Under the pieces are notes generated by a model, which was not told where the DNA came from, made no database searches, and worked only from the letters and a program-made list of their open reading frames with translations. A stretch of DNA of 64,000 bases from Candidatus Woykebacteria bacterium. GTDB lineage: Bacteria > Patescibacteriota > Microgenomatia > Woykebacterales > RBG-16-39-9b. Position numbers and translations under genes: made by a program. How positions within the stretch are numbered: the first letter of the stretch is position 1; each line of letters starts with the position of its first letter. Where the stretch lies: contig JBBDPM010000006.1 of the NCBI GenBank assembly GCA_040876345.1, positions 264,547-328,546 on the forward strand, in the 5' to 3' direction. Below are positions 1 to 64,000 of this stretch, piece by piece.

Positions 1-60
1 AGCTTCTTTACGCAGTTTCCTAATAGTTCGCCCGAGCTTTACGTCGTCTTTGGTGACCAT
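1..60 (-). CDS. Partial N-terminus of an XRE-family helix-turn-helix regulator; gene runs off the window start
   Basis: Reverse complement of 1-60 reads ATG..MVTKDDVKLGRTIRKLRKEA, the typical start of a Cro/C1-type HTH (LGxxIRxLR). Truncated by the window edge. Confidence 0.35.
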   Translation of the reverse strand, partial: MVTKDDVKLGRTIRKLRKEA

Positions 61-158
61 AACATAAGGCTATCAATTGGTGAAGACAATTTTTATAATC
101 TGTGGGTTTATAAATAGCCTCGCTTTTAGCTTTGACTTTTATAAACTGCTAGTTTAAG

Positions 159-398
159 ATGAGTTTGGAGAGTATGAATATGAACAGTTCAGAAAAAGAT
201 TCAAAAGTTACTAAATTTGATTGGTTTATATTAGCTGGTTCTGTTTTGGTGTTCTTGCTTTTTTCTCCAGTCGCTTTGGTAGATTTACTTAACTTAAATG
301 TAAATGCTTCTACAATCGCGGCGCCTATTATGATGGTAATTAGCCTCTGGGTATTTATAAGCAAATTTAGGAAAATATGGATGGCTAAAAAGAAATGA
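159..398 (+). CDS. Small hypothetical membrane protein (79 aa, two predicted TM segments)
   Basis: ORF with hydrophobic stretches FILAGSVLVFLLF and IAAPIMMVISLWVFI. No recognisable family. Confidence 0.3.
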   Translation: MSLESMNMNSSEKDSKVTKFDWFILAGSVLVFLLFSPVALVDLLNLNVNASTIAAPIMMVISLWVFISKFRKIWMAKKK

Positions 399-675
399 AA
401 TTAAGTACGCCTCTACCAGACAAACCCAAAACAAAATCCCAGAAATCGAGCTGGAAACAACAGGACATCCCGAAATGGTTACAGATTTTGTCAGATAATC
501 TAAACAATAATGTCTTGGAAGAAGAGAGAAGGCTTCAGTCAAAGCAAGACTTAAATAAAGGCTAACTGCCTTGAAAACTCAACTTGGCTCAACTATGTAG
601 CCTCAACTCGAGTAGCAAAAGTAGCATTTTATAGTGATAAACATAAAGTTTTTTCAGTTGTTAGCTTCAATCTAA

Positions 676-2838
676 CTATTTTAATTTCGACAACTTCTCC
701 TCAAATTTTTTAATGTATTCTGGGTCATAAAGGGCTTTATCAGCGTCCATGAAGAATTTCGGTCGGAAGGGTAAATAGGGACGGCGCACGTGCCAACCAC
801 GCCCTGTTAAACCCTCCGGGTAAGGATTACGGTAGCCATATATTCCGTCCCGAATAGTTTCACTTGGCTGTTCTTTTAACTCTTTTAGAACGGTTACCAG
901 CAGCTTACTCTTTGGAGCGAACTTTAAGAGCCAAACACCATTCAATCTTAAGTGCCTGTATAGCTCAGACAAAGGATTCACTATTTCCGGTTTTGGATAC
1001 TTCTTCCCCTCGTGCAAAGCAAGCCTATCTTTCTTTTTAGTGTCTATAATTTCCACTAAATGCTCTATCCAGTTCTGCAAAATTGAAAGGGCTCTATCGT
1101 TATCTTTAAGTTGGAAAAAACCTAAACCAATTAGTGATGTAAACGTGTCTAAATAATCATGGTCAAAGATATGCTTTCTTTCTTCATACTTGAAAGACAT
1201 AGAAATTGCATTTGTGAAGGGATATTCGAAATGCTTTTCAAGCAGATTAATTAGCTCTTCCTTTAATCTCTGGTCTTTTGTCATTTTGACAAGCCCAAGA
1301 ACAGACATGCCTATCATGTAAACATGTTCAAGCATTTCTTTCACGTCGATATACAGTCCTTTATTCATAGCAGCCATTACGTTTTGGTTTAAGTCCACAA
1401 GAAAGTCTTCCAAAGCCTCTAGCACGTAAGAATAAACTCGCTTGTCCTTTCTAGGTTGCTGTAGAGCTCTTACAAAAACTGAGGCTATTCCGTGTTGCTC
1501 AACGGAAAATGGTCCGAAAAAGGGTTTAATATTTGAACGCAATGTGTATTGATATTTCTCGTCGTCTTCCAAGTAAGTTTTTATGTTTTTGTCTATCTCT
1601 TCCAGAGTGGTTTTAATTGCCAACTTTGGGTTAAATTTACTCATTTCTTCCATTCTGATAAATAAGTAATCCAAAACTGCCGCTAGTCCCCAATTGGCTT
1701 TGCCTGCTACAAAATCTGTGAACGAAAGGTGCAGCTTAGTAGTAAGCCTTCCAATTTCACCGATTTTATCAACGACAATTGGAACTGTGTTTGGAAAGCC
1801 TCTGTCTACAGCTTCTTTTGCTATATCAACCAAATATTCAATCGTGGACATTGGTGCATAAGAAGTTTCTTTAAGCAATTCTTGGCTTATGCAGATGTCT
1901 CTTAAAATATTTACAAAACCAAGCGGAATGAAATTTTCGCCAGCAAAAGTTCTAACTGGAGAAATTTTTAAGGAGTCAATAGCAATATCTCTGGCTGTCC
2001 TAGCAACGGCTAAAGTAATCTTTGGGTGTGTATCTTTTCCGATTAAATTTTTCACGTCGATTAGTTTTTCTCTTACGTAAGTAATAAGTGCGTCATCTTC
2101 ACTTGTATAATCCTTTCTCGCAATTATGTACGCATTAACCAAACCAACTAGGTCGTGCAATCCAGATTCAACCACTTCGAACCTGTTGTCCAAAACAGCT
2201 CTTTGTATGACATCAATTGGAAGGTCTATTTCTGACTTTAACCAGTCGGTTACAGAATCTTCCACCTGAAATTTTCTTAAAACTTGTTCCACGTTTGCGG
2301 TTAACGGTTCCTTCATTTGTTTCTGAAACCGCTCTATTTCCTCTTTTCTCCTCGATTCACTTTTAGTCAATTTGGTTTTTATTAGTCTCTTTGCCCCATT
2401 AAACATGTCTTTGACCTGATTTCGAGCGTCCAGTTTATAAAACGTGTGCACCAGAAGAAGTGCAAGAATTAAGACGGCCTCTATGTCGAGACCAAAGCTA
2501 ATCCAAACCAACTCTCGATTGGTTCCAAATGATAGAAGTGCTGCGTTAAAAACGAAAATAAACCCTAGAGATATAAATGCCGAAATAAAGATAGCGTCAC
2601 CAGTCAATCGTTTTATTAAATCTTGAGAGTAACGACTTAAAATATTTTGAAGAGGAATTGAAATAAGAGTAAAAAATATAGCCAATACCGTACCAGCAAA
2701 CGCTGTGCCAGCAACAAGTATTTCTGTATGGTTATCGTTGTTACCGATTAGTTCTAAGAGGTTACTATTTATCTGCTCAAGAAAATTTATTAGCTCCATA
2801 AAACAAAACTGCTCAGCAGCAGTAATTATAGCTGCCAT
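676..2838 (-). CDS. Large hypothetical membrane protein (720 aa): N-terminal TM helices plus a large soluble domain
   Basis: Long uninterrupted ORF. N-terminal hydrophobic helices (AGTAFAGTVLAIFFTLISIPL, IFISAFISLGFIFVFNAALL, LDIEAVLILALLLV). No motif recognised. Divergent from an ArsR-family regulator. Confidence 0.6.
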   Translation of the reverse strand: MAAIITAAEQFCFMELINFLEQINSNLLELIGNNDNHTEILVAGTAFAGTVLAIFFTLISIPLQNILSRYSQDLIKRLTGDAIFISAFISLGFIFVFNAALLSFGTNRELVWISFGLDIEAVLILALLLVHTFYKLDARNQVKDMFNGAKRLIKTKLTKSESRRKEEIERFQKQMKEPLTANVEQVLRKFQVEDSVTDWLKSEIDLPIDVIQRAVLDNRFEVVESGLHDLVGLVNAYIIARKDYTSEDDALITYVREKLIDVKNLIGKDTHPKITLAVARTARDIAIDSLKISPVRTFAGENFIPLGFVNILRDICISQELLKETSYAPMSTIEYLVDIAKEAVDRGFPNTVPIVVDKIGEIGRLTTKLHLSFTDFVAGKANWGLAAVLDYLFIRMEEMSKFNPKLAIKTTLEEIDKNIKTYLEDDEKYQYTLRSNIKPFFGPFSVEQHGIASVFVRALQQPRKDKRVYSYVLEALEDFLVDLNQNVMAAMNKGLYIDVKEMLEHVYMIGMSVLGLVKMTKDQRLKEELINLLEKHFEYPFTNAISMSFKYEERKHIFDHDYLDTFTSLIGLGFFQLKDNDRALSILQNWIEHLVEIIDTKKKDRLALHEGKKYPKPEIVNPLSELYRHLRLNGVWLLKFAPKSKLLVTVLKELKEQPSETIRDGIYGYRNPYPEGLTGRGWHVRRPYLPFRPKFFMDADKALYDPEYIKKFEEKLSKLK

Positions 2839-2867
2839 TCTAGCATTTTTGGTGTGAGATACAAAAC
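2831..2867 (-). promoter_or_regulatory. 37-bp element spanning the start codon of the 720-aa gene; identical (1 mismatch) to the element at 9498-9534
   Basis: Minus-strand GTTTTGTATCTCACACCAAAAATGCTAGAATGGCAGC. It contains AAAAAT and TAGAAT -10-like hexamers immediately at or overlapping the ATG. Confidence 0.45.
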
Positions 2868-2925
2868 TTTTCCACTTGACATATACTCTAATATGGTTTA
2901 ATATCTGAACATATATTCATATACT

Positions 2926-3234
2926 ATGGCTAAAAATCTTACTGAGTTAAAAACAGAGCTCAAAGACAGGGAAAGATTAGAACAGTGTGCTCGGCAATTC
3001 GGTGTGGTGGGTGACCTTACTCGCCTAAAAATCTGCTATACCCTTTGCCACTACCCAGAGCTTTCGGTAAATGAAATATCTAAGGCGGTCGGTGTGTCTC
3101 CGTCAGCTGTATCTCATGCCTTAGCAAAGCTATTTGATATACAACTTGTCAAGAAGAGGAAAGAAGCCCAAACAGTTTATTACTCGCTGAAAAGCAACAA
3201 GTTCACAAATAATTTGAAGGATTTAATTGTATAG
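2926..3234 (+). CDS. ArsR/SmtB-family metalloregulatory transcriptional repressor
   Basis: HTH region LTRLKICYTLCHYPELSVNEISKAVGVSPSAVSHALAKL is typical of ArsR/SmtB winged-helix repressors. Sits at the head of the mer gene cluster. Confidence 0.8.
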   Translation: MAKNLTELKTELKDRERLEQCARQFGVVGDLTRLKICYTLCHYPELSVNEISKAVGVSPSAVSHALAKLFDIQLVKKRKEAQTVYYSLKSNKFTNNLKDLIV

Positions 3235-3640
3235 AATAGATATGAGAAGCATTGTCAGGAACCTACAAACTATTCTTTTACCTATACTGGGAGCGGGAGC
3301 AGTCGGAGCTTGCCCACTCTGCTGGATAGGTTCTGCTTCGCTTTTAACCTACCTGGGCCTCGGAGCCCTTATCCCAATTTGGAGACAATTAGCTTTTGCT
3401 ACGCTGGCTATAGCGGGGATAGGCTTTCTCTTGGATTTTCGTAGTCACAAAAATATTATACCTTTAGTACTTATCGTCGTAGGCGGGGGCCTTTTGTACT
3501 TAGGACGTTATGTTTATGGAGGAGTAGATTTTACTGGCTGGCCTATCTGGGGATTAGGAGGTGTTCTTGTCGTTGCCGCTGTAATTTATAATAAACGTCT
3601 TTTTAAAAAACAAAAGGAGCACGGTCATGCAACAATTTGA
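3227..3640 (+). CDS. Membrane protein with a GACPLC motif in TM1; putative metal (mercury) transport/binding component
   Basis: 137 aa, about 4 TM helices, Cys pair VGACPLCWIG inside the first helix. Its stop overlaps the merA start (translational coupling). Confidence 0.55.
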   Translation: MYRIDMRSIVRNLQTILLPILGAGAVGACPLCWIGSASLLTYLGLGALIPIWRQLAFATLAIAGIGFLLDFRSHKNIIPLVLIVVGGGLLYLGRYVYGGVDFTGWPIWGLGGVLVVAAVIYNKRLFKKQKEHGHATI

Positions 3641-5027
3641 TTTAATAGTTCTCGGTGGTGGAGCGGGAGCCTTTGCTGCTGCCATTGCTGCCAATGAGGC
3701 AGGTACGAAGGTAGCGATGGTCAACGCGGGGCTTCCCCTTGGTGGCACTTGTGTCAATGTTGGCTGTGTTCCTAGTAAAACCCTCCTAAAAATTGGTGAG
3801 ATTGCTTATTACGGCAATCACGGCTTTGACGCTATTTCGGGAAAGCTAGAAGTAAATTTTGAAAAAGCGATTGAACATGAGTTAAATATAGTCGAGAAAA
3901 TGAGGCACGATAAATATTCAGAAGTTCTCTCTAATCTCGAAAATGTCACGCACTTTGAAGGAAAGGCAAAATTTGTTTCCAAAAATGAAATTGAGGTAAA
4001 CGGTCAGCGACTTTGCGGAGACAAGTTTGTAATAGCCACAGGTTCCACAGCTTTACCGACTCCCTTAGAAGGTTTAGACAAAGTTGATTACATCACCCAC
4101 ATAGACGCTCTTAAACTTAAAAAACTCCCCAAATCGATGGTGATTATTGGTGCAGGCCCGCTTGGACTAGAGTTTGGGCAGATGTACCATCATTTTGGAA
4201 CAAAGGTCACAATTCTCCAAAGAGGCCCTACAGTGATGGCGAGGACAGAACCAGAGTTATCAGAAGCACTACAAAAATACCTTGAAGATGAAGGAGTTAG
4301 CATTTTCACCAACGCCAACAGTAAAAAGGTAAGGAAGGAAAACGGAGAAAAAGTTGTAACTTTTGAGGTCGATGGTAGGGAGATGGAAGCTAAAGGTGAA
4401 ATTCTAATGTTTGCGGCAGGAAAGACACCAAACACTAAAGAGCTTGATTTAGACAAAGTTGGAGTTGAAGTAAATCAAAAAGGAGCAATTAAGGTGGGAG
4501 ATAACCTGCAAACTACCGCACCACATGTTTGGGCGGTTGGAGATGTAGTTGATAGACCTTTAAGACTCGAAACCACTGCTGGTAAGGAAGGCAAAATTGC
4601 TACCGAAAACGCTCTTGGCGGAAAGAAAAGAAAAATGGATTACTCCGCCGTTCCTTATGCGGTCTTTACTACTCCAAACCTTGCAGGTGTTGGTAAAACA
4701 GATGCAGAGGCTGTTAGCGGAGGTTCAAGATGCACCTGTAATACTTTAGGTTTTGATATGGTTCCCAAAGCAGCGATTATCAACGATACGAGAGGTTTAA
4801 TAAAGATTGTGGCAGAAAGAGAAAGCCACAAAATTATTGGTATTCATATCCTTGGACCAGAGGCTGCCGACCTTATCCACGAAGCGACAATGATTGTACG
4901 AAATAAAATGACGCTGGAAGACGTGATAGATACAGTACATGTATTCCCGACTCTAAGTGAAGTAATAAAACTGGCAGCCCAAAACTTCTTTAGAGACGTA
5001 TCCAAACTTTCTTGTTGTGTGGAGTAA
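3627..5027 (+). CDS. merA: Mercuric reductase MerA (core enzyme, no N-terminal HMA domain)
   Basis: FAD GxGxxG motif LIVLGGGAGAFAAA. Redox-active site GGTCVNVGCVPSK as in MerA. C-terminal vicinal cysteines ...KLSCCVE, the MerA hallmark that separates it from lipoamide dehydrogenase. Confidence 0.8.
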   Translation: MQQFDLIVLGGGAGAFAAAIAANEAGTKVAMVNAGLPLGGTCVNVGCVPSKTLLKIGEIAYYGNHGFDAISGKLEVNFEKAIEHELNIVEKMRHDKYSEVLSNLENVTHFEGKAKFVSKNEIEVNGQRLCGDKFVIATGSTALPTPLEGLDKVDYITHIDALKLKKLPKSMVIIGAGPLGLEFGQMYHHFGTKVTILQRGPTVMARTEPELSEALQKYLEDEGVSIFTNANSKKVRKENGEKVVTFEVDGREMEAKGEILMFAAGKTPNTKELDLDKVGVEVNQKGAIKVGDNLQTTAPHVWAVGDVVDRPLRLETTAGKEGKIATENALGGKKRKMDYSAVPYAVFTTPNLAGVGKTDAEAVSGGSRCTCNTLGFDMVPKAAIINDTRGLIKIVAERESHKIIGIHILGPEAADLIHEATMIVRNKMTLEDVIDTVHVFPTLSEVIKLAAQNFFRDVSKLSCCVE

Positions 5028-5262
5028 TTTAAGTATGGAGCAAGACACAAAAAAAGAAATCTCCAAATCCGTATTTGGAGCAGGCCTTATAGCGTTTGCA
5101 CTTTGCTGTGGCCCAATTCTTTTAGTGCTTTTAGCCTTTTCAGGCGTAGGTGGGTTTCTTGGACTTATCACTGGTTTTCTAACTAAGAACATTTATTTCG
5201 TTATTTTTGGTTTAATCTCACTAGGAGTAGCTGGCTGGGTTATTTACAACCGTAGAAGTTGA
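5017..5262 (+). CDS. MerT/MerF-like small mercuric ion transporter (2 TM, CC motif)
   Basis: 81 aa. TM1 AFALCCGPILLVLLAFSGVGG closely resembles MerT TM1 (ACCLGPLVLIALGFSGAW). Overlaps the merA 3' end. Confidence 0.55.
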   Translation: MWSNLSMEQDTKKEISKSVFGAGLIAFALCCGPILLVLLAFSGVGGFLGLITGFLTKNIYFVIFGLISLGVAGWVIYNRRS

Positions 5263-5306
5263 GAAATCTTTACTTGTCTGTAAGTTTTGAAGGGAGGTGA
5301 AGCTAG

Positions 5307-5576
5307 ATGAAAAGGTTTTTGGTAGGAGTTGCCGCCAGTGCGGCGATGTTTGCAAGTTTAGCCACGCCAGTTTTTGCAAACCCATCTTCAGCACCTGGTG
5401 CTGGGGATGCTACTGATATAGCCAATGTAGCTACAGGCGAAAATCCGCCTCTTGGAGCTAGTGGCACAGGCGGACTACTGAACAACGAGGCTGGCAATCC
5501 AGCTATTGGTTCAGTATTTGCCAAAATCATTGAGCACAACCCACTGTGTGACATACACGATGATAGCACTCACTAG
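5307..5576 (+). CDS. Small secreted protein (89 aa) with a signal peptide
   Basis: Strong SD (GGGAGGTGA) 8 nt upstream. Signal peptide MKRFLVGVAASAAMFASLATPVFA followed by a Gly/Ala/Pro-rich region. Local GC is higher than the genome background. Confidence 0.45.
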   Translation: MKRFLVGVAASAAMFASLATPVFANPSSAPGAGDATDIANVATGENPPLGASGTGGLLNNEAGNPAIGSVFAKIIEHNPLCDIHDDSTH

Positions 5577-5622
5577 CGATTGTGGCTCACCTGCCCTCTG
5601 CCCTGCCTTCGGTTAAATAAAC

Positions 5623-6168
5623 ATGAGGAATGCATTTTTGATAATGGTAAGCGTCTCTATAGTCATAGCGATTGTCGGTGCCATTGCCCTATCTAGTAAT
5701 CAACCAGGATTAACTGGTTCAAACAGTGCAAGCAATTCTGGTACGGAGGTCGGTAATCGAACACCAGATTTTACTTTGACAGACATTGAAAAGAGAAAAA
5801 TCTCTCTTGATGGACTTACGGGCAAACCCGCAATTATTTGGTTTACGGCAAGCTACTGTGTGCCTTGTCAAATCGGTGCGAAAGAAGTCAGGAGACTCGA
5901 TGAAGACCTCGGTGGAGATAAATTTAATGTCTTAATGGTCTTTATCGACCCACGGGAGACCGAAAAGGATTTAAGAGATTGGCAAGACTCTTTCGGTAGT
6001 AAAGATTGGCTCATTGCTTTTGCGAACAAAGAAATTACAGATAGTTACGAGATTAGATTTTTAGACACCCAATATCTTTTGGACAAAGAGGGGATTATTC
6101 GAAACTTAGCCAACAGCCCAGTTGGTTACGAAGCTTATAAAAGTAAAATTGAGGAGCTCCTGCAATAA
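5623..6168 (+). CDS. Membrane-anchored TlpA/ResA-like thiol:disulfide oxidoreductase (thioredoxin fold)
   Basis: N-terminal TM anchor. Thioredoxin CxxC active site in the context IIWFTASYCVPCQIGAKEV. Confidence 0.8.
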   Translation: MRNAFLIMVSVSIVIAIVGAIALSSNQPGLTGSNSASNSGTEVGNRTPDFTLTDIEKRKISLDGLTGKPAIIWFTASYCVPCQIGAKEVRRLDEDLGGDKFNVLMVFIDPRETEKDLRDWQDSFGSKDWLIAFANKEITDSYEIRFLDTQYLLDKEGIIRNLANSPVGYEAYKSKIEELLQ

Positions 6169-6599
6169 TGATAATTGCTAAAGCGTGGACAAACAAACTT
6201 TCTGCTTCTTTTGGACTTTTCGTCCTATTGGTATCTTTACTTTGGCCAGCTATTCCCCTACGAAGCTTAGATATTTGGCTGGCCACTTTAACTGGAAGAT
6301 TCCCCACTAACCTTTTCTATCCTATTTTGGCAATTCTTGTTGGTAGCTTTGTAGCAATTTATGTGTACAACAAATATGTACATACTTGTTGCCCAGTAGG
6401 AAGCGGCAAAAGTGGTGGGGCAGCCTCTTTATTTGGCGTTTTACTCGGGGCCTGCCCTGCTTGCATTCCCGCCTTGGGTTTCTTTCTACCACTTGGTGTG
6501 ACAGTAACCCTAGGCTATTTTAGTTGGGTGTTTTTACTCGGCTCGGTAGCTCTTTTAACTTTTTCTATTTATCGTATGAATGGGTTTAAAAGTTTATGA
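6168..6599 (+). CDS. Small 4-TM membrane protein with CC and GACPAC motifs; putative CcdA/DsbD-like thiol electron-transfer partner of the adjacent thioredoxin
   Basis: ATGA start/stop overlap with the upstream thioredoxin gene. Cys motifs HTCCPVGSG and LLGACPACIPALG. The GACPxC motif is shared with the 3227-3640 protein. Confidence 0.5.
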   Translation: MIIAKAWTNKLSASFGLFVLLVSLLWPAIPLRSLDIWLATLTGRFPTNLFYPILAILVGSFVAIYVYNKYVHTCCPVGSGKSGGAASLFGVLLGACPACIPALGFFLPLGVTVTLGYFSWVFLLGSVALLTFSIYRMNGFKSL

Positions 6600-7060
6600 A
6601 ATCGCACACCGCTTTTAATTATTCAAAAATTACTGACCAAATCTTTATCGGTACAAATCAGTGCTGCAAACTCCATTTTGATGAAAAATTACTAAGTCAA
6701 GGTATAACTGCTGATATTTCACTTGAGGACGAAAGTCTGGACACACCTTACGGAGTTAATTATTTCCTTTGGCTTCCAACCAAAAATCACCACGCTCCTA
6801 GCGAGCAGCAGCTACTCCTTGGAGCAGTCACTATCGATTTGCTAACAGAGCTTGGTAGCAAAGTTTACGTTCACTGTCAAAACGGCCACGGCAGAGCCCC
6901 TACTTTGGTAGCAGCTTACTTTATCAGTCAAGGAGGGAGTGTAAAAGAAGCGATAAATCTTATTAAGACTAAAAGACCTGAAATTCATTTAACTAAAGAG
7001 CAGCTTCACGCTTTGGAACATTTTGAAAAATCCGAAATTGAAAAGGAGCCTTGTTGCTGA
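6596..7060 (+). CDS. Cys-based protein phosphatase (dual-specificity/PTP-like, CX5R)
   Basis: Signature VHCQNGHGRAPT (HCxxGxxR[S/T]) of Cys-dependent phosphatases. Overlaps the upstream gene by 4 nt. Confidence 0.75.
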   Translation: MKSHTAFNYSKITDQIFIGTNQCCKLHFDEKLLSQGITADISLEDESLDTPYGVNYFLWLPTKNHHAPSEQQLLLGAVTIDLLTELGSKVYVHCQNGHGRAPTLVAAYFISQGGSVKEAINLIKTKRPEIHLTKEQLHALEHFEKSEIEKEPCC

Positions 7061-8231
7061 AGCCATGCATATAAATTCATTTGGTGACCAATATGGGCCA
7101 GAAATGGTAATAGAAGTCTATGAGCCCAAAGTGGGGTTGAAAGGAATGTTGGTTATAGACAATACCACCTTAGGCCCAAGTAAGGGCGGGGTAAGAATCA
7201 CACCGAGTGTTACGGTTCAAGAGGTATTTAAATTAGCGAGGGTAATGACTTGGAAGACAGCTTTAGCCAAGCTTCCTTTTGGCGGTGCTAAGGCAGGAAT
7301 TGTTGCAAATCTAAAAAATTTAACCAGAGAGCAAAAGAAAAAGCTAATTCAGGAGTTTGCCAAGGCAATAAAGCCTTTCTCTCCAAGTAAATATATCGCT
7401 GGACCAGATATTGGAACAGGTGAGGAAGAAATGGATTGGTATACGCAGGCAAATGGTGATTGGCACTCGGCTACTGGTAAGCCAGCCGAAGTTTGTATGA
7501 AGTTTTTTGGCAAACCAGGGGAAAAGTGCGGGATTCCTCACGAGTATGGTAGTACTGGCTTTGGGGTTGCTTGTGCGGCAGAAGCGGCAGCAAAACACTT
7601 AGGTTTAGACTTAAAAGATTTAACCCTGGCGATAGAAGGTTTTGGTAATGTGGGCAGCTTCGCATTTAAACATTTAGATGAGTTAGGAGCAAGCGTGGTA
7701 GCAGTAGCGGACAGCAAAGGAACAGTTTATAACCCACACGGACTTGATTTTAATAGCATTCAAGCTATCAAAAGAGAAGCCGGCACCGTAACAGCTTACA
7801 AGAGAGGGAAAATTTTGTCCCACAAGGATATATTTACTCTGCCAGTAGATATCATTATTCCCGCTTCTCTTCCAGAAGTAATTAATGATAAGAACGCAGA
7901 AAAGGTTAGAGCCAGAATAATTATTGAGGCAGCTAACCTACCAGTAAGTGAGACAGCTGAAAAAATTCTTGCCAAAAAAGGAGTACTGATAGTTCCCGAT
8001 TTGATAGCGAACGCTGGTGGTGTGATTTCCTCCTATTCGGAGTATATTGGAGAAAATCCTAAGGACATGTTCAGGGAGGTAGAAAAAAGAATTACAGAAA
8101 ATGTTAGGTTTATTCTTGAGCATGCCAAAGACAAAAATTTAACACCGAGAGAAGCAGCTCTGGGAATAGTGAAAGCCCGAATAGCAAGGGGCTTTGCTAA
8201 AAATGTTAATTCTACCTTAGCCCAAAGGTAA
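7023..8231 (+). CDS. gdhA: Glutamate dehydrogenase (Glu/Leu/Phe/Val dehydrogenase family)
   Basis: Catalytic-lysine motif LPFGGAKAGI and substrate region KGGVRITPSV. C-terminal NAD(P)-binding GFGNVGS. The true start may be the internal Met near 7065. Confidence 0.88.
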   Translation: MKNPKLKRSLVAEAMHINSFGDQYGPEMVIEVYEPKVGLKGMLVIDNTTLGPSKGGVRITPSVTVQEVFKLARVMTWKTALAKLPFGGAKAGIVANLKNLTREQKKKLIQEFAKAIKPFSPSKYIAGPDIGTGEEEMDWYTQANGDWHSATGKPAEVCMKFFGKPGEKCGIPHEYGSTGFGVACAAEAAAKHLGLDLKDLTLAIEGFGNVGSFAFKHLDELGASVVAVADSKGTVYNPHGLDFNSIQAIKREAGTVTAYKRGKILSHKDIFTLPVDIIIPASLPEVINDKNAEKVRARIIIEAANLPVSETAEKILAKKGVLIVPDLIANAGGVISSYSEYIGENPKDMFREVEKRITENVRFILEHAKDKNLTPREAALGIVKARIARGFAKNVNSTLAQR

Positions 8232-8233
8232 TT

Positions 8234-8437
8234 ATGGAAGCTTTGGGTTTTACTTTGGATGTTATCGGTAAGCTACCTGTTGCCTATACAGCAATTCGAA
8301 TCCACTACCGATTCTGGAAAGAACATAAAATTAACAATAGAGTCTTTTCGGAAATGCGGAAAGAACAGATTATTGGGCTGGCTGGAATTGGACTGATTAT
8401 TTTAGGGTACTTCCTACAATTGCCATCAAAGCTATAA
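8234..8437 (+). CDS. Small hypothetical protein (67 aa, C-terminal TM)
   Basis: ORF immediately after gdh with the hydrophobic segment IIGLAGIGLIILGYFL. Confidence 0.3.
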   Translation: MEALGFTLDVIGKLPVAYTAIRIHYRFWKEHKINNRVFSEMRKEQIIGLAGIGLIILGYFLQLPSKL

Positions 8438-8469
8438 ATAGAGACTTATTAGATAGTGTTATAATTCAG

Positions 8470-8553
8470 AAACCGACCTATGTTGGACATACTGAAATCA
8501 AACGAATTTAAAGTCGGCCAGAGGTTCCTGATATCGTCCAACAAGGCCGACCA
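8470..8553. repeat. ~85-bp structured intergenic repeat, copy 1 (inverted repeat GTCGGCC...GGCCGAC)
   Basis: AAATCAAACGAATTTAAAGTCGGCCAGAGGTTCCTGATATCGTCCAACAAGGCCGACC is near-identical to 11503-11560, and the similarity extends about 25 bp upstream. The 7-bp arms can form a stem-loop. Confidence 0.7.
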
Positions 8554-8632
8554 ATTCATTTCGTGCCTGAGTTACTATATCAAATACTATCAGGGCTGAG
8601 AAGAATCGGACTTCTTAGCCTCCTACCATCAT

Positions 8633-9505
8633 TTAAACACTAAAAACTGAAAGTAAGACTATACCAACTAACGTCGTCACAATTCCTAAAATTTGTTGCT
8701 TGTTAATCGCATCTTTGAAAACAAAATAAGCAACAACAGCAAACAAGGTTGGGTAAGAAGCGGAGATGGGTGTTACGATTGAAACATTCCCGCCAAGTCC
8801 CACTGCATAGTTAAAGGCTAGTAATCCACCACCGAGAAAAATGGCGTTAAAGATTAACGGGTATTTTGTCTGTTTAAAATCTTTTAAATCGATTTTGATA
8901 TTTTTGATTTTTAAGACAATCAGGATAGAAGGATAAGCTAAAGCAGCAATTAAATTTGGCCAAGCTGGCCCAATTATATCTATTGGGATTTTTATAAAAG
9001 TGTAATAAACACCCCAAACAATCATCGTCATTATTGCCAGAACCGCTCCAGCATCTAACTTAAACTTCCCATCTTTGACATCTCTGAAATTTATACTGGA
9101 TATGATGACACCAAGTAAAATAATCAAGATTGCTATTACTTGTTGAGTAGTCATACCTTCCCTTAGAAAAACAATTGATAGTATAACTACAAGTGCTGGA
9201 TATGAAGCAGAAATAGTTGTTACCAACGAAGCATTTCCAAGACGCAGGGCTTCGTAAAACAGAATCAAGCTTAGACCGCCAATAATTCCTAAAAACAAAT
9301 TCAGAAGAAACAAAGTTGGCGTTAAATTCTGAAGGCCATTCGGAAACAACAAACAAAACAAGCCATAGATTGGAATTAGAAATAGAAGAAGCCAAAAAGT
9401 TGTTTTATACGGTCCGATTTTTCTGGTAGCAATAGTACCAAATACGTTACTGCCCCAGATTATATACGCAATAATCGCAAAGAAAATCGGCTGCATAGCT
9501 GCCAT
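8633..9505 (-). CDS. EamA/DMT-family transporter (10 TM, internal duplication)
   Basis: Two EamA-like halves (e.g. YIIWGSNVFGTIATRKIG). The ORF track extends to 9547 with a GTG start. The ATG at 9505 (MAAMQPIFF...) sits inside the conserved 37-bp 5' element and is the likelier start. Confidence 0.8.
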   Translation of the reverse strand: MAAMQPIFFAIIAYIIWGSNVFGTIATRKIGPYKTTFWLLLFLIPIYGLFCLLFPNGLQNLTPTLFLLNLFLGIIGGLSLILFYEALRLGNASLVTTISASYPALVVILSIVFLREGMTTQQVIAILIILLGVIISSINFRDVKDGKFKLDAGAVLAIMTMIVWGVYYTFIKIPIDIIGPAWPNLIAALAYPSILIVLKIKNIKIDLKDFKQTKYPLIFNAIFLGGGLLAFNYAVGLGGNVSIVTPISASYPTLFAVVAYFVFKDAINKQQILGIVTTLVGIVLLSVFSV

Positions 9506-9534
9506 TCTAGCATTTTTGGTGTAAGATACAAAAC
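9498..9534 (-). promoter_or_regulatory. Second copy of the 37-bp start-codon-spanning element (see 2831-2867)
   Basis: GCTGCCATTCTAGCATTTTTGGTGTAAGATACAAAAC matches 2831-2867 with 1 mismatch. Both genes begin MAA... Confidence 0.45.
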
Positions 9535-9536
9535 AT

Positions 9537-10340
9537 ATGAAACTCACAATTCTTGGTTCTGGAGGTTCAATTGCAAACCCAACCAGAATGTCTACTGGAT
9601 TTCTTTTGGAAACAAGTAAATCCTCTTGGGTTATAGATTTTGGCGGAGGAAGTTTCTACAGACTATACAACGACCTAAACTATGATTATGTTTCCAAGGT
9701 AGACGGGGTATTTATTTCTCACCCCCACGCAGACCATCTAGTAGATTTGATGTGGTTTATGCACTCGTTATACAACTCAACGGTCTATGCTGACTGGAGA
9801 AAAAGACCTCAAGACAATCGCACTAAACCGCTTTATTTACACGGTTACCCTAGGTTTAACGAGGATTATGAGAAATTGAGACTTATGTTTCCTGAAAGGC
9901 GGGAAAAATATGAGGTTTCAATAAACGAACATGGTGAGGATAATTTCCAAGCGTTGGACTTGAAAGTAACTACAAAAATTGTTCCCCATGTTCCAGAACA
10001 CTTTACTGCTATTGGTTTCCGGATAGAAGCAGAAGGTAAAACTCTTATGTATTCGGGGGATTCGGCTTACAGCGAAGTTTTGGTTGAACTGGCAAAAGAT
10101 GCTGACTTGGCACTAATGGAGTCATCAGTCTTTCCGACTCTTTATAGGGAAAGGGGGGCTGGTAGAACCCACATTTCACCATTTGAAGGTGGTAAAATTG
10201 CAAAAGAAGCTTCCGTAAAAAAGCTAGTCCTTACCCACCTTTATGATTTTGACCCAGAAGCCGAATTTATAAAAGAAGCTAAAAAATCATATTCAGGGGA
10301 AGTAGTTGTAGCTAAAGACTTGCTAAGTCTTGAGATTTAA
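9537..10340 (+). CDS. MBL-fold metallo-hydrolase (RNase Z/beta-lactamase superfamily)
   Basis: HxHxDH motif ISHPHADHLVDL plus downstream His/Asp ligands. Confidence 0.8.
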   Translation: MKLTILGSGGSIANPTRMSTGFLLETSKSSWVIDFGGGSFYRLYNDLNYDYVSKVDGVFISHPHADHLVDLMWFMHSLYNSTVYADWRKRPQDNRTKPLYLHGYPRFNEDYEKLRLMFPERREKYEVSINEHGEDNFQALDLKVTTKIVPHVPEHFTAIGFRIEAEGKTLMYSGDSAYSEVLVELAKDADLALMESSVFPTLYRERGAGRTHISPFEGGKIAKEASVKKLVLTHLYDFDPEAEFIKEAKKSYSGEVVVAKDLLSLEI

Positions 10341-10343
10341 TCA

Positions 10344-10751
10344 ATGGAAAAAGTAAGTGTAGTAGCAGTCCACATTGAGCAAGGTAGTAAGATTCTAATG
10401 GTTCAAGAAAAGGGTCGGGCGTGGGGTTTGTGGTCTATACCAATAGGCCACGTAGACGAAGGCGAAACTTTAGAACAAGCAGCGATACGAGAGTTAAAAG
10501 AGGAAACAGGTTACGATATTGAAGTTACGCAGAGTCTCGGCCAAAAGGCTGTTTCCGATACCGAATATAAAGGTGGTGAAAAGGACGTAGGTAAACAAAT
10601 AGAGATAAATTTCTTTGAGGGAAAGATAATCGGTGGAGAATTAAAGCCAGATTTGGAAGGGCTTTTGGACGTTAGGTGGGTTGAAAAAGACAAAGTTTTA
10701 GATTTGCCGTTGCGAGGCGATTGGTTAAAAGATATCTTAACTCATGATTAA
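10344..10751 (+). CDS. NUDIX hydrolase
   Basis: Nudix box GHVDEGETLEQAAIRELKEETG (GX5EX7REUXEEXGU). Confidence 0.85.
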   Translation: MEKVSVVAVHIEQGSKILMVQEKGRAWGLWSIPIGHVDEGETLEQAAIRELKEETGYDIEVTQSLGQKAVSDTEYKGGEKDVGKQIEINFFEGKIIGGELKPDLEGLLDVRWVEKDKVLDLPLRGDWLKDILTHD

Positions 10752-11463
10752 ACAAAAATTTCTAATAACAGGTTCACGTGGTTTAATAGGAAGTATTTTA
10801 TCAAAGGCATTATCAGAAAAATTTGAAGTTTTTGGTACTGATGTTAAAGAGAAGTCAGAGGAAAAATATTACGGAATTGATTTATCAGACTTAGAAGCAG
10901 TAAAAAAGGTCTTTAATGGGCTTCCCGAACTTGACTGTATTATTCATCTAGGAGCAGACGCTAATCCGAATGCAAGCTGGGAGTCAGTTCTTAAAAATAA
11001 CATAATAGCTACAAGAAATATATATGAGTGTGCAAGAGAATTTGAAGTCCCTAAAGTAATTTTTGCTAGTACAAATAGAGTAACAGAAGGTTATGAAGGC
11101 AATACTACTAGTAAACTAGTCTCAAACGAGGACGCAATAAGACCAAAAAGTTATTATGGAGTAAGTAAGGCTTTTGGAGAAGCGGTCGCTAGACAATTTT
11201 TTGAGGTTGACAAAATTAAATCAATTTGTTTAAGAATTGGGAGTGTCTTAAAGGATGATGACCCAAGAGGTGATAACCTTAAAATGAAAAAGTGGTTAAG
11301 TCATAGAGACCTTGTGCAGCTAATTGAGAGGTGCTTAGAATCAGATGTTAAGTTTGGAATCTATTACGGAATTTCAAACAACAAAACCAGATTTTATGAT
11401 ATTTCAGACGCTCTAAAGGATTTGGGTTACACACCACAGGATGATTCGTCTTTGTTAACTTGA
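10744..11463 (+). CDS. NAD-dependent epimerase/dehydratase (SDR family)
   Basis: N-terminal Rossmann motif ITGSRGLIGSILSKAL and catalytic YxxxK (SYYGVSK). Confidence 0.75.
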   Translation: MIKQKFLITGSRGLIGSILSKALSEKFEVFGTDVKEKSEEKYYGIDLSDLEAVKKVFNGLPELDCIIHLGADANPNASWESVLKNNIIATRNIYECAREFEVPKVIFASTNRVTEGYEGNTTSKLVSNEDAIRPKSYYGVSKAFGEAVARQFFEVDKIKSICLRIGSVLKDDDPRGDNLKMKKWLSHRDLVQLIERCLESDVKFGIYYGISNNKTRFYDISDALKDLGYTPQDDSSLLT

Positions 11464-11479
11464 TAAGTTATAATTGAAA

Positions 11480-11562
11480 AAACGGCCTAGGTTGGCTTGG
11501 CTAAAATCAAACGAGTTCAATGTCGGCCAGAGGTTCCTGATATCGTCCAGCAAGGCCGACCA
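11480..11562. repeat. ~85-bp structured intergenic repeat, copy 2, just upstream of the pilin gene array
   Basis: AAATCAAACGAGTTCAATGTCGGCCAGAGGTTCCTGATATCGTCCAGCAAGGCCGACC has about 4 mismatches relative to copy 1. Confidence 0.7.
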
Positions 11563-11603
11563 AATTGTTGACACCTCCAAGTTTAAATACTATAGTTTAA
11601 CTA

Positions 11604-12095
11604 ATGATTCTGCCACTATCTAAACTCTACTCTGGACCTAGAAAAAAGCGCAATGGGTTCACCCTACTTGAGCTGTTAATAGTAGTTGCCATAATCGCTA
11701 TATTAACATCTATTGGGATTTTTGCCTTGAGGAACGCACAAAGAAACGCTCGGGATAGCAAAAGACAACAAGATCTCAATCAACTTAAAGTTTCCCTAGA
11801 GCAGTATTTTGAAACTACCATACCTCATCAATACCCGTCTAGCACTGCCGGAAAAATTAATTGTGGTGGAGCTCTGGATTGGGGTACCTCTCCATTCACC
11901 TGTAATAATAAGACTTACATGAAGCAGTTACCAAATGATCCTGTTGGGGGGAGAAATTATTGTTACGATTCCACCGGCAGTACGTTCTCACTCTACACTA
12001 ACGTGGAGAATCTGCGTACTCCCGGGATTTTGAGCCCAGCGGTTGCTTGCAATGGATCTACAACCTACAATTACAGAGTTCAAGGCGAGAAATAG
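11604..12095 (+). CDS. Type IV pilin/pseudopilin (prepilin-type N-terminal cleavage/methylation domain)
   Basis: Class III signal KRNG|FTLLELLIVVAIIAIL with G-1, F+1, E+5. Confidence 0.8.
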   Translation: MILPLSKLYSGPRKKRNGFTLLELLIVVAIIAILTSIGIFALRNAQRNARDSKRQQDLNQLKVSLEQYFETTIPHQYPSSTAGKINCGGALDWGTSPFTCNNKTYMKQLPNDPVGGRNYCYDSTGSTFSLYTNVENLRTPGILSPAVACNGSTTYNYRVQGEK

Positions 12096-12133
12096 GTTTG
12101 ACAAGTATTATTTGCTAATCTATATTTAAACTA

Positions 12134-12883
12134 ATGTCCAACTTCAAGAAATTTCAAATATCAAGGCGTGGTTTTACTCTTATCGAGATCCTGATTGCTC
12201 TTGCAATAATTGCCATTCTCCTCACGGTCGGTATCCTTTCTTTTAGAAATGCCCTGCGCCAAGGTAGAGACTCAGAAAAGAAAGCTACGATTAAAGAAGT
12301 CCAATCCGCCCTTGAAGCATATTATGCAGATCATGGGCGTTATCCTATTCACAATAATCCTCCTACCACTCCTGATGATGCTGCAGCAAGTGATTACGGG
12401 GCCTGCGACCCTTCAAGTACTTCGCAATGTTTGGTTGCTACAAACACTATGGAAGTAGATTTCAATAGAGGGCATAATAACTACCAGACAAAAGTTGCGA
12501 AATCTTTCGACGACGCTATTGAGCCTTATTTAGCTGGCGGTCTTCCCGATGCACCCATGGGACCTTTCCAAGGTAACACATATACCAGTGGTTGGAGTTG
12601 GACAGGTTATTTGTATACCTCGAGGGTAGAAGTGTCACCAGGGGTTTGGAGCACAGATGGTAGTACTTACCGGCTTGGTACTTGGCTTGAGAATAACGGT
12701 AGCGGTGGGGGTACTGCCGATCCAGATATAAATAATCCAGTAGGATTTACCCCACCAGGAAACAATGGATCCCAAGCAAGAGCTGGTTTATGTTGTGGTG
12801 GGAACGGACCTGCCGTCTGCAATAAATTTCAATGGGGATGCCTAACAAATTATTTTGTCGGCCCACCCACAGAAGGTTTTTGA
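12134..12883 (+). CDS. Type IV pilin (249 aa)
   Basis: RRG|FTLIEILIALAIIAIL prepilin leader with a hydrophobic N-terminal helix. Confidence 0.8.
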   Translation: MSNFKKFQISRRGFTLIEILIALAIIAILLTVGILSFRNALRQGRDSEKKATIKEVQSALEAYYADHGRYPIHNNPPTTPDDAAASDYGACDPSSTSQCLVATNTMEVDFNRGHNNYQTKVAKSFDDAIEPYLAGGLPDAPMGPFQGNTYTSGWSWTGYLYTSRVEVSPGVWSTDGSTYRLGTWLENNGSGGGTADPDINNPVGFTPPGNNGSQARAGLCCGGNGPAVCNKFQWGCLTNYFVGPPTEGF

Positions 12884-12886
12884 TCA

Positions 12887-13444
12887 ATGATGTTTAATCG
12901 AAAGTCTTATGGTTTCACCTTAATAGAGCTTCTAATTGTGATTGTAATTATTGCGGTTTTAGTCACGATTACTGCCTCGTCCTATCGAGAAGCTCAGGAG
13001 AGCAGCCGAGATTCTAAAAGAAAATCTGATTTGGCAAAATTGGAAGCAGCCCTAGAAAGATTTTATAGTGATAACAATAAATACCCAAACGACAATGGAG
13101 TTGGAGGCCTAATCGTTTGTCCGGATGGAACTGCATTAACTTGGGGTGAGGACCATGCGTTTCAATGTACAATTGGTGGCAGCGATAAAGTTTATATGAA
13201 TGAGATGCCTAAGGATCCAAGAGACTCACGAGGTTATTTCTATAACGCAACCGACATAAACAATAACCCTTGTGATAATAATGATACAAATTCTGGCAAT
13301 GATTGTTTTAAATACATAATCTCTGCGCAAATTGAAGATGCACAAGATAAGGACGTTATCAACCTTACAGGATGTAGTCCCCAAACCGGAGCAACTCCTA
13401 CCTACAACTACTGTGTCCCTCGGGGTCAGAGAAAACAAGTATAG
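12887..13444 (+). CDS. Type IV pilin (185 aa)
   Basis: SYG|FTLIELLIVIVIIAVL. Third gene of a tandem array. Confidence 0.8.
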   Translation: MMFNRKSYGFTLIELLIVIVIIAVLVTITASSYREAQESSRDSKRKSDLAKLEAALERFYSDNNKYPNDNGVGGLIVCPDGTALTWGEDHAFQCTIGGSDKVYMNEMPKDPRDSRGYFYNATDINNNPCDNNDTNSGNDCFKYIISAQIEDAQDKDVINLTGCSPQTGATPTYNYCVPRGQRKQV

Positions 13445-13458
13445 ACTAGATTACTGGA

Positions 13459-14007
13459 TTAATAAGACTGAATTTCGTCTTTGTGGAACCAAAGGCTTTC
13501 TTCAAACTTCGCTTCCTTAACCGAACCTGAGACGTGGACAATATTCTCTACTCCTCGCTTCTCAACATTAGCATAAGCGGCCGAATCAGTCGCCAAATCG
13601 CCTCTAATGGTCCCTGGTGCTGCCTTAACCGGCATTGTGGGGCCAGCAACTGAGCGGACATTATCTACAGCGTGACGGCCCTCAAGAAGGATTGCCACTA
13701 TTGGGCCAGATCCCACATAATTTATCGTCCATTGACGTATCATCTTTCCAAGCTCTAATACATCAGTTGTACCAAGGTCTTCTCCCGGGTCTTTACCATA
13801 CTCCTCGTAAGTCTTTAAAGTCTTCTCCCCAAGGCTCATCAGATATTCTTTATCATCTTTATAGTGTTTGCCCAGTTGATCGTAATTTGCCCAAACGAGC
13901 TTCATGGCCACGATTTTGAGCCCCATTTTTTCAAATCGAGAAATAACCTCTCCGACAAGAGCCCGTTTTACTCCATCTGGTTTTATTAAAATAACAGTAC
14001 GTTCCAT
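13459..14007 (-). CDS. ndk: Nucleoside diphosphate kinase with a C-terminal extension
   Basis: MERTVILIKPDGVKRALVGEVISRFEKMGLKIVAMK and active-site His region NIVHVSGS. 182 aa against the usual ~140. Confidence 0.85.
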   Translation of the reverse strand: MERTVILIKPDGVKRALVGEVISRFEKMGLKIVAMKLVWANYDQLGKHYKDDKEYLMSLGEKTLKTYEEYGKDPGEDLGTTDVLELGKMIRQWTINYVGSGPIVAILLEGRHAVDNVRSVAGPTMPVKAAPGTIRGDLATDSAAYANVEKRGVENIVHVSGSVKEAKFEESLWFHKDEIQSY

Positions 14008-14071
14008 GATTTTTGTATGAAGTATCAGGTATCAATCAAAATCTTAATCCTTAACACATGACACTTTGATA

Positions 14072-15340
14072 CTAGAACCTCAGAATTTTTTCAAATTTCG
14101 AAGATTCTTTATATGGTCCTATCACCGCTAAGTTCAACCCCTGATTGACAAAGATATCTTTTGCTACACTTTGTATATCTTTAGCAGTAACTTTTTCAAC
14201 TTCTTTAAATATTTCTTCTGTCGATCGTATCTTTCCTTCTAAAATCTCTTGCAAGCCAAAGATATTACCCACTTCCCTACTATCTTCAAGATCGAGAATC
14301 ATTTTACCTTTTATGTACTCTTTTGCTCTTCTCAATTCTACCTCGGAAGGCGGATTTTGTGCAATATCCGAATATTCCTGAAGAATCACTTTAGCTGCCT
14401 CTTCAATGTTTTTTGGTTCAACTCCAGCTTGGGCGGCCAAACTTCCAGCATCGTGATATTCCTCAACGCCAGCTCGTACATAGTAAGCTAATCCTCGTCG
14501 CTCCCTTAGCTGAATAAAAAGCCGGCTACTCATTGATCCGCCCAGTATTGTTGAAAGAAGGGCAATTTTATACCTATCTTTATGACCCCGCTCATATGAC
14601 CGGACCCCTAAGCAAAGGTGAGCCTGCTCACTACCCTTAAAGAAAGTCTTAACCATTGGTTTTGATTGACTCAAGGTTACTGGCAAGAACCCTTTGGCTT
14701 TTTTATCTTTAATCGCTCCCATATATTCATCAACAAACAAGTTTGCTCTCTCTGGATCCACTCCTCCAGATATAACTACCACCATGTTACTTGGAGTGTA
14801 AAAATCCTCAATATATTTAAAAAAGTCCCGACGCTCGATGTTCTTCAGAGACTCTAAAGTACCAGCTGTATCCCAACCAAGAGGCTGATCGCCAAAAAGA
14901 AGCATTTCGTAAATATCCCCGATATAGCGCATCGGCGTATCAAGGTACATTCTAATTTCCTCAGCGATTACGTTTCTTTCCCGGTTAATCTCTTCTTGCG
15001 CAAAAATTGAGTTTAAAAGCATATCAGAAACTACATCCAGGCAAAGCTGAAGATGCTCTTTTGCCGCTTTAATGTAGTAGCCGGTAAATTCTTTCGAGGT
15101 AAAAGCGTTGAACTCACCACCAACTCCGTCTATCAAACTAGATATATCTAATGTAGAAGGCCTCTTTTTAGTTCCTTTGAAGAACATATGCTCGGCAAAA
15201 TGAGCAATACCGTTTGTTTTCTTCTCTTCATAGCGAGATCCGGATCTTACTAGAATCATGCTAGTAGCCGACTGAACAGACGGCATTTGGTTGTTAACTA
15301 CTCTTAATTTATTATTTAAAGTAACTTTTTCTGGTTTCAT
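14072..15340 (-). CDS. M16-family (insulinase/pitrilysin-like) zinc peptidase
   Basis: Inverted zincin motif HFAEHMFFKGT (HxxEH). Confidence 0.8.
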   Translation of the reverse strand: MKPEKVTLNNKLRVVNNQMPSVQSATSMILVRSGSRYEEKKTNGIAHFAEHMFFKGTKKRPSTLDISSLIDGVGGEFNAFTSKEFTGYYIKAAKEHLQLCLDVVSDMLLNSIFAQEEINRERNVIAEEIRMYLDTPMRYIGDIYEMLLFGDQPLGWDTAGTLESLKNIERRDFFKYIEDFYTPSNMVVVISGGVDPERANLFVDEYMGAIKDKKAKGFLPVTLSQSKPMVKTFFKGSEQAHLCLGVRSYERGHKDRYKIALLSTILGGSMSSRLFIQLRERRGLAYYVRAGVEEYHDAGSLAAQAGVEPKNIEEAAKVILQEYSDIAQNPPSEVELRRAKEYIKGKMILDLEDSREVGNIFGLQEILEGKIRSTEEIFKEVEKVTAKDIQSVAKDIFVNQGLNLAVIGPYKESSKFEKILRF

Positions 15341-15635
15341 AAAAAGTAATTATGTAACCTAATGACGCGAAAAGTTCCGCTAACCTAAGATTTGAACGAT
15401 GATTGTAACAGAAAGTTCAAAAGATGCAAAGAGTTAAAATGACCCCCTCCACGGATCTTATGCCCACAGTTTCCGACGTTTTTTCCACGCCGTTCGGCGG
15501 TCTCGAAAACAACCTGCGCGCTATTAACAAATTATTAATCCTAAATCAAACCTAAATATGACAATATTAACGATCGTATATTTTGTCAATTTTTAATCTG
15601 GTTTTGAAATTCAAGGTATTTGGTTTTTTGGCAAT

Positions 15636-17324
15636 CTACATACTTTCAGGCGCGGAGACTCCAACAAGGTTTAGCGTGTTGCGAAGAACTATTTTTGTGG
15701 CTAATATTAGATTCAAGCGAGCCTTAGCAATATCTTCCTTCTCACCTATCACTCTATAACTCTCATAATACTTATGGAACATTTCTGCTAGTTCAACTAA
15801 GTAAGTGGTAAATTGATTTACTGCTAAGCTCTCGGACAAATCTTCAACTAAATCAGGAAGTTTTAGGAGTTTTTTCGCGAGTGCTAATTCTTGAGGCTGT
15901 CTTAGCAAAGATAAGTCCGCTCCGATAAACTTTTCGTGGCTAAAACCTTCCTCTTTCGCCTTTTTCAAAATGTTACTCACCCGAGCGTAGGCATATTGGA
16001 CATAATATACTGGATTGGATTCATTCCTCTTCTTTGCAAGTTCGAGGTCAAAATCCATATGGGTACTTGGCGAGTGTGAAAGGAGGAAAAATCTAAATGC
16101 GTCACGACCAACCTCATCGATCACCTCACCTGCAGTTATGAAATTCCCCGCCCTTTTGGACATACTAACTATATCTTTACCTTTCTTTACCCTAACATAT
16201 TGATATAAAATTACTTTAAACTTTTTTTCTTCAAATCCAAGAGCTTTTACTGCTGCTCGAAGACGTGGGACGTGCCCGTGGTGATTACTACCTAAAACGT
16301 CTACGACTAAGTCTGGCTTGTTTTCAAACTTCAGCTCATGAAAGGCTATATCATCGGCAAAATACGTGTAGCGTTCATCTGAGCGGCGCAGAACTGCCTC
16401 TTTATCCTTCACTGGATGATGCTCAAGTGCAAACCATAATGCGTCGTCTTTTTCCTTTGTTAACCCTTTTGAAGAAAGGTATTTAACAACTTTTTCTGTT
16501 CTACCAGATTTTTGAAGATCACTCTCATGTTGAATTTTATCAAACCTAATTCCCATACTTTTTATATCAACCAAAATTTCCTCGAAAATTAACTTTATCG
16601 CCGTCTCTCTAATCTCATCTAAACTTTTTCCAGAAAGATTATTCAGCCTTGCCGCAAGATCGTTATAAAATTCCCCCTGATACTGATCCATTACCACTTC
16701 ACCGTCAATCATTCCCTTTAAATTCTCCGCGAATACATCAACCTGGGTGCCTAAATTATTATCGTAATATTCCCGAATAACTTGATATCCAGAAGCTGAA
16801 AGGACATTAGCTATCGTATCTCCCAAAGGGCCTCCCCTTGCATTACCAATGTGTAGTGGTCCAGTCGGATTTGCCGATATGAACTCGACGCTTGCTTTTT
16901 TACCTTTATTAATCTCGTTTTCTCCGAAAGACTCATCTTCCTTAATTATTTTTTGGATATTATTCGTTATTGTAGAGGGTTCTATGTAGAAGTTTACGAA
17001 TCCAGGTTCGACAAAATCTACTTTTGAAAACTCCTCAAATTTTTCCGCTTTAGCTATAAATTTTTTAGCACACTCTAGCTTTGAGTGTTTATCCTGAGCT
17101 TTTTCCAGCTTCATTACAACATTAGTCGAATAATCACCAAACTTAACATTGGAAGATTCTCTAACTTCATAGGAGACTTTAGGAAATTTTTCCTCTTTTA
17201 AAACTTGTTCGATTGTCTTCTTGACTGTATTCCTAATCATTTTGTTTATTAGTATAACATCCTTGACCGTCGGTAACAATTTCAACTGTCCCATCTTGAT
17301 CAGTTCGGTAAATTTCCGTATCAA
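15636..17324 (-). CDS. argS: Arginine--tRNA ligase
   Basis: Class I HIGH (PTGPLHIGNARGG) and KMSKS-like (SMSKRAGNFI) motifs with ArgRS N- and C-terminal domains. The track start is TTG. An internal ATG (MGQLK.. or MIRNTVKK..) is probably the real start. Confidence 0.9.
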   Translation of the reverse strand: MIRKFTELIKMGQLKLLPTVKDVILINKMIRNTVKKTIEQVLKEEKFPKVSYEVRESSNVKFGDYSTNVVMKLEKAQDKHSKLECAKKFIAKAEKFEEFSKVDFVEPGFVNFYIEPSTITNNIQKIIKEDESFGENEINKGKKASVEFISANPTGPLHIGNARGGPLGDTIANVLSASGYQVIREYYDNNLGTQVDVFAENLKGMIDGEVVMDQYQGEFYNDLAARLNNLSGKSLDEIRETAIKLIFEEILVDIKSMGIRFDKIQHESDLQKSGRTEKVVKYLSSKGLTKEKDDALWFALEHHPVKDKEAVLRRSDERYTYFADDIAFHELKFENKPDLVVDVLGSNHHGHVPRLRAAVKALGFEEKKFKVILYQYVRVKKGKDIVSMSKRAGNFITAGEVIDEVGRDAFRFFLLSHSPSTHMDFDLELAKKRNESNPVYYVQYAYARVSNILKKAKEEGFSHEKFIGADLSLLRQPQELALAKKLLKLPDLVEDLSESLAVNQFTTYLVELAEMFHKYYESYRVIGEKEDIAKARLNLILATKIVLRNTLNLVGVSAPESM

Positions 17325-18378
17325 TTGAGGCTAATAAATTTAGTAGGTCCTTGTGAGGATGCCCATATCTATTTTTTTTACCTACTGATATTACCACGAC
17401 TTCTGGCGAAAGTTTCTCAGCATAGTCTTTTCTTAAGGCAGTCTCCGATCCGTTGTGAGGAATTTTCAGAAACTCAATATCCGAAACTGAACATGAATAA
17501 AATTTTACTTGCTTATCGTCATCCCCATTTATTAATCCTTCGGGATCTTCCGGTAAATCTTTTTTAACACCAAGAAGAACCCCAGAAAGAAGAGGTGCTT
17601 GGGCTCGGGTAATAAATTTGTTTATTTTATCCTCAACCTTTTTCTTGTGAATAAAGAAAAGTTTGGAGGCTGCTTACTCTTGTAATCTTTTCGATCTTAG
17701 GGTAAATGATTAAACCAGTTTCATTAGCAACTCCATCAACTCTAACAACATCACCATATGATATATTTGGATACTTTTTAATTATAATTTGATAGTCATT
17801 TAATTTGAAATAAATTTGTTCGCTGGCCCTTCTTGACTCCTTCGATACTTTTCCCTCAGTTATAACATTTCCTACTTTTAATTGCGTTCGAGGAATAAAG
17901 TGATACCTAATTGCTACTAAACCGGCTGCGATCAGAATGCTGGATAAATAAAGCGGTAAACTCTTACTGTACAATAACCAGATCCTTGACTCCCTTAAAA
18001 AAGTTTTTGGCCCTAAAACTTTTTTGGTCAGTAAATCATCTACTGAAAGGTATGGACGATCCTCAACCATCTTTTGATCTGTAACTGGCCCGATCTTTGG
18101 CAGAGTGTCAAGATTAGATAAAGAAGCGTTGTTAATGTTTACTTTTCCAGAGACTTTTGATTATGCACCTTGCGAATTACCGGCACTTGTGCCAGAAGAT
18201 ACGAGCTCACCAACCGTTGGAACGTATATTTTTGCACCGTCATTAACAACTTGAGCAAGGTTTAAGTTCTTCGCAACCCAATTATCAGCACTCGAGAGTA
18301 CCCAAATAACTTGAGCGATTAGCGAATGGATTTGTTTACCTAGAGTGCTATAGGAAATTTTATGCGTGTTTGAGGTTT
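17238..18378 (-). pseudogene. Decayed comEA-comEC competence locus. ComEA SLBB fragment, in-frame TAA, ComEA HhH fused to the ComEC N-terminal (DUF4131-like) domain, frameshift, ComEC C-terminal MBL fragment
   Basis: Minus-strand translation gives ...DNWVAKNLNLAQVVNDGAKIYVPTVGELV (ComEA SLBB-like), then TAA (+18161-18163). Next comes SKVSGKVNINNASLSNLDTLPKIGPVTDQKMVEDRPYLSVDDLLTKKVLGPKTF (ComEA HhH) running into the 145-aa ORF 17633-18070 (ComEC N-terminal OB/TM region). In another frame (about 17238-17680) is ...LKIPHNGSETAL...VISVGKKNRYGHPHKDLLNLL, the conserved C-terminal end of the ComEC beta-lactamase domain. The central competence channel domain is absent. Confidence 0.5.
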
Positions 18379-18432
18379 AGGAGCGCAAAGCGCTTTTAAT
18401 AATTTAAGATCAACAAGGTGGGACACTAAACC

Positions 18433-18828
18433 TTAATCTTTTATTGACCTTTTATACTTGGGAACCCAGGATTTATAGAAATCTACTAGATGATCCAAAC
18501 CCCGAGACCGGAGTTCCTTATCAATCACCCCTCCGCGATGAGGATAGCGATGCATTCGAGGGTTTTCTGAAGAGAAACCTTGGGTATAATGCACAAGTTC
18601 ATGGGCAAGAGTGTGATCTATTACTTCGGCTGGGAACTTTGAGTTGCTAAACCTCCCATTAATCGTAATGTAACTAATCTTTTTTTTAAGATCAAGACGA
18701 ATTGAACCAAATCGATAAATTGCTTCTCTGCCAAACCTTATTACGATTGGGTTGGTTCTCTTGACATCAGAGAAGTAATTTCGCCAAATTTTATTCAAAC
18801 GCGATTCAAGCCAATAGTTATCACGCAC
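18433..18828 (-). CDS. Putative zinc metallopeptidase (SprT/DUF45-like, HExxH)
   Basis: HTLAHELVHYTQGF...H motif near the C-terminus. Small, 131 aa. Confidence 0.5.
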   Translation of the reverse strand: MRDNYWLESRLNKIWRNYFSDVKRTNPIVIRFGREAIYRFGSIRLDLKKKISYITINGRFSNSKFPAEVIDHTLAHELVHYTQGFSSENPRMHRYPHRGGVIDKELRSRGLDHLVDFYKSWVPKYKRSIKD

Positions 18829-18888
18829 TAAAATAACTCCTTGTCTAATTTGGGTGGTAAAAACCTTCTAGAAACTAGTGGAAAGTGG

Positions 18889-21429
18889 TTAACCACCAGT
18901 AACTAGATTGAGTAGCCTGCCTTCGATCCAGATAGATTTCTTGATCTGTCCTTTTTTAGTGTAAACTTTTACTTTTGGTCGGTCAAGGGCCAAGCGAGCG
19001 ACATCTTCCTTAGATATACCTTTAGGAGCCTCTAATTTGTCTCTGAAACGTCCATTAACTTGGATGACTATTGTTACTTTATCTTCTTCCAAAAATTTGG
19101 TCTTGTAACTTGGCCAAAGTTGGTGGTGAACCGAAAACTTTTCTCCTAAAACTTCCCATAATTCTTCTGATATGTGTGGTGCCAAGGGGGAAAGAAGTAA
19201 AACAAACTTCTTGGCTAATTCTTTGTTTAACTCATCTTTCTTCTCGTTCATCATGTTCAAGAACTCCATCATTGCAGCAATCGCCGTGTTAAACTTTAGG
19301 TTTTCCAAATCCTCACCAACCTTTTTAATCAAAAGGTTAAGCGCCCTTTCCATTTCAAGGCTGGGCGTTGCAGTCGAAGTATTGTCGGCAATCTCTTGAA
19401 CTAAAGACCATACCCGATTCAAGAACCGATAAACTCCGGCAATTGCGCGATCCGAAAAGTCCCCACCTTGTTCATAAGGACCTAAAAATAACAAATAGAT
19501 TCTAAGTGTATCAGCACCGTAAGAGTCCATAAACTCATTGGGATTCACTACATTACCGCGCGACTTGCTCATCTTGGCTCCTTCGTGAATAACCAAACCG
19601 TGAGCTCGAAACTTTTTAAATGGCTCTTCAAAATCTAAATAGCCAATATCATGCAGCGCCATGGTTATGAATCTCGCGTAGAGCAAATGAAGAACCGCGT
19701 GTTCGTTACCACCTATGTAAGAATCAACTGGTAACCACTTCTTCGTAATATCGGAATCAAATGGGACTTGTCCTGAGCGAGCGGAGCGAGTCGAAGGATA
19801 GCGGAGGAAATACCAAGACGAATCTAAAAATGTGTCGGACACATCAGTTTCGCGTTTCGCCAAACTTCCACATTCTGGGCATTTTACGCTCAAAAACTCT
19901 GGCACAGTGGCAAGTGGGCTGACACCGGTTCCTTTGGGTTGGTAGTTCTTTAGATACGGGAGTTCTACTGGCAAATCTTTCTCAGGTACCGGAAACCAGC
20001 CAGTCATATCTTTGTTGGCTGATTTGCCATCTTTAGCACATTTATCGCAGAAAATCATCGGAATCGGCGGTCCCCAATAGCGCTGGCGAGAAATCAACCA
20101 ATCACGCAGATGATAATTAACTGTTCTTTTACCCAACTGATTTTCTTCGATATATTCTGATATCTTTTTTATTCCTTCTTTAGAATCCAAACCATCAAAT
20201 TCCCCAGAATTCACTAACTTCCCTTCGCCAATATAAGCTTCTTTCGAAACGTCTCCACCAATTATCACTTCGACTATTTCTAGATTATATTTTTTTGCAA
20301 ATTCATAGTCACGAGAATCGTGCGCCGGGACAGCCATTATGGCACCAGTTCCGTAGCTTCCGAGGACATAATCGGCTACCCAAACGGGTATTTCTTTTTT
20401 ATTTCCTGAGTTTATTGCAAATACTTCTGTAAAAACTCCAGTCTTTTCTCTTTTTTCAGCTGTTCTATCCTGCTGATCAACCTTTAGTGATTTAGTAATG
20501 TAATCAGCTACTTCTTTTGGAGCTTTCCAACCAAGATCTATCCAACTTTTTGCAACTTCTGGAGATACAACCACAAATGTGGCGCCAAACAAAGTGTCCG
20601 CTCTTGTGGTAAATACCTCAACTAAATGTTTCTTATCTTCCTGCCTTGGTACTTCAAGGCTAAATTTTATTTGCAACCCCTCGCTCTTACCAATCCAATT
20701 CTTCTGCATAGTTTTGGTGGTTTCTGACCAATCTATTTTGTCTAGATTGCTCAATAACTTTTCAGCGTAGTCGGTGGTTTTAAGAAACCACTGCTCAAGT
20801 TCTTTTTCGATGACTTGGCTTTGGCAACGCTCACATTTACCCCCTATCACCTGCTCATCAGCAAGAACGGTTTTGCAGGATGGGCACCAGTCCACTGGTG
20901 CTTTTTTACGTACGGCAAGGCCAGCCTTGAATAGCTGAATAAACAGCCATTGAGTCCATTTGTAATAGTTTGGTTGTGAAGTGATCACTTCATGATCCCA
21001 GTCAAAGAGAGCGCCAAGCCTTTTCATTTGCCTCTCGCGGAAATAAGACGTTGTTTCTTGTATCAATTCTCTTGGGTGCTTGCCCACTTTAATTGCGTAG
21101 TTTTCTGAGTGAATTCCAAAGCTATCAAATCCCATCGGCTCAAACACGTTGTAACCCTGCATGCGCTTGAGACGACCAAAAGTATCTGCTCCACCAAAAG
21201 CGTAGACGTGACCGACGTGCAAACCCTCTCCTGAGGGGTACGGAAACATCATAAGATTGAAGAAGGGTCGTTCGGCTTTCTTGATATCGACTCTGAACGT
21301 TCCATCTCTATCCCACCTTTCCTGCCACTTAGCCTCAATTGTCTTAGCGTCATATCTTTTCATCTCTGGGGATGATTCTACCAAACTAAATGTCTTTAGC
21401 AAAGCTATAAATTTGTTACCTTTTACCAA
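18889..21429 (-). CDS. leuS: Leucine--tRNA ligase
   Basis: HIGH motif PYPSGEGLHVGHVYAFGGAD, KMSKS motif KMSKSRGNVV, plus editing and anticodon-binding regions. 846 aa. Confidence 0.95.
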   Translation of the reverse strand: MVKGNKFIALLKTFSLVESSPEMKRYDAKTIEAKWQERWDRDGTFRVDIKKAERPFFNLMMFPYPSGEGLHVGHVYAFGGADTFGRLKRMQGYNVFEPMGFDSFGIHSENYAIKVGKHPRELIQETTSYFRERQMKRLGALFDWDHEVITSQPNYYKWTQWLFIQLFKAGLAVRKKAPVDWCPSCKTVLADEQVIGGKCERCQSQVIEKELEQWFLKTTDYAEKLLSNLDKIDWSETTKTMQKNWIGKSEGLQIKFSLEVPRQEDKKHLVEVFTTRADTLFGATFVVVSPEVAKSWIDLGWKAPKEVADYITKSLKVDQQDRTAEKREKTGVFTEVFAINSGNKKEIPVWVADYVLGSYGTGAIMAVPAHDSRDYEFAKKYNLEIVEVIIGGDVSKEAYIGEGKLVNSGEFDGLDSKEGIKKISEYIEENQLGKRTVNYHLRDWLISRQRYWGPPIPMIFCDKCAKDGKSANKDMTGWFPVPEKDLPVELPYLKNYQPKGTGVSPLATVPEFLSVKCPECGSLAKRETDVSDTFLDSSWYFLRYPSTRSARSGQVPFDSDITKKWLPVDSYIGGNEHAVLHLLYARFITMALHDIGYLDFEEPFKKFRAHGLVIHEGAKMSKSRGNVVNPNEFMDSYGADTLRIYLLFLGPYEQGGDFSDRAIAGVYRFLNRVWSLVQEIADNTSTATPSLEMERALNLLIKKVGEDLENLKFNTAIAAMMEFLNMMNEKKDELNKELAKKFVLLLSPLAPHISEELWEVLGEKFSVHHQLWPSYKTKFLEEDKVTIVIQVNGRFRDKLEAPKGISKEDVARLALDRPKVKVYTKKGQIKKSIWIEGRLLNLVTGG

Positions 21430-21844
21430 AAGGTAACACCAAAGGGTCCGCCTGAACTGCGCGTGCTAGCAAAATTTAAGTCGCTCAAGTGAAATAGATC
21501 GCTACGCGCTCTGCGTTCCTATCCAAACTCGCCTTCGGCTCAAACATGCAATTTACACTAGGTCGCTTTGTTGAATTTTGCCTATACTCATGCTCGTATG
21601 GCGGTTTAAGGGCTTCTCCTTACCGGCCATAGATTAGTCAGCGTGAAGAAACCCTCGATTTTAGCTGGAGGATCTCTGGCCGGCAGTTTGGCTCCACCTT
21701 TGCTGCCAAAGGTGGAAAGTACTTTTTAGCAAAAGCCCTTACCTTCCAAACTTGACACATACCTCTATTTAATGGTATAAAAAAGGTATAATTATACTTA
21801 TTGGTAAAGCTAAAACGAAACTTTACCGATAAGCCCTGCCCAAA

Positions 21845-24800
21845 ATGGAAGACAACCTGCCCAAAGTTGATCTCGCCTTGGGCGAGATTTTTTCGAAATA
21901 TAGGGATTACCTAAAATCCTCCGGGTACTCCAATCCCACTGTAAAGAACTATTTGTCGGATCTTCGCCATCTTATCGCTTGGATTAATGAGCGCTATTCC
22001 GGCTTTTCCTTTGTCTTTCTTACTCTCCCCTCAGTTCGGGCCTACCGAAGTTTTGTTAAGGAAAAATTTCGCTCTAAACCATCAATCTCGGCTCGCCGCC
22101 TCTCATCCCTTCGCAAATTCCTCTCCTGGGCTGGCAATTTAAAATATGTTCCAGAAGATCTAGTAAAAGCGACTGAATATATTCTTTCCGACAAAGAGGC
22201 ACCGACTACTCTACCCCAACCTCAAATAATCTTCCAAGGACCATCAACTGAGCTTAAGGACGAAACCAAAACTCCTCCAGTGCCAGATAAAATACATCAA
22301 AAGCACCATATCAAATACACTCGCCCACTCTGGTATCAGCGTTACCACGAGCACCCTGCTCACCGCGTAATCCACTTCTCCATACTGGGAGTGTTCCTGT
22401 TACTACTTGCAAACCTAATGTTTGGTCAACTCATAGGCGACTTGCTAAAAAGAGAAACTGCGCCGGATCTTGGTAATGTTTTGGCCGCGACTCCACCGAG
22501 GATTCTTTCTTTTCAAGGAAGACTAACAGATGAAAATGATGTACCGGTTTCGACGGCTACCAACATTGTCTTCAGAATATGGGACGACGATCTTGATAGT
22601 ACGGAGGTTGATTGTGATGGCGGCGGTGACGAAGATTGTATGTGGAAGAGTAAAACCTGGTCAGTTACACCAGATCAAAATGGTATCTTTTCTGTCTTAC
22701 TAGGTGATACAAGTCAGTCGGATACCACCATACCGGCTTCTCTATTCTCCGATAATGCTTCACTTTGGCTTGGGGTAAAGGTTGAATCCGACTCAGAAAT
22801 GACTCCTCGCCAACGCATCGCCTCCTCCACTTACGCTCTCAATGCTGATGCGCTTGATGGAGTCGATTCGGTATCATTCCTTCGCTCTGATGCATCGGAC
22901 AACTACACCTCCGGCACCCTTACCATAGATGACGGCACTACCTTTGCCGTCAACTCAACCACAATCGGCATTGGCAATGCTTCTTCAGACGCGGCCACGA
23001 TTAACGCTACCTCTACCTTTAACACTGATGTTAACCTAAGTTTAGCGTCAACTGAAGATTTGGTAATTACAAATACCAACTGGGCACCCGCATCAGGCAT
23101 AGGATTAGTTGATGTCAACGCTACCTCCTCCACCAACGACGCTCGTGGTGTTGACAATTATTTTGATTTAAACAGTACTGGCAGTGTTACTCAATACGGG
23201 TACTATGGAAATTTTGATGCTACCAGCGTAGCCTTGGCCGACGATACCACTTCAAACTACTACGGTATCTACCAGACTGTCAGTAAAACTGGTACCGATA
23301 CGGCCGCAACAACTGCCACAACAACTGGCACCTACGGGATAAGAGCCTCAGCTTCAAACACTTCAGGTACAAATGACGCGGAAATTACCAGGAAAACGTA
23401 TGGAGGCTACTTTTCAGCTGAAAATAACGGAACCGGGAACGGTCAAGCTTATGGGATTTACTCAACGGTGTCTGGAAATGATGACTCATCAGAATCGGAC
23501 TTCGCCTACGCCGGCTACTTCAACGGGGCTCTGAACACAACCTACAACGTTGGTGTGGCTTCCGGTACTGGCTGTTATATTAACATTTGCGACGCCGTGA
23601 CTTCAAACCCTACCGACATCGCCGGCCAAGGCTTCTTTGGAGCCGGCAGGCTAACTGCATTCTCTGCAAAAGTTGATATAAACCACTCATTTACCACTGA
23701 CAGCGCCATTGGTTTGTTAGTCAATACCGGTACTAAAACTTCCGGAACCGTTACCAATAACTATGGTATTAAAGTTGAAAACCAGACCTACGGCAGCACC
23801 GATTATGGTCTTTATATTGCTGGTGCGGAAGATTATGCAATTTACACGGCTGCTGATGACATCAAATTTGTCCAAGCAGCTGCCGACTCCCTAACTATTG
23901 ACGCTGGCACAACGGACAAGACCCAAGACGCAATTTCCCTTGATGTTGATGTTAATAGCACAAATGTAGCTGGAATGTTTGTTGACCTGGATGTTGGTAC
24001 TGCCCTATCTTCTGGAGAAATTGCCGATGGACTCAAAGTAGACGTTGCCGGTAATGCATCGGATAATGCCGCTGCAGCTGTTAATGGTCTTCGCTTGAAA
24101 GGTGCAACTGCCTCTGGAGCTCCTGTAACCGGAGTCAACATTGAAACAGCTTTTGACGTTGATATAGATCTTCAAAATGATGAACAAATACTAAATACTG
24201 CCGATGACGAGATTGAATTCCAATGTGCGCCAGCTGGCAGCTGTACTGCATCTAATGACTTAAGGTTTGACTTAGACGGTACCAATCCTGTCATTGATTC
24301 GCCTACGGACACAATAATACAGATAAACGATACTCTGATGATTGATCTAGCTGGTAACGCTAGTGATGAGGCCATCTGTGGAGACAATGCTGAGGATGAT
24401 ACGACGGATGTTATGGTAAACGATTGTACCACTGGTTCTACTGAAGATTACGCCGAATTCTACTCAGTTGAGCCCAATACAACGTACGGCCATATTGTTT
24501 CTGCTGGAGATGAGTATATTACAACAACTAAGCATAAACTAGATCCGCAAACTCACACTTTCGTCAAATTAGTCAAAGCTCAAAAAGGCAGTAACCGCAC
24601 TATGATTGGGATAGTTAGTAATAACTACAGCGATTTTAGTGTTACAGGTGACAGGATAAAGCCAGAAGACAACCCCTTTCCTATCGCTCTAAATGGGCGA
24701 GTGCCAGTATTTGTAACCGATGAAAATGGATCAATCGAAGTCGGGGACCGAATAACTTCTTCTTCAACTCCGGGTGTGGGTATGAAGGTTGATGATCAAA

Positions 24801-25363
24801 CCGAACAAACGATTGGTATTGCTCTTTCTGCTTTCGATGAGCGTGGTCAGGGTAGCATTATTGTATTTGTAAATATCGGTTGGAATTTTATTGATCTTGA
24901 CCAAGAAACCCGAATAAAAAACCAGATAACCGAATACCTAACCGGTATCGACCATTTGAATATGAAAAACCTTAAAGCTGAAACCATAAGCATTGGCGAA
25001 AACAAAATTTCGCTGGACGATGAAGGTAATTTAAGAGTTGATGGAAATCTTGTTGCAAAGGGTGATGTAAAAATTGAGGGTAACTTAACTTTAGACGGAA
25101 GTTTTTCAGCTAAAGAGATCAAAACGGAAAAATTGGGCTTGGGTGAAAAATCAACTGGAACGGCAACTCTACGCAAAGGAGAAACAAGGGTTGAAATTGA
25201 AGCATCGGAAATATCCGAAAACTCGTTGGTTTTTATCACCCCAACCTCAAGAACTTATGATGTGCTAACAGTGATTGAGAAAAAGCCTGGGGAGGGCTTT
25301 GTCGTTGAAGATTACTTCCCCGCTGAAGAAGACATCCACTTCAACTGGTTCTTTGTAAATTAG
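21845..25363 (+). CDS. Giant membrane-anchored surface protein (1172 aa): cytoplasmic XerD/integrase SAM-like N-domain, single TM, S/T/G/D-rich ectodomain, conserved C-terminal module
   Basis: The N-terminus (PTVKNYLSDLRHLIAWINERY...LSSLRKFLSWAG) matches the phage-integrase N-terminal SAM-like core-binding fold. TM is HFSILGVFLLLLANLMFG. The C-terminal module (PIALNGRVPVFVTDENGSIEVGDRITSSSTPGVGMKV...IVFVNIGW, then ENKISLDDEGNLRVDGNLVAKGDVKIEGNLTLDG) is shared with the 1730-aa protein and with the c-subunit fusion protein. Confidence 0.8.
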   Translation: MEDNLPKVDLALGEIFSKYRDYLKSSGYSNPTVKNYLSDLRHLIAWINERYSGFSFVFLTLPSVRAYRSFVKEKFRSKPSISARRLSSLRKFLSWAGNLKYVPEDLVKATEYILSDKEAPTTLPQPQIIFQGPSTELKDETKTPPVPDKIHQKHHIKYTRPLWYQRYHEHPAHRVIHFSILGVFLLLLANLMFGQLIGDLLKRETAPDLGNVLAATPPRILSFQGRLTDENDVPVSTATNIVFRIWDDDLDSTEVDCDGGGDEDCMWKSKTWSVTPDQNGIFSVLLGDTSQSDTTIPASLFSDNASLWLGVKVESDSEMTPRQRIASSTYALNADALDGVDSVSFLRSDASDNYTSGTLTIDDGTTFAVNSTTIGIGNASSDAATINATSTFNTDVNLSLASTEDLVITNTNWAPASGIGLVDVNATSSTNDARGVDNYFDLNSTGSVTQYGYYGNFDATSVALADDTTSNYYGIYQTVSKTGTDTAATTATTTGTYGIRASASNTSGTNDAEITRKTYGGYFSAENNGTGNGQAYGIYSTVSGNDDSSESDFAYAGYFNGALNTTYNVGVASGTGCYINICDAVTSNPTDIAGQGFFGAGRLTAFSAKVDINHSFTTDSAIGLLVNTGTKTSGTVTNNYGIKVENQTYGSTDYGLYIAGAEDYAIYTAADDIKFVQAAADSLTIDAGTTDKTQDAISLDVDVNSTNVAGMFVDLDVGTALSSGEIADGLKVDVAGNASDNAAAAVNGLRLKGATASGAPVTGVNIETAFDVDIDLQNDEQILNTADDEIEFQCAPAGSCTASNDLRFDLDGTNPVIDSPTDTIIQINDTLMIDLAGNASDEAICGDNAEDDTTDVMVNDCTTGSTEDYAEFYSVEPNTTYGHIVSAGDEYITTTKHKLDPQTHTFVKLVKAQKGSNRTMIGIVSNNYSDFSVTGDRIKPEDNPFPIALNGRVPVFVTDENGSIEVGDRITSSSTPGVGMKVDDQTEQTIGIALSAFDERGQGSIIVFVNIGWNFIDLDQETRIKNQITEYLTGIDHLNMKNLKAETISIGENKISLDDEGNLRVDGNLVAKGDVKIEGNLTLDGSFSAKEIKTEKLGLGEKSTGTATLRKGETRVEIEASEISENSLVFITPTSRTYDVLTVIEKKPGEGFVVEDYFPAEEDIHFNWFFVN

Positions 25364-25367
25364 ACCT

Positions 25368-27779
25368 TTATCTACAATCAGTACCGTAGGCGCTCACCAT
25401 TGCCCCGATCTCTTGAACACCCACTATTCCATCCGGAGGTCCCCACTGCCAAGCACTCATACCCGCAAATTTTGATCTATCATAATTTATTGAGTAATTT
25501 GGTTGGCCCCATCTTGCCCCATAATGACTAACGATCAATCCTATGTCAGTGACCGCTATTACTGAGTCATGATCCGCGTCAAAGAAGTCCCATTTATTCA
25601 GGGGATCTCGTAATCCACCCAACCATTTGTTTGGCCCAAGCTCCTTGACATTTTTGCAACCATCACCATCGGCATCTTCCAAACCGTCATTTGTCCCATT
25701 CCCGTTACTGTCAGAAGCGTTTGGATTTGTTTTTAAAATAAATCTTTCTTGGTAGTCCCGCAACCCATCACTATCTTGATCCCCTTCTCCATCCAAAACT
25801 CCATTGTTGTCAGAGTCACTATCATGCGGGTCAGTTCCTAAAGTTAGTATTTCCTCGTGATCCAGCACTTTATCGCTGTCGCTATTGTGGCCAATAAAAA
25901 TGGACTTTGTGCCCTTTAGACCTACGTTATCGGTGACAGTCAATCTAATTTCCAAAAAGTGTAACTCGCTTCCTGAGTCCGCCGGTGCAATGAAATTTTT
26001 GTTTGTTCCTAAAGTTTGCAAATATGGATGGGTGTGACAACCCCCTCCAACCACGGGCTCGCAGTGGTGCAATAAAACGGTCCAGGAAAGGCCTGAGGCA
26101 ACCATTGGCCCGTTTTCTGGATCAAAGCCACTACCGTTTAGTGTCAATGTTTGTAAGTAATTGTAAGATAAACGAGCGGTTGGTGTGCCAATAAAAGCCT
26201 CGGGAGGAGCGTTTCCGACAATTATATTAATCACATCAGTATCGGTAGCACCATCGTTGTCAGTTACCGTTAGTTGAACATTATATGTCCCGTTTTGATT
26301 AAAAATGTGTTGTGGGTTTGCCTGGGAAGAAGAGCTGCCATCTCCAAAATCCCAATCATAAGAGACTATATTTCCATCAGAATCGTAACTGGTGTTATTA
26401 AAATCAACCGTCAGCGGTGAAAGCCCACCCTGAACGGACGATGAAGCTTGCGCGACTGGAGCCAAATTACCCTCAGGAGCAATAATATGCCGGATGTCCC
26501 CACTACTGTCAGTAAAAGCCTCCCACGTAATATAGTAAACATCTCCATCAGGACCAATTTTGAATGCTATTGGGGAGCCTTGATTCTGCAAAATAGTCTC
26601 CACACTTCCTTCAATAAGCTCGTTGTTTGCATCCAGTTTCAACACACCAATTTTTTTCTGGACCCAATCAGCAAAGAAAAAGGAATTCGAAAAAACTGAA
26701 GGGTAGTTTTCACCCTGATAAAACACCCCTCCTATAACGGCAGCCCCTTGACTTGGTGGCCTTTCGTAGCTGTAAACAGGATGAACAACTGCTGCCCCAG
26801 AGGCATAAAGTTCCTGGCACACTTGCATACTACTATTAGTTGGGTGTTGGCTCACCCCCTCATAACAAGGCCATCCGTAGTTGCCGCTAGCGGTAGCCAC
26901 ATCAATTTCTTCCCAATAAGTTGATCCAACGTTCCCAACAACCGGAAGATTCGTTCCTGGTTGAATTGTAAGACTGTGGGGATTGCGAAAGCCGTAAGCC
27001 CAAATTTTTGAGCGGTTGGCATTTGGATCTCCAGTAAAAAATGGGTTATCTGCTGGTCCTGTACCATCCGTATTAATTCTTAGAACCTTACCTGACAGAC
27101 TATCCAAATTTTGAACCCTTGCCAGTTTGTTCGGATCTAGGAAATTATCTGTACTGTCACCAATAGCCAAAAACAGTTTTCCATCTGGAGCAAATTCCAT
27201 GCCACCACCAGTGTGAAACGGATCATCATTTGGGATACAATCCGTGCCAGTGGGAAAATTGTTACACGATGGAGCGGCCGGTGTGCCTACTTGCGTTCCA
27301 AGTAAGACCACTTCGCTCCCAGGCACCGCTACATCACCGTTAGCTGTCACTCTGATAAGCCGCCCATTTTTTGGCCCCTGGGGATTAGCAGGATCATTCT
27401 CGTAAGTATAGTAGATATAAACATATCCATTTGTATCAAAATTTGGATCTAAAGCAAAATTTTCTAGGCCTCTTTCTATCGCGTTATTTACCGGAAGTTG
27501 GATGAATGGTGTTGGTAGTATTTGCCCATTTTTATGAACTAGTACCTTACCGTCAAGGGTAGCAATTAATATTCTACCGTCATTCGTAAACTCAAAATCT
27601 TTTGGTTGGCTTAGATCGTCCACGACAATTTCGCTGTAAAGCAAACCTTCTAGTTGGGCATGGGTGGGGGATGATGATTTAATAGAAACTACTAGAAGAC
27701 TGCACAAGAAAATGAAAAGAACCACGCTTAGTAATAACCTCTGGAGAAAATTTTTTCGCGCTTTAACTTTCATCATCAT
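25368..27779 (-). CDS. Secreted multidomain protein: glucose/sorbosone-dehydrogenase-like beta-propeller, PKD domain, thrombospondin type-3-like Ca-binding Asp-rich repeats
   Basis: Signal peptide. GSDH-like motifs (DPNFDTNGYVYIYYTYEND...GRLIRV). PKD domain (SPLTVDFNNTSYDSDGNIVSYDWDFGDGS...YNVQLTVTDNDGATD). D-x-D-x-D repeats (DSDSDNNGVLDGEGDQDSDGLRDY; DSNGNGTNDGLEDADGDGC). Confidence 0.7.
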   Translation of the reverse strand: MMMKVKARKNFLQRLLLSVVLFIFLCSLLVVSIKSSSPTHAQLEGLLYSEIVVDDLSQPKDFEFTNDGRILIATLDGKVLVHKNGQILPTPFIQLPVNNAIERGLENFALDPNFDTNGYVYIYYTYENDPANPQGPKNGRLIRVTANGDVAVPGSEVVLLGTQVGTPAAPSCNNFPTGTDCIPNDDPFHTGGGMEFAPDGKLFLAIGDSTDNFLDPNKLARVQNLDSLSGKVLRINTDGTGPADNPFFTGDPNANRSKIWAYGFRNPHSLTIQPGTNLPVVGNVGSTYWEEIDVATASGNYGWPCYEGVSQHPTNSSMQVCQELYASGAAVVHPVYSYERPPSQGAAVIGGVFYQGENYPSVFSNSFFFADWVQKKIGVLKLDANNELIEGSVETILQNQGSPIAFKIGPDGDVYYITWEAFTDSSGDIRHIIAPEGNLAPVAQASSSVQGGLSPLTVDFNNTSYDSDGNIVSYDWDFGDGSSSSQANPQHIFNQNGTYNVQLTVTDNDGATDTDVINIIVGNAPPEAFIGTPTARLSYNYLQTLTLNGSGFDPENGPMVASGLSWTVLLHHCEPVVGGGCHTHPYLQTLGTNKNFIAPADSGSELHFLEIRLTVTDNVGLKGTKSIFIGHNSDSDKVLDHEEILTLGTDPHDSDSDNNGVLDGEGDQDSDGLRDYQERFILKTNPNASDSNGNGTNDGLEDADGDGCKNVKELGPNKWLGGLRDPLNKWDFFDADHDSVIAVTDIGLIVSHYGARWGQPNYSINYDRSKFAGMSAWQWGPPDGIVGVQEIGAMVSAYGTDCR

Positions 27780-27980
27780 TAAAAATCAAACTATTATAAA
27801 CTACAACTGAAAGGCAGCTGAATGGTAGCAGGTAAAATTGGGTTAGTCAAGAGCTTGCAAGGGTGCAGGAGCTAGTGCCCTGATAGTCTAAGACGGTTTT
27901 ATTTGACTTTTGAATTTATTCTAGTTAGACTTAAATTGGCAGGCTAAAGTTACATAAATCCTTAATATATAACTAATTTT

Positions 27981-28667
27981 ATGTATAAAGCCTTGCCTTT
28001 CTTTATATTTGGACTGACAATTCTATTAATACCCTCCTCTGTTTGGGCTTTTGGTTCTTCGTCAACAAATTACACACTGGACGCTGAATTTGGGAACTGG
28101 GCTGGATCTAAATCTAGTACAAACTATAACTTAACGGATACTGGTGGTGGGTTTGCTGTTGGGTTCGGGAGCAGCGCAAATTATGGAACCGGCAGTGGTT
28201 TCCAGTATGTGCTAGCCGAGATTCGCGAGATGACAGTTACACTATCGAGTAATTCCATAAATCTTGGGACACTAAGCACCGGAGCCGTTACAACGGCTTC
28301 AAATTCAATTGAGGTAGATACAAATGCCGCTGGCGGCTACCAAGTAACAGTGCTAGATGACGGTAATTTACGCACTGGAGCTGGTGCCGACATTAACGAT
28401 GTTTCCGGTGGAACAGTTGGCTTAGGAAGCGAAGAATATGGTCTTGCAACCTCGCAATCCGGTCAAACTATTACTCAAGATGCCTCATGTGGCCCTGATC
28501 CAGATAATGCAAGCGCCATTACAACCTCAGCTCAACTAGTAGCTTCATCATCCCTACCTATAGAAGATGACGCCACCATTCTTTGTTATTCAGCTTCAAT
28601 ATCTGGGTCAACTTCAGCTGGGTCTTACTCTCACGTTTTAACGTACATAACAACAGGTACATTCTAA
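27981..28667 (+). CDS. Secreted S/T/G-rich surface protein (228 aa) with a conserved C-terminal module ...AGSYSHVLTYITTGTF
   Basis: Signal peptide MYKALPFFIFGLTILLIPSSVWA. The C-terminal ~50 aa are paralogous to the next gene. Confidence 0.7.
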   Translation: MYKALPFFIFGLTILLIPSSVWAFGSSSTNYTLDAEFGNWAGSKSSTNYNLTDTGGGFAVGFGSSANYGTGSGFQYVLAEIREMTVTLSSNSINLGTLSTGAVTTASNSIEVDTNAAGGYQVTVLDDGNLRTGAGADINDVSGGTVGLGSEEYGLATSQSGQTITQDASCGPDPDNASAITTSAQLVASSSLPIEDDATILCYSASISGSTSAGSYSHVLTYITTGTF

Positions 28668-28686
28668 TTGACAAAGTTTTTGGTTT

Positions 28687-29787
28687 ATGAAAAAATCATT
28701 AGACAGGATGCTTAAACGCACAGTTGCAATCTTAGTCTTATTGACAATAATAGCCCTTCCCTTTTCATTCAATAAGGATGTTCAAGCTGCATCTCACACA
28801 GCTATATCTGATACTTTATCACGTCTCCAAGACACAACTACAGCCAACCACACAATTCAGTTTGATCTCGCAACCGCTTGGGATGATACGGAAGCTCTTG
28901 TAGTAGATTTTGTCGACGGTGATGGTTTTAGCACGGCCGGTTTTGCTAATACTGAAGCCGAAGATTTTGATATTACTTGGGAAGGAGCTGAGCAGACTAT
29001 TGTGGCCGCCGGTGGTTGTAGTGGAGCTGCCATTGAGATAGAAGTTACCACTGTAGACACAACTACTGATACCTTTACCTTCACCCGCTGCACTGGTGAT
29101 GCTGATTCAGCCGCCAATGACACTGTGGTTATTGAGATTGGTACCAACGCAACCGCAGGCAGCGCTGGTAATGACCAAATTGTAAACGCTACCAGCTCTG
29201 GGAGTAAAACAGTATCGCTAACCGGTCCGACTTCTGGAGATAGCGCTCAATTTGCTCTGGCCATAATGAGTGGGGATCAGGTTACCGTCTCAGCAACTGT
29301 TGATCCATCAGTTACTTCTTCGCTAAGTGCCTCAACCTGTACTTTGGGTACTCTAGTCTCAAGTGCAATCAATTTTTGTTCATACACCAATACGGTTTCG
29401 ACAAACGCAACCAGCGGCTACGCATCCACTATAGTTGAAAACGGAAATCTTTGTTCTCCTTCCGTCGCCGTTTGTACAAATACCGTAGATGATGCAGCTG
29501 GAGATAACGACGTGGATCAAGCTAGTGAAGAATATGGAGTCTCTAGCAACGACACTACAGGTACTCAAGACATTATTGATAGTACTGGATGTGATGACAG
29601 TGGAGTTGTTGAAGCAGCCAGCGCAATTACAACAAGTGCCCAGGTTTATGCTGACAGCGGTGATGGCGATACTGGGCCAGTTTCGGGCGCGGTTACCACT
29701 GTTTGTCACTCGGCTTCTGTAAGTGGTACTACACCGGCCGGAAGTTATAGTCATATTGTCACTCACATTACGACTGGTACTTTTTAA
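28687..29787 (+). CDS. Secreted S/T/G/D-rich surface protein (366 aa), paralog of the preceding gene, same C-terminal module ...AGSYSHIVTHITTGTF
   Basis: Signal peptide. Shared ASAITTSAQ...C.SAS.SG.T.AGSYSH..T.ITTGTF ending. Confidence 0.7.
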   Translation: MKKSLDRMLKRTVAILVLLTIIALPFSFNKDVQAASHTAISDTLSRLQDTTTANHTIQFDLATAWDDTEALVVDFVDGDGFSTAGFANTEAEDFDITWEGAEQTIVAAGGCSGAAIEIEVTTVDTTTDTFTFTRCTGDADSAANDTVVIEIGTNATAGSAGNDQIVNATSSGSKTVSLTGPTSGDSAQFALAIMSGDQVTVSATVDPSVTSSLSASTCTLGTLVSSAINFCSYTNTVSTNATSGYASTIVENGNLCSPSVAVCTNTVDDAAGDNDVDQASEEYGVSSNDTTGTQDIIDSTGCDDSGVVEAASAITTSAQVYADSGDGDTGPVSGAVTTVCHSASVSGTTPAGSYSHIVTHITTGTF

Positions 29788-29794
29788 TTAACAA

Positions 29795-30868
29795 ATGACT
29801 GCTCAACTGCCTAGTAAGAAAGTATTAATAGCCCTTTTAACAACAGTGTTTGCGCTGGCAACCCTCAGCTCTACTCTATTCGCTCAAGAATCTGACCAGA
29901 AAGAAGAAGCTGCTGAAGGTAGCGTGGGTATTCAAATATCCGCCCCTATCTATAACTTCGAAATAGACCCCGGTAAATCGGCTCAGGAAATAATCAAAGT
30001 GCGCAATGTCTCTAATATTGTACACACTTTTTACCCAGAAGTTTTTGACTTTAAACCAAAGGACGAAACTGGAACTCCGGAATTTTTAATTGGCGATCAG
30101 AGCAACTCTTATGGGTACTCGCTCGCCTCTTGGATAAAAATCGCCCAGGAAGGCATAAAACTCGCTCCAGATGAATCAGCGGCTTTGAATTTCACCATAA
30201 ATGTACCAGCCGATGCCGAGCCAGGTGGTCATTACGCCGGAGTATTGTTTGGCACTTCAGCACCAAAAGTGGGCGGAAGCCAAATTGGAATATCAAATAA
30301 AGTTGGCTCGCTTATCTTAGTGAGAGTTGCCGGAGACGCGAAAGAGTCAGCAAATATTAAAGAATTCACCACCTCAACGAATTTTTATGAGCAAGGGCCA
30401 GTCCCATTTACAGTCAGAGTGGAAAACACGGGCAACGTTCACGTTATACCAAAAGGCGTAATTGAGATCAAAAATATTTTTGGTAGTTCAGTAGCTACAC
30501 TTAACGTTAATGAGAAAGATGGCAGCCTACTTCCAGAGAGCATCCGCGCCTTTATGGATAAAGATGGTAACAAAATTACCTGGAGTCCAGATAGTCTAAC
30601 GATTGGAAGGTTTACGGCAACCTTAAACTTAACCTACGGTGATCCTGCTAAAAATCTAACCTCGAGCGTCACTTTCTGGGTGGTGCCTTGGAAAATATTA
30701 CTCGTAATTCTACTTGGTCTAATAATAATAATTCTTATGATTATCTTCCTAGTTAAAAAGTACAATCGCTGGATTGTTTCGCGAGCGACGAATAATGCGT
30801 CTGGACCGGGGCAAAATCCACCAACAAGGAATAGTCAAGGCGGGCCTGCCTCCCCACCGATAGGCTGA
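29795..30868 (+). CDS. Cell-surface protein with signal peptide and C-terminal TM anchor (possibly DUF916/CscA-like)
   Basis: Signal peptide, a beta-rich ectodomain (ISAPIYNFEIDPGKSAQEIIKV...GGHYAGVLF...VGSLILVRVAG), C-terminal TM ILLVILLGLIIIILMIIFLV, then a positively charged, Pro-rich tail. Confidence 0.55.
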   Translation: MTAQLPSKKVLIALLTTVFALATLSSTLFAQESDQKEEAAEGSVGIQISAPIYNFEIDPGKSAQEIIKVRNVSNIVHTFYPEVFDFKPKDETGTPEFLIGDQSNSYGYSLASWIKIAQEGIKLAPDESAALNFTINVPADAEPGGHYAGVLFGTSAPKVGGSQIGISNKVGSLILVRVAGDAKESANIKEFTTSTNFYEQGPVPFTVRVENTGNVHVIPKGVIEIKNIFGSSVATLNVNEKDGSLLPESIRAFMDKDGNKITWSPDSLTIGRFTATLNLTYGDPAKNLTSSVTFWVVPWKILLVILLGLIIIILMIIFLVKKYNRWIVSRATNNASGPGQNPPTRNSQGGPASPPIG

Positions 30869-31473
30869 TGAGAGCTTTCTCCTCTTTAGCTTCAGTTTTG
30901 CTAGCTTTCATACTAGTTTCTCCAATATATGCTCAAGATGTGGACGTTGGTGGTACGGTGGATAAAGAAAACCCAACTGTCTTAATAACTAACCCGATCA
31001 ATGGATCAACCGTATCAGGAACTATAAATGTTACTGCAAACGCTTCGGATGATGTAGGGGTCTCTAAAGTAGAATTTTACGTCGATGGCGATTTAGTTGT
31101 TACCGACACAAGCGCACCTTATGGATTCGGTCTAGACACAAAAACCTTCTCTAACGGCTCTCACACGCTTCTGGCAAAGGTTTATGACACCGTTTCCAAA
31201 ACCGCTACTGATAGTGTTACTTTCAAGACAGCTAATAAAGTGACTCTTGAATCACCAACAAAACGGATACAAGAGCCAACCATCGGCCCGCCAAAGGTAG
31301 CCACGAAGTCAACTGGGGAGGGTAGAAAAACCACCTTAGTCCAAATACCGGAAGAGGAAAAGGAAGGAGGCCCGTCTAATAATCAACGGGATTTTATTTT
31401 AGGGCTTATCATTGGAGTTGAGATTTTTTCGGTCCTACTCTTAATTTATCTACTACGCAGAAGGAAAACTTAA
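30868..31473 (+). CDS. Surface protein with a bacterial Ig-like domain and C-terminal TM anchor
   Basis: Signal peptide. Ig-like segment VSKVEFYVDGDLVVTDTSAPYGFGLDTKTFSNGSHTLLAKVYD. C-terminal TM ILGLIIGVEIFSVLLLIYLL plus RRRKT. Start overlaps the stop of the previous gene. Confidence 0.6.
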   Translation: MRAFSSLASVLLAFILVSPIYAQDVDVGGTVDKENPTVLITNPINGSTVSGTINVTANASDDVGVSKVEFYVDGDLVVTDTSAPYGFGLDTKTFSNGSHTLLAKVYDTVSKTATDSVTFKTANKVTLESPTKRIQEPTIGPPKVATKSTGEGRKTTLVQIPEEEKEGGPSNNQRDFILGLIIGVEIFSVLLLIYLLRRRKT

Positions 31474-31745
31474 ATACCCAAGAAGATTTTGACTACGTTA
31501 TTGCTGACCTCTAGCACTCCATTTCTAAACTGATAATTAACCCCTTTGCCATCAACTGTTCTTACAATAATTCGGTCTTTGATAAGACTAATTAAATTGG
31601 CATGCTGGGGAAGAACATCAAACGGGCCTAAATCATTTTGGGTGGAGATAGATGAGGCTTTGCCTTTATAGTCCGGATCACGAGTAAAGGAATGCCAGAG
31701 AATTGAAACATCCAGTTCGTTTTTGGTCACTACTTCTTGGTTCAT
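31470..31745 (-). CDS. atpC: ATP synthase F1 epsilon subunit (short form, beta-sandwich domain only)
   Basis: Directly downstream of atpD. FDVLPQHANLISLIKDRIIVRT...NGVLEVSNNVVKIF resembles the epsilon N-terminal domain (ILPGHAPL..). The C-terminal helical hairpin is absent. Confidence 0.65.
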   Translation of the reverse strand: MNQEVVTKNELDVSILWHSFTRDPDYKGKASSISTQNDLGPFDVLPQHANLISLIKDRIIVRTVDGKGVNYQFRNGVLEVSNNVVKIFLGI

Positions 31746-31752
31746 AAAATCC

Positions 31753-34006
<2,254 letters not shown>

Positions 34007-34010
34007 AATT

Positions 34011-35498
34011 TCAAACTACTGTGTTTTGGATTCTTGAATATAGAATTTGCTCAATTTTCTCTCGGTTTGCTCCTAGATAGTTTTCTAGAGCCTCAACATC
34101 TTCAAACTTTTGCAAATCTGCCACAACACTTTCAAAGGCACATTTCGCAAAGGCCTCGACGAGTTTTGTCCTCTCAACCCGCACTTGCTCAATATTTTTA
34201 CTAGACCAATAATCTGAAAATGCGAGGCCAACAAGTATAAGTGCAACATCTTTCGGTATCACGGTGTATGTCTCTTGATCAAATATAGCCTCGAGTCGCT
34301 CTCCAATATTTAAGTCCGATCTTGTTTTGAGTGGAAGATCAAAGCCAAAATGTGAAAGCTCCTGGGCTTTGCGATAAAGGTTGAGTTTTTCAACAAGAGC
34401 TCTTCTTATTTTTTGCTCTAGCATATTTTGGGTTTGATTGCCAACTCTTGTTACTGAAAGAGAGGTATTTACCGCGGGCCTTCTTCCCTTTTTAAATTCT
34501 GCCTCGTCAAAGAAAATATGACCGTCCGTCATAGCCATAGAATTTGTTGGTAAGTAACCGGTTAAGTCGCCTTGGACTGTTTCAACTACTGGCAAGGCTG
34601 TGATACTGACTGAACCACTCCCGTATTTGATCCTACCGGCTCTCTCAAGAATTTTTGCGTGGATGTGAAAAATGTCGCCCGGGTAACTCTCCCTGGCTGG
34701 CATCTTTTTAGAAAGTAGAGAAATTTCCCGGTAAAATTTTGCGTGGTTTGTAAGGTCATCCAAAACAATTAGTACATCTTTCCCCAAATCTCGAAAATAC
34801 TCCGCTAAAGTAAAGGCGGAGTAAGGCGCAAGATAAACGAGGGATGCGGGATCAGCTGACGACGCAAATACAATAACACAGTTTCCCAAAATCCCAGTTT
34901 TCTGAAGATAATCCTCAATACTTTTAATATCCGATTTTTTCTTTCCAATTCCAACATAGATACAAATAGTACCTTTTTTTGCCTGGTTGTAAATTGTCTG
35001 GAGCAAAAAAGTGGTCCTTCCAGTTTTTTGATCCCCAAGAATAAGCTCCCTTTGACCCTTGCCTAAGGGAATCATATAGTCAACTATTGCTACACCAGTC
35101 TCAAGCTGTTCTGAAATTTTAACCCTTTCCTGAATCCCTGGCGCTTTATTGAATACAGGCCTAGACTCTTTCTCCCCCATTGCTGGACCAAGGCCGTCTT
35201 GGGTATTCATAAGGGGTCCAACAACCCTACCTAACAAATTTTGTGATACCTGGATCTTCATATTCTCTCCGGTTCTTGCAACTCTTTCCCCTATTACGGG
35301 TAGATCGCTCTCCAAAAGAATTACCTCTACAAGTTCTGGGTCGATAGATTGAACAATACCTTTCTTTCCAGTCTCAGTTATTACTACCTCAGAAAGCTTA
35401 GCCTTAGGCAGACCGGAAAGATAAATGACTGTATTTAAAACACTCTCCACTCTACCGATTTCTTGAGTTTCCCTTAAGTAGTCGTCGAAGGTTTTCAT
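34011..35498 (-). CDS. atpA: ATP synthase F1 alpha subunit
   Basis: Walker A ELILGDQKTGRTTFLLQTI. 495 aa. Confidence 0.95.
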   Translation of the reverse strand: MKTFDDYLRETQEIGRVESVLNTVIYLSGLPKAKLSEVVITETGKKGIVQSIDPELVEVILLESDLPVIGERVARTGENMKIQVSQNLLGRVVGPLMNTQDGLGPAMGEKESRPVFNKAPGIQERVKISEQLETGVAIVDYMIPLGKGQRELILGDQKTGRTTFLLQTIYNQAKKGTICIYVGIGKKKSDIKSIEDYLQKTGILGNCVIVFASSADPASLVYLAPYSAFTLAEYFRDLGKDVLIVLDDLTNHAKFYREISLLSKKMPARESYPGDIFHIHAKILERAGRIKYGSGSVSITALPVVETVQGDLTGYLPTNSMAMTDGHIFFDEAEFKKGRRPAVNTSLSVTRVGNQTQNMLEQKIRRALVEKLNLYRKAQELSHFGFDLPLKTRSDLNIGERLEAIFDQETYTVIPKDVALILVGLAFSDYWSSKNIEQVRVERTKLVEAFAKCAFESVVADLQKFEDVEALENYLGANREKIEQILYSRIQNTVV

Positions 35499-35950
35499 GA
35501 AAAAGCCCCCTTAACTTTCTCTTTTACAACTTGGTCCAGTATTGAAGCGTAAGAATAATCTCGGAAATTTCCCATAAACTCGATGGTTGCACCCGCCAAT
35601 AAGTCTCTCTTTACCGTAATTTCCAGTACTAAGTGATCACTCCTCCCTACATTTAGTAGTCGGGATATCTTCCTAATAAATTCTTCGTTTGGCTCAAAAG
35701 CAAATTCAAGCCGAGCCTTTGGTAATTTGACGAGAAAGTCTTTTAAGTTTTTCAGCTTTTTAGCTAAATCTTCTTCGGGTGGTTCCCTGTTACCCTCAAT
35801 CCCAAGCTCCTTTAAAACTTCGGGAACGCCTGGATTTACCTCTGCAAGGTTCGTCCTTGCAGATTCACCTATCTTCGCTATTTGGTAAAGCAAATCATTG
35901 AGCTCCTTTGTTGTATATATTTTTGCTATAACTTCTCTCGAGAGTTGCAT
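35495..35950 (-). CDS. atpH: ATP synthase delta (OSCP) subunit, short
   Basis: Operon position and a delta-like C-terminal pattern (LLAGATIEFMGNFRDYSYASIL). 151 aa. Confidence 0.65.
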   Translation of the reverse strand: MQLSREVIAKIYTTKELNDLLYQIAKIGESARTNLAEVNPGVPEVLKELGIEGNREPPEEDLAKKLKNLKDFLVKLPKARLEFAFEPNEEFIRKISRLLNVGRSDHLVLEITVKRDLLAGATIEFMGNFRDYSYASILDQVVKEKVKGAFS

Positions 35951-35952
35951 GC

Positions 35953-36627
35953 CTACAAAAACCTTTCATTTTTGGCGCGCTCGAGTGCCTTAAGTACAAG
36001 CTCTTCGTGTTTACCTGTATCAACCGATTGCTCAATAGTTTCTCTAGCAACATCAGAAACCACCAGGAATATCTTCTGATCAAGATCATTTTTCACCTTT
36101 TCTTTATAAGAGGAGAGTTCTTGGTTGACCTTACCTCTCTCCTCGATAGTGGCCTTGATAAGCTCCTCTCGCAGCCTGCCAATCTCAAGCTGGATGGAAG
36201 ACTTGGCACCGGCCACTACTTTACCAAACTCAGAGTTTTGAACTTGGGCTAAATTCTCAAATTCTTTTTTATAAGATTCTGTGATAGTATTTATTATATT
36301 TTGAAATACTTCAGAATCTTTTGATATAGTATCCCTAACTAACGCCTCTGCTTTGGCGTTTAATTCTTGCCTCATTTGCTCCCCCACATCCTCTACACTC
36401 TTGAGTTCTTCTAGGGTCTCTTCCACCGTATCTTTAGATTCCTCAAGCGCTTCGCTCAAGACCTTTTTCTCTTTGCCGACAACTCTATTTCGAAGTTTCA
36501 ATATCCTTCTTAGAAATGGTGTTAAATCGGCTAAATTGCGTTGAGTTTGATATAAACTAAAAAGGAGCAATAAAACAATGAGATTTAGGAAAATTGATCC
36601 TATTAATAGTATTTGTAAGGTGTCCAT
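35953..36627 (-). CDS. atpF: ATP synthase Fo b subunit (long, 224 aa)
   Basis: Single N-terminal TM LLIGSIFLNLIVLLLLFSLY followed by a long charged coiled coil. Position upstream of atpH. Confidence 0.7.
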   Translation of the reverse strand: MDTLQILLIGSIFLNLIVLLLLFSLYQTQRNLADLTPFLRRILKLRNRVVGKEKKVLSEALEESKDTVEETLEELKSVEDVGEQMRQELNAKAEALVRDTISKDSEVFQNIINTITESYKKEFENLAQVQNSEFGKVVAGAKSSIQLEIGRLREELIKATIEERGKVNQELSSYKEKVKNDLDQKIFLVVSDVARETIEQSVDTGKHEELVLKALERAKNERFL

Positions 36628-36628
36628 A

Positions 36629-37459
36629 TTATCTGCCTAAGAAAATTAACAATAAAGAAAGCCCTACTCCGGCTGCTGTGAATATTAAAACTGTTAATAA
36701 ATTCAAAAACATGCTACCTTGGATAGTCCCCTTTGCCAGTGGGTTTCTGCCAATTGCAACTATTCCAGTCCTAACTGCCCGAGCTGCTGAAATGAATCCC
36801 AGACCAAATGATATAATTATTAAAATTAGGGCGAACAAGTATCTAAGCAAAAGTTGAAAGTTGTTAGGCTCTTGAAGACTTGTTGAGGTAAAAGCAACTA
36901 GCTTTTGCCAAAGGTCATCGGCATTTTGTCCCCCCAGTTGAGTTTGATAATGAATATTAATTTGCACAGATATATTACCCACCCCACTGCCAGAATACGA
37001 TGCTAACGCCTTACCGAGAACCACACCAGCTTGTGTGGCCTTTTGACCAACACCAGGATCTTTTGAAGCAGTGATAAAATCGCCCAGTGAAATGTTACCG
37101 TTTACCGTTGATACTTTTACGAGCGCCTCACCCTCTGAAACTATAGCTTTTGACTTGTCTGTTTTTTTGTTGAGTTCAATGGCCGGGTTTTCAACAACTA
37201 CTCCAAAAACATTTTGATCGTAGGCAACTACTGCGCGGACCAGATTATCATCCTCTGTAATTGAGACTATATCTCCCGCCTGCGCTTCGCTGTCAGAAAC
37301 CTCAAGATTTGTGGCAATCTGCGTCCCCAAAAACTCTTGAGCAAAACTACTGCGCGGGAATATAAAACCAAAGACCGCCATTATCAACATTAAACCCAGT
37401 AAGGTTCGAGTGTACATAGGCTTAGAAACTAGTGACCAGAGACCAGGGGAAGTTATCAT
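36629..37459 (-). CDS. Fusion protein: signal/TM + extracellular domain (homologous to the giant-protein C-terminal module) + C-terminal Fo c-subunit-like helical hairpin lacking the ion-binding carboxylate
   Basis: The C-terminal 75 aa (GLGFISAARAVRTGIVAIGRNPLAKGTIQGSMFLNLLTVLIFTAAGVGLSLLLIFLGR) align to c-subunits (ARQPE loop becomes GRNPL; ...IYLGR end becomes IFLGR), but the conserved TM2 Glu/Asp position is Leu. Residues ~40-200 (IVSEGEALVKVSTVNGNISLGDFITASKDPGVGQKATQAGVVLGKALASYSGSGVGNISVQI) match the giant proteins' C-terminal module. It sits in the atpE position directly upstream of atpF, and no atpB lies between it and the next gene. Confidence 0.6.
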   Translation of the reverse strand: MITSPGLWSLVSKPMYTRTLLGLMLIMAVFGFIFPRSSFAQEFLGTQIATNLEVSDSEAQAGDIVSITEDDNLVRAVVAYDQNVFGVVVENPAIELNKKTDKSKAIVSEGEALVKVSTVNGNISLGDFITASKDPGVGQKATQAGVVLGKALASYSGSGVGNISVQINIHYQTQLGGQNADDLWQKLVAFTSTSLQEPNNFQLLLRYLFALILIIISFGLGFISAARAVRTGIVAIGRNPLAKGTIQGSMFLNLLTVLIFTAAGVGLSLLLIFLGR

Positions 37460-37540
37460 TGTCCCTGACTTCTGGTCCCTTGCATCTAACCAAATGGTAT
37501 CACAAACTTACTCAATTACTTAAATACTTGAAGCTGATAC

Positions 37541-40500
37541 TTGACAAATCTTCCAGGAAATTTCATAATTTTAGGTAGAGTTTCCCGTGACGGGAAAGCC
37601 TACCTCCCGTGGGAAACCAAGTTCCAATCTCTGCCAATGGAACCGACTAAATTAGAGGGCCAAACATTACTGCCATACTCTGAAATCATTACCCTTGCTA
37701 AGAAGGTGGGTGTTGATTTTGGTAAAGGCTATCCCTACAATAGGCTCCGCTACTACACCAAAATCGGTCTTTTACCCCGCGCGCAAAGAAAATCTTTTGG
37801 TGCATCACCTGAAGGGTGTTACCCCTCTTGGGTTGTCGATAAGTTAGTTGATGTAGACCGAAAGCTAAAAAGTGGCGCAACAATCCAAGCAATTCTCCGG
37901 GAAGAAAGTGATCCAAAGACTAACCCTGTAACAAACCTTGAACCAATAACTTTAACTCCGGCTTACGGAGTTTACCCAAACCTCCTTGCCCAATCCGAAA
38001 TCGATCATAGATCGTCGATAGTCGATAGTCGAACTTCGAACATCGACCATCCAACATCCTGGTTTCCCTTCTTGGGTAAAACCCTCGCCTACTCTACTTT
38101 ATTATTAATAATACTAGGTGCGTCCCTAGTGAGCGCTTACTTTTGGCCACCGACTCATCAAGGGTTGAGAAATATAGCTGCCAATTTAGGCACGAAAGAT
38201 TCAATTTCCCGTGACGGGAAAGATATTTCCCGCTCCGCCAACCTCCTAAGTGACAAAGTTGGATCGGTACTTGGCCGGGCCACTTCCCCATTCCTTAAGA
38301 TAAATGTTGAAACTGAGATGGATAAACTCCTGTCCGCAAACGGCGGCATTGTAACTAATGGTGCAGATGTTAACCTCGGAGATGGTCAATTAACCGCTTC
38401 GAATGTTATTTACGATATTGTAGCTGGTGAAAATGTGACTGTGGGTACTGGTCAAACTCCAACTATCTCTGTACCAGACATTACCGCTGGAATTGGATCT
38501 GTAAGTGGAACAGCCGGAAGAATCACATCCACTGGAGGTGATAACCCTGCTATAAATATTGCTAGCAACTACGCGGGTCAGACTTCCATCAATACTTTAG
38601 GTACTATCACAACTGGCAATTGGAATGGATCAGTAATATCCGATGCCTTCATCAACAATAACCTAACGATATCTTCTTCCGGCAGTGTTGCCTGGTCAGC
38701 GCTAAATAGCTACCCTGCTTCTTGTGGAGCCGGTGAATTCGTTCGAGCAGTCGGCGACGCTCTTACTTGTGTTGCCGAGTCTGGTGGTGTCCCAACAACC
38801 AGAACTTTAACAGCCGGGGCTGGTCTGAGTGGTGGTGGCGATCTTTCGGCGGATAGAACTTTTGATGTTGGTGCGGGTAATGGAATTACGGTAAATGCTA
38901 ACGACGTAGAAGTCAACGCGAACGCGGCCGATTTTGAATTTGTGGCCGGGGTTTTAAATATTGCCGCTGGTGCAATTGAAGATGATGAGGTGGATGATGA
39001 TATAACTATTAGTTCATCTGGCAGTGTTGACTGGAGTGCGCTAACGGGTTACCCTGCAGATTGTTCTGCTGGATCTGCCCTAACCGGGTTTAATGACGCA
39101 AACCCCGACACCTTTGATTGCGATGCGGATTTTGTGGAAAGCAACGTCGCGGAAACTATTACCGGTGGTTGGGTCTTTAATACCAACCCAACAACATTCG
39201 ATACTGATGCCACTTTTAACGCTGGTATAATTGCTAGTGCGCTTTCGGGAGCAGCCGGTACTGCCTTGTGTATTGATGGGACCGATAACATAGTTACTTG
39301 TAATGCAGGTTCCTCTTCCGCTACCCTGCAAAGTGCCTATGACGCTGGTAATTCTATCACCACAGCCGATGCAGATGGCAGCATACTCTTTAACTTGGCT
39401 GACACTGCTGCCGATCAAGATTTCATTGTTGATATTTTAGGAACCGGGAATACTTTTGAAGTTCGGGATAATAACTCCCCTATTCTTTCAGTGGCCGACG
39501 GCGGAACAGTCGGCATCACCGGTACCTTGGACGTTTCTGGCCACGGTGCTTTTGGAGGAGGCGGAAGCGTTTTAAGCTCTCGAATTCTTAATGTAAGTGA
39601 AACTTTCACAACAGGTGGTGCTAGAGGGCTGGTAGTTAATCCTACGTTTAACCCAAGCGCCTTAACCACCGTTCGTTCCTTCGATAACACACCTACATTT
39701 GGCCCAACTGGAGCAAGTACTATTACAATGGTGGGCGATTACGTCAAAAGTACTGTCGGTGGTTCCAATACAGGTGCTGGAACGAGTCTTTACAACTCCT
39801 ACATTGACTCGCCAACAATTGGAGGCACAACAGTTGTCAACAATTATGGCCTTTATATGGCTGATCAAAGTGGTGCCACAAACAATTACGCACTATACCA
39901 AACCGGAACAAGCGCCACCAACATATTGAACGCCAACACCAGAATTGGCTCTACTACTATCCCTGCAGCGACTTTAGATATAGCTGGGACTTTGCTCGCT
40001 GATTCTGATGTTACTCTCAGTCATTCTGGAACAGAAAATTTGGAAATTATATCTACTAGTTCAACTGATATGATTAACCTTGCTATATACGCACACGCAT
40101 CCGCCCTGGCTGGTGCCAAGACTGGGATTCTAATCTCCAATGCTGGGGGAGGATTTCCTGAAGGTCTTGACATAGGACTTAATGTCACAAATGTAAATGG
40201 TCTTGATATGCCAGACGGTATATTAATCGACTCATCTTCTGGAACTTATACAGATGCCATTGATGTTTCAGATTCTGACATTGTGAATGCCCTGAACGTA
40301 GGTAGTAACGTAATTTTAGGAACCACACCAACAATTGATTTCACTAATTTTGATGTTTCTAGCGGTGGGCAGCTTACATTTACTGGCGTCTCAACGGATA
40401 TTACTACGGGGGCAAACGAAGATTTAACTCTTTCACCAAACGGTACTGGTGACATTATATTGTCCACTGATGGAGATACTTCGGCAATTCTATCTTCCTT

Positions 40501-42733
40501 CGCTAATAACAATGGGGTTGTTTACACTAACGGTTCTGGGGTGCTAGCTCAAACAGCTACTGGTGGGGCGGGAACGCTTTGTCTAACATCTGCTAGTGGT
40601 GCCGCGCCGCTTTGGAGTGCTTGCTCTGGTTCGGCCGCTACAGCCTGGTCCTCATTAACAGCCCCTAGTGGAAGCCTCTCAATTGCTCATGCGGCTAATA
40701 CAACCAGCTTCACATTCAATTCTGTAACCAGTGGAACAGCCTGGACCCAAAGCTCTACTTCTTTAACCACCGGGATACTTAACCAAGAATCCTTCACTTC
40801 AGCACTTGCTGCAACCGGAACTACTACTGGTTTAAGAATTAGCCCTACAATCGCGGGTACTGCTGCAGCTAACACTTACACTATCAACGCTCTAGACCTA
40901 GCTGCTATAGCGGGGTCTTGTCCAGCCACTGCTACCTGCCGAAACAACGCCATGAACATTGGATCTTACGCCATCGCCGATGCTGACCAAACTTCAGTTG
41001 CCATAAATATCGCGGATCAATACAACGCCACGGGCACCCACTACGGGATCTGTTTTGATTGTGATGGGACTTATAGTAATGCGCAGGCAGCAAATGGTAT
41101 CAACTGGGGTAATGATGCCAATAGTGTCGATCTTTATCGATCTGATTTAAATACTTTGAAAACTGATGACACCTTTGAAGCTAGTCCAATACTAACAGAC
41201 ACCTCTGGAGTGAAATGGGGAGGTATATTAAATGCTGATATACGACCCACAGCTGATTCCTCCGGGACATTTAGTGGCGTCATAGGTCAAGCTCAAATAT
41301 TGATTGGTACAACAGTTGATTTAACCGCAGATGTGTCCGGGGTGAAAGGTTCCATAAGACCTGTGTTTAGCACCACGAGTGGATCGGTAACTTGGGCTAA
41401 GGGAGTGGCCGGCGTTTTTGACGGTGCGGCCAATGTGAGCATAAACTTCACCAATTTTGCAAACTTTCACGCAAAGGATCCTACACTTGGAGGCGCTACA
41501 ATTACTAATAGCTACGGTCTTTATCTCGAGCCTCAAACTCAAGCTACGAATAATTACGGCATTTGTTTTGATTGTGACGGTACTTTCGGTACTCAAACAG
41601 TCGGTACAGGAATCCGCTGGGGTACAGATGCTACCACTGCAAATAATGTTCAGCTTTACCGAAGTGCTGATGGAACTGCCCTACTTGAGCTTGGCGACGG
41701 AACTGATTTAATTTCAGCAGCCGCAGCTACTTTCTCGCTCAATTTGGACAACACCACCTCAAGGACAGAACGGCTTTGTCACGGTGGCGGAGACGCCGGA
41801 ACCGGAATTGCCGCCATATCGGATTGCTCAGGAACCCCAGGAGATTACGCTGAAGAGTATGGTACTGCTGATTCTTCCATCGAAGCTGGTGATTTAGTTG
41901 CGGTCGATTCTAACCGCCAGGCTCAAGGTGTAGTTAATGACGGTCAACTAGGTTCAAAAGCTTGGGTGTTGAAGTCGAAAGAATCCTACGAGCCAAGCTT
42001 AATCGGAGTTGTTTCCACAAATCCAAATGAAGTGATTGGTAAGAATTTTAACTCAAGTGAAAATCCGAGGCCAGTAGCTTTAAATGGTAGAGTTCCTCTT
42101 AAAGTTTCTTCTGGGAACGGCTCTATCGCTCCAGGCGACCCATTAACAAGTTCGTCTACCCCAGGAGTGGCTATGAAAGCCACAAAGAGCGGGGCGATTG
42201 TTGGAAAAGCCTTACAGTCCTACGATGGATCCGGTGTTGGTAAGATAATTGCCTTTGTCTCTGTGGGGTGGTATGTAGAACCAATACAGACAAATGGCGA
42301 GGGGCAAGTAACAAGTTTAGAGGGCTCACTTATTAACTCACTAACTATCAACTCGATACAAATTGGTGAGAACAAACTAGGTTTGGACAACCAAGGAGAC
42401 CTGCGATTAGATGGAAACTTAGTGGTGGCTGGGGATATTAATATTAGTGGAGATCTTGCCTTAACCGGTGATTTAGTTGCTTCAAGCGTTAAGACAGATG
42501 AACTCAAGATAAGCGATAAGACCTCGGGATCTGGAGAGATACTGGCTGGCAAATCCTTTGTCGCTATAGAAAATGTGAAATTAACCAAAGACTCAAAAGT
42601 TGTAACAACCTTTACTTCTGATTGGGCAGGGGCAACACGCTACTGGATTACTAAAGAAGATGGGAAGTTTGAGGTTCACACGGACCAATCCGTAACCTCT
42701 AATGCTAGCTTTGATTGGATCATAATAAATTAA
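37541..42733 (+). CDS. Giant membrane-anchored surface protein (1730 aa): cytoplasmic MerR-like HTH N-domain, single TM, huge ectodomain, conserved C-terminal module
   Basis: N-terminal LPYSEIITLAKKVGVDFGKGYPYNRLRYYTKIGLLPRAQRK...SWVVDKLVDVDRKLKSGATIQAI matches the MerR-family HTH plus wing. TM is LAYSTLLLIILGASLVSAYFW. The C-terminal module (PVALNGRVPLKVSSGNGSIAPGDPLTSSSTPGVAMKATKSGAIVGKALQSYDGSGVGKIIAFVSVGW ... ENKLGLDNQGDLRLDGNLVVAGD) is shared with the 1172-aa protein. Confidence 0.8.
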   Translation: MTNLPGNFIILGRVSRDGKAYLPWETKFQSLPMEPTKLEGQTLLPYSEIITLAKKVGVDFGKGYPYNRLRYYTKIGLLPRAQRKSFGASPEGCYPSWVVDKLVDVDRKLKSGATIQAILREESDPKTNPVTNLEPITLTPAYGVYPNLLAQSEIDHRSSIVDSRTSNIDHPTSWFPFLGKTLAYSTLLLIILGASLVSAYFWPPTHQGLRNIAANLGTKDSISRDGKDISRSANLLSDKVGSVLGRATSPFLKINVETEMDKLLSANGGIVTNGADVNLGDGQLTASNVIYDIVAGENVTVGTGQTPTISVPDITAGIGSVSGTAGRITSTGGDNPAINIASNYAGQTSINTLGTITTGNWNGSVISDAFINNNLTISSSGSVAWSALNSYPASCGAGEFVRAVGDALTCVAESGGVPTTRTLTAGAGLSGGGDLSADRTFDVGAGNGITVNANDVEVNANAADFEFVAGVLNIAAGAIEDDEVDDDITISSSGSVDWSALTGYPADCSAGSALTGFNDANPDTFDCDADFVESNVAETITGGWVFNTNPTTFDTDATFNAGIIASALSGAAGTALCIDGTDNIVTCNAGSSSATLQSAYDAGNSITTADADGSILFNLADTAADQDFIVDILGTGNTFEVRDNNSPILSVADGGTVGITGTLDVSGHGAFGGGGSVLSSRILNVSETFTTGGARGLVVNPTFNPSALTTVRSFDNTPTFGPTGASTITMVGDYVKSTVGGSNTGAGTSLYNSYIDSPTIGGTTVVNNYGLYMADQSGATNNYALYQTGTSATNILNANTRIGSTTIPAATLDIAGTLLADSDVTLSHSGTENLEIISTSSTDMINLAIYAHASALAGAKTGILISNAGGGFPEGLDIGLNVTNVNGLDMPDGILIDSSSGTYTDAIDVSDSDIVNALNVGSNVILGTTPTIDFTNFDVSSGGQLTFTGVSTDITTGANEDLTLSPNGTGDIILSTDGDTSAILSSFANNNGVVYTNGSGVLAQTATGGAGTLCLTSASGAAPLWSACSGSAATAWSSLTAPSGSLSIAHAANTTSFTFNSVTSGTAWTQSSTSLTTGILNQESFTSALAATGTTTGLRISPTIAGTAAANTYTINALDLAAIAGSCPATATCRNNAMNIGSYAIADADQTSVAINIADQYNATGTHYGICFDCDGTYSNAQAANGINWGNDANSVDLYRSDLNTLKTDDTFEASPILTDTSGVKWGGILNADIRPTADSSGTFSGVIGQAQILIGTTVDLTADVSGVKGSIRPVFSTTSGSVTWAKGVAGVFDGAANVSINFTNFANFHAKDPTLGGATITNSYGLYLEPQTQATNNYGICFDCDGTFGTQTVGTGIRWGTDATTANNVQLYRSADGTALLELGDGTDLISAAAATFSLNLDNTTSRTERLCHGGGDAGTGIAAISDCSGTPGDYAEEYGTADSSIEAGDLVAVDSNRQAQGVVNDGQLGSKAWVLKSKESYEPSLIGVVSTNPNEVIGKNFNSSENPRPVALNGRVPLKVSSGNGSIAPGDPLTSSSTPGVAMKATKSGAIVGKALQSYDGSGVGKIIAFVSVGWYVEPIQTNGEGQVTSLEGSLINSLTINSIQIGENKLGLDNQGDLRLDGNLVVAGDINISGDLALTGDLVASSVKTDELKISDKTSGSGEILAGKSFVAIENVKLTKDSKVVTTFTSDWAGATRYWITKEDGKFEVHTDQSVTSNASFDWIIIN

Positions 42734-42786
42734 TTTCTCGTAACAATTGACAGTCTTGTGGATTTTTAATAAACTTCTAAAGTCAG

Positions 42787-44979
42787 ATGAGAGAACAATA
42801 TTCTAGAATCATTAGTCAAATAATAAACTTTGGAATAATCGCTATAATTTTTATCGTTCCTCTTCTTTTTATTCCCCTACCCCAAAACGCGAATGACGCG
42901 AGAGTTTTTACTGAGTTTAACAAGGGTTTGCTTTTTATTTTTGGATCTCTGGCCCTTTTTAGTCTCTGGACCTTTAAGATGGTTCTGGAAAAAAAAGTAA
43001 CGATAATTCGCACCCCAATCGACATACCCCTGATAGCATTTCTTTTGATTTACGCCCTTTCTACAATCTTCAGTATCGATCCTTTTGTGTCGGTTGCTGG
43101 CTATTACGGCATTTTTCACCCCTCGCTACTTGGTGTTTTTGCCCTTGTCTTATTTTACTTTACAGCAGTCTCCAATTTAAACCGGAGAACTAGAGCTTTG
43201 GCTCTTTGGTCTATGGTAGCTTCAATTGTACTGCTATCAATTATAAATATTTTTAATTTCTTTGGGCTACACACGATCCCCTACAAAATCGCCCAAACCC
43301 GCGATTGGATACCAATTTTGAGCCTGGGAACTTTATCCTTCATTAATGCCTTGGTAATACCAGTGAGCGTTGGGCTCGCGCTTTCCAGTAAAATTTTGTG
43401 GCAGAGGGTTTTAGGCTTTGGCTTTGCGATAATCCTTCTTATCCCTATTCTAATAATTAATGTACTCGGCGCCTGGTTAGCACTAATTGCCGCCCTTGCC
43501 ACCTTTCTTATATTCGCCCCTAACGTTCTTCAAGACAAGGAAACCCGTCTACATATTTTAATTGCTTCTGGTATTGCTATCATATTAGCGATAATATTTT
43601 TAACTCCCGCCCTTTCTGATAACATAGTTAAACCTTTAATAAATGGGGAGAACAAATCTAAAAACTTACAAGCGGAGCCCGCACTTTCCTTAGACAGCGG
43701 CTGGAAAATAGCTGCAAATGCAGCTAGCAAAAGGCCTTTTCTTGGCTCTGGCCCAGCAACATTTCCTTTTGTTTTTACCCGCTACTCGCCTCTCTCTCTA
43801 AACCAAACCCAAAATTGGAATGTTCGCTTTGAGCAAGCTTCAAACGAATATATTAATCTAATCTCGACAGTAGGTTTCGCGGGGCTTGCTCTTTTCTTAA
43901 TTATTTTATTCTTAATATTACGTCCACTTTTTCAATTTGTTTCGAAAAGTTCAACGATAAGGGAAAATCCCCTGCTTCTATTACTTCTATCTTCCCTCTC
44001 GGGATTTGTAGTTGGGAGTTTATTTTTCGACACGAGCCTAATAATAGGTATATTTCTAATGCTTCTTGCGGTGTCAATATTCGGAGCTCTCTTTGATTTT
44101 GGTGCTAAAGGGGTAGAAAAAATCAACTTAAAGCTCGTATCCCTAAATTCAGGTGCCATAAAAACTTTTTCTGATGAAAAGGAAGGAACCAACAATACAC
44201 TTGGTTTTGCCCTTTTAATACCTTCGACAGTTGTCATGGCACTATTAGCATATTTTGGTACCCAAGCTTATCGCGCCGAGGTTTTTTATCAAAAAGCTCT
44301 TCAAAAAGCCTCTGAAAATAAGGGGCTTGAGACTCGGGATCTTTTGGAAAAAGCAACTAATACTTTTCCCCACCGAGATATTTATCACCGAACTTTATCT
44401 ATAGTAGACCTTAAACTTGCTGTTAATCTAAGTTCTCAAGAAGCGAATGAGCAAAACAAAAAAAACTTAGAAACATTATTATCCCAAGCTGTTTCCGAAG
44501 GTAAAATAGCAAGCGGATATCAAACGCCTCGTACTTGGGGTACAAGCAGTGAAAACGTGGTTAACTGGGAGTCTTTATCCACAGTTTATACGAGTCTTGT
44601 CGGTTCAGTAAAAGGTGCGGATGATAATACTATTCGAACCTATTCCATGGCTATAGAAAAATTCCCCAGAAATCCTCTATTTTATGAAGCTTTAGCAGGT
44701 GTGTACTTAAAAATAAATCAAACCGAAAATGCGATCAGGGCTGCCGAAAGGGCCGTAACTCTAAAACCCGATCTTGCCTCCCCCCATTATACACTGGCTC
44801 AAGCTTACAGAAAAAAAGAGGACCGCGGGCAAGACGCTGCAATCCAACTACAAGTTGCCTTAAACTTATTACCCGAAGGTTCTGATAAAGATAGAGTAAA
44901 ATCCGAACTTGAAGAACTAAAAAAGGGCCTGAAAACCAAACCATCTGAAACAACCTCTTCAGCGAAACCAAATCCTTGA
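42787..44979 (+). CDS. O-antigen ligase/polymerase-like (Wzy_C) integral membrane protein with C-terminal TPR repeats; possible pilin/surface glycosyltransferase
   Basis: At least 10 TM helices with a Wzy_C-like core. The C-terminal soluble region holds TPR-like repeats (YEALAGVYLKINQTENAIRAAERAVTLKPDLASPHYTLAQAY). Confidence 0.7.
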   Translation: MREQYSRIISQIINFGIIAIIFIVPLLFIPLPQNANDARVFTEFNKGLLFIFGSLALFSLWTFKMVLEKKVTIIRTPIDIPLIAFLLIYALSTIFSIDPFVSVAGYYGIFHPSLLGVFALVLFYFTAVSNLNRRTRALALWSMVASIVLLSIINIFNFFGLHTIPYKIAQTRDWIPILSLGTLSFINALVIPVSVGLALSSKILWQRVLGFGFAIILLIPILIINVLGAWLALIAALATFLIFAPNVLQDKETRLHILIASGIAIILAIIFLTPALSDNIVKPLINGENKSKNLQAEPALSLDSGWKIAANAASKRPFLGSGPATFPFVFTRYSPLSLNQTQNWNVRFEQASNEYINLISTVGFAGLALFLIILFLILRPLFQFVSKSSTIRENPLLLLLLSSLSGFVVGSLFFDTSLIIGIFLMLLAVSIFGALFDFGAKGVEKINLKLVSLNSGAIKTFSDEKEGTNNTLGFALLIPSTVVMALLAYFGTQAYRAEVFYQKALQKASENKGLETRDLLEKATNTFPHRDIYHRTLSIVDLKLAVNLSSQEANEQNKKNLETLLSQAVSEGKIASGYQTPRTWGTSSENVVNWESLSTVYTSLVGSVKGADDNTIRTYSMAIEKFPRNPLFYEALAGVYLKINQTENAIRAAERAVTLKPDLASPHYTLAQAYRKKEDRGQDAAIQLQVALNLLPEGSDKDRVKSELEELKKGLKTKPSETTSSAKPNP

Positions 44980-45015
44980 GTGAAAGCTCACACTGTGCTA
45001 AAATTGCTCATCTAA

Positions 45016-45092
45016 GGGCCTGTGGCGCAATTGGTTAGCGCGCCTCCATGGCATGGAGGAGGTTAGGGGTTCGAGTCCCCTCAGGTCCACCA
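45016..45092 (+). tRNA. tRNA-Ala (anticodon GGC), CCA encoded
   Basis: Cloverleaf: acceptor GGGCCTG/CAGGTCC with the G3:U70 Ala identity pair. D-arm GCGC..GCGC. Anticodon stem CCTCC/GGAGG with loop ATGGCAT (GGC). T-arm AGGGG-TTCGAGT-CCCCT. 3' ACCA. Confidence 0.85.
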
Positions 45093-45169
45093 TGGGCCTG
45101 TTTGATTCTTACGAATCCTGTGCTCTTAAAGAGCTGATGCTCAGTTGGCTAGACCTGCCTGCCGCTAAA

Positions 45170-45243
45170 GGGCTCGTAGTTCAATGGTAGAACAGGGCAT
45201 TCGCATTGCCCAGATCCGAGTTCGATTCTCGGTGGGTCCACCA
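45170..45243 (+). tRNA. tRNA-Ala (anticodon CGC), CCA encoded; acceptor stem with three G:U pairs
   Basis: Acceptor GGGCTCG/TGGGTCC (G3:U70 present). D-stem GTTC/GAAC. Anticodon stem GGGCA/TGCCC with loop TTCGCAT (CGC). T-arm CCGAG-TTCGATT-CTCGG. ACCA. Confidence 0.7.
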
Positions 45244-45248
45244 CATAT

Positions 45249-46268
45249 TTAAGCCAATTTAATCAACTCATCCTTAAGTTCTTCTAAACCCTCACCCGTA
45301 ACTGATGATATTGATATTACTTCTATATTGTACTTTTTAAATTGATCTATTTTGTTCTTTAAATCCTCAGCAATTAGTATATCAATCTTATTCATAACAA
45401 TTATTACTGGTTTATCATTTAGGCTACCAGTCTTTACTGATAATTTTTTTGAGTACTCGGAAAGCTCGTTTTTAATTACAGTGATATCTGCAAAAGGATC
45501 CTGACTTTCAGCTGATACCAGGTGGACTAAGGCTCTAGTTCTCTCAACATGCCTAAGAAACTGATCCCCTAGCCCCTTACCTTTACTAGCTCCTTCAATT
45601 AACCCTGGAATGTCGGCAATTACTAACTCCTTACCCTTATGGTGCATCACCCCTAGATTAGGCTCAAGTGTCGTAAAGGGGTAAGGCGAGATTTTGGGTT
45701 TTGCGGATGTTAGTTTTGAAAGAAGTGTTGATTTCCCAGAGCTTGGAAGTCCAACTAGACCGATATCGGCTAAAAGCTTCAACTCCAAAGTTACAAGTAC
45801 CTGTTCCCCAGGAGAGCCTTTTTCAGCGTGTTTTAGGGCTTCGTAATTGATCTTTCCATTAAAATCTTTGGGTATATCAGATCTTTTTAGATGAGAGTTG
45901 CCTCTACCCCCTTTACCTCCAAGAGCTAAAAGCTCTTTCTGTTCATTCTTTACCATATCAATGATAGTGGAACCCGAATCATCATTAACTAAAGTTCCAA
46001 CCGGTACTTCCAATACTAAATCTTCCCCTTTTGCCCCTTGCTTATCCGATTTCCCCCCATCAACCCCATCTTGGGCATCAAAATCTTTCTTATACCGATA
46101 AGGTAGCAGGGTTGAAAGGTTCCTAGTTGCTTTTATGAATAAGTTACCACCGTCTCCACCATTTCCCCCCTCCGGCGGGCCGTAGGCTTTACCCTTCAAC
46201 CTTCTAAATGAGACGTGTCCATCACCACCATCGCCCGCCCTAATGCGAATTTTTACATAGTCGATCAT
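45249..46268 (-). CDS. obg: GTPase Obg/CgtA
   Basis: Gly-rich Obg fold (MIDYVKIRIRAGDGGDGHVSFRRLKGKAYGPPEGGNGGDGG) and G1 motif GLVGLPSSGKSTLLS. Confidence 0.9.
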   Translation of the reverse strand: MIDYVKIRIRAGDGGDGHVSFRRLKGKAYGPPEGGNGGDGGNLFIKATRNLSTLLPYRYKKDFDAQDGVDGGKSDKQGAKGEDLVLEVPVGTLVNDDSGSTIIDMVKNEQKELLALGGKGGRGNSHLKRSDIPKDFNGKINYEALKHAEKGSPGEQVLVTLELKLLADIGLVGLPSSGKSTLLSKLTSAKPKISPYPFTTLEPNLGVMHHKGKELVIADIPGLIEGASKGKGLGDQFLRHVERTRALVHLVSAESQDPFADITVIKNELSEYSKKLSVKTGSLNDKPVIIVMNKIDILIAEDLKNKIDQFKKYNIEVISISSVTGEGLEELKDELIKLA

Positions 46269-46319
46269 AAATCAACCATATGTTACAAGAAAAGTGAGTA
46301 AAGTTGAAGTCTTAATATC

Positions 46320-47255
46320 TTAAAAGACTGAAAGTGGGTTGATGGAAGATCCGTTTCTTCTCACTTCAAAGTGTAAATGGGCTCCCGTACAAAGACCGGT
46401 GCAGCCGACAGCACCAATTATTTGCCCCCGCTTAACAGACTGCCCTACATTTACTTTAATATCGGAAAGGTGGGCGTATGATGTCACGTAACCGTTGCCG
46501 TGATCAATGAATATATGCCAACCAAAACCGTACCATTGTCTAGTTGCGGTAACTACGCGTCCTGTGCCAACAGCATAGACTCCATCACCGTAAGATGCAC
46601 CGATATCTACTGCCGGATGCCACCAACTCGGGTATTGATTAATTACATGGACGCTGGTTGGCCACCCGAACAACCCACTACCAGAAGCAGCGTAATAGAC
46701 TGGTGCTTGACTATTGGTGGAGCCGGCGACCGGTACTCTCAAAGGAGCTGGTTTTTCACCTCCTGGAACAAAAAGCGTTGTACCCACCTGAAGTGCTAGC
46801 GAACTATCAATATAATTGAACGGGAAATCAGCAATTGCCTGAGCAGCCGCCTTATACCTTTTGGCAACGCTTGTAATTGTTTCCCCCTTCTTAACTTTGT
46901 GAACAACTCCGCTAACCGGTGGGATATTGACAACGTCCCCCGGCTTTGTACTATCTGCATCTGAAAGATCGTTTGCCCATTTTATGCTATCTATTGACAC
47001 ACCAAATTTTTCCGCAAGTTGTGAGAGTGTGTCTCCCTTGACGATTGTGTATTCGATAACGCTAGACCTTGGCCTATCCTGAGGAATTATCGTCTCAGGG
47101 TTGCTATTTACAGTTAAAGCCGCCTCCGTCAGTGTTAAATCCTGGGCTGCAAGATCACTTTTGCTAAAAAGTCCGCTTGCCACCACAGCTATCACTATTA
47201 AAGCCACTACTCCTCCATGAACAAACGGGCGGAAAAGTAGTCCTCTTCGCCACAT
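46320..47255 (-). CDS. LysM-domain M23 (LytM-type) peptidoglycan endopeptidase
   Basis: N-terminal TM MWRRGLLFRPFVHGGVVALIVIAVV. Two LysM domains (YTIVKGDTLSQLAEKFGVSIDSI; HKVKKGETITSVAKRY). M23 HxH motif (GAHLHFEVRRNG). The ORF track extends to 47570; the Met at 47255 that precedes the TM anchor is the likelier start. Confidence 0.8.
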   Translation of the reverse strand: MWRRGLLFRPFVHGGVVALIVIAVVASGLFSKSDLAAQDLTLTEAALTVNSNPETIIPQDRPRSSVIEYTIVKGDTLSQLAEKFGVSIDSIKWANDLSDADSTKPGDVVNIPPVSGVVHKVKKGETITSVAKRYKAAAQAIADFPFNYIDSSLALQVGTTLFVPGGEKPAPLRVPVAGSTNSQAPVYYAASGSGLFGWPTSVHVINQYPSWWHPAVDIGASYGDGVYAVGTGRVVTATRQWYGFGWHIFIDHGNGYVTSYAHLSDIKVNVGQSVKRGQIIGAVGCTGLCTGAHLHFEVRRNGSSINPLSVF

Positions 47256-47712
47256 CAAAGCACCTACTACTTTATCCTTAATAGACTCAAAGAGGACCGT
47301 AGAATCGATTAGTTTTATTTTAACGAACGCTACATAGATAATGAGAAATTTAATAAAGTCAAAAACAAGCATAAATGTACTTGTAATTATGGACAACAAT
47401 AACTTTGTTAAATTTTTAATTGAAGTACTAAGATCAGTTTGTAGGAATCTTAGACTGAGAGAATATTTTAGGCCACTCTCTCCAACTTGGTATGGAGTGT
47501 ATTCGAATATATTTGAGGTTTCTGTATAAAAGAGATCTTCCCTGCTGTCTTGTGACGATGGCTCTTCCATCGAAAAACCCGCTTCAATAAGAAAAAGTGT
47601 CCTTCCGAATACTCACTCTTATCTAACGGGACCCTCCGTAAACAAACTGTTACTAATATAATAACACAACCAAACAACCCACTCTACTTACCCATTCGTA
47701 TTAATTCGGGTA

Positions 47713-49023
47713 TCACACTTCTTTGTGCAAAGTTTCCAAGAAATCTTCGTTACTTGCTGTCTTTGAAAGCCTCTCAATAAGAAGCTCGGTTCGCTCCAGG
47801 TCACCCAAGGCTTCAAGCATGCGCCTGAGCCTCCATACTTTTTGAAGCTCGCCTTCTTTGAATAAATACTCTTCATTTCTGGTGCCCGACATGCTCACGT
47901 CTATACTTGGGAATATTCTTCTTTCTGAAAGACTTCGGTTTAGATGGAGCTCCATATTACCCGTGCCTTTGAACTCTTCGTAAATTAAATCATCCATGCG
48001 GCTACCTGTATCTACAAGAGCGGTCGCAATAATTGTAAGCGAGCCCCCGCCTTCAAAGTTTCTGGCAGCTCCAAAGAATTTTTTTGGCGGATACAAAGCC
48101 ACTGGGTCAAAACCCCCACTTAAGGTTCTGCCTGAAGGGGGAAGAGCCAGGTTATAGGCACGGCCAAGCCTTGTTATTGAATCAAGGAGAATAACAACAT
48201 CTTTTCCAGTCTCAACTAGTCTTTTGGCTCTATCTAAGCTAATTTCGGCCACTTTTATCTGACTCTCCGGTGGTTCATCAAAGTTGGAGGAAACTACTTC
48301 ACCCTTAACGCCTCGGCGAATATCAGTCACCTCTTCTGGTCGCTCTCCTATTAAAACAGCCATCAGATGAACATCTTTATGATTAGTAGATATTCCGTTT
48401 GCAATATCTTTTAAAATTGTGGTTTTGCCGGCCTTCGGGGGTGAAACAACCATTCCTCTTTGCCCAAAACCAATTGGAGATAAAATATCGATCATCCGAG
48501 TTGATAGTGGGGTTTTACCTGTTTCCAATTTTAATTTTTTGTCTGGGTAAATAGCGGTAAGATTTTCAAAGCGGGGTCGGGCCGTTGCTTTATCAGGATC
48601 CAAGCTGTTAACCTTCTCTACTTTGAGCATACCGTAATAGCGCTCAGTATCTTTCGGTGGTCTTATCTCACCCTCTACCTCATCTCCAGCTCGGATATCG
48701 AAGCGGCGGATTTGACTCTGCGAAATATAAATATCACCTTGCCCGGGGATCATACCACTGGCCCGCAAGAAACCGTAGCCGTCTGGCATAACCTCTAATA
48801 CTCCTTTTCCTCTACCTGTTGGTCCAGCATTAGTATCTTCGTAGGTTGGTACTTCCTCTTTTTGAGGAGGCTCGGAGACGGTTGTGTAATCTAGAACTTG
48901 GGGCTTAACACTAGTTTCCTTCGAAGCAGAAGTTTTTCTCTCATTTAGAGAAGCTTCTTCTTTAGGTTCGGTTTTTTCACTAACCAGATCTTTTGGTTCA
49001 ATTTTAGTAGATTTACTTGGCAT
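47713..49023 (-). CDS. rho: Transcription termination factor Rho (low-complexity N-terminal extension)
   Basis: CSD-like RNA-binding [16 protein letters not shown]. Walker [22 protein letters not shown]. The N-terminal ~80 aa are K/E/S/T/P-rich in place of the canonical Rho_N domain. Confidence 0.9.
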
Positions 49024-49192
49024 AATAAACTTTTGGCTTTTGCACGTTTAGGGAAACTTAATGAGAGGCCAATTCGCCCAAATTAAAACATAGTCTACAT
49101 TACTTGTCAAGGGCTTTAGCTAGGTACTTAAGATGGCCAGACTAAGATGTAAGAGCACTAGTGTAACCAGGGCTTTGAAGTTACGAAGCGTC

Positions 49193-50548
49193 TTATATCT
49201 TTCTCTTCAACCTGCGAAGGAACACACCGGCTGGTGCTATACCACCAAGAAGTAGTAACAACGCTCCAGGACCAGTATTTGGAAGCTCTTTGATCTTACT
49301 AAGCACTTTACCAACTTGCTTGTTCCCAAATCGAACTTCAGAAAGCTCTTTGGCTTTAACTTCAACTTTAACGTTATTGTCGGTAGTGATTCTCCAACCA
49401 GCTGGGACTATTTCGGACACTCTGTAAGTTCCAGGCTCAAGGTCACGAATTATAACTACGCCATCACCTTCAGTGGTTACAGTTTTCTCAATTCCTTCAC
49501 CAGAGATTCTGAACTTGAATCCAGGTAGGCTGCGCTCACCATCGTTGAATGTTTTATCACCATTGCTATCTTCAAACTTGAAGATCTTTAAATGCCCACG
49601 CTCTGGCGCACCTTTCTTGACTTCTACTTTAATTTTGTTGTCACATTCAATCCAAACTGGAGTTTGATCAGATTTAATTCTAGCTGCGTTTCTGATTTCA
49701 GTTCCGTCTTTAACGTCACTTTTTACTTTAACTTTAAATTTCAAAAGACCTTTGTTAACTGTGTCTAAATCACCAACGTTAAGACCATCTTTGATCCAAG
49801 CGTCAGTTATATTAGTGTGGAAATTACCACGATCGTAAGTAGTACTACCTTTTATGTAAGTTACTTCAGAAGGAAGCACATCAAAAACTCTTACGTTATT
49901 AAGCACCATGTTACCGTTGTTGCAAAGCTCAATTGTGTAAGTAACAGTGTCTCCTGGAGAAACTGTAGATTTATCGGCTTTCTTAGCAGCACAAATACTT
50001 GGGTTTCTTAAGAACACCTTTGTCTGGGAATTCTTTTGAACTCTAGCTGTTTGATCGCTTGTAACCGAGACCGCACTCCAAATAATATTGTCATTATTGG
50101 CATTTTGAGCAACTCTGGTTTGATACTTAAGTATTACATTTGTACCTGAGAGTACCGTACCAAAGTTTACACCATCGCGAATCCATGCATCGGTTAGTGA
50201 ACGCGTAATTCCTGTAGAGGTTCTAGTGTAGGTAGTAGAACCATTTATGTAATCAGCTAAGTTCGGTTCGTTAATCCATAGGAAAACTGTAGTTAAGTCA
50301 GCTGTTCCCGTATTTTTTATTGTAAGAGTGTAATTAAGAAGGTCACCTCTGTCTGCAACCGCCTTATCAACCACATTGGTGAGCTCTATATTTGGCGCTG
50401 CGTGTACTGGTGTTGCTAATGCAAAAGTAATTGGCAATAGAGAACCAGAAAGTAGAGCAACGCTAGTTGCTCCTGCTAAAACTTTTTTAACTACTTTGTT
50501 TAATTTTTTCATAATTTTTCTTTTGGGCAGAAACCTTAAGAGGGGCAT
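49193..50548 (-). CDS. LPXTG cell-wall-anchored surface protein with DUF11-type repeats and a Cna-B/SpaA-type (prealbumin-like) domain
   Basis: Signal peptide. Two repeats of type LTIKNTGTADLTTV.../TIELCNNGNMVLNNV... Cna-B-like segment (GHLKIFKFEDSNGDKTFNDGERSLPGFKFRISGEG...LEPGTYRVSEIVPAGW). C-terminal sortase signal LPNTG plus hydrophobic segment plus RRLKRKI. Confidence 0.8.
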   Translation of the reverse strand: MPLLRFLPKRKIMKKLNKVVKKVLAGATSVALLSGSLLPITFALATPVHAAPNIELTNVVDKAVADRGDLLNYTLTIKNTGTADLTTVFLWINEPNLADYINGSTTYTRTSTGITRSLTDAWIRDGVNFGTVLSGTNVILKYQTRVAQNANNDNIIWSAVSVTSDQTARVQKNSQTKVFLRNPSICAAKKADKSTVSPGDTVTYTIELCNNGNMVLNNVRVFDVLPSEVTYIKGSTTYDRGNFHTNITDAWIKDGLNVGDLDTVNKGLLKFKVKVKSDVKDGTEIRNAARIKSDQTPVWIECDNKIKVEVKKGAPERGHLKIFKFEDSNGDKTFNDGERSLPGFKFRISGEGIEKTVTTEGDGVVIIRDLEPGTYRVSEIVPAGWRITTDNNVKVEVKAKELSEVRFGNKQVGKVLSKIKELPNTGPGALLLLLGGIAPAGVFLRRLKRKI

Positions 50549-50624
50549 GTGTCATCCTGAACTTGATTCAGGATCTCTGTTTAAGATTTGCGCACTATAA
50601 CATAAACTATGAGCCTTGTCAAGT

Positions 50625-50671
50625 CCCTCTTCGAAACTACTAACTTTTGCTACTAATTTCGAAGAGAGGGG
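50625..50671. other. Imperfect ~12-bp inverted repeat (CCCTCTTCGAAA ... TTTCGAAGAGAGGG) at the low-GC/high-GC boundary
   Basis: Read directly from the sequence. Lies between the LPXTG gene start and the 3' end of the high-GC operon. No clear poly-U tract on either strand. Confidence 0.4.
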
Positions 50672-50744
50672 CAGACGATTCTTGTCCGAAGACTAAGAAC
50701 CGTATTTGATCTCACTCCTTCCCCTCTCTCCTTCACCTATGACC

Positions 50745-51968
50745 TCAGGGCACCGACGTTGGGACCGGTGGCCTTGGCATCTGAGTCGCCGTCGGTGCAG
50801 GTGTATCGCTGGGTTCCGGCGTAAACGTCGGGGCCACTGACGTACCTCCACCTGGGTTGTCCTGGATAGGCGCAGGTGGGCAGCATGGTGGCGGTGATGT
50901 TGGGCGTGCATCTCCCGTTTGGGTCGGCGTTGGACCAGGCGGCCTTGGCGTATTCGTGGCCGTCGGCTTCGGTGTTGGTGACGGTGCCTCCTTACTCACC
51001 TGCTGGTTCTTGAACCGTGCAGGGATTGATTGGTCCGTCTCAACCCTGATGGTGACTTTGCCCGGCGTAACAGGCTCCCAACCAGTTTGATTGACCTCAC
51101 GAACTGTATACGTTCCAGGCTCGACATCGTCGAACCGGACCATACCCGATCCGTCGGTCACTCCTTCCAGGTGCTGAGGGCCATCCGCGATGATGCGGAA
51201 GCCCGGCACGGGAAGGTCACGGCCGAGAAGGTTATTACCATCGTCGGTCTTGACGACAGTAATCCTGCCCTTGCCAAGCGCAGGTGGCCTCTCCGGCGAT
51301 ATCTTGTTGCCGCACTCTTTGCGGAGATGCGTTTCAGCTCCGTCCTCAGTCAAGATCGTGAGGACTTTGTCGTCGGCGTTTTTGACATCTGTCTTCAAGC
51401 CGACCTGGTCACCACCGCTCACGAAAGTGTTGGCGATTATGACCTGTCCGTTCTCGACGTTGATGTCGAGGCGGTTGGCCAACTCGCCAATCGTCTCGTC
51501 CTTGAACTTGCTCACCCGGAGGATACCGTCGAGCATCGCGAACGCCTCTTTGCGCTTGTCCACGCATCGAAGCTCTTCGGGTGTTGGGATCTCATCGTAC
51601 ACTTGCGCTTCCGCAAGCACAAGCGGAACCCCTTCCACCTTGTGACGAGACTCCGCCAATAATTGGAGGAGCAGGGTGTGCAAAACGACAGGGTCGTGCT
51701 TAGCAGCAGCGCGGAGGTCGTCCACGCTCTTGAACCCGTCGTTCAGCACCCGGCCGCCATCGCCGTGGAGATCCTGAAGCTCCCATTCCCCTTCGCCCGT
51801 AGCGCAATCGAAGGTGGGGGTTGGCGTTCCATCCTTTGGCGTCGGTGTCGTTGTCGTTTGGGCGTCGGTGTCGCCCATGTTCATGCCCATGAAGATCAAG
51901 ACGACCAACAGAGCGACCATGGCAGTGACGACAGTAGCTACCGCTGTCCTCCATTGCCTTCGGTTCAT
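50745..51968 (-). CDS. High-GC (~62%) gene: membrane-anchored/secreted protein with a Cna-B-type domain and Pro/Thr-rich C-terminal region; compositionally foreign
   Basis: N-terminal TM AVATVVTAMVALLVVLIFMGM. Cna-B-like GFRIIADGPQHLEGVTDGSGMVRFDDVEPGTYTVREVNQTGWEPV. C-terminal PTPKPTATNTPRPPGPTPTQ tail. GC and codon usage (G/C-rich third positions) contrast sharply with the flanks. Confidence 0.65.
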   Translation of the reverse strand: MNRRQWRTAVATVVTAMVALLVVLIFMGMNMGDTDAQTTTTPTPKDGTPTPTFDCATGEGEWELQDLHGDGGRVLNDGFKSVDDLRAAAKHDPVVLHTLLLQLLAESRHKVEGVPLVLAEAQVYDEIPTPEELRCVDKRKEAFAMLDGILRVSKFKDETIGELANRLDINVENGQVIIANTFVSGGDQVGLKTDVKNADDKVLTILTEDGAETHLRKECGNKISPERPPALGKGRITVVKTDDGNNLLGRDLPVPGFRIIADGPQHLEGVTDGSGMVRFDDVEPGTYTVREVNQTGWEPVTPGKVTIRVETDQSIPARFKNQQVSKEAPSPTPKPTATNTPRPPGPTPTQTGDARPTSPPPCCPPAPIQDNPGGGTSVAPTFTPEPSDTPAPTATQMPRPPVPTSVP

Positions 51969-52366
51969 GACCCACCTCCTGTGGTCTGTTGCGGCGGCGG
52001 CTGAGGAGCCGGCGCAGTAACGTTGACGTTCACGTCAATGACCATGTGGTGCTGACCGCCTTGCTGTGCCGTTTGGGGCGGCGGCTGAGGAGCCGGCGCT
52101 GGCTGAGCCTTCCTCCCACCACCGTTCCGGTTGATCACATTCATGGCGTAGTTCGCCGCCACAGCGAAGGCTTTGAGATGATCCTGCGGTGCGGCTTTGC
52201 GCCGACTGGCATTGTCAGCCAAGTCGAGAATACCGACCGCAGTCTCCATCTCGTCGATGGGGTTCGGCTGCTCCTCACGCGGTCGCCACATGATCAGGAG
52301 CAACAGCAGGAAGAAGAACAGCCCCATCCCTGCTGCCGCCAAGACAAACCATCCAATGTTATCCAT
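51965..52366 (-). CDS. High-GC small membrane protein (133 aa) co-oriented and overlapping (ATGA) with the downstream Cna-B protein gene
   Basis: TM GWFVLAAAGMGLFFFLLLLLIMW, then a Pro/Gln/Ala-rich low-complexity tail. Same compositional island. Confidence 0.5.
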   Translation of the reverse strand: MDNIGWFVLAAAGMGLFFFLLLLLIMWRPREEQPNPIDEMETAVGILDLADNASRRKAAPQDHLKAFAVAANYAMNVINRNGGGRKAQPAPAPQPPPQTAQQGGQHHMVIDVNVNVTAPAPQPPPQQTTGGGS

Positions 52367-53495
52367 GGTTCACCTCCCATTGGGATGAAAAGACCACGTA
52401 TGTGGTCTGCTTGCCGATGTTGTGAAACGCCCTTTTGGGCGGAACTAAGTTTGTCACCACCTTGTGCCCAACGAACTAACCAGATCACTAAAATACTGAG
52501 ACAAGAAATCTAATAAATGTTTGCCATTTCTTTCTCAAAAAATTCAACTAATCTGATCAGATTGTTGGGCACAATCAATTATTTAGGCAAAATTTCAAGG
52601 TGCAAAAATTTGCCAGGGCAGCATAACACAGTTCTGCCCATTTGTCAAACTATGGGGCTTTCTTGAGGCTAAAAAATCGCTTACAATGGATATTTTGTAT
52701 AGAGGTCGGGTACTATCTTACTAAATGTACAACTAAGTTGTTCAAAACCAATAATGGCCGCTCCTCAGCGCCCAGTATGAGTGTTACCCCAAACCGGACG
52801 CCAGGGACCGACCATTACGAAATTACGAAGCTAAAATTTATAGTGTACAAGGTGCTACTTATTATATTGCTTTAGTCACCTTTTGTATAAACGCTGTTTC
52901 AGGCTTGACTTTTATTTTCAGGAGCCTTTTAATATATACAAAGAGTGCACCTGCTGTCCAGATGTACTTCCCGAAGCACTGCCATTGGTGTCTAAAGAAA
53001 TCCTTCCGACCATGGTGGTGCTTCGTTTTTTAACACCCTTTTTCGTTGTCAAAGTCCTTCCGAAAAAATTCTCAGATAATTGATTTCTCTGATTACCTGA
53101 CTAACCCTAATGTTAGTCGCTTTTCCAACTAATATATCATTCCAAAAAAATCTCATTAACTCTTCCCTCATCACTAATAACTAGCTTGATGATTCCTCCC
53201 CGACTTTACGTCGGGGGATCGCCACAATCCCTGCCCATTGTTCTTGTGGCTTGGGAAGCAATGCTTCCCTTTTAGAGGGCCTACCTCTAATAGCTAATTG
53301 ATAAGGAGCTTTAATTAAGATACTTTATCATCCTAATTAACACTCTAAGGTGTATTCTGCCACATTATTATTAGGTTGTCAAGTTTTGTAACCCCATAGA
53401 AAAAAATAGTCTAAATTTTTGTGTGCCCCATAGTTAAAATAGGTTCGATAAAAGGGTTTTTTAGCGATGTGAAAAACTTTTAAGGGTCGCGATTG

Positions 53496-54419
53496 TTAGA
53501 CAACTGGGGGTTCTAGTCGCTTAGCAAATATCATCCTGCCAGCGGCTGTCTGAAGGGCTCGAGAAACTACCACGTCTACTGTTTCTCCTATTAAATTTCC
53601 GGCATTTTCAACTACAATCATCGTCCCGTCTGGAAGATAGGCTACACCTTGATTTTTCTCTTTACCCTCTTGGACTAGCTTCACGCTTATATCTTCACCC
53701 GGAATGAGCGGGGTTTTAACAAAATTGGAGAGATCATTGACATTTAAAGTTTTAACTCCCGAGACAGAAGCCACTTTATTGAGATTAAAATCGGTGGTGA
53801 TTAGTTTCGCCCGCCAACCCTTTGCTAGCTTGAGAAGCTTCTCATCGATACCTTTTAGACCACTCTGGCCTGTTTCGTAAACCACTATTTTAATACTATT
53901 TATCTTCTTAAGTGCCTCTAATATTTCAAATCCCCGTCTACCCCTTGCCCGCTTTAGTTCATTACTAGAATCGGCAATATTTTGAAGCTCCAAAAGAATA
54001 AAATTTGGTACGATGATTGTGCCGAATAGGAAATGGCTTTCAGCTACACCCAAAATACGACCGTCAATTAAAGCGCTAGTGTCAACTACCATTGGGTTAA
54101 CCCACTTAGAAGTCTCTCTATTTCTGCCTCTTCTCACTGGATTTGAAATGCGAGGCATCTGAGGCATTTGCGGGATTCGAAGCTGCGAAATAACTTCTTT
54201 GGCTACTCTTTGGGCAAAGGCACCGCTCCAGTACCCAACCCAGCGGGTAACAAGCGGGAAAACGTAAATACCCGCACCCAAACCTAAAGCTACGCTAATT
54301 ACCCTTACGCCCAGACGCACTCCAGCCTCGGGTGGATTAAGAAAAAGAGTCGAGAGGTAAAAACCGGCTGCTCCAAAAGCAATTCCAATTGCAAGCCTAA
54401 TTAAGGCTCTGACATTCAT
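53496..54419 (-). CDS. PIN + TRAM domain membrane protein (YacL-like)
   Basis: N-terminal TM helices. PIN domain (MVVDTSALIDGRI...). C-terminal TRAM-like beta-barrel (GETVDVVVSRALQTAAGRMIFAKR). Sits next to radA as in Bacillus (radA-disA-yacL). Confidence 0.75.
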   Translation of the reverse strand: MNVRALIRLAIGIAFGAAGFYLSTLFLNPPEAGVRLGVRVISVALGLGAGIYVFPLVTRWVGYWSGAFAQRVAKEVISQLRIPQMPQMPRISNPVRRGRNRETSKWVNPMVVDTSALIDGRILGVAESHFLFGTIIVPNFILLELQNIADSSNELKRARGRRGFEILEALKKINSIKIVVYETGQSGLKGIDEKLLKLAKGWRAKLITTDFNLNKVASVSGVKTLNVNDLSNFVKTPLIPGEDISVKLVQEGKEKNQGVAYLPDGTMIVVENAGNLIGETVDVVVSRALQTAAGRMIFAKRLEPPVV

Positions 54420-54526
54420 TAAAGATAAGTCCCTTCCGCTTGCCCGGTGATAAATCCAACTTTGAAAGATAAGGCAAGTCGAGAATGCATTATAACATAT
54501 ATTTTAAATACCGAACAAAAATGGTT

Positions 54527-55837
54527 TTATTTCCCCAGTCCCAATCCTTCTCTCACCGCTTCTCTAAGGGTTCTTACGTTTTTCGGCGTAATAAATTTCT
54601 TAAAACCCAAGCGTTTTGCCTCATCTAGCCTTTTATTAATATAAGGAACTTCACGCACCTCTCCAAGAAGGCCAACCTCACCAACAACCACAGTGTCTTT
54701 TGGCACAACCTTATCGTAAGCGGATGATGCGATTGCAAGGCAAATTGCTAGGTCGGCGGCCGGCTCAGCTACTTTCAGGCCACCGGCAACATTTATAAAA
54801 ATATCTTGGTTTCCGACTGATAAGCCCGCCCTTTTGATTAAAGTAGCAGATAGTAGTGAGAGTCTATTTTGATCAATTCCACTTGCCCGACGAACCGGAA
54901 GACCAAAAGTAGTCGGGTTTGTAAGAGCCTGAATTTCGGTCAGCACGCTTCTTGACCCTTCAAGAATTGGAACGACAACTGATCCTGGAGCCGAGATTCT
55001 ACCTGATAAAAACTCTTTCGAGGGGTTTTTTACTTCCTCCATTCCTTTTTCGGTCATTTCAAAAACGCCAATTTCATCCACCGGCCCGAACCGATTTTTG
55101 GAAGCAGATAAAATCCTGAATAAATGGTGCTGTTCACCTTCCAGGAAAAGCACTGTATCAACTAGATGCTCAAGTACCTTTGGCCCGGCCACTGAGCCTT
55201 CTTTCGTAACATGACCGATCAAAAAGACTGCCACCCCTTTTTCCTTAGCAAGCCGGTGGAGACGATAGGCGGATTCGCGAACTTGAGAGACGGAGCCAGC
55301 TGCTGAATTTAAATCTTCAGTCACTAAAGTTTGGATTGAATCGGCGACTACGACTTTATAGCCGTCTTGGGAAATTGAGGCGATGGCCACATCAACATCT
55401 GTTTCCGGAACAATAAAAAGATCTTTTGAACGCTCTCCAAGACGGTCAAAACGAAGTTTTACTTGCTCAACCGATTCTTCGGCGGAAATGTATAAAGACT
55501 TGAAACGGGCGGCAAGCTGAAGAAGCAGCGTTGATTTACCAATTCCTGGGTCTCCGGAGAGTAAAATTACACTGCCCGGAACTATCCCTCCCCCAAGTAC
55601 CCTATCAAGCTCCAAAATCCCACTCTTAAGCCTCTGTAATGGCTTTCTTGAGGCTTCCGACAACCTCTGCGGGCTAGATACTTCTTTTTTGCCACCTGTA
55701 CTACGCGCCCTACTCCCCACCAACTCTATTGTTTCTACCAAGCTACCCCAAGCCTCACAATTCGGACATTTACCTAAGTACTGAGGAGACTGGTACCCAC
55801 ATTGTTGGCAAATGTATTTTGTTTCACTCTTACCCAT
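54527..55837 (-). CDS. radA: DNA repair protein RadA/Sms
   Basis: N-terminal C4 zinc finger CQQCGYQSPQYLGKCPNCEAWG. Walker A GDPGIGKSTLLLQ. KNRFG motif. C-terminal Lon-protease-like domain. Confidence 0.95.
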   Translation of the reverse strand: MGKSETKYICQQCGYQSPQYLGKCPNCEAWGSLVETIELVGSRARSTGGKKEVSSPQRLSEASRKPLQRLKSGILELDRVLGGGIVPGSVILLSGDPGIGKSTLLLQLAARFKSLYISAEESVEQVKLRFDRLGERSKDLFIVPETDVDVAIASISQDGYKVVVADSIQTLVTEDLNSAAGSVSQVRESAYRLHRLAKEKGVAVFLIGHVTKEGSVAGPKVLEHLVDTVLFLEGEQHHLFRILSASKNRFGPVDEIGVFEMTEKGMEEVKNPSKEFLSGRISAPGSVVVPILEGSRSVLTEIQALTNPTTFGLPVRRASGIDQNRLSLLSATLIKRAGLSVGNQDIFINVAGGLKVAEPAADLAICLAIASSAYDKVVPKDTVVVGEVGLLGEVREVPYINKRLDEAKRLGFKKFITPKNVRTLREAVREGLGLGK

Positions 55838-56082
55838 AGCTCGCGTATTCTAGCAGTTACAAGTAATAAGAGACAAGTTGTGAAAAATTCAAGATTATAA
55901 TTTAAATTTTTAAAAGAAAAACGACCCATTTCCGAGTCGTTCTTCCTCCTAAGAAAACCAACATTATCTGACTTCCTTAGGAATTGGAGGTTTTTATGTA
56001 ACCACTCATTATCTAAGTCAAGGGAAACCTCCACTGGTAACCTTGACTTACCTCTCCCATCGCAGGACAGGATTTTGGGGGT

Positions 56083-56568
56083 CTAAAAGTCGTAATCTAC
56101 GCTGCGGATTTCCAAGTCAGGCGGGTAGTGATAGCCTGTGTACTGGTACGACAATCGACCATCTGGCTCGACACAAACCAGCACATTAAGCAACTTGAAA
56201 GTCTTTTCGTCTTCGATCGAAATCCGACCTATACCTTCAGGGCTCTTCTCTGCTATTTCCCGAGCCCACGGAAGGTGCCTCGACAAGTACTCCTCAATTA
56301 AGAGAAGCGTTTCTTCACTCGCCGGTTCAATAGGCAAGGATTCCGAGTCGATTAGAGCATGACCAAGTTCTCTGAACCTTAACTCTCGGTCATACTCCAT
56401 CCTCCTTTCAGGATCGCTCAGAACTTTGTACGCCTCCTGGACTTTTTTGAAGTTCTCGGCATCTCCACCTAAATCTGGGTGAACTTTTTTGGCCTCCCTT
56501 CTATAGGCAGATCTTACCTGTGACGCGTCAGCGTCGCGAGGAATCCCTAACCTTTTATAATGGTCCAC
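56083..56568 (-). CDS. J-domain (DnaJ-like) protein
   Basis: J-domain with HPD (DHYKRLGIPRDADASQVRSAYRREAKKVHPDLGGD) followed by an unrelated C-terminal region. Confidence 0.8.
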   Translation of the reverse strand: MDHYKRLGIPRDADASQVRSAYRREAKKVHPDLGGDAENFKKVQEAYKVLSDPERRMEYDRELRFRELGHALIDSESLPIEPASEETLLLIEEYLSRHLPWAREIAEKSPEGIGRISIEDEKTFKLLNVLVCVEPDGRLSYQYTGYHYPPDLEIRSVDYDF

Positions 56569-56744
56569 TATCCTCTCCTTGTCCCGCGGCCCTTATGTCC
56601 ACTGCAGACTAGAAAAGTCTAACATAAAACCCAGATTATTTCAACTATAGGGTTAAAACTTTCGACCAGCAAAAACTGTTTGACAACCTTTAAAAAACCT
56701 GTCTATAATAACTAGCAAACGGCTGCCCACGATAAACCAAAATA

Positions 56745-57947
56745 ATGGCAAGGGCACAAAGACAGCAACCATCAAAATCTCCTGCGCAATCAACTCCCGC
56801 TAATCAACTCACCATAACGGTAATCAAAGCCGATTGTGGCTCTTTGGGTGGTCACACAAAACCTTCTTCCGGAATGCTGAGGCTCGTTAAAGATTACATC
56901 GCCATTAGACCGTGGATGATTGATTACAAAGTAACACATACTGGTGATGACATCGCCATTATCACTACCCATAAAGAGGGGGTGAGCTCCGCCACTGTTC
57001 ACAAAGATTGCCGCACTGCCTTTGAAATTGCGGCTGATAAGGCCGCGAAAGAAGGTCTTTATGGGGCTGGTCAAGACCTTTTCCCTACTTCCCCAAGCGG
57101 AAATGTCCGAGGCACAGGCCCAGGAGTAGCCGAAATTTCGTTTGAACTTTTGCCAAATCATAGACCAGCCGAGTCCATCGCTATTTTTGCGGCTGATAAA
57201 TGTGGCCCTGGAGCCTACAATCAGGCCCTTTACCAATCGTTTGCCGACCCTTCCCGAAGCTCTGGATTTTTGCTCAGTCCAGACGTTGGTAAAGGCTACA
57301 CCTTTGTAATCGAAGACATGGATCATAAGGTACGGGCTGGTGGCGCCCCAACCCACCGCCAAGTCCGTCTGAACGCGCCGGAAGAAAACACGGCAATTTT
57401 GGCGCTTCTTCGCAATATCGACCGCTATGGAATCGCCACGATCGTTAGTCGAGCATACCCTGCCGAAATAGCCGTCGCCGCCAGTACAGACCGGCTTCAC
57501 AATATTACCGGTACTTATCAGGGTAAAGACGACCCAGTAATGATCGTACGTAATCAAAGAATCTTCCCTGCTTTGGAAGAAGTTGTCGACCCCTTTAGAC
57601 TAACCCCGTTGATAACAGGTGACGCAAGGGGCAGCCACACAATGCCTTTGATGCCCGCCCCGATAAACACTCCGGTTGCCGGCTCTTACTGTTTACCATT
57701 AGTAAGCTGCCTTGCCTTTTCAGTTAATGCTGAAGGTAAGTTAAGTGAGATGGTGGATGTTTTTGGCAACTTCGCTTGGGATCGCTACCGCGCTCTTGCG
57801 CAAGAGAGAGCTGATTGGATGAGGCAGCAAGCACCATTTGGCGTTGCCATGGCCTCTCAAGAAGAAATAGCCTACACCGGCCTTCAAAAACTCCAAGAAG
57901 CGCTTGATAAACGCTTCGAAATTGTCCCCGAAGTCACCCAAAAGTAA
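56745..57947 (+). CDS. Bifunctional fructose-1,6-bisphosphate aldolase/phosphatase (archaeal-type, FBPase class V)
   Basis: N-terminal LTITVIKADCGSLGGH and GLYGAGQDLF match the conserved start and core of class V FBP aldolase/phosphatases. About 48-52% GC, above the genome background. Confidence 0.75.
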   Translation: MARAQRQQPSKSPAQSTPANQLTITVIKADCGSLGGHTKPSSGMLRLVKDYIAIRPWMIDYKVTHTGDDIAIITTHKEGVSSATVHKDCRTAFEIAADKAAKEGLYGAGQDLFPTSPSGNVRGTGPGVAEISFELLPNHRPAESIAIFAADKCGPGAYNQALYQSFADPSRSSGFLLSPDVGKGYTFVIEDMDHKVRAGGAPTHRQVRLNAPEENTAILALLRNIDRYGIATIVSRAYPAEIAVAASTDRLHNITGTYQGKDDPVMIVRNQRIFPALEEVVDPFRLTPLITGDARGSHTMPLMPAPINTPVAGSYCLPLVSCLAFSVNAEGKLSEMVDVFGNFAWDRYRALAQERADWMRQQAPFGVAMASQEEIAYTGLQKLQEALDKRFEIVPEVTQK

Positions 57948-58051
57948 TTTCTCTTTTTCTCAGTCTATTTTGACACGCGAAAAAACAGATGTATTATTGA
58001 TTTATAACGGTCGAAGGGATTCCCGATCACTTCGGGAGAAAGGAGTCTCAG

Positions 58052-58303
58052 ATGCGCGTACTACCGACAGTAGCGATTGACCTATCAACCGTCTCCGAGT
58101 GCGGGTCAGACCGAACGTTCCGGGGGACCTTGCTCGGCCACATTGACGGTCGACGGCGCGGCTCTCAGGTCGAAGGCACATTCAGCGGCCGAGAGCTGCT
58201 CCTAGAGGTACGCAGTTTGCGCAGGCGTAAACCAAGGCGAGGTATCATTGGTGTCTTCAACCCCGAAACCGGCTGCCTAGTCACCGTCGAACCTGAGAAC
58301 TGA
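58052..58303 (+). CDS. Small high-GC ORF (83 aa), member of a tandem paralogous trio
   Basis: Strong SD (AAAGGAG) 8 nt upstream. The C-terminal region (GIIGVFNPETGCLVTV) parallels the other two ORFs (VVAYYDAVTGVITQL; VVALYDDTRGAIESL). Confidence 0.45.
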   Translation: MRVLPTVAIDLSTVSECGSDRTFRGTLLGHIDGRRRGSQVEGTFSGRELLLEVRSLRRRKPRRGIIGVFNPETGCLVTVEPEN

Positions 58304-58361
58304 TAAGATCGTACCAACGCGGCGCACAAGAACCAATTCACAGAAGAAGGAAGGTGACAAC

Positions 58362-58634
58362 ATGATCCTAGTCGCAGCGAAGGTCACAAATGTAACCGTG
58401 AACTGGGACTTGGGCAAGGCCTTTGGCGATATCGTAGTCCTTCGAGGCGGCGTGTGTGTACGACGATGAGAACAGAACCTCGCAGTCTTCGACAGTTTCC
58501 GTAACGGCTGTAAAGCTGCCGAGGACATAAGTAGGGGTGAGCCTGTGGTAGCCTACTACGACGCGGTCACGGGCGTTATCACTCAGCTCCTCCCCGCGAA
58601 AAGCTGGACGGGAGAGCTCGAGGGGATCGACTGA
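58362..58634 (+). CDS. Small high-GC ORF, paralog of 58842-59114, interrupted by an in-frame TGA at 58467-58469
   Basis: SD GGAAGGTGA. MILVAAKVTNVTVNWDLGKAFGDIVVLRGGVCVRR-TGA-EQNLAVFDSFRNG...EPVVAYYDAVTGVITQL... aligns along its full length to the 90-aa paralog, where Gly stands at the TGA position. Confidence 0.4.
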
Positions 58635-58841
58635 CCCGGAGTCACCTACTCAACAGCTGGCGGGCGTAGTATGAAAAATCAGCAAGGAGAGGAAAGGGCG
58701 CCTTGGGATACTTGCGAAAGCTTTTACCCCGAGGCGCTTTGGCGTTTTTAGATACTTTTGACATATTTAAATTTCTTGATATACTACTCCCCTAGTTAAC
58801 GATAGGGCGCTATCAACCCACGGGATAAGGGAGGTGACAGA

Positions 58842-59114
58842 ATGAGCCTAGTTGGAGCGTTGGTGACTACTGCGACTGTTGGCGGTAGTGGTGGCTCTGC
58901 CACAATCACAGTCCTCAGAGATTGCGCACGGCATAAGAAGGGTGAGCAGACTGCAGCAGTCTTTGATAACCCAGGAGATGCCGAGAGAGCAACGAGACTC
59001 ATCCGTGAGAAGGAGAGGGTGGTCGCTCTATACGACGACACCAGAGGTGCGATCGAGTCTCTTAGCGATGCGGTCTGGGACGAGGAACTCGAACAGCTCG
59101 ACGACTCGCAATAA
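58842..59114 (+). CDS. Small high-GC ORF (90 aa), paralog of the two upstream ORFs
   Basis: SD GGGAGGTGA 5 nt upstream. MSLVGALVTTATVGGSGGSATITVLRD...EQTAAVFDNPGD...ERVVALYDDTRGAIESL. Confidence 0.5.
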   Translation: MSLVGALVTTATVGGSGGSATITVLRDCARHKKGEQTAAVFDNPGDAERATRLIREKERVVALYDDTRGAIESLSDAVWDEELEQLDDSQ

Positions 59115-59164
59115 CCTGCTCACGGCTGGCCTTACCTTTGCGCCCTGGGCAAGGTCAGCTACAC

Positions 59165-59896
59165 TCAAGCAGCTCTCGCGATTGTAAAGTAACTCACCTC
59201 ATCAAGACCAGGTGCAAACTCTAGTACTTCAAATCCATTTTCTTCCAACAACTTTTTAACATCTTCCTGAGAAAACCCTCTTACTAGGTGTTCCACATCA
59301 TAAAACCTAGCTTCTCCGTTATCGTAGGCCTTAAAAGAAAAGGCTAAATTGGTTATGGGTGGGTCATAACTAACAATTTTTGTTTTTATATGCCTAGCAA
59401 TCTCAATTCCGTCAATCTTAATTTTTTTTATCTCCGGGTAAAGCTCTCCTTGTAACATCTTATCGGCAAAAAAAGTATCAAAAATCAAAATACCCTGGGG
59501 CTTTAAAGAATCATGAAATTTTTCGAGTGCTTCTGAAATATCTTCATCGGTTAATAAATGGGGGAAGGCTCTACCCGCCAAAATCACGGCATCAAACTCT
59601 TCTGAAAGGTGAAAATCCCGCATATCTGCAAGGGTCTGAGGAATTTTTGGGAGAAGCTTGTGGGAGAGCTCAATCATTTCTTTCGAGCTGTCCAACATCT
59701 GCACATCGTATTTATTTTTTTGAGAAAGAATTTTTGTAAGACGGCCCGGGCCAGAGCCAACATGAAGAACCTTCTTGGCTCGATACTTTTTTAAATATTG
59801 ATCAATTAAACTGGCAACTTTAGGGTAGTTGAAATGCTTTTGGTAAAAAAGGTCGTAAATATTGGCGAGATCGGTATAGAGCTTTGATTGATCCAT
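59165..59896 (-). CDS. Class I SAM-dependent methyltransferase
   Basis: Motif I KVLHVGSGPGRLTKIL and post-I acidic residue (MLDSS). Confidence 0.75.
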   Translation of the reverse strand: MDQSKLYTDLANIYDLFYQKHFNYPKVASLIDQYLKKYRAKKVLHVGSGPGRLTKILSQKNKYDVQMLDSSKEMIELSHKLLPKIPQTLADMRDFHLSEEFDAVILAGRAFPHLLTDEDISEALEKFHDSLKPQGILIFDTFFADKMLQGELYPEIKKIKIDGIEIARHIKTKIVSYDPPITNLAFSFKAYDNGEARFYDVEHLVRGFSQEDVKKLLEENGFEVLEFAPGLDEVSYFTIARAA

Positions 59897-59906
59897 TTAC
59901 AGTTTT

Positions 59907-62327
59907 TTACTTAATTACTATCTCGTTCTTTTCCACCTTAACCTCAACAGTCTCTCCCTTTTTAAACTTCCCAGAAATTATTCCCTCGGAGAGCGGGTCT
60001 TCTATTTTTTCTTGAATTACCCTTTTTAGCTCTCTTGCTCCATATTCTGGGGAAAATCCAAGCTCAACTAGCTTTGTATAAACGCTTTCATCTGTTTTGA
60101 GCTTTATTTTAAGATCTTTGAGCCTTTCCTTAACCTCGGCTAATTCTAAACTCGCTATTTTCTTAACCACTACTTTATTTAAAGGCTTAAAGACAATTAT
60201 TGAATCAACTCTATTTAAAAATTCCACTTTAAAGCTGCGCTTAAGCTCCTCCTTCAATTTATTCGACATTTCTTGGTGATATTTTATCTCGCTTTTTCGC
60301 CCTTCTTCTTTTTTGGAAAAGCCAATATCCCCTTCTTTCCTGATTAAGTGCGAGCCGACATTACTTGTCATAATGAGGACGCAATTCCTAAAATTCACAA
60401 TTCTCCCTTTTCCATCCATAAGATGACCATCATCTAATACTTGGAGCAAAATATTGAAAACTTCGGGATGGGCTTTTTCAATCTCATCAAGTAGGACAAC
60501 GCTGTAAGGGTGGTGACGAAGTTTCTCGGTTAATTCTCCTCCTTCTTCATAACCAACGTATCCAGGTGGAGCACCAACTAGGCGAGAGACGGTGTGGCGT
60601 TCCGAAAATTCACTCATGTCAAGGCGAATCAAGGCTTCTTCATCCTCAAAAAGAGCCCGGGAGAGGGTTTTGGCAACTAAAGTTTTTCCCACCCCGGAGG
60701 TGCCAAGAAAGATAAAACTTCCAATCGGCCTTTTCGGATCACGCAAGCCTACCCGAGAGCGGCGAAGAACTGAAGCGAGATTTCTTAAAACTTCCCCTTG
60801 CCCTACAACACTCTTTCCCAGCTCTTTTTCTAGGTTCAGAAGCCTTTGGGCTTCGTCTACAGAAAGCTCTTCAGTTGGGATACCAGTTATCATGGAGACC
60901 ACTTCAGTCACATCTGCTTCATCGACTATCCTAGCTTCTCTTGTTTGGTTCTTAGAAAGGATTTCTTCTAGTTGATCTTCTAATTTTTTCTCTTTTTCGC
61001 GTAGCTTAATAGCTGTATCGTACTGTTCTTCTTTAACTAAACTTTCCTTGTCCAAACGCAGGGATTTGATCTTGTCCTCAATGTGGATAGCCGATGGTGT
61101 TAGCGAGTTTACTCGAACTGCTTTTTTAGATGCCGCTTCATCTAATATATCAATTGCGCTATCTGGTAAGTGTCTATCGGTAAGGTAGCGCACTGCCAGG
61201 TTTACGGCAAGATCAATTGCCTTTTTCTTGATTCTAACTCCGTGAAAATCCTCGTAGCGTTTTTTCAAACCTTCCAGAATACCAACCGTGGTTTTCTCAT
61301 TTGGCTCCTCTACCATTATCGGCTGAAATCTTCGCTCTAGGGCCGGATCTTCCTCAATAAAATGGGCGTATTCATCCACGGTAGTCGCCCCAATACAATT
61401 AAGCTCTCCTCGGGCTAGTGCTGGTTTAAGGATGTTAGCAGCGTCCAAGGCGCCGCCCGCACCCCCCGCACCAACAATAGTCTGAATTTCATCAATGAAC
61501 AAAATTATGTTGCCCGCGTCTTTTATCTCATCGATAACTCCCAAAAGTCTTTCCTCAAAGTCCCCTCTAAAACGAGTGCCCGCAACTAAGGCGTTGAGAT
61601 CAAGACTAATGAGCCTCGTGCCAAAAAATTTCTGGGGGACAGTTCGTTCTACTATTCTTTTAGCAAGCCCTTCCACGATCGCTGTCTTGCCGACTCCCGC
61701 CTCCCCAAGCAGAACTGGATTATTTTTTGTCCTTCTGGAAAGCACTTGAAGCACCCGAGAAATTTCATTGTGTCTACCAATAACCGGATCTAGCTTACCA
61801 GAACGGGCTAAAGACGTAAGCTCGCGGCTATAATTATTTAAAAGTGGTGTTTGAGGTTGTTTAGTTGGGGTCTGGGGCTGTTGGTAAGAAGTGTAAGACT
61901 CTACTCTACTTTTTAAAGATTCGTAAGTAATGCCCCAGCTTCTTAAAATATGACAGGCAAGACCAGATGGAGTCTTAGCCAGTCCACAAAGTAAGTGCTC
62001 GGTCCCGACAAAAGGAGAACCCCAAAGATAGGCTTGAAGAGCGGCCGCCGCAATTGCTTCTTGAGAGCTTTCGGAAAAGCCACCATCATTGTCCTCTTGA
62101 ACTCCTTCTGGATCAGTTGAGGCGATAACTGCTTCCCTCACTTTCTCGGAGTCAACCTGAAAGCTAGAGAGTACTTTGTGAGCAATTGAGGTTTTGTCCT
62201 TTAAAATTCCAAGCAAAACATGTTCGGTGTCGACAATATTTGAATTGAGTTCTCTGGCCTCTTTGGCGCTGACAGAAAGAGCTCTTCTAGCTCTTTCAGT
62301 AAATTTTTCGATTAACTTCTTGCTCAT
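59907..62327 (-). CDS. clpC: ATP-dependent Clp protease ATP-binding subunit ClpC
   Basis: Clp_N repeats. Two AAA+ modules with Walker A ([18 protein letters not shown]; [19 protein letters not shown]). Short middle domain. 806 aa. Adjacent to radA as in Firmicutes. Confidence 0.9.
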
Positions 62328-62356
62328 ACGCTATTTATAGAGTGCTGAGTTATTAG

Positions 62357-63562
62357 TTATGATTTTTTAGTTGCTTTCTTAACCTTTCGCGTCTTGTCCT
62401 TAGCCTGAGTTTTGGCAGTGGCCCTCTTTTCTTGGTCACTTGGCACGTCAGTGGGTTTCTTTTCCTTCTTCTTCTCCACAGACTCATCTTTTTCATCAGT
62501 CTCAAGCCTCAATGCGACTCTTCTCTGCTCCGGGCTAAAAAGATCAATACTTACGGTAACTTTGTCTCCTCTATCAAGCTTTTTGCCATAAGGTATTTTA
62601 GAGCTGTGAATCAATCCTTCGATTCCCTTTTCAAGCTGAACAAAGGCGCCATATGAGCTTATTCTTGAGATTTCCGCTTTAATTTCTTTACCAACTGGGT
62701 ATTTGCTTTCTGCTTTTTTCCAGGGGTCTTCTTCAAGCTGTTTTATGGATAGGTTTACTTTTCCAGAGCCAGGATCTATTTCTACCACTTTCACCTTAAC
62801 CTTATCACCAATTTTAAATATCGCATCCAGCGCCTCAACTCTTTCCCAAGAAATCTCACTAATATGGACTAGCCCATCAACGCTGCCCATTTCTCCTTCT
62901 GTTGAGGATGGTAGGCCAACCAAAATTCCAAACGGCAAAATTTTGCTCACTTTACCTTCTATCTCTTCGCCTTCTGAGAAGGGAAGCTCAAATTTAGGAA
63001 GTTTGGCCGCTTCGGGATTGGCCTCTTTTTCAGAAAAAACTAGGCGATTGAGTTTTTTATCAACTTCCAAAATTTTAACTTGAATTGGTTCAGTCGAATC
63101 TTTGCTTGGATTACTTGTTAAATGCGAGGATGGAATAAAACCCCGAATACCACCAAAATCTACTAAAAATCCCCCTTTATTTGATTCAACTGGGCGTACT
63201 TCTACTGTCTCATAAGTTTCCATCTTCTTGGTAGCTTCTTGCCAACGACGCTCACTTCCGGCTTTTTTGATGGATAAAATAACTTGACCACCCTCAGATT
63301 CTGGTACCAGCACATAAGCCATGAGGTTGTCCCCTATTTTTATATTTTCTAGTTTTTCATCGCTTTCAAGCTCTCGGGCGGAAATTACTCCTTCTGCCTT
63401 TGCCCCAATGTCAACAAAAACTTGGTCCTTACTTTTAGCAACTACTTTGCCTTCAACAATTTGGCCTCTGGAAAGGGTTTTTGGAGCATAGTCTTCTTTT
63501 TCAAGAAGAGCTCCCATTACTGAACTTGGGTTAGATGAAATTATTTTATTTGATTTTGCCAT
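62357..63562 (-). CDS. rpsA: 30S ribosomal protein S1 (four S1 domains, Lys-rich C-terminal tail)
   Basis: Repeated S1 OB-fold motifs (GQIVEGKVVAKSKDQVFVDIGAKAEGVI; GEEIEGKVSKILPFGILVGL; GDKVKVKVVEIDPGSGKVNLS; GKEIKAEISRISSYGAFVQLE). Confidence 0.85.
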   Translation of the reverse strand: MAKSNKIISSNPSSVMGALLEKEDYAPKTLSRGQIVEGKVVAKSKDQVFVDIGAKAEGVISARELESDEKLENIKIGDNLMAYVLVPESEGGQVILSIKKAGSERRWQEATKKMETYETVEVRPVESNKGGFLVDFGGIRGFIPSSHLTSNPSKDSTEPIQVKILEVDKKLNRLVFSEKEANPEAAKLPKFELPFSEGEEIEGKVSKILPFGILVGLPSSTEGEMGSVDGLVHISEISWERVEALDAIFKIGDKVKVKVVEIDPGSGKVNLSIKQLEEDPWKKAESKYPVGKEIKAEISRISSYGAFVQLEKGIEGLIHSSKIPYGKKLDRGDKVTVSIDLFSPEQRRVALRLETDEKDESVEKKKEKKPTDVPSDQEKRATAKTQAKDKTRKVKKATKKS

Positions 63563-63736
63563 AAAACTCCTGTTCTTAATCTAAAAGTTTCCCTAGTATA
63601 GCTTAAATCATATCGATATTCAAACAGTAAACCAAGACTAAATTTGATCTTAAGCGCCAAGGCCCACCGAACAGTCTTTTGACAAAACTGTGGTGGGCCC
63701 CTCTTGGCAACTTTTGCCATCGCTCACCTACTCCCG

Positions 63737-64000
63737 TCACTCGTCCTCGATGCCGTGATCCTTTAGATAGTCGAGAACGTCTTGCACCTTGACAAGCTTC
63801 TCTGCTTCTTCGTCCGAAATCTCGAAAGGCTGATCGTTATTCGTGAAGAACTCTTCCTCCATCGCCATGATCATCTCGACAAGATCCAGCGAGTCAGCGT
63901 TGAGATCGTCGACGAAATTGGAGTGCGGTTGCACCTGATCCGATTCGACTCCGAGTTGCTCAACGACAATCCTCACCACCCGATCGAAAACCGTTTCCTT
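63737..64000 (-). CDS. acpP: Acyl carrier protein (N-terminus beyond the window end)
   Basis: Phosphopantetheine attachment motif [21 protein letters not shown]. The reading frame is open to the window edge (..[17 protein letters not shown]). Confidence 0.7.

What the first reader, a model, noticed from the sequence alone, without database searches (positions are those of the whole stretch)
36860..37340. Extracellular domain of the c-subunit fusion is homologous to the C-terminal module of both giant surface proteins
Residues ~60-200 of the fusion protein align at roughly 35-40% identity to the C-terminal regions of the 1730-aa protein (nt ~41880-42260) and the 1172-aa protein (nt ~24600-24900). 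Example aligned stretches: KAIVSEGEALVKVSTVNGNISLGDFITASKDPGVGQKATQAGVVLGKALASYSGSGVGNISVQI (fusion) against PVALNGRVPLKVSSGNGSIAPGDPLTSSSTPGVAMKATKSGAIVGKALQSYDGSGVGKIIAFVSVGW (1730-aa protein) and PIALNGRVPVFVTDENGSIEVGDRITSSSTPGVGMKV...GQGSIIVFVNIGW (1172-aa protein). The shared motif is NG..I..GD.ITSS..PGVG.KA. The module may be an attachment or oligomerisation domain linking the giant surface proteins to the modified c-ring, or a common cell-wall-binding unit.
Basis: seen in the sequence. Interest (0 to 1): 0.8.

Follow-up and report, generated by a model that had tools for sequence, protein, structure and literature searches.

The report
Phage autochaperone domain on c-like subunit
The segment shared by the three proteins is a real, very common phage-type trimerising domain (the phi29 tail-spike "autochaperone" fold); what is unusual is that here it sits outside the cell on a c-subunit-like membrane hairpin with no proton-binding residue, which heads an ATPase operon with no a subunit in many ultra-small (CPR) bacteria.

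Summary

Both giants keep the D-Y-A-E motif, which aligns with the gp12 S691|D692 self-cleavage site. The fusion family has Q-I-A-T there, directly behind a signal peptide.

The fusion's C-terminal hairpin is c-subunit-like, with an invariant R-N-P loop. It has no membrane Asp or Glu in 119 of 119 homologues. It heads a conserved operon (fusion-b-delta-alpha-gamma-beta-short epsilon) with no a subunit in 12 of 12 loci.

So the homology reflects an old shared domain, not a locus-specific link. A giant1730-type gene is nevertheless a conserved neighbour of the operon (9 of 9 assessable loci).

Cell-wall binding is not. Docking of the giants onto the ring remains speculative.

The parts
36629..37459 (-). 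Fusion protein ORF (276 aa as listed; the likely start is M15, nt 37415-37417; NCBI calls a 250-aa version 'hypothetical protein', Candidatus Woykebacteria)
   Evidence: family members are 244-282 aa
37340..37459 (-). Signal peptide, residues 1-40, with a conserved (V/A)-F-A | Q-E cleavage-type motif
   Evidence: A40 is A/S/G in 114 of 119 and Q41 is Q in 96 of 119; hydrophobic stretch 15-41
36935..37339 (-). Extracellular gp12-D4-like tandem beta-tulip module of the fusion (residues 41-175). The self-cleavage motif is replaced by Q47-I-A-T50
36848..36934 (-). Linker, partly helical (residues 176-204), between the module and the membrane hairpin
   Evidence: helix 180-196 in the AF2 model
36632..36847 (-). 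c-subunit-like two-helix hairpin (residues 205-276) with an invariant R238-N239-P240 loop (nt 36740-36748) and no membrane carboxylate
37541..42733 (+). Giant surface protein, 1730 aa: MerR-like N-domain, one TM (about 179-206), long fibre, module, neck, C-terminal beta-sandwich
41834..42295 (+). Module of the 1730-aa protein (residues 1432-1585), with D1435-Y-A-E1438 (nt 41843-41854) at its N-terminal edge
21845..25363 (+). Giant surface protein, 1172 aa: Phage_int_SAM-like N-domain, one TM (about 171-202), fibre, module, neck, beta-sandwich
24431..24904 (+). Module of the 1172-aa protein (residues 863-1020), with D868-Y-A-E871 (nt 24446-24457)
31470..36627 (-). Rest of the operon headed by the fusion: b-like 35953-36627, delta-like 35495-35950, alpha 34011-35498, gamma 33143-34006, beta 31753-33141, short epsilon 31470-31745. 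There is no a subunit and no canonical c

Best explanation
The shared segment is one ancient globular domain: a phi29 gp12 D4-type (MEROPS G2-like) tandem beta-tulip 'autochaperone'. It has the same fold as trimeric phage capsid decoration and cement proteins.

In the two giants (inferred). These are N-terminally membrane-anchored, tail-spike-like fibres. The module keeps the invariant D-x-A-E motif that aligns with the gp12 self-cleavage site. It therefore most likely nucleates trimerisation of the upstream fibre and then cuts the chain before D1435 and D868.

In the 276-aa protein. The module has lost both acidic residues and is exposed directly by signal-peptidase cleavage. It is permanently tethered outside the cell to a c-subunit-like hairpin.
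- Shown: that hairpin keeps the R-N-P loop that in canonical c subunits contacts the gamma/epsilon stalk. It has no ion-binding carboxylate, and the operon has no a subunit.
- Inferred: the complex is an F1-like ATPase with a membrane part that does not translocate protons. The module acts as an extracellular oligomerising cap on it.

The three-way similarity in this window reflects common domain ancestry, not a recent duplication or a demonstrated physical link.
For: Homology is real.

Fold:
- BFVD hits are named 'preneck appendage protein'.

Sequence:
- The module profile hits gp12 691-768 at E=0.007 and the phi29 head fibre base at E=0.02-0.04, and nothing else in the PDB.
- gp12 D692-F-A-E-Y-F aligns with the giants' D-Y-A-E-(E/F)-Y.
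- 3gqh starts at D692, and mature gp12* ends at residue 691 (PMC6542822).
- D and E are present in 31 of 31 fibre-type modules and 0 of 13 fusion-type modules.
- 91 of 106 homologues carry D-[hydrophobic]-[A/S]-E, and most of the rest are truncated fragments.
- One homologue reaches a borderline Pfam Peptidase_G2 match across the motif.

Autochaperone and trimer role of D4: bioRxiv 10.1101/216911.

c-like hairpin.

Operon: fusion-b-delta-alpha-gamma-beta-epsilon in the window and 11 other loci. No Pfam ATP-synt_A or ATP-synt_C gene was called in the six loci that have gene calls. No E. coli a or c homologue was found in the window or L001-L006.

Divergent F1: beta is 43% and alpha 38% identical to E. 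coli.
Against: - No window protein reaches any Pfam or NCBIfam threshold for Peptidase_G2, XM1_gp53 or ATP-synt_C.
- Sequence similarity to gp12 is weak (E about 0.007) and covers only the first half of the module.
- In the giants the module is followed by about 145 aa, and relatives carry 2-3 copies. It may therefore be a permanent structural node rather than a released chaperone.
- Cleavage, trimerisation and ring formation are all untested.
- A trimer-forming domain of about 14 kDa on every protomer is hard to pack over a normal c-ring (my own geometric reasoning).
- Only up to about 10 kb on each side of each operon, plus this 64-kb window, was searched for an a subunit or a canonical c. 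They could be encoded elsewhere in the genome.
Confidence: 0.6

Rival explanations
1. Docking model. The fusion's module and the giants' modules associate, for example as mixed beta-tulip trimers. The surface fibres would then be physically attached to, and perhaps moved by, the c-like ring of the ATPase.
For: - A gene with the giant1730-type N-terminus (MerR-like motif plus TM) lies beside the fusion gene in the window, L001, L002, L004, L005, L008, L009 and L010, and about 4 kb away in L003. That is 9 of 9 assessable loci across Woyke-, Curtiss- and Nealsonbacteria-type genomes.
- In L001 both flanking giants carry the module.
- The fold family is built for trimer interfaces (10.1101/216911).
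- Precedent: the Mycoplasma F1-like X0 ATPase co-purifies with, and is required for, the surface MIB-MIP system (PMC12994834).
Against: - In L002 and L004 the conserved neighbour is a protein of about 720 aa with no module.
- No module-bearing gene was found within the available flanks of L002-L006.
- Fusion-type and fibre-type modules are only about 30% identical and form separate groups.
- The module is present in tens of thousands of unrelated fibre proteins.
- If the giants self-cleave, their module leaves the anchored fibre.
Confidence: 0.15
2. Ordinary ATP synthase. The 276-aa protein is simply a c subunit with an N-terminal extracellular extension in a normal proton- or sodium-coupled F1Fo. 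The a subunit is encoded elsewhere, and ion binding uses other residues such as the conserved N253.
For: - It occupies the atpE position ahead of atpF.
- The R-N-P loop and a glycine-rich helix 1 are conserved.
- b, delta, alpha, gamma, beta and epsilon are all present.
- The beta subunit has intact Walker A and GER(I)REG motifs (sequence).
Against: - Every characterised c subunit I know of carries an essential membrane Asp or Glu. Here there is none in 119 of 119 sequences, and the residue aligned with Glu62 of Spirulina c is hydrophobic.
- No a subunit lies next to the operon in 12 of 12 loci.
- No a-type Arg motif was found in the window or the first fetched loci, and no E. coli a homologue in the window or L001-L006.
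Confidence: 0.12
3. The module is a cell-wall or glycan-binding unit shared by surface proteins.
For: All three copies are extracellular. Some relatives combine the module with lectin or depolymerase domains such as H_lectin, Phage_depo_C and K1-lyase_C.
Against: No structural or profile hit to LysM, SH3b, PGRP, CBM or SLH-type folds. All strong hits are trimerisation and decoration domains. In relatives the lectin and depolymerase parts are separate domains.
Confidence: 0.05
4. Chance similarity or a compositionally biased repeat.
For: The giants are rich in G, S and T, and repetitive elsewhere.
Confidence: 0.01

Closest known systems
Bacillus phage phi29 gp12 (pre-neck appendage / tail spike) C-terminal D4 autochaperone domain; MEROPS G2, Pfam PF11962 Peptidase_G2 'IMC autoproteolytic cleavage domain'
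   Different: - No window protein passes the Pfam PF11962 threshold.
- The giants carry about 145 further residues after the module, and relatives carry several copies.
- The proteins are cellular and membrane-anchored, not virion parts.
- The fusion copy lacks D and E, is N-terminal, and is attached to a membrane hairpin rather than to a fibre.
Trimeric beta-tulip capsid decoration and cement proteins (HFTV1 capsid stabilisation protein, Sf11 gp40, XM1 gp53/PF23982, TW1, Pam3 cement, phi29 gp8.5 N-base; lambda gpD class)
   Different: They bind HK97-fold capsids at three-fold axes. Here there is no capsid context, the scores are below the Pfam cut-off (19.2 against 27 bits), and the domain is covalently joined to a transmembrane hairpin.
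F-type ATP synthase subunit c (AtpE, PF00137)
   Different: No membrane Asp or Glu in 119 of 119 sequences. No Pfam hit. An extracellular domain of about 135 aa plus a signal peptide. No partner a subunit in the operon.
Mycoplasma F1-like X0 ATPases (Type 2 gliding motor; Type 3 coupled to MIB-MIP)
   Same: Divergent alpha/beta/gamma/epsilon cluster without a or c subunits. One membrane component (MMCAP2_0577) has the same topology as the fusion: signal peptide, extracellular globular domains, two C-terminal TM helices (PMC12994834). It is functionally tied to a surface protein system.
   Different: The CPR operon keeps b- and delta-like stalk subunits and has no 12-TM protein. No sequence homology between the membrane parts was tested. 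It is not known whether these CPR genomes also have a canonical operon, as mycoplasmas do.

Membership tests
phi29 gp12 D4 / Peptidase_G2-type autochaperone | Tandem beta-tulip fold of the gp12 C-terminal fragment | tested here: met
phi29 gp12 D4 / Peptidase_G2-type autochaperone | Significant match to the curated family profile (Pfam PF11962) | tested here: not met
   No PF11962 hit for any window protein. There is only a module-profile hit to the gp12 sequence at E=0.007, and homologue P0166 at 24.7 bits against a cut-off of 25.
phi29 gp12 D4 / Peptidase_G2-type autochaperone | Acidic pair D-x-x-E at the domain's N-terminal edge, at the cleavage site | tested here: met
   Giants: D1435-Y-A-E1438 and D868-Y-A-E871 align with gp12 D692-F-A-E695. 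D and E are present in 31 of 31 fibre-type modules. The fusion copy does not meet this: Q47 and T50, with D/E in 3 of 119 and 0 of 119.
phi29 gp12 D4 / Peptidase_G2-type autochaperone | Self-cleavage after trimerisation and release of the domain | not testable with these tools
   Needs protein chemistry or proteomics.
F-type ATP synthase subunit c | Helical hairpin with a conserved R-(Q/N)-P loop | tested here: met
F-type ATP synthase subunit c | Essential ion-binding Asp or Glu in the membrane helix | tested here: not met
   0 D/E at positions 205-230 and 245-274 in 119 of 119 sequences. The residue aligned with Glu62 of 2wie is L258, hydrophobic in the family.
F-type ATP synthase subunit c | Passes the curated family models (PF00137, NCBIfam equivalogs) | tested here: not met
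   No PF00137 hit, even for the isolated hairpin. NCBIfam gives 15.7 bits against a cut-off of 128.
F-type ATP synthase subunit c | Encoded between atpB (a) and atpF (b) | tested here: inconclusive
   It lies directly upstream of the b-like gene in 12 of 12 loci, but no a gene is present.
Beta-tulip capsid decoration proteins (e.g. PF23982 XM1_gp53) | Fold and family-profile match | tested here: inconclusive
Beta-tulip capsid decoration proteins (e.g. PF23982 XM1_gp53) | Encoded in a phage structural module and bound to an HK97-fold capsid | tested here: not met
   The neighbours are ATPase subunits and cellular envelope genes. No capsid or terminase genes were seen among the genes examined around the three modules.
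Mycoplasma-type F1-like X0 ATPase | alpha/beta/gamma/epsilon cluster lacking a and canonical c, with novel membrane partners | tested here: met
   at operon level only.
Mycoplasma-type F1-like X0 ATPase | Coexists with a separate genuine F1Fo operon; homology of the X0 proteins | not tested
   Whole genomes could not be read with these tools.

The most novel reading that the evidence does not exclude
In a large part of the CPR (Patescibacteria), the operon annotated as 'F-type ATP synthase' may not be a proton-coupled synthase. It may instead be an ATP-driven rotary or mechanical device. Its c-like ring has no carboxylate and no a subunit, and it carries an extracellular crown of phage-derived beta-tulip domains. 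That crown would dock to, assemble or actuate the surface fibre encoded divergently next door. This would be a CPR counterpart of the Mycoplasma F1-like X0 machines, built from a domesticated phage tail-spike chaperone.
Probability: 0.15. Interest if true: 0.9.

Novelty: new variant of a known kind. Interest (0 to 1): 0.62.

Why it matters
- A very large unannotated family gets a name. The profile finds at least 34,840 representative proteins, mostly giant CPR surface fibres, and places them with the phi29 gp12 autochaperone and beta-tulip fold. That gives a testable maturation mechanism: self-cleavage at x|D-x-A-E.
- It shows that the fusion protein is c-like but cannot bind protons in the known way, and that its operon lacks an a subunit across CPR lineages. 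How CPR bacteria use an 'ATP synthase' without an electron-transport chain is an open question (PMC9166423). If this enzyme is not coupled to a proton gradient, metabolic reconstructions that count it as an ATP synthase or a gradient generator are wrong for these lineages.
- It offers a second possible example, after mycoplasmas, of an F1 motor rewired to a cell-surface system.

Tried and rejected
- Direct Pfam, NCBIfam and PHROG scans of the three proteins gave only sub-threshold hits: PF23982, K1-lyase_C, phrog_6427 and NCBIfam subunit C at E=0.017. On their own they could not name the module.
- The search for related loci with the broad alignment A1 failed because no stretch was conserved enough. 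The narrower A5 found only 5 loci, three of them titled Woykebacteria or a close relative. The taxonomic range therefore rests on source names.
- The afdb50 fold library was unavailable.
- An a-subunit Arg-motif regex and phmmer with E. coli a, c and AtpI against all ORFs of the window and L001-L006 found nothing. This covers only up to about 10 kb on each side of each operon, not whole genomes.
- The homologue search for the giant's C-terminus listed only proteins of 579 aa or less. This looks like a property of that search, because the exhaustive representative search returned giants of up to 5,766 aa.
- Literature searches for a CPR c-subunit fusion, a carboxylate-less c, or a-less operons found nothing relevant. 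The Xiang 2009 gp12 paper is not held, so the gp12 cleavage position was taken from the start of chain 3gqh and from PMC6542822.
- Rejected: recent local duplication. The fusion's module is closer to fusion modules of distant CPR (41-61% identity) than to the giants beside it (32-36%).

Full report
**1. Observation**

The 276-aa ORF at 36629..37459 (-), the 1730-aa ORF at 37541..42733 (+) and the 1172-aa ORF at 21845..25363 (+) exist as described.

BLASTP gives these alignments:
- Fusion 54-163 against giant1730 1442-1569: 35% identity, E=2e-17.
- Fusion 73-172 against giant1172 909-1014: 33% identity, E=1e-8.
- The two giants share their entire last 336 residues, E=9e-47.

**2. What the module is**

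Curated libraries give only sub-threshold hints. These are PF23982 XM1 gp53 minor capsid protein at 19 bits, K1-lyase_C further downstream in the 1172-aa giant, and one PHROG of unknown function.

At sequence level, a 44-sequence module profile (A3) hits only phi29 proteins at useful E-values in the whole PDB sequence set. These are gp12 residues 691-768 (E=0.007-0.008) and the head fibre gp8.5 (E=0.02-0.04).

Published work describes gp12 D4 as two beta-tulip domains. They act as an autochaperone for trimerisation and share the fold of decoration proteins (bioRxiv 10.1101/216911).

**3. The cleavage motif**

The HMMER alignment places gp12 S691-D692-F-A-E695-Y-F on the start of the module profile. 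In the giants that position reads G-D1435-Y-A-E-E-Y and E-D868-Y-A-E-F-Y. The crystallised, released gp12 fragment 3gqh begins exactly at D692. Mature gp12* ends at residue 691 in the virion models (PMC6542822).

The motif is strongly conserved in fibre-type modules:
- Among 106 homologues of the giant's C-terminus, 91 carry D-[hydrophobic]-[A/S]-E at this edge. Most of the rest are N-terminally truncated fragments.
- In alignment A3, D and E are present in 31 of 31 fibre-type modules and 0 of 13 fusion-type modules.
- One homologue, P0166, reaches a borderline Pfam Peptidase_G2 ('IMC autoproteolytic cleavage domain') match across this motif.

In the 119-member fusion family the equivalent positions are Q47 (D/E in 3 of 119) and T/S/K/R50 (D/E in 0 of 119). 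They lie six residues after a conserved signal-peptidase-type site, (V/A)-F-A|Q-E.

My inference is that the giants still self-process. The fusion copy has become a permanent domain whose free N-terminus is made by signal peptidase instead.

**4. How common the module is**

An exhaustive profile search of 1.84 billion representative proteins finds 34,840 proteins at E<=1e-3 and 27,133 at E<=1e-10. The best hits are proteins of 500-5,766 aa, often with 2-3 copies, and the module usually lies a few hundred residues before the C-terminus. Smaller relatives occur outside the CPR (records named Caldilineaceae, Anaerolineae, Bryobacteraceae, Arachidicoccus), some with the module at the very C-terminus.

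Within A3, fusion-type modules average 46% identity to each other and fibre-type modules 39%. Identity between the two groups averages only 30%. The window's fusion is 41-61% identical to fusions from other CPR lineages.

The fusion is therefore old. The three-way similarity here is shared ancestry of a widespread domain, not a local duplication.

**5. The rest of the fusion protein and its operon**

The family search found 412 clusters. The 120 listed are 228-282 aa, with source names from Woyke-, Curtiss- and Nealsonbacteria, and all named ones are 'hypothetical'.

There is, however, not a single Asp or Glu in either membrane helix in 119 of 119 sequences. The residue aligned with the ion-binding Glu62 of the Spirulina c subunit is hydrophobic. 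Pfam ATP-synt_C does not match, even with the hairpin alone.

The gene is the first of a conserved operon: fusion, b-like, delta-like, alpha, gamma, beta, short epsilon.
- This order holds in the window and in all 11 other loci examined.
- No gene with a Pfam a- or c-subunit domain was called in the six loci that have gene calls.
- A motif scan and phmmer with E. coli a, c and AtpI over the window and L001-L006 found nothing.
- The F1 part is intact (Walker A and GERxREG in beta) but unusually divergent. Beta is 43% and alpha 38% identical to E. coli, and gamma, delta, epsilon and b are undetectable by BLAST.

I therefore read the complex as an F1-like ATPase with a stalk and a c-like, non-proton-binding membrane part. 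This is an operon-level inference, because whole genomes could not be searched.

**6. Link to the giants**

At gene level it is positive. A divergently transcribed gene whose N-terminal 100-450 residues match giant1730 lies next to the fusion gene in the window, L001, L002, L004, L005, L008, L009 and L010, and about 4 kb away in L003. The matching region has the MerR-like motif GVDFGKG.P.NRLRYYTKIGLLP followed by one TM helix. The other three loci have under 700 bp upstream.

At module level it is negative. In L002 and L004 the neighbour is a conserved protein of about 720 aa (58% identity between the two) with no module. Modules in neighbours were seen only in the window and in the close relative L001.

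The operon and the fibre gene are therefore probably functionally or regulatorily linked. The shared module is not what defines that link.

**7. Mechanism, with status of each step**

- Shown: homology of the three segments; the fold; the motif pattern; the extracellular location of all three copies (signal peptide, or N-in single TM); the c-like hairpin without a carboxylate; the a-less operon.
- Inferred from the gp12 precedent: the module trimerises and chaperones the upstream fibre. The giants cut themselves before D1435 and D868, releasing the module, the neck and the beta-sandwich.
- Inferred: the fusion forms an oligomer whose R-N-P loops bind gamma and epsilon, with the modules forming an extracellular cap. 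Energy from ATP hydrolysis is not used for canonical proton pumping.
- Open: ring size and how trimer-forming domains pack on it; whether the cap contacts the fibre or the envelope; what the ATPase does.

**8. Comparison with known systems**

The module is a new, sub-threshold branch of the gp12 D4 / Peptidase_G2 / beta-tulip decoration superfamily.

The fusion is not a bona fide c subunit, because a defining feature was tested and not met. It does plausibly work like a c-type rotor or anchor.

The nearest functional analogue is the Mycoplasma F1-like X0 ATPase. One of its membrane components has the same layout (signal peptide, extracellular domains, two C-terminal TM helices), and that ATPase is required for a surface system (PMC12994834).

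No description of the CPR fusion was found in the searchable literature.

**9. Verdict**

- The module is a new member of a known kind. Its fusion to a carboxylate-less c-like hairpin at the head of an a-less ATPase operon is a new variant of a known kind and is the interesting part.
- Interest is 0.62.

Noticed in passing
window 37541..38900 (+); L001 7920-9800, L002 6505-8670, L004 4241-6430, L005 1198-2043, L008 252-1520, L009 3950-5332, L010 727-1794, L003 1827-2126: A gene with the giant1730-type N-terminus lies next to the fusion gene in eight loci and about 4 kb away in L003, which is 9 of 9 assessable loci. The shared N-terminus has the MerR-like motif GVDFGKG.P.NRLRYYTKIGLLP followed by one TM. 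In L002 and L004 the neighbour is an orthologue of about 720 aa without the beta-tulip module. A membrane-anchored HTH protein placed divergently from the operon could be a regulator, a partner, or both.
   Followed up: partly
window 42787..44979 (+); L001 486-2618; L002 17890-19674; L004 15379-17079: A Wzy_C (O-antigen-ligase-like) plus TPR membrane protein recurs near the same ATPase operon. It sits next to the giant in the window and L001. In L002 and L004 it sits on the other side of the operon, after a response-regulator and histidine-kinase pair.
   Followed up: partly
window 31470..36627 (-): The F1 and stalk genes are very divergent. Beta is 43% and alpha 38% identical to E. coli. Gamma, delta, epsilon and b are not detectable by BLAST against E. 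coli. Epsilon is only 91 aa (beta-sandwich only) and delta only 151 aa.
   Followed up: partly
window 21845..22360 (+): The 1172-aa surface protein starts with a Phage_int_SAM_1-type domain (E=6e-7, above the Pfam cut-off), followed by one TM helix. This is a second kind of cytoplasmic nucleic-acid-binding-like domain on a giant extracellular fibre.
   Followed up: no
window 41816..41842 and 24419..24445 (+); homologues listed: Many fibre-type modules have a Cys 2-8 residues upstream of the D-x-A-E motif (CSGTPGDYAE, DCTTGSTEDYAE, CNQDVAE, CIDLAE and others). This was not quantified. It recalls the C-terminal cysteine annulus discussed for the P22 tail spike (title of PMC3357383).
   Followed up: no
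window 37415..37459 (-): The start codon is uncertain. The ORF lists 276 aa from M1 and NCBI annotates 250 aa from M27. M15 gives a normal signal peptide and a length (262 aa) typical of the family.
   Followed up: no
window 36590..36610 (b-like TM) and 36695..36703 (c-like helix 2): Both the b-like subunit's single TM helix (FLNLIV) and helix 2 of the c-like hairpin (FLNLL; N253 conserved in 113 of 119) carry a membrane Asn in an L-N-L context. This may be a polar contact or may be chance.
   Followed up: no
window 42296..42730 (+) and 24905..25360 (+): After the module, both giants have a neck of short beta repeats (GDLRLDGNLVVAGDINISGDL...) and a beta-sandwich of about 70 aa. The sandwich has pLDDT about 95 and a weak K1-lyase_C match in the 1172-aa protein. 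Together these resemble the distal end of phage depolymerase tail spikes.
   Followed up: partly
window 25368..27779 (-): Directly after the 1172-aa giant, on the opposite strand, lies an 803-aa protein with a glucose/sorbosone dehydrogenase beta-propeller (E=9e-46) and PKD domains. It is probably another secreted or surface protein.
   Followed up: no

Follow-up and report, generated by a model that had tools for sequence, protein, structure and literature searches.

A GC-rich stretch of about 1.2 kb in a 'Candidatus Woykebacteria' (CPR) MAG probably harbors a new family of small OB-like proteins together with a pseudogenised duplicate. The region (57950-59165) lies within a window, i.e. the complete stretch of DNA that was analyzed, of 64,000 nucleotides. 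It is likely to be a cassette of small genes of the CPR chromosome, which occupies a variable slot of elevated GC between radA and a convergent block of a methyltransferase (MTase) gene and clpC. The third of its ORFs, ORF3, represents an extremely narrow family with three intact members among approximately 15 billion proteins. The second, ORF2, is a paralog of ORF3 whose reading frame is interrupted by a TGA.

Organization of the cassette

The three co-oriented small ORFs of the initial annotation are present on the plus strand at the positions reported there: ORF1 (83 aa, 58052..58303), ORF2 (90 codons, 58362..58634) and ORF3 (90 aa, 58842..59114). Each was said to follow a strong Shine-Dalgarno (SD) sequence, and such sites are indeed found 6-7 nt ahead of all three ATG codons: AAAGGAG for ORF1 (58039..58045, 6 nt), GGAAGGTGA for ORF2 (58349..58357) and GGGAGGTGA for ORF3 (58829..58837).

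A promoter scan returned three promoter-like sites, compared to 0.9 in shuffled sequences. Promoter P1 (TTGACA-16-TATTAT, 57970..57997, plus strand) agrees with the sigma-70 consensus at 11 of 12 positions and is the predicted driver of ORF1 and ORF2. The same score is reached by P2 (TTGACA-16-TATACT with TG before the -10 hexamer, 58758..58785, plus strand), the predicted driver of ORF3, which can be aligned to the promoters heading the cassettes of two related loci, L013 and L014. Ahead of P2, the predicted fold contains a terminator-like hairpin with a 13-bp GC-rich stem followed by TTTGGCGTTTTT (58695..58750, plus strand) that would close the ORF1-ORF2 transcription unit. A simple terminator scan missed this hairpin because its loop is too long.

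A further hairpin, GGCTGGCCTT...AAGGTCAGC (59124..59160), is located between the convergent stop codons of ORF3 and the methyltransferase gene. It folds in the window as well as in L013, L014 and a third related locus, L017, with a mean column identity of 67% in the sequence alignment. The downstream copies of the relatives have z-scores of -4.4 to -4.5, and L013 contains a second copy upstream of its ORF3 homolog (z = -3.9). This hairpin is probably a bidirectional terminator, and it marks the right-hand boundary that the cassette had ancestrally.

No known RNA accounts for the GC-rich DNA, as Rfam models at the gathering threshold detected only two tRNA-Ala genes in the whole window, and a permissive scan of 57800-59300 (E ≤ 10) gave no match. 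Nothing relevant was found in the literature on Woykebacteria. A daptide/RiPP reading of the methyltransferase was rejected (best NCBIfam match 54 bits versus a cutoff of 175; other RiPP genes are absent).

ORF3 and its syntenic orthologs

NCBI lists the ORF3 product as a Ca. Woykebacteria hypothetical protein. Among about 15 billion proteins, two further full-length homologs, P0003 and P0004, are found. These were the sole full-length homologs in an exhaustive HMMER search of 1.84 billion cluster representatives, and a word-indexed search of 5.8 billion clusters had the same outcome. Both homologs belong to Woykebacteria-like genomes. Sequence profile searches of Pfam, PHROGs, NCBIfam, PADLOC and PDB yielded nothing for ORF1-3 or the orthologs. 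For defence, toxin-antitoxin and phage families in particular, PADLOC was empty at E ≤ 1, Pfam was empty, and the sole PHROG match had an E-value of 0.32.

The genes for P0003 and P0004 (loci L013 and L014) immediately precede, and converge on, the orthologous gene for a 243-aa methyltransferase, with ClpC next in line. Identities of the small proteins (P0003-P0004 50.5%, ORF3-P0003 46.7%, ORF3-P0004 42.2%) rank in the same way as those of the methyltransferases (70% between L013 and L014, 56-60% between the window and either of them). Length (90-93 aa), start and stop are kept across the genomes, and indels are in frame. With dN at 0.46-0.61 and dS at 1.4-4.8 (saturated), dN is well below dS. 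L017, which is the closest relative of the window by methyltransferase identity, does not have the family, and loss or replacement thus happens at this slot.

Since homologs occur at the same site, are GC-rich too, and follow the identity ranking of the methyltransferase, ORF3 would be vertically inherited and not recently acquired. We therefore consider it likely that ORF3 is a functional, lineage-specific member of a very narrow family, with the congruence test resting on three taxa. Its product is probably a cytosolic, acidic protein of about 90 aa (family pI 4.5-5.1; ORF3 4.5). The gene has a promoter of its own that comes close to the consensus, a strong ribosome-binding site and a 3' hairpin that is conserved.

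HMMER also returned matches to repeat proteins with 'PVVSYYD' motifs, and this lead was dropped. These 'PVVSYYDATNGDLKVL' beta-propeller-like proteins (P0005-P0011, Chloroflexota/Actinomycetota type, with weak Pfam matches to DUF1936 and BNR_4) share the beta-hairpin motif hhhxYDxxxGxhxxL with the ORF3 family, and summed E-values over 3-5 repeats reach 4e-7 to 8e-4. However, a profile-profile comparison (hhalign) with the repeat unit gave a probability of only 2% over 26 columns, and ORF3 is predicted to form a barrel, not a blade. The likeness was thus treated as motif convergence.

Composition and origin of the cassette

The initial annotation described the region as an island of ~58% GC and took it to be foreign DNA. 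The measured values are somewhat lower, with a GC content of 0.539 across 57950-59165 and 0.54-0.57 over the island and its ORFs (0.57 in the ORFs), compared to a host background of 0.416. GC at third codon positions (GC3) is 0.55-0.69 in the island ORFs and 0.24-0.42 in approximately 45 host ORFs. The composition is thus atypical, as expected of a genomic island, though the core ACP gene shares it (GC3 of 0.67 and 0.66 in two genomes).

Recent acquisition of the entire 1.2 kb from a high-GC donor, with the small ORFs as cargo, would explain this composition, but we regard it as unlikely. It is favored by the lack of homologs of ORF1 and ORF2 outside the host genome, by slot contents that vary between relatives, and by the gene next door, whose product (an FBP aldolase/phosphatase) is 74-78% identical to Dehalococcoidia proteins. 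On the other hand, orthologs of ORF3 lie at the same position in two other lineages and share its promoter and 3' hairpin, and their divergence tracks that of the methyltransferase. P0003 and P0004 have retained a GC content of 0.52-0.53 versus 0.36-0.37 in the methyltransferase genes, and a GC3 of 0.44-0.55 versus 0.32-0.35, despite saturated synonymous sites, which indicates that the bias is maintained and does not reflect recency. Moreover, the GC3 of the ACP gene is equally high. At the cassette itself there is no integrase, tRNA or convincing pair of flanking direct repeats, and the site is not empty in the relatives, as the ORF3 orthologs are syntenic in L013 and L014. Small ORFs beside Dehalococcoidia FBPase genes, which were tested for co-transfer, gave no match better than E = 0.1. 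Searches of phage DNA and a plasmid tblastn found no match; viral contigs, scanned with the 407-aa protein of a first island in the window only, contained no relative of that protein.

For ORF3, the premise of foreign DNA is therefore not supported. The raised GC is more plausibly a maintained property of the cassette genes, as it is for ACP, than a mark of recent import. To equate a high-GC island with foreign DNA is unsafe in the CPR lineage studied here, because composition alone misleads: the ACP gene and a small gene of vertical descent have kept a GC3 of 0.55-0.67 amid values of 0.24-0.42 in the other genes.

The 3' hairpins were also considered as integron or REP elements. In integrons, an attC site with the R''/R' core (RYYYAAC...GTTRRRY) follows each promoterless ORF, and intI is nearby. 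The hairpin GGCTGG...CCAGCC of the cassette does not have the GTTRRRY core, no more copies of it occur in the window, the ORFs have promoters of their own, and no integrase is found nearby. Both ideas were rejected.

As a separate observation, the slot between radA and the methyltransferase gene has different contents among relatives, and the Dehalococcoidia-like FBP aldolase/phosphatase adjoining the cassette may indicate gene flow from Chloroflexota.

Predicted fold of ORF3

An AlphaFold2 (AF2) model of ORF3 based on a five-row alignment reached a pLDDT of 86.5 and a pTM of 0.73, while a poor single-sequence model (pLDDT 62) was discarded. The model contains strands at residues 3-13, 18-24, 36-41, 60-65 and 70-75 and helices at 44-55 and 80-88. 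The resulting predicted order, b1-b2-b3-a-b4-b5-a, agrees with that of OB folds, which are closed or semi-closed barrels of five strands. ORF3 is thus predicted to form a five-stranded barrel resembling an OB fold, and the C-terminal helix behind it carries a conserved Trp.

In a Foldseek search, the model superimposed on SilF (8bhu, 8bbz) with TM-scores of 0.59-0.68, and E-values fell short of 1e-3. TM-scores were lower for the Mycoplasma SSB (2hql) and for the OB domains of Rpt/PAN, with 0.35-0.48 for SSB. Small single-domain OB-fold proteins such as CusF/SilF, small bacterial SSBs and the OB rings of PAN/Rpt ATPases resemble ORF3 in having the order b1-b2-b3-helix-b4-b5 in about 80-90 aa. 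ORF3 differs from them in that there is no sequence similarity and in an additional C-terminal helix with a conserved W..EL motif.

Two candidates among these proteins were rejected. CusF and SilF are periplasmic proteins with a signal peptide and a conserved His/Met/Met/Trp site for Cu(I)/Ag(I). In ORF3 the signal peptide and the conserved Met are absent, the Met/His/Trp metal site is not kept, and there is no Pfam or NCBIfam match, so that an identity as CusF/SilF metallochaperone can be discarded. An identity as bacterial SSB was discarded as well, given the missing profile match, the low TM-score, the acidic pI of 4.5-5.1, and the lack of both a linker, which in SSBs is disordered and leads to an acidic C-terminal tip, and an SSB-type aromatic/basic face for binding ssDNA.

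The analysis demonstrates the layout of the cassette, the paralogy of ORF2 and ORF3, the synteny, the conserved Gly described below and TGA as a stop codon. The expression level of ORF3, its fold and its mode of action are inferences: the product may bind a ligand, either nucleic acid or a protein partner, through the face of the barrel on which the conserved LRD...HKxG loop lies. The acidic pI of the family fits badly with a classical nucleic-acid-binding OB protein. The confident OB-like predicted fold and the strong expression signals make the ORF3 family a candidate lineage-specific factor in this uncultured group of episymbionts.

ORF2 and the in-frame TGA

ORF2 and ORF3 were claimed to align end-to-end if the TGA at 58467..58469 is read through, and this paralogy proved firm. 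Across the TGA, the two sequences are 41% identical (E = 3e-13, z = 20 against shuffles), and ORF2 scores 44 bits with an HMM of the intact members. At the DNA level, the alignment begins ~30 nt ahead of the start codon and reaches as far as the arms of the hairpin. The ORF2 SD lies in a 66-nt segment with 71% identity to the start region of ORF3, and the two units align on through the 3' flank (ACCTaCTCaACaGCTGGC ... TCAGC). Downstream of ORF2, a degenerate copy of the conserved GCTGG...CAGC hairpin (58656..58683, plus strand) has paired arms in the predicted fold.

The TGA is aligned to Gly34 of ORF3, a residue shared without exception by the three intact members (GGT in ORF3 and P0003, GGA in P0004), so that a single G-to-T change explains the stop codon. 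ORF2 is the most divergent copy (31-32% identity to the orthologs, compared to 42-47% for ORF3). Of the 33 residues that are invariant in the family, it has lost 13, among them D27 and H31 beside the stop, and retains 20. PGAP called neither ORF1 nor ORF2, ORF2 has no gene call in either of two assemblies, and the look-up had no record of its 35-aa N-terminal product.

Of the two explanations offered in the initial annotation, i.e. a nonsense mutation or a recoded codon, we retain the first: the TGA is most readily understood as a plain nonsense mutation in a duplicate that is decaying. ORF2 would stem from an old tandem duplication that copied the SD, the ORF and the hairpin as one unit, and its later divergence would have outpaced that of ORF3. 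It may then have been inactivated when one GGA-to-TGA substitution removed the invariant loop Gly just before strand b3. Translation would end after 35 residues, which cover b1 and b2 only, and for this reason we judge ORF2 to be a pseudogene. It resembles other nonsense-mutated tandem duplicates (unitary pseudogenes) in its own SD and 3' hairpin, its faster evolution and a stop that is one substitution away. In contrast to such pseudogenes, its duplication is old (dS is saturated) but only one lesion is present, suggesting that inactivation was recent relative to duplication.

That the TGA reflects a minor allele or an error of sequencing or assembly, with an intact ORF2 in the actual population, is very unlikely. 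Run SRR27977662 was assembled independently by Logan, and this assembly includes the TGA and is 100% identical over 11.2 kb; its reads are possibly shared with the NCBI assembly GCA_040881185.1, and MAG and Logan contig probably derive from the same or related read sets. ORF2 is, moreover, carried by one population only. Nevertheless, two assemblers arrived at the same sequence, substitution errors are rare at good coverage (the usual artifact is an indel), and an intact 90-aa ORF2 protein is absent among the ~15 billion proteins searched.

Decoding of the TGA as selenocysteine, or its programmed readthrough with Gly or Trp inserted, with a downstream hairpin assisting and a full-length 90-aa product as the result, is highly improbable. 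The frame continues intact for 54 codons past the TGA with the motifs VVAxYD, GxI and W..EL kept, the SD is strong, and a weak hairpin begins 11 nt 3' of the TGA (58478..58524, plus strand, -19.1 kcal/mol, z = -2.4), while the equivalent segments of ORF3, P0003 and P0004 have z-scores near 0. Yet this hairpin is marginal, being equalled by 5 of 200 shuffles and gone in a 121-nt context (z = +0.4), and the loss of invariant residues includes those beside the stop. TGA closes 13 of 50 long host ORFs, rho and the methyltransferase gene among them, which bears out the earlier statement that the rest of the window uses it as stop; core genes are uninterrupted. The frames of ORF1, ORF2, P0003 and P0004 likewise terminate naturally with TGA, at their conserved C-terminus. 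With TGA as the normal terminator of both host and family, a reassignment of UGA is not supported.

The Gracilibacteria and Absconditabacteria, which also belong to the CPR, use genetic code 25, in which UGA encodes Gly. An in-frame TGA at a conserved Gly position in a CPR genome is reminiscent of this code. Here, however, the genome does use TGA as terminator, core genes are not interrupted by it, and the single instance occurs only in the most degenerate paralog; code 25 was thus rejected. Selenocysteine is unlikely because the aligned residue is Gly, not Cys, in all intact homologs. The hairpin downstream of the UGA, where a bacterial selenoprotein gene would have its SECIS element, matches no Rfam model, no Rfam element was found near the TGA at E ≤ 10, and the only tRNAs of the 64-kb window are the two tRNA-Ala.

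Taking ORF2 as a decaying duplicate, its TGA matters little for the biology of recoding. Residual or regulated expression may still occur, given a 90-codon frame with one stop, the strong SD, and the hairpin close to the TGA. The idea that the UGA is read through at a regulated low rate via the ORF2-specific hairpin, giving a full-length divergent OB-like paralog, has very little probability in our estimate. If true, ORF2 would exemplify stop-codon readthrough stimulated by structure, in a CPR bacterium with sister lineages in which UGA has been reassigned to Gly.

ORF1 as a possible third paralog

The initial annotation counted ORF1 as a third paralog, and for this ORF the evidence is much weaker than for the ORF2-ORF3 pair. 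Its product is Arg-rich with a pI of 10.4, its frame ends in TGA followed by TAA, and its only database match is itself. At E ≤ 100, BLASTP matched it to neither ORF2 nor ORF3, in contrast to the highly significant similarity of those two to each other. Only profile methods gave a signal (p of ~1e-4 to 1e-3 overall). ORF1 scores 7.6 bits with the family HMM, which was reached by 0 of 2000 shuffles, and hhalign against the family yielded P = 1e-4 to 3e-4 with a probability of 27-39% over 72-78 collinear columns. ORF1 could thus be at best a remote paralog of ORF2 and ORF3.

That the ORFs are not genes at all and the GC-rich DNA is non-coding (e.g. a structured RNA) with chance ORFs is most improbable: such DNA does produce long spurious ORFs on both strands (alternatives of 81-102 aa) and two of the ORFs lack a PGAP call, but the ORF3 family is under constraint across genomes, its AF2 fold is confident, GC1 exceeds GC2 in the named frames, SD and promoter spacing are correct, and Rfam has no match. 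The doubt applies to ORF1 only.

Neither ORF1 nor ORF2 has a counterpart elsewhere, and the two may have been imported separately. GC by codon position in ORF1 is 0.63/0.52/0.63. ORF1 is likely to be a genuine gene, perhaps a third paralog that has diverged very far, and would be co-transcribed with ORF2 from P1, the other strong promoter of the cassette.

Organisation of the small-gene cassette

The region between the FBP aldolase/phosphatase gene (FBPase, 56745-57947, plus strand) and a convergent class-I methyltransferase (59165-59896, minus strand) is best read as a cassette of small genes that is specific to the lineage and inherited vertically, and in which a tandem duplicate has become a pseudogene. 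What the initial annotation had observed here is largely real. Three co-oriented small ORFs with strong Shine-Dalgarno (SD) sites were indeed found, at 58052-58303 (ORF1, 83 aa), 58362-58634 (ORF2, 90 codons, interrupted in frame by TGA at 58467-58469) and 58842-59114 (ORF3, 90 aa), with the SD site 6-7 nt upstream of the ATG in all three. The GC content is elevated as described, but slightly less than the ~58% given: 0.539 for 57950-59165 as a whole and 0.57 for its ORFs, compared with 0.416 in the window outside GC-rich stretches. Two promoters were predicted, P1 at 57970-57997 and P2 at 58758-58785, each agreeing with 11 of the 12 positions of the sigma-70 consensus; P2 also has a TG ahead of its -10 hexamer. 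Between the P1 and P2 units, a GC-rich hairpin of 13 bp is predicted to fold at 58695-58750, with TTTGGCGTTTTT on its 3' side, and a second hairpin lies between the ORF3 and methyltransferase stops (59124-59160). These signals yield the anatomy P1-ORF1-ORF2-terminator, followed by P2-ORF3-hairpin.

The ORFs had been described as three paralogs, which was borne out by pairwise alignment for ORF2 and ORF3. These two align end-to-end across the TGA, as initially noted (41% identity, E=3e-13, z of about 20 against shuffles). Their DNA alignment extends from about 30 nt 5' of the start codon, including the SD site, to the 3' flank and the hairpin arms, and the duplicated unit was thus SD-ORF-hairpin. 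ORF1 showed no BLASTP similarity to either and is connected to them by profile alignment only: its residues 7-77 are collinear with an HMM built on the family's three intact members (7.6 bits, a score equalled in 0 of 2000 composition-preserving shuffles), and hhalign (P=1.2e-4 to 3.2e-4, probability 27-39%, 72-78 columns) places its RRRG|SQ on the family motif HKxG|E. ORF1 is basic (pI 10.4), whereas the ORF3 family is acidic (4.5-5.1). By these sequence comparisons ORF1 is a possible remote paralog of the family, with the chances for and against roughly even.

ORF3 homologs and synteny

A word-indexed search of 5.8 billion clusters with ORF3 and ORF1 returned nothing but the query itself. 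An exhaustive HMMER search of 1.84 billion representatives yielded two more full-length ORF3 homologs from related genomes, P0003 (93 aa) and P0004 (91 aa); no more were gained from a profile search that used every family member. Both genes occupy the syntenic site, where they directly precede and converge on the orthologous gene for the 243-aa methyltransferase, with ClpC next in line; the P0004 gene (locus L014) comes right after radA. The promoter heading the cassette and the GGCTGG...CCAGCC hairpin closing it are shared by both loci. The small proteins (identities P0003-P0004 50.5%, ORF3-P0003 46.7%, ORF3-P0004 42.2%) show the same ranking as the methyltransferases (70% between L014 and the P0003 locus, L013; 56-60% between the window and either). 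In another relative (L017) the same slot is occupied by another FBPase (35% identity), by GcvH and by two membrane products, a small protein and a 37-aa peptide; no ORF3 family member was found there. The slot is thus variable, yet the ORF3 family is ancestral to it.

The GGCTGG...CCAGCC hairpin ends the small-gene cassette in all four lineages (mean column identity 67%). In the window it is found at 59124-59160 and, degenerate, after ORF2 at 58656-58683, with no further copies; in L013 it flanks the P0003 gene on both sides (580-615 and 960-995), and it is present at 3706-3737 of L014 and about 6740-6775 of L017. It is probably a terminator, and might also take part in duplicating or exchanging cassettes.

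Ahead of the ORF3-like position, the relatives have one or more genes for small membrane proteins (L014 3029-3370; L017 7054-7404 and about 6910-7023 (-); L013 80-190), where the window has the basic, soluble ORF1. Those of 113 and 117 aa have a common MDLxAxG start and weak similarity (E=1e-3). The relatives also encode 36-37-aa single-TM peptides with strong SD sites. For the 243-aa methyltransferase of the window, the top NCBIfam match is a daptide-type RiPP methyltransferase (54 bits; cutoff 175); this identity was rejected, as the similarity is generic and RiPP genes were not found nearby.

The in-frame TGA of ORF2

Judging from the sequences, we conclude in favour of one of the two options originally proposed: the TGA arose relatively recently, as a nonsense mutation in a duplicate that is old and evolves fast. 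It lies, as first described, opposite a glycine of the paralog: Gly34 of ORF3, invariant in the three intact members (GGT in ORF3 and P0003, GGA in P0004), and one transversion suffices to turn GGA into TGA. No other member has diverged as far as ORF2, which shares 31-32% identity with the orthologs (ORF3: 42-47%) and has lost 13 of the 33 family-invariant residues, including D27 and H31 beside the stop. Since the glycine precedes strand b3 in a loop of the AF2 model, a 35-aa ORF2 product would hold b1 and b2 only. The TGA site is the same in the NCBI MAG and the Logan assembly of SRR27977662, and no intact ORF2 protein was found in the databases searched.

The other option, a locally recoded or readthrough codon, is unlikely. 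As had been stated, the window uses TGA as a stop; it ends 13 of 50 long ORFs, and it is the natural stop at the conserved C-terminal end of ORF1, ORF2, P0003 and P0004. Taken as sense, it would lengthen P0003 by some 30 codons, running across the hairpin. The single odd feature is a different hairpin that begins 11 nt 3' of the ORF2 TGA (-19.1 kcal/mol, z=-2.4, 5 of 200 shuffles as good); it has no counterpart at this place in the intact family genes, of which there are three, is not significant in a longer context and matches no Rfam model.

Base composition

GC3 is 0.24-0.42 in about 45 host ORFs, with outliers in island 1, the first high-GC island (0.67 and 0.69), a J-domain protein (0.52), the FBPase (0.45) and ORF1-3 (0.55-0.69). 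The initial reading of the region as foreign DNA is weakened by the orthologs at the syntenic site, which are also GC-elevated (GC3 0.44-0.55 vs 0.32-0.35 in their neighbours) and whose synonymous sites are saturated (dS 1.4-4.8), and by the core acyl carrier protein (ACP) gene, whose GC3 is equally high in two related genomes (0.67 and 0.66; other genes there about 0.35). This gene lies at 14896-15168 of locus L001, overlapping the window end at about 63737-64000, and at 8211-8480 of L014. GC-rich codon usage thus marks at least one conserved gene of the lineage too, and a bias that outlasts synonymous-site saturation points to maintenance, which might operate through expression-linked codon choice, for example, rather than to a residue of recent import. 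Codon-class counts of ORF1-3 are similar to those of ACP and do not separate maintained bias from import.

Nature of the ORF3 family

Although the finding as a whole is of an ordinary kind, ORF3 belongs to a protein family that is both new and very narrow. Searches of Pfam, NCBIfam, PHROGs, PADLOC and PDB sequences gave no match. The family lacks the metal ligands of CusF, has no signal peptide and shows none of the features of SSB. The HMMER search of representatives also gave weak multi-repeat matches to large 'PVVSYYDATNGDLKVL' repeat proteins; propeller-repeat kinship was rejected, the likeness being just a common beta-hairpin motif (hhalign 2%). Our best guess is that the product would be an abundant cytosolic single-domain beta-barrel binding a ligand or partner on a putative face where the conserved LRD...HKxG loop sits together with the W..EL helix of the C-terminus. 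The acidic charge disfavours simple nucleic-acid binding.

Neighbouring genes and assembly

The 161-aa J-domain protein (56083-56568, minus strand) has an N-terminal Pfam DnaJ domain (E=2e-20), an unmatched C-terminal half and a GC3 above the host range; it was not found in the radA-methyltransferase slot of L014 or L017. The window FBPase shares 74-78% identity with enzymes of Dehalococcoidia/Chloroflexota whose genomes have a GC content of 0.62-0.69; two of these genomes are MAGs named 'Lejia...' with accession prefixes near those of the window MAG. Its GC3 is intermediate, and at the same slot L017 has the 35%-identical version and L014 none. This suggests transfer from Chloroflexota to this CPR lineage, or xenologous replacement.

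Island 1 (50600-52400) comprises two minus-strand ORFs (GC 0.59-0.61). They adjoin the gene of a host surface protein of the DUF11/SpaA kind (49193-50548, 451 aa) that carries an LPNTG-like motif. In the first ORF (50745-51968, 407 aa) residues 253-320 weakly match a SpaA/CarboxypepD_reg domain and the C-terminus is rich in Pro and Thr, and no relative of its product was found in viral contigs; the second (51965-52366, 133 aa) has a TM segment and a Pro/Gln-rich region. An independent Logan contig (L002) is 100% identical to the window over 52766-64000 and starts ~370 bp short of the island 1 edge, where population heterogeneity at the island may have broken the assembly.
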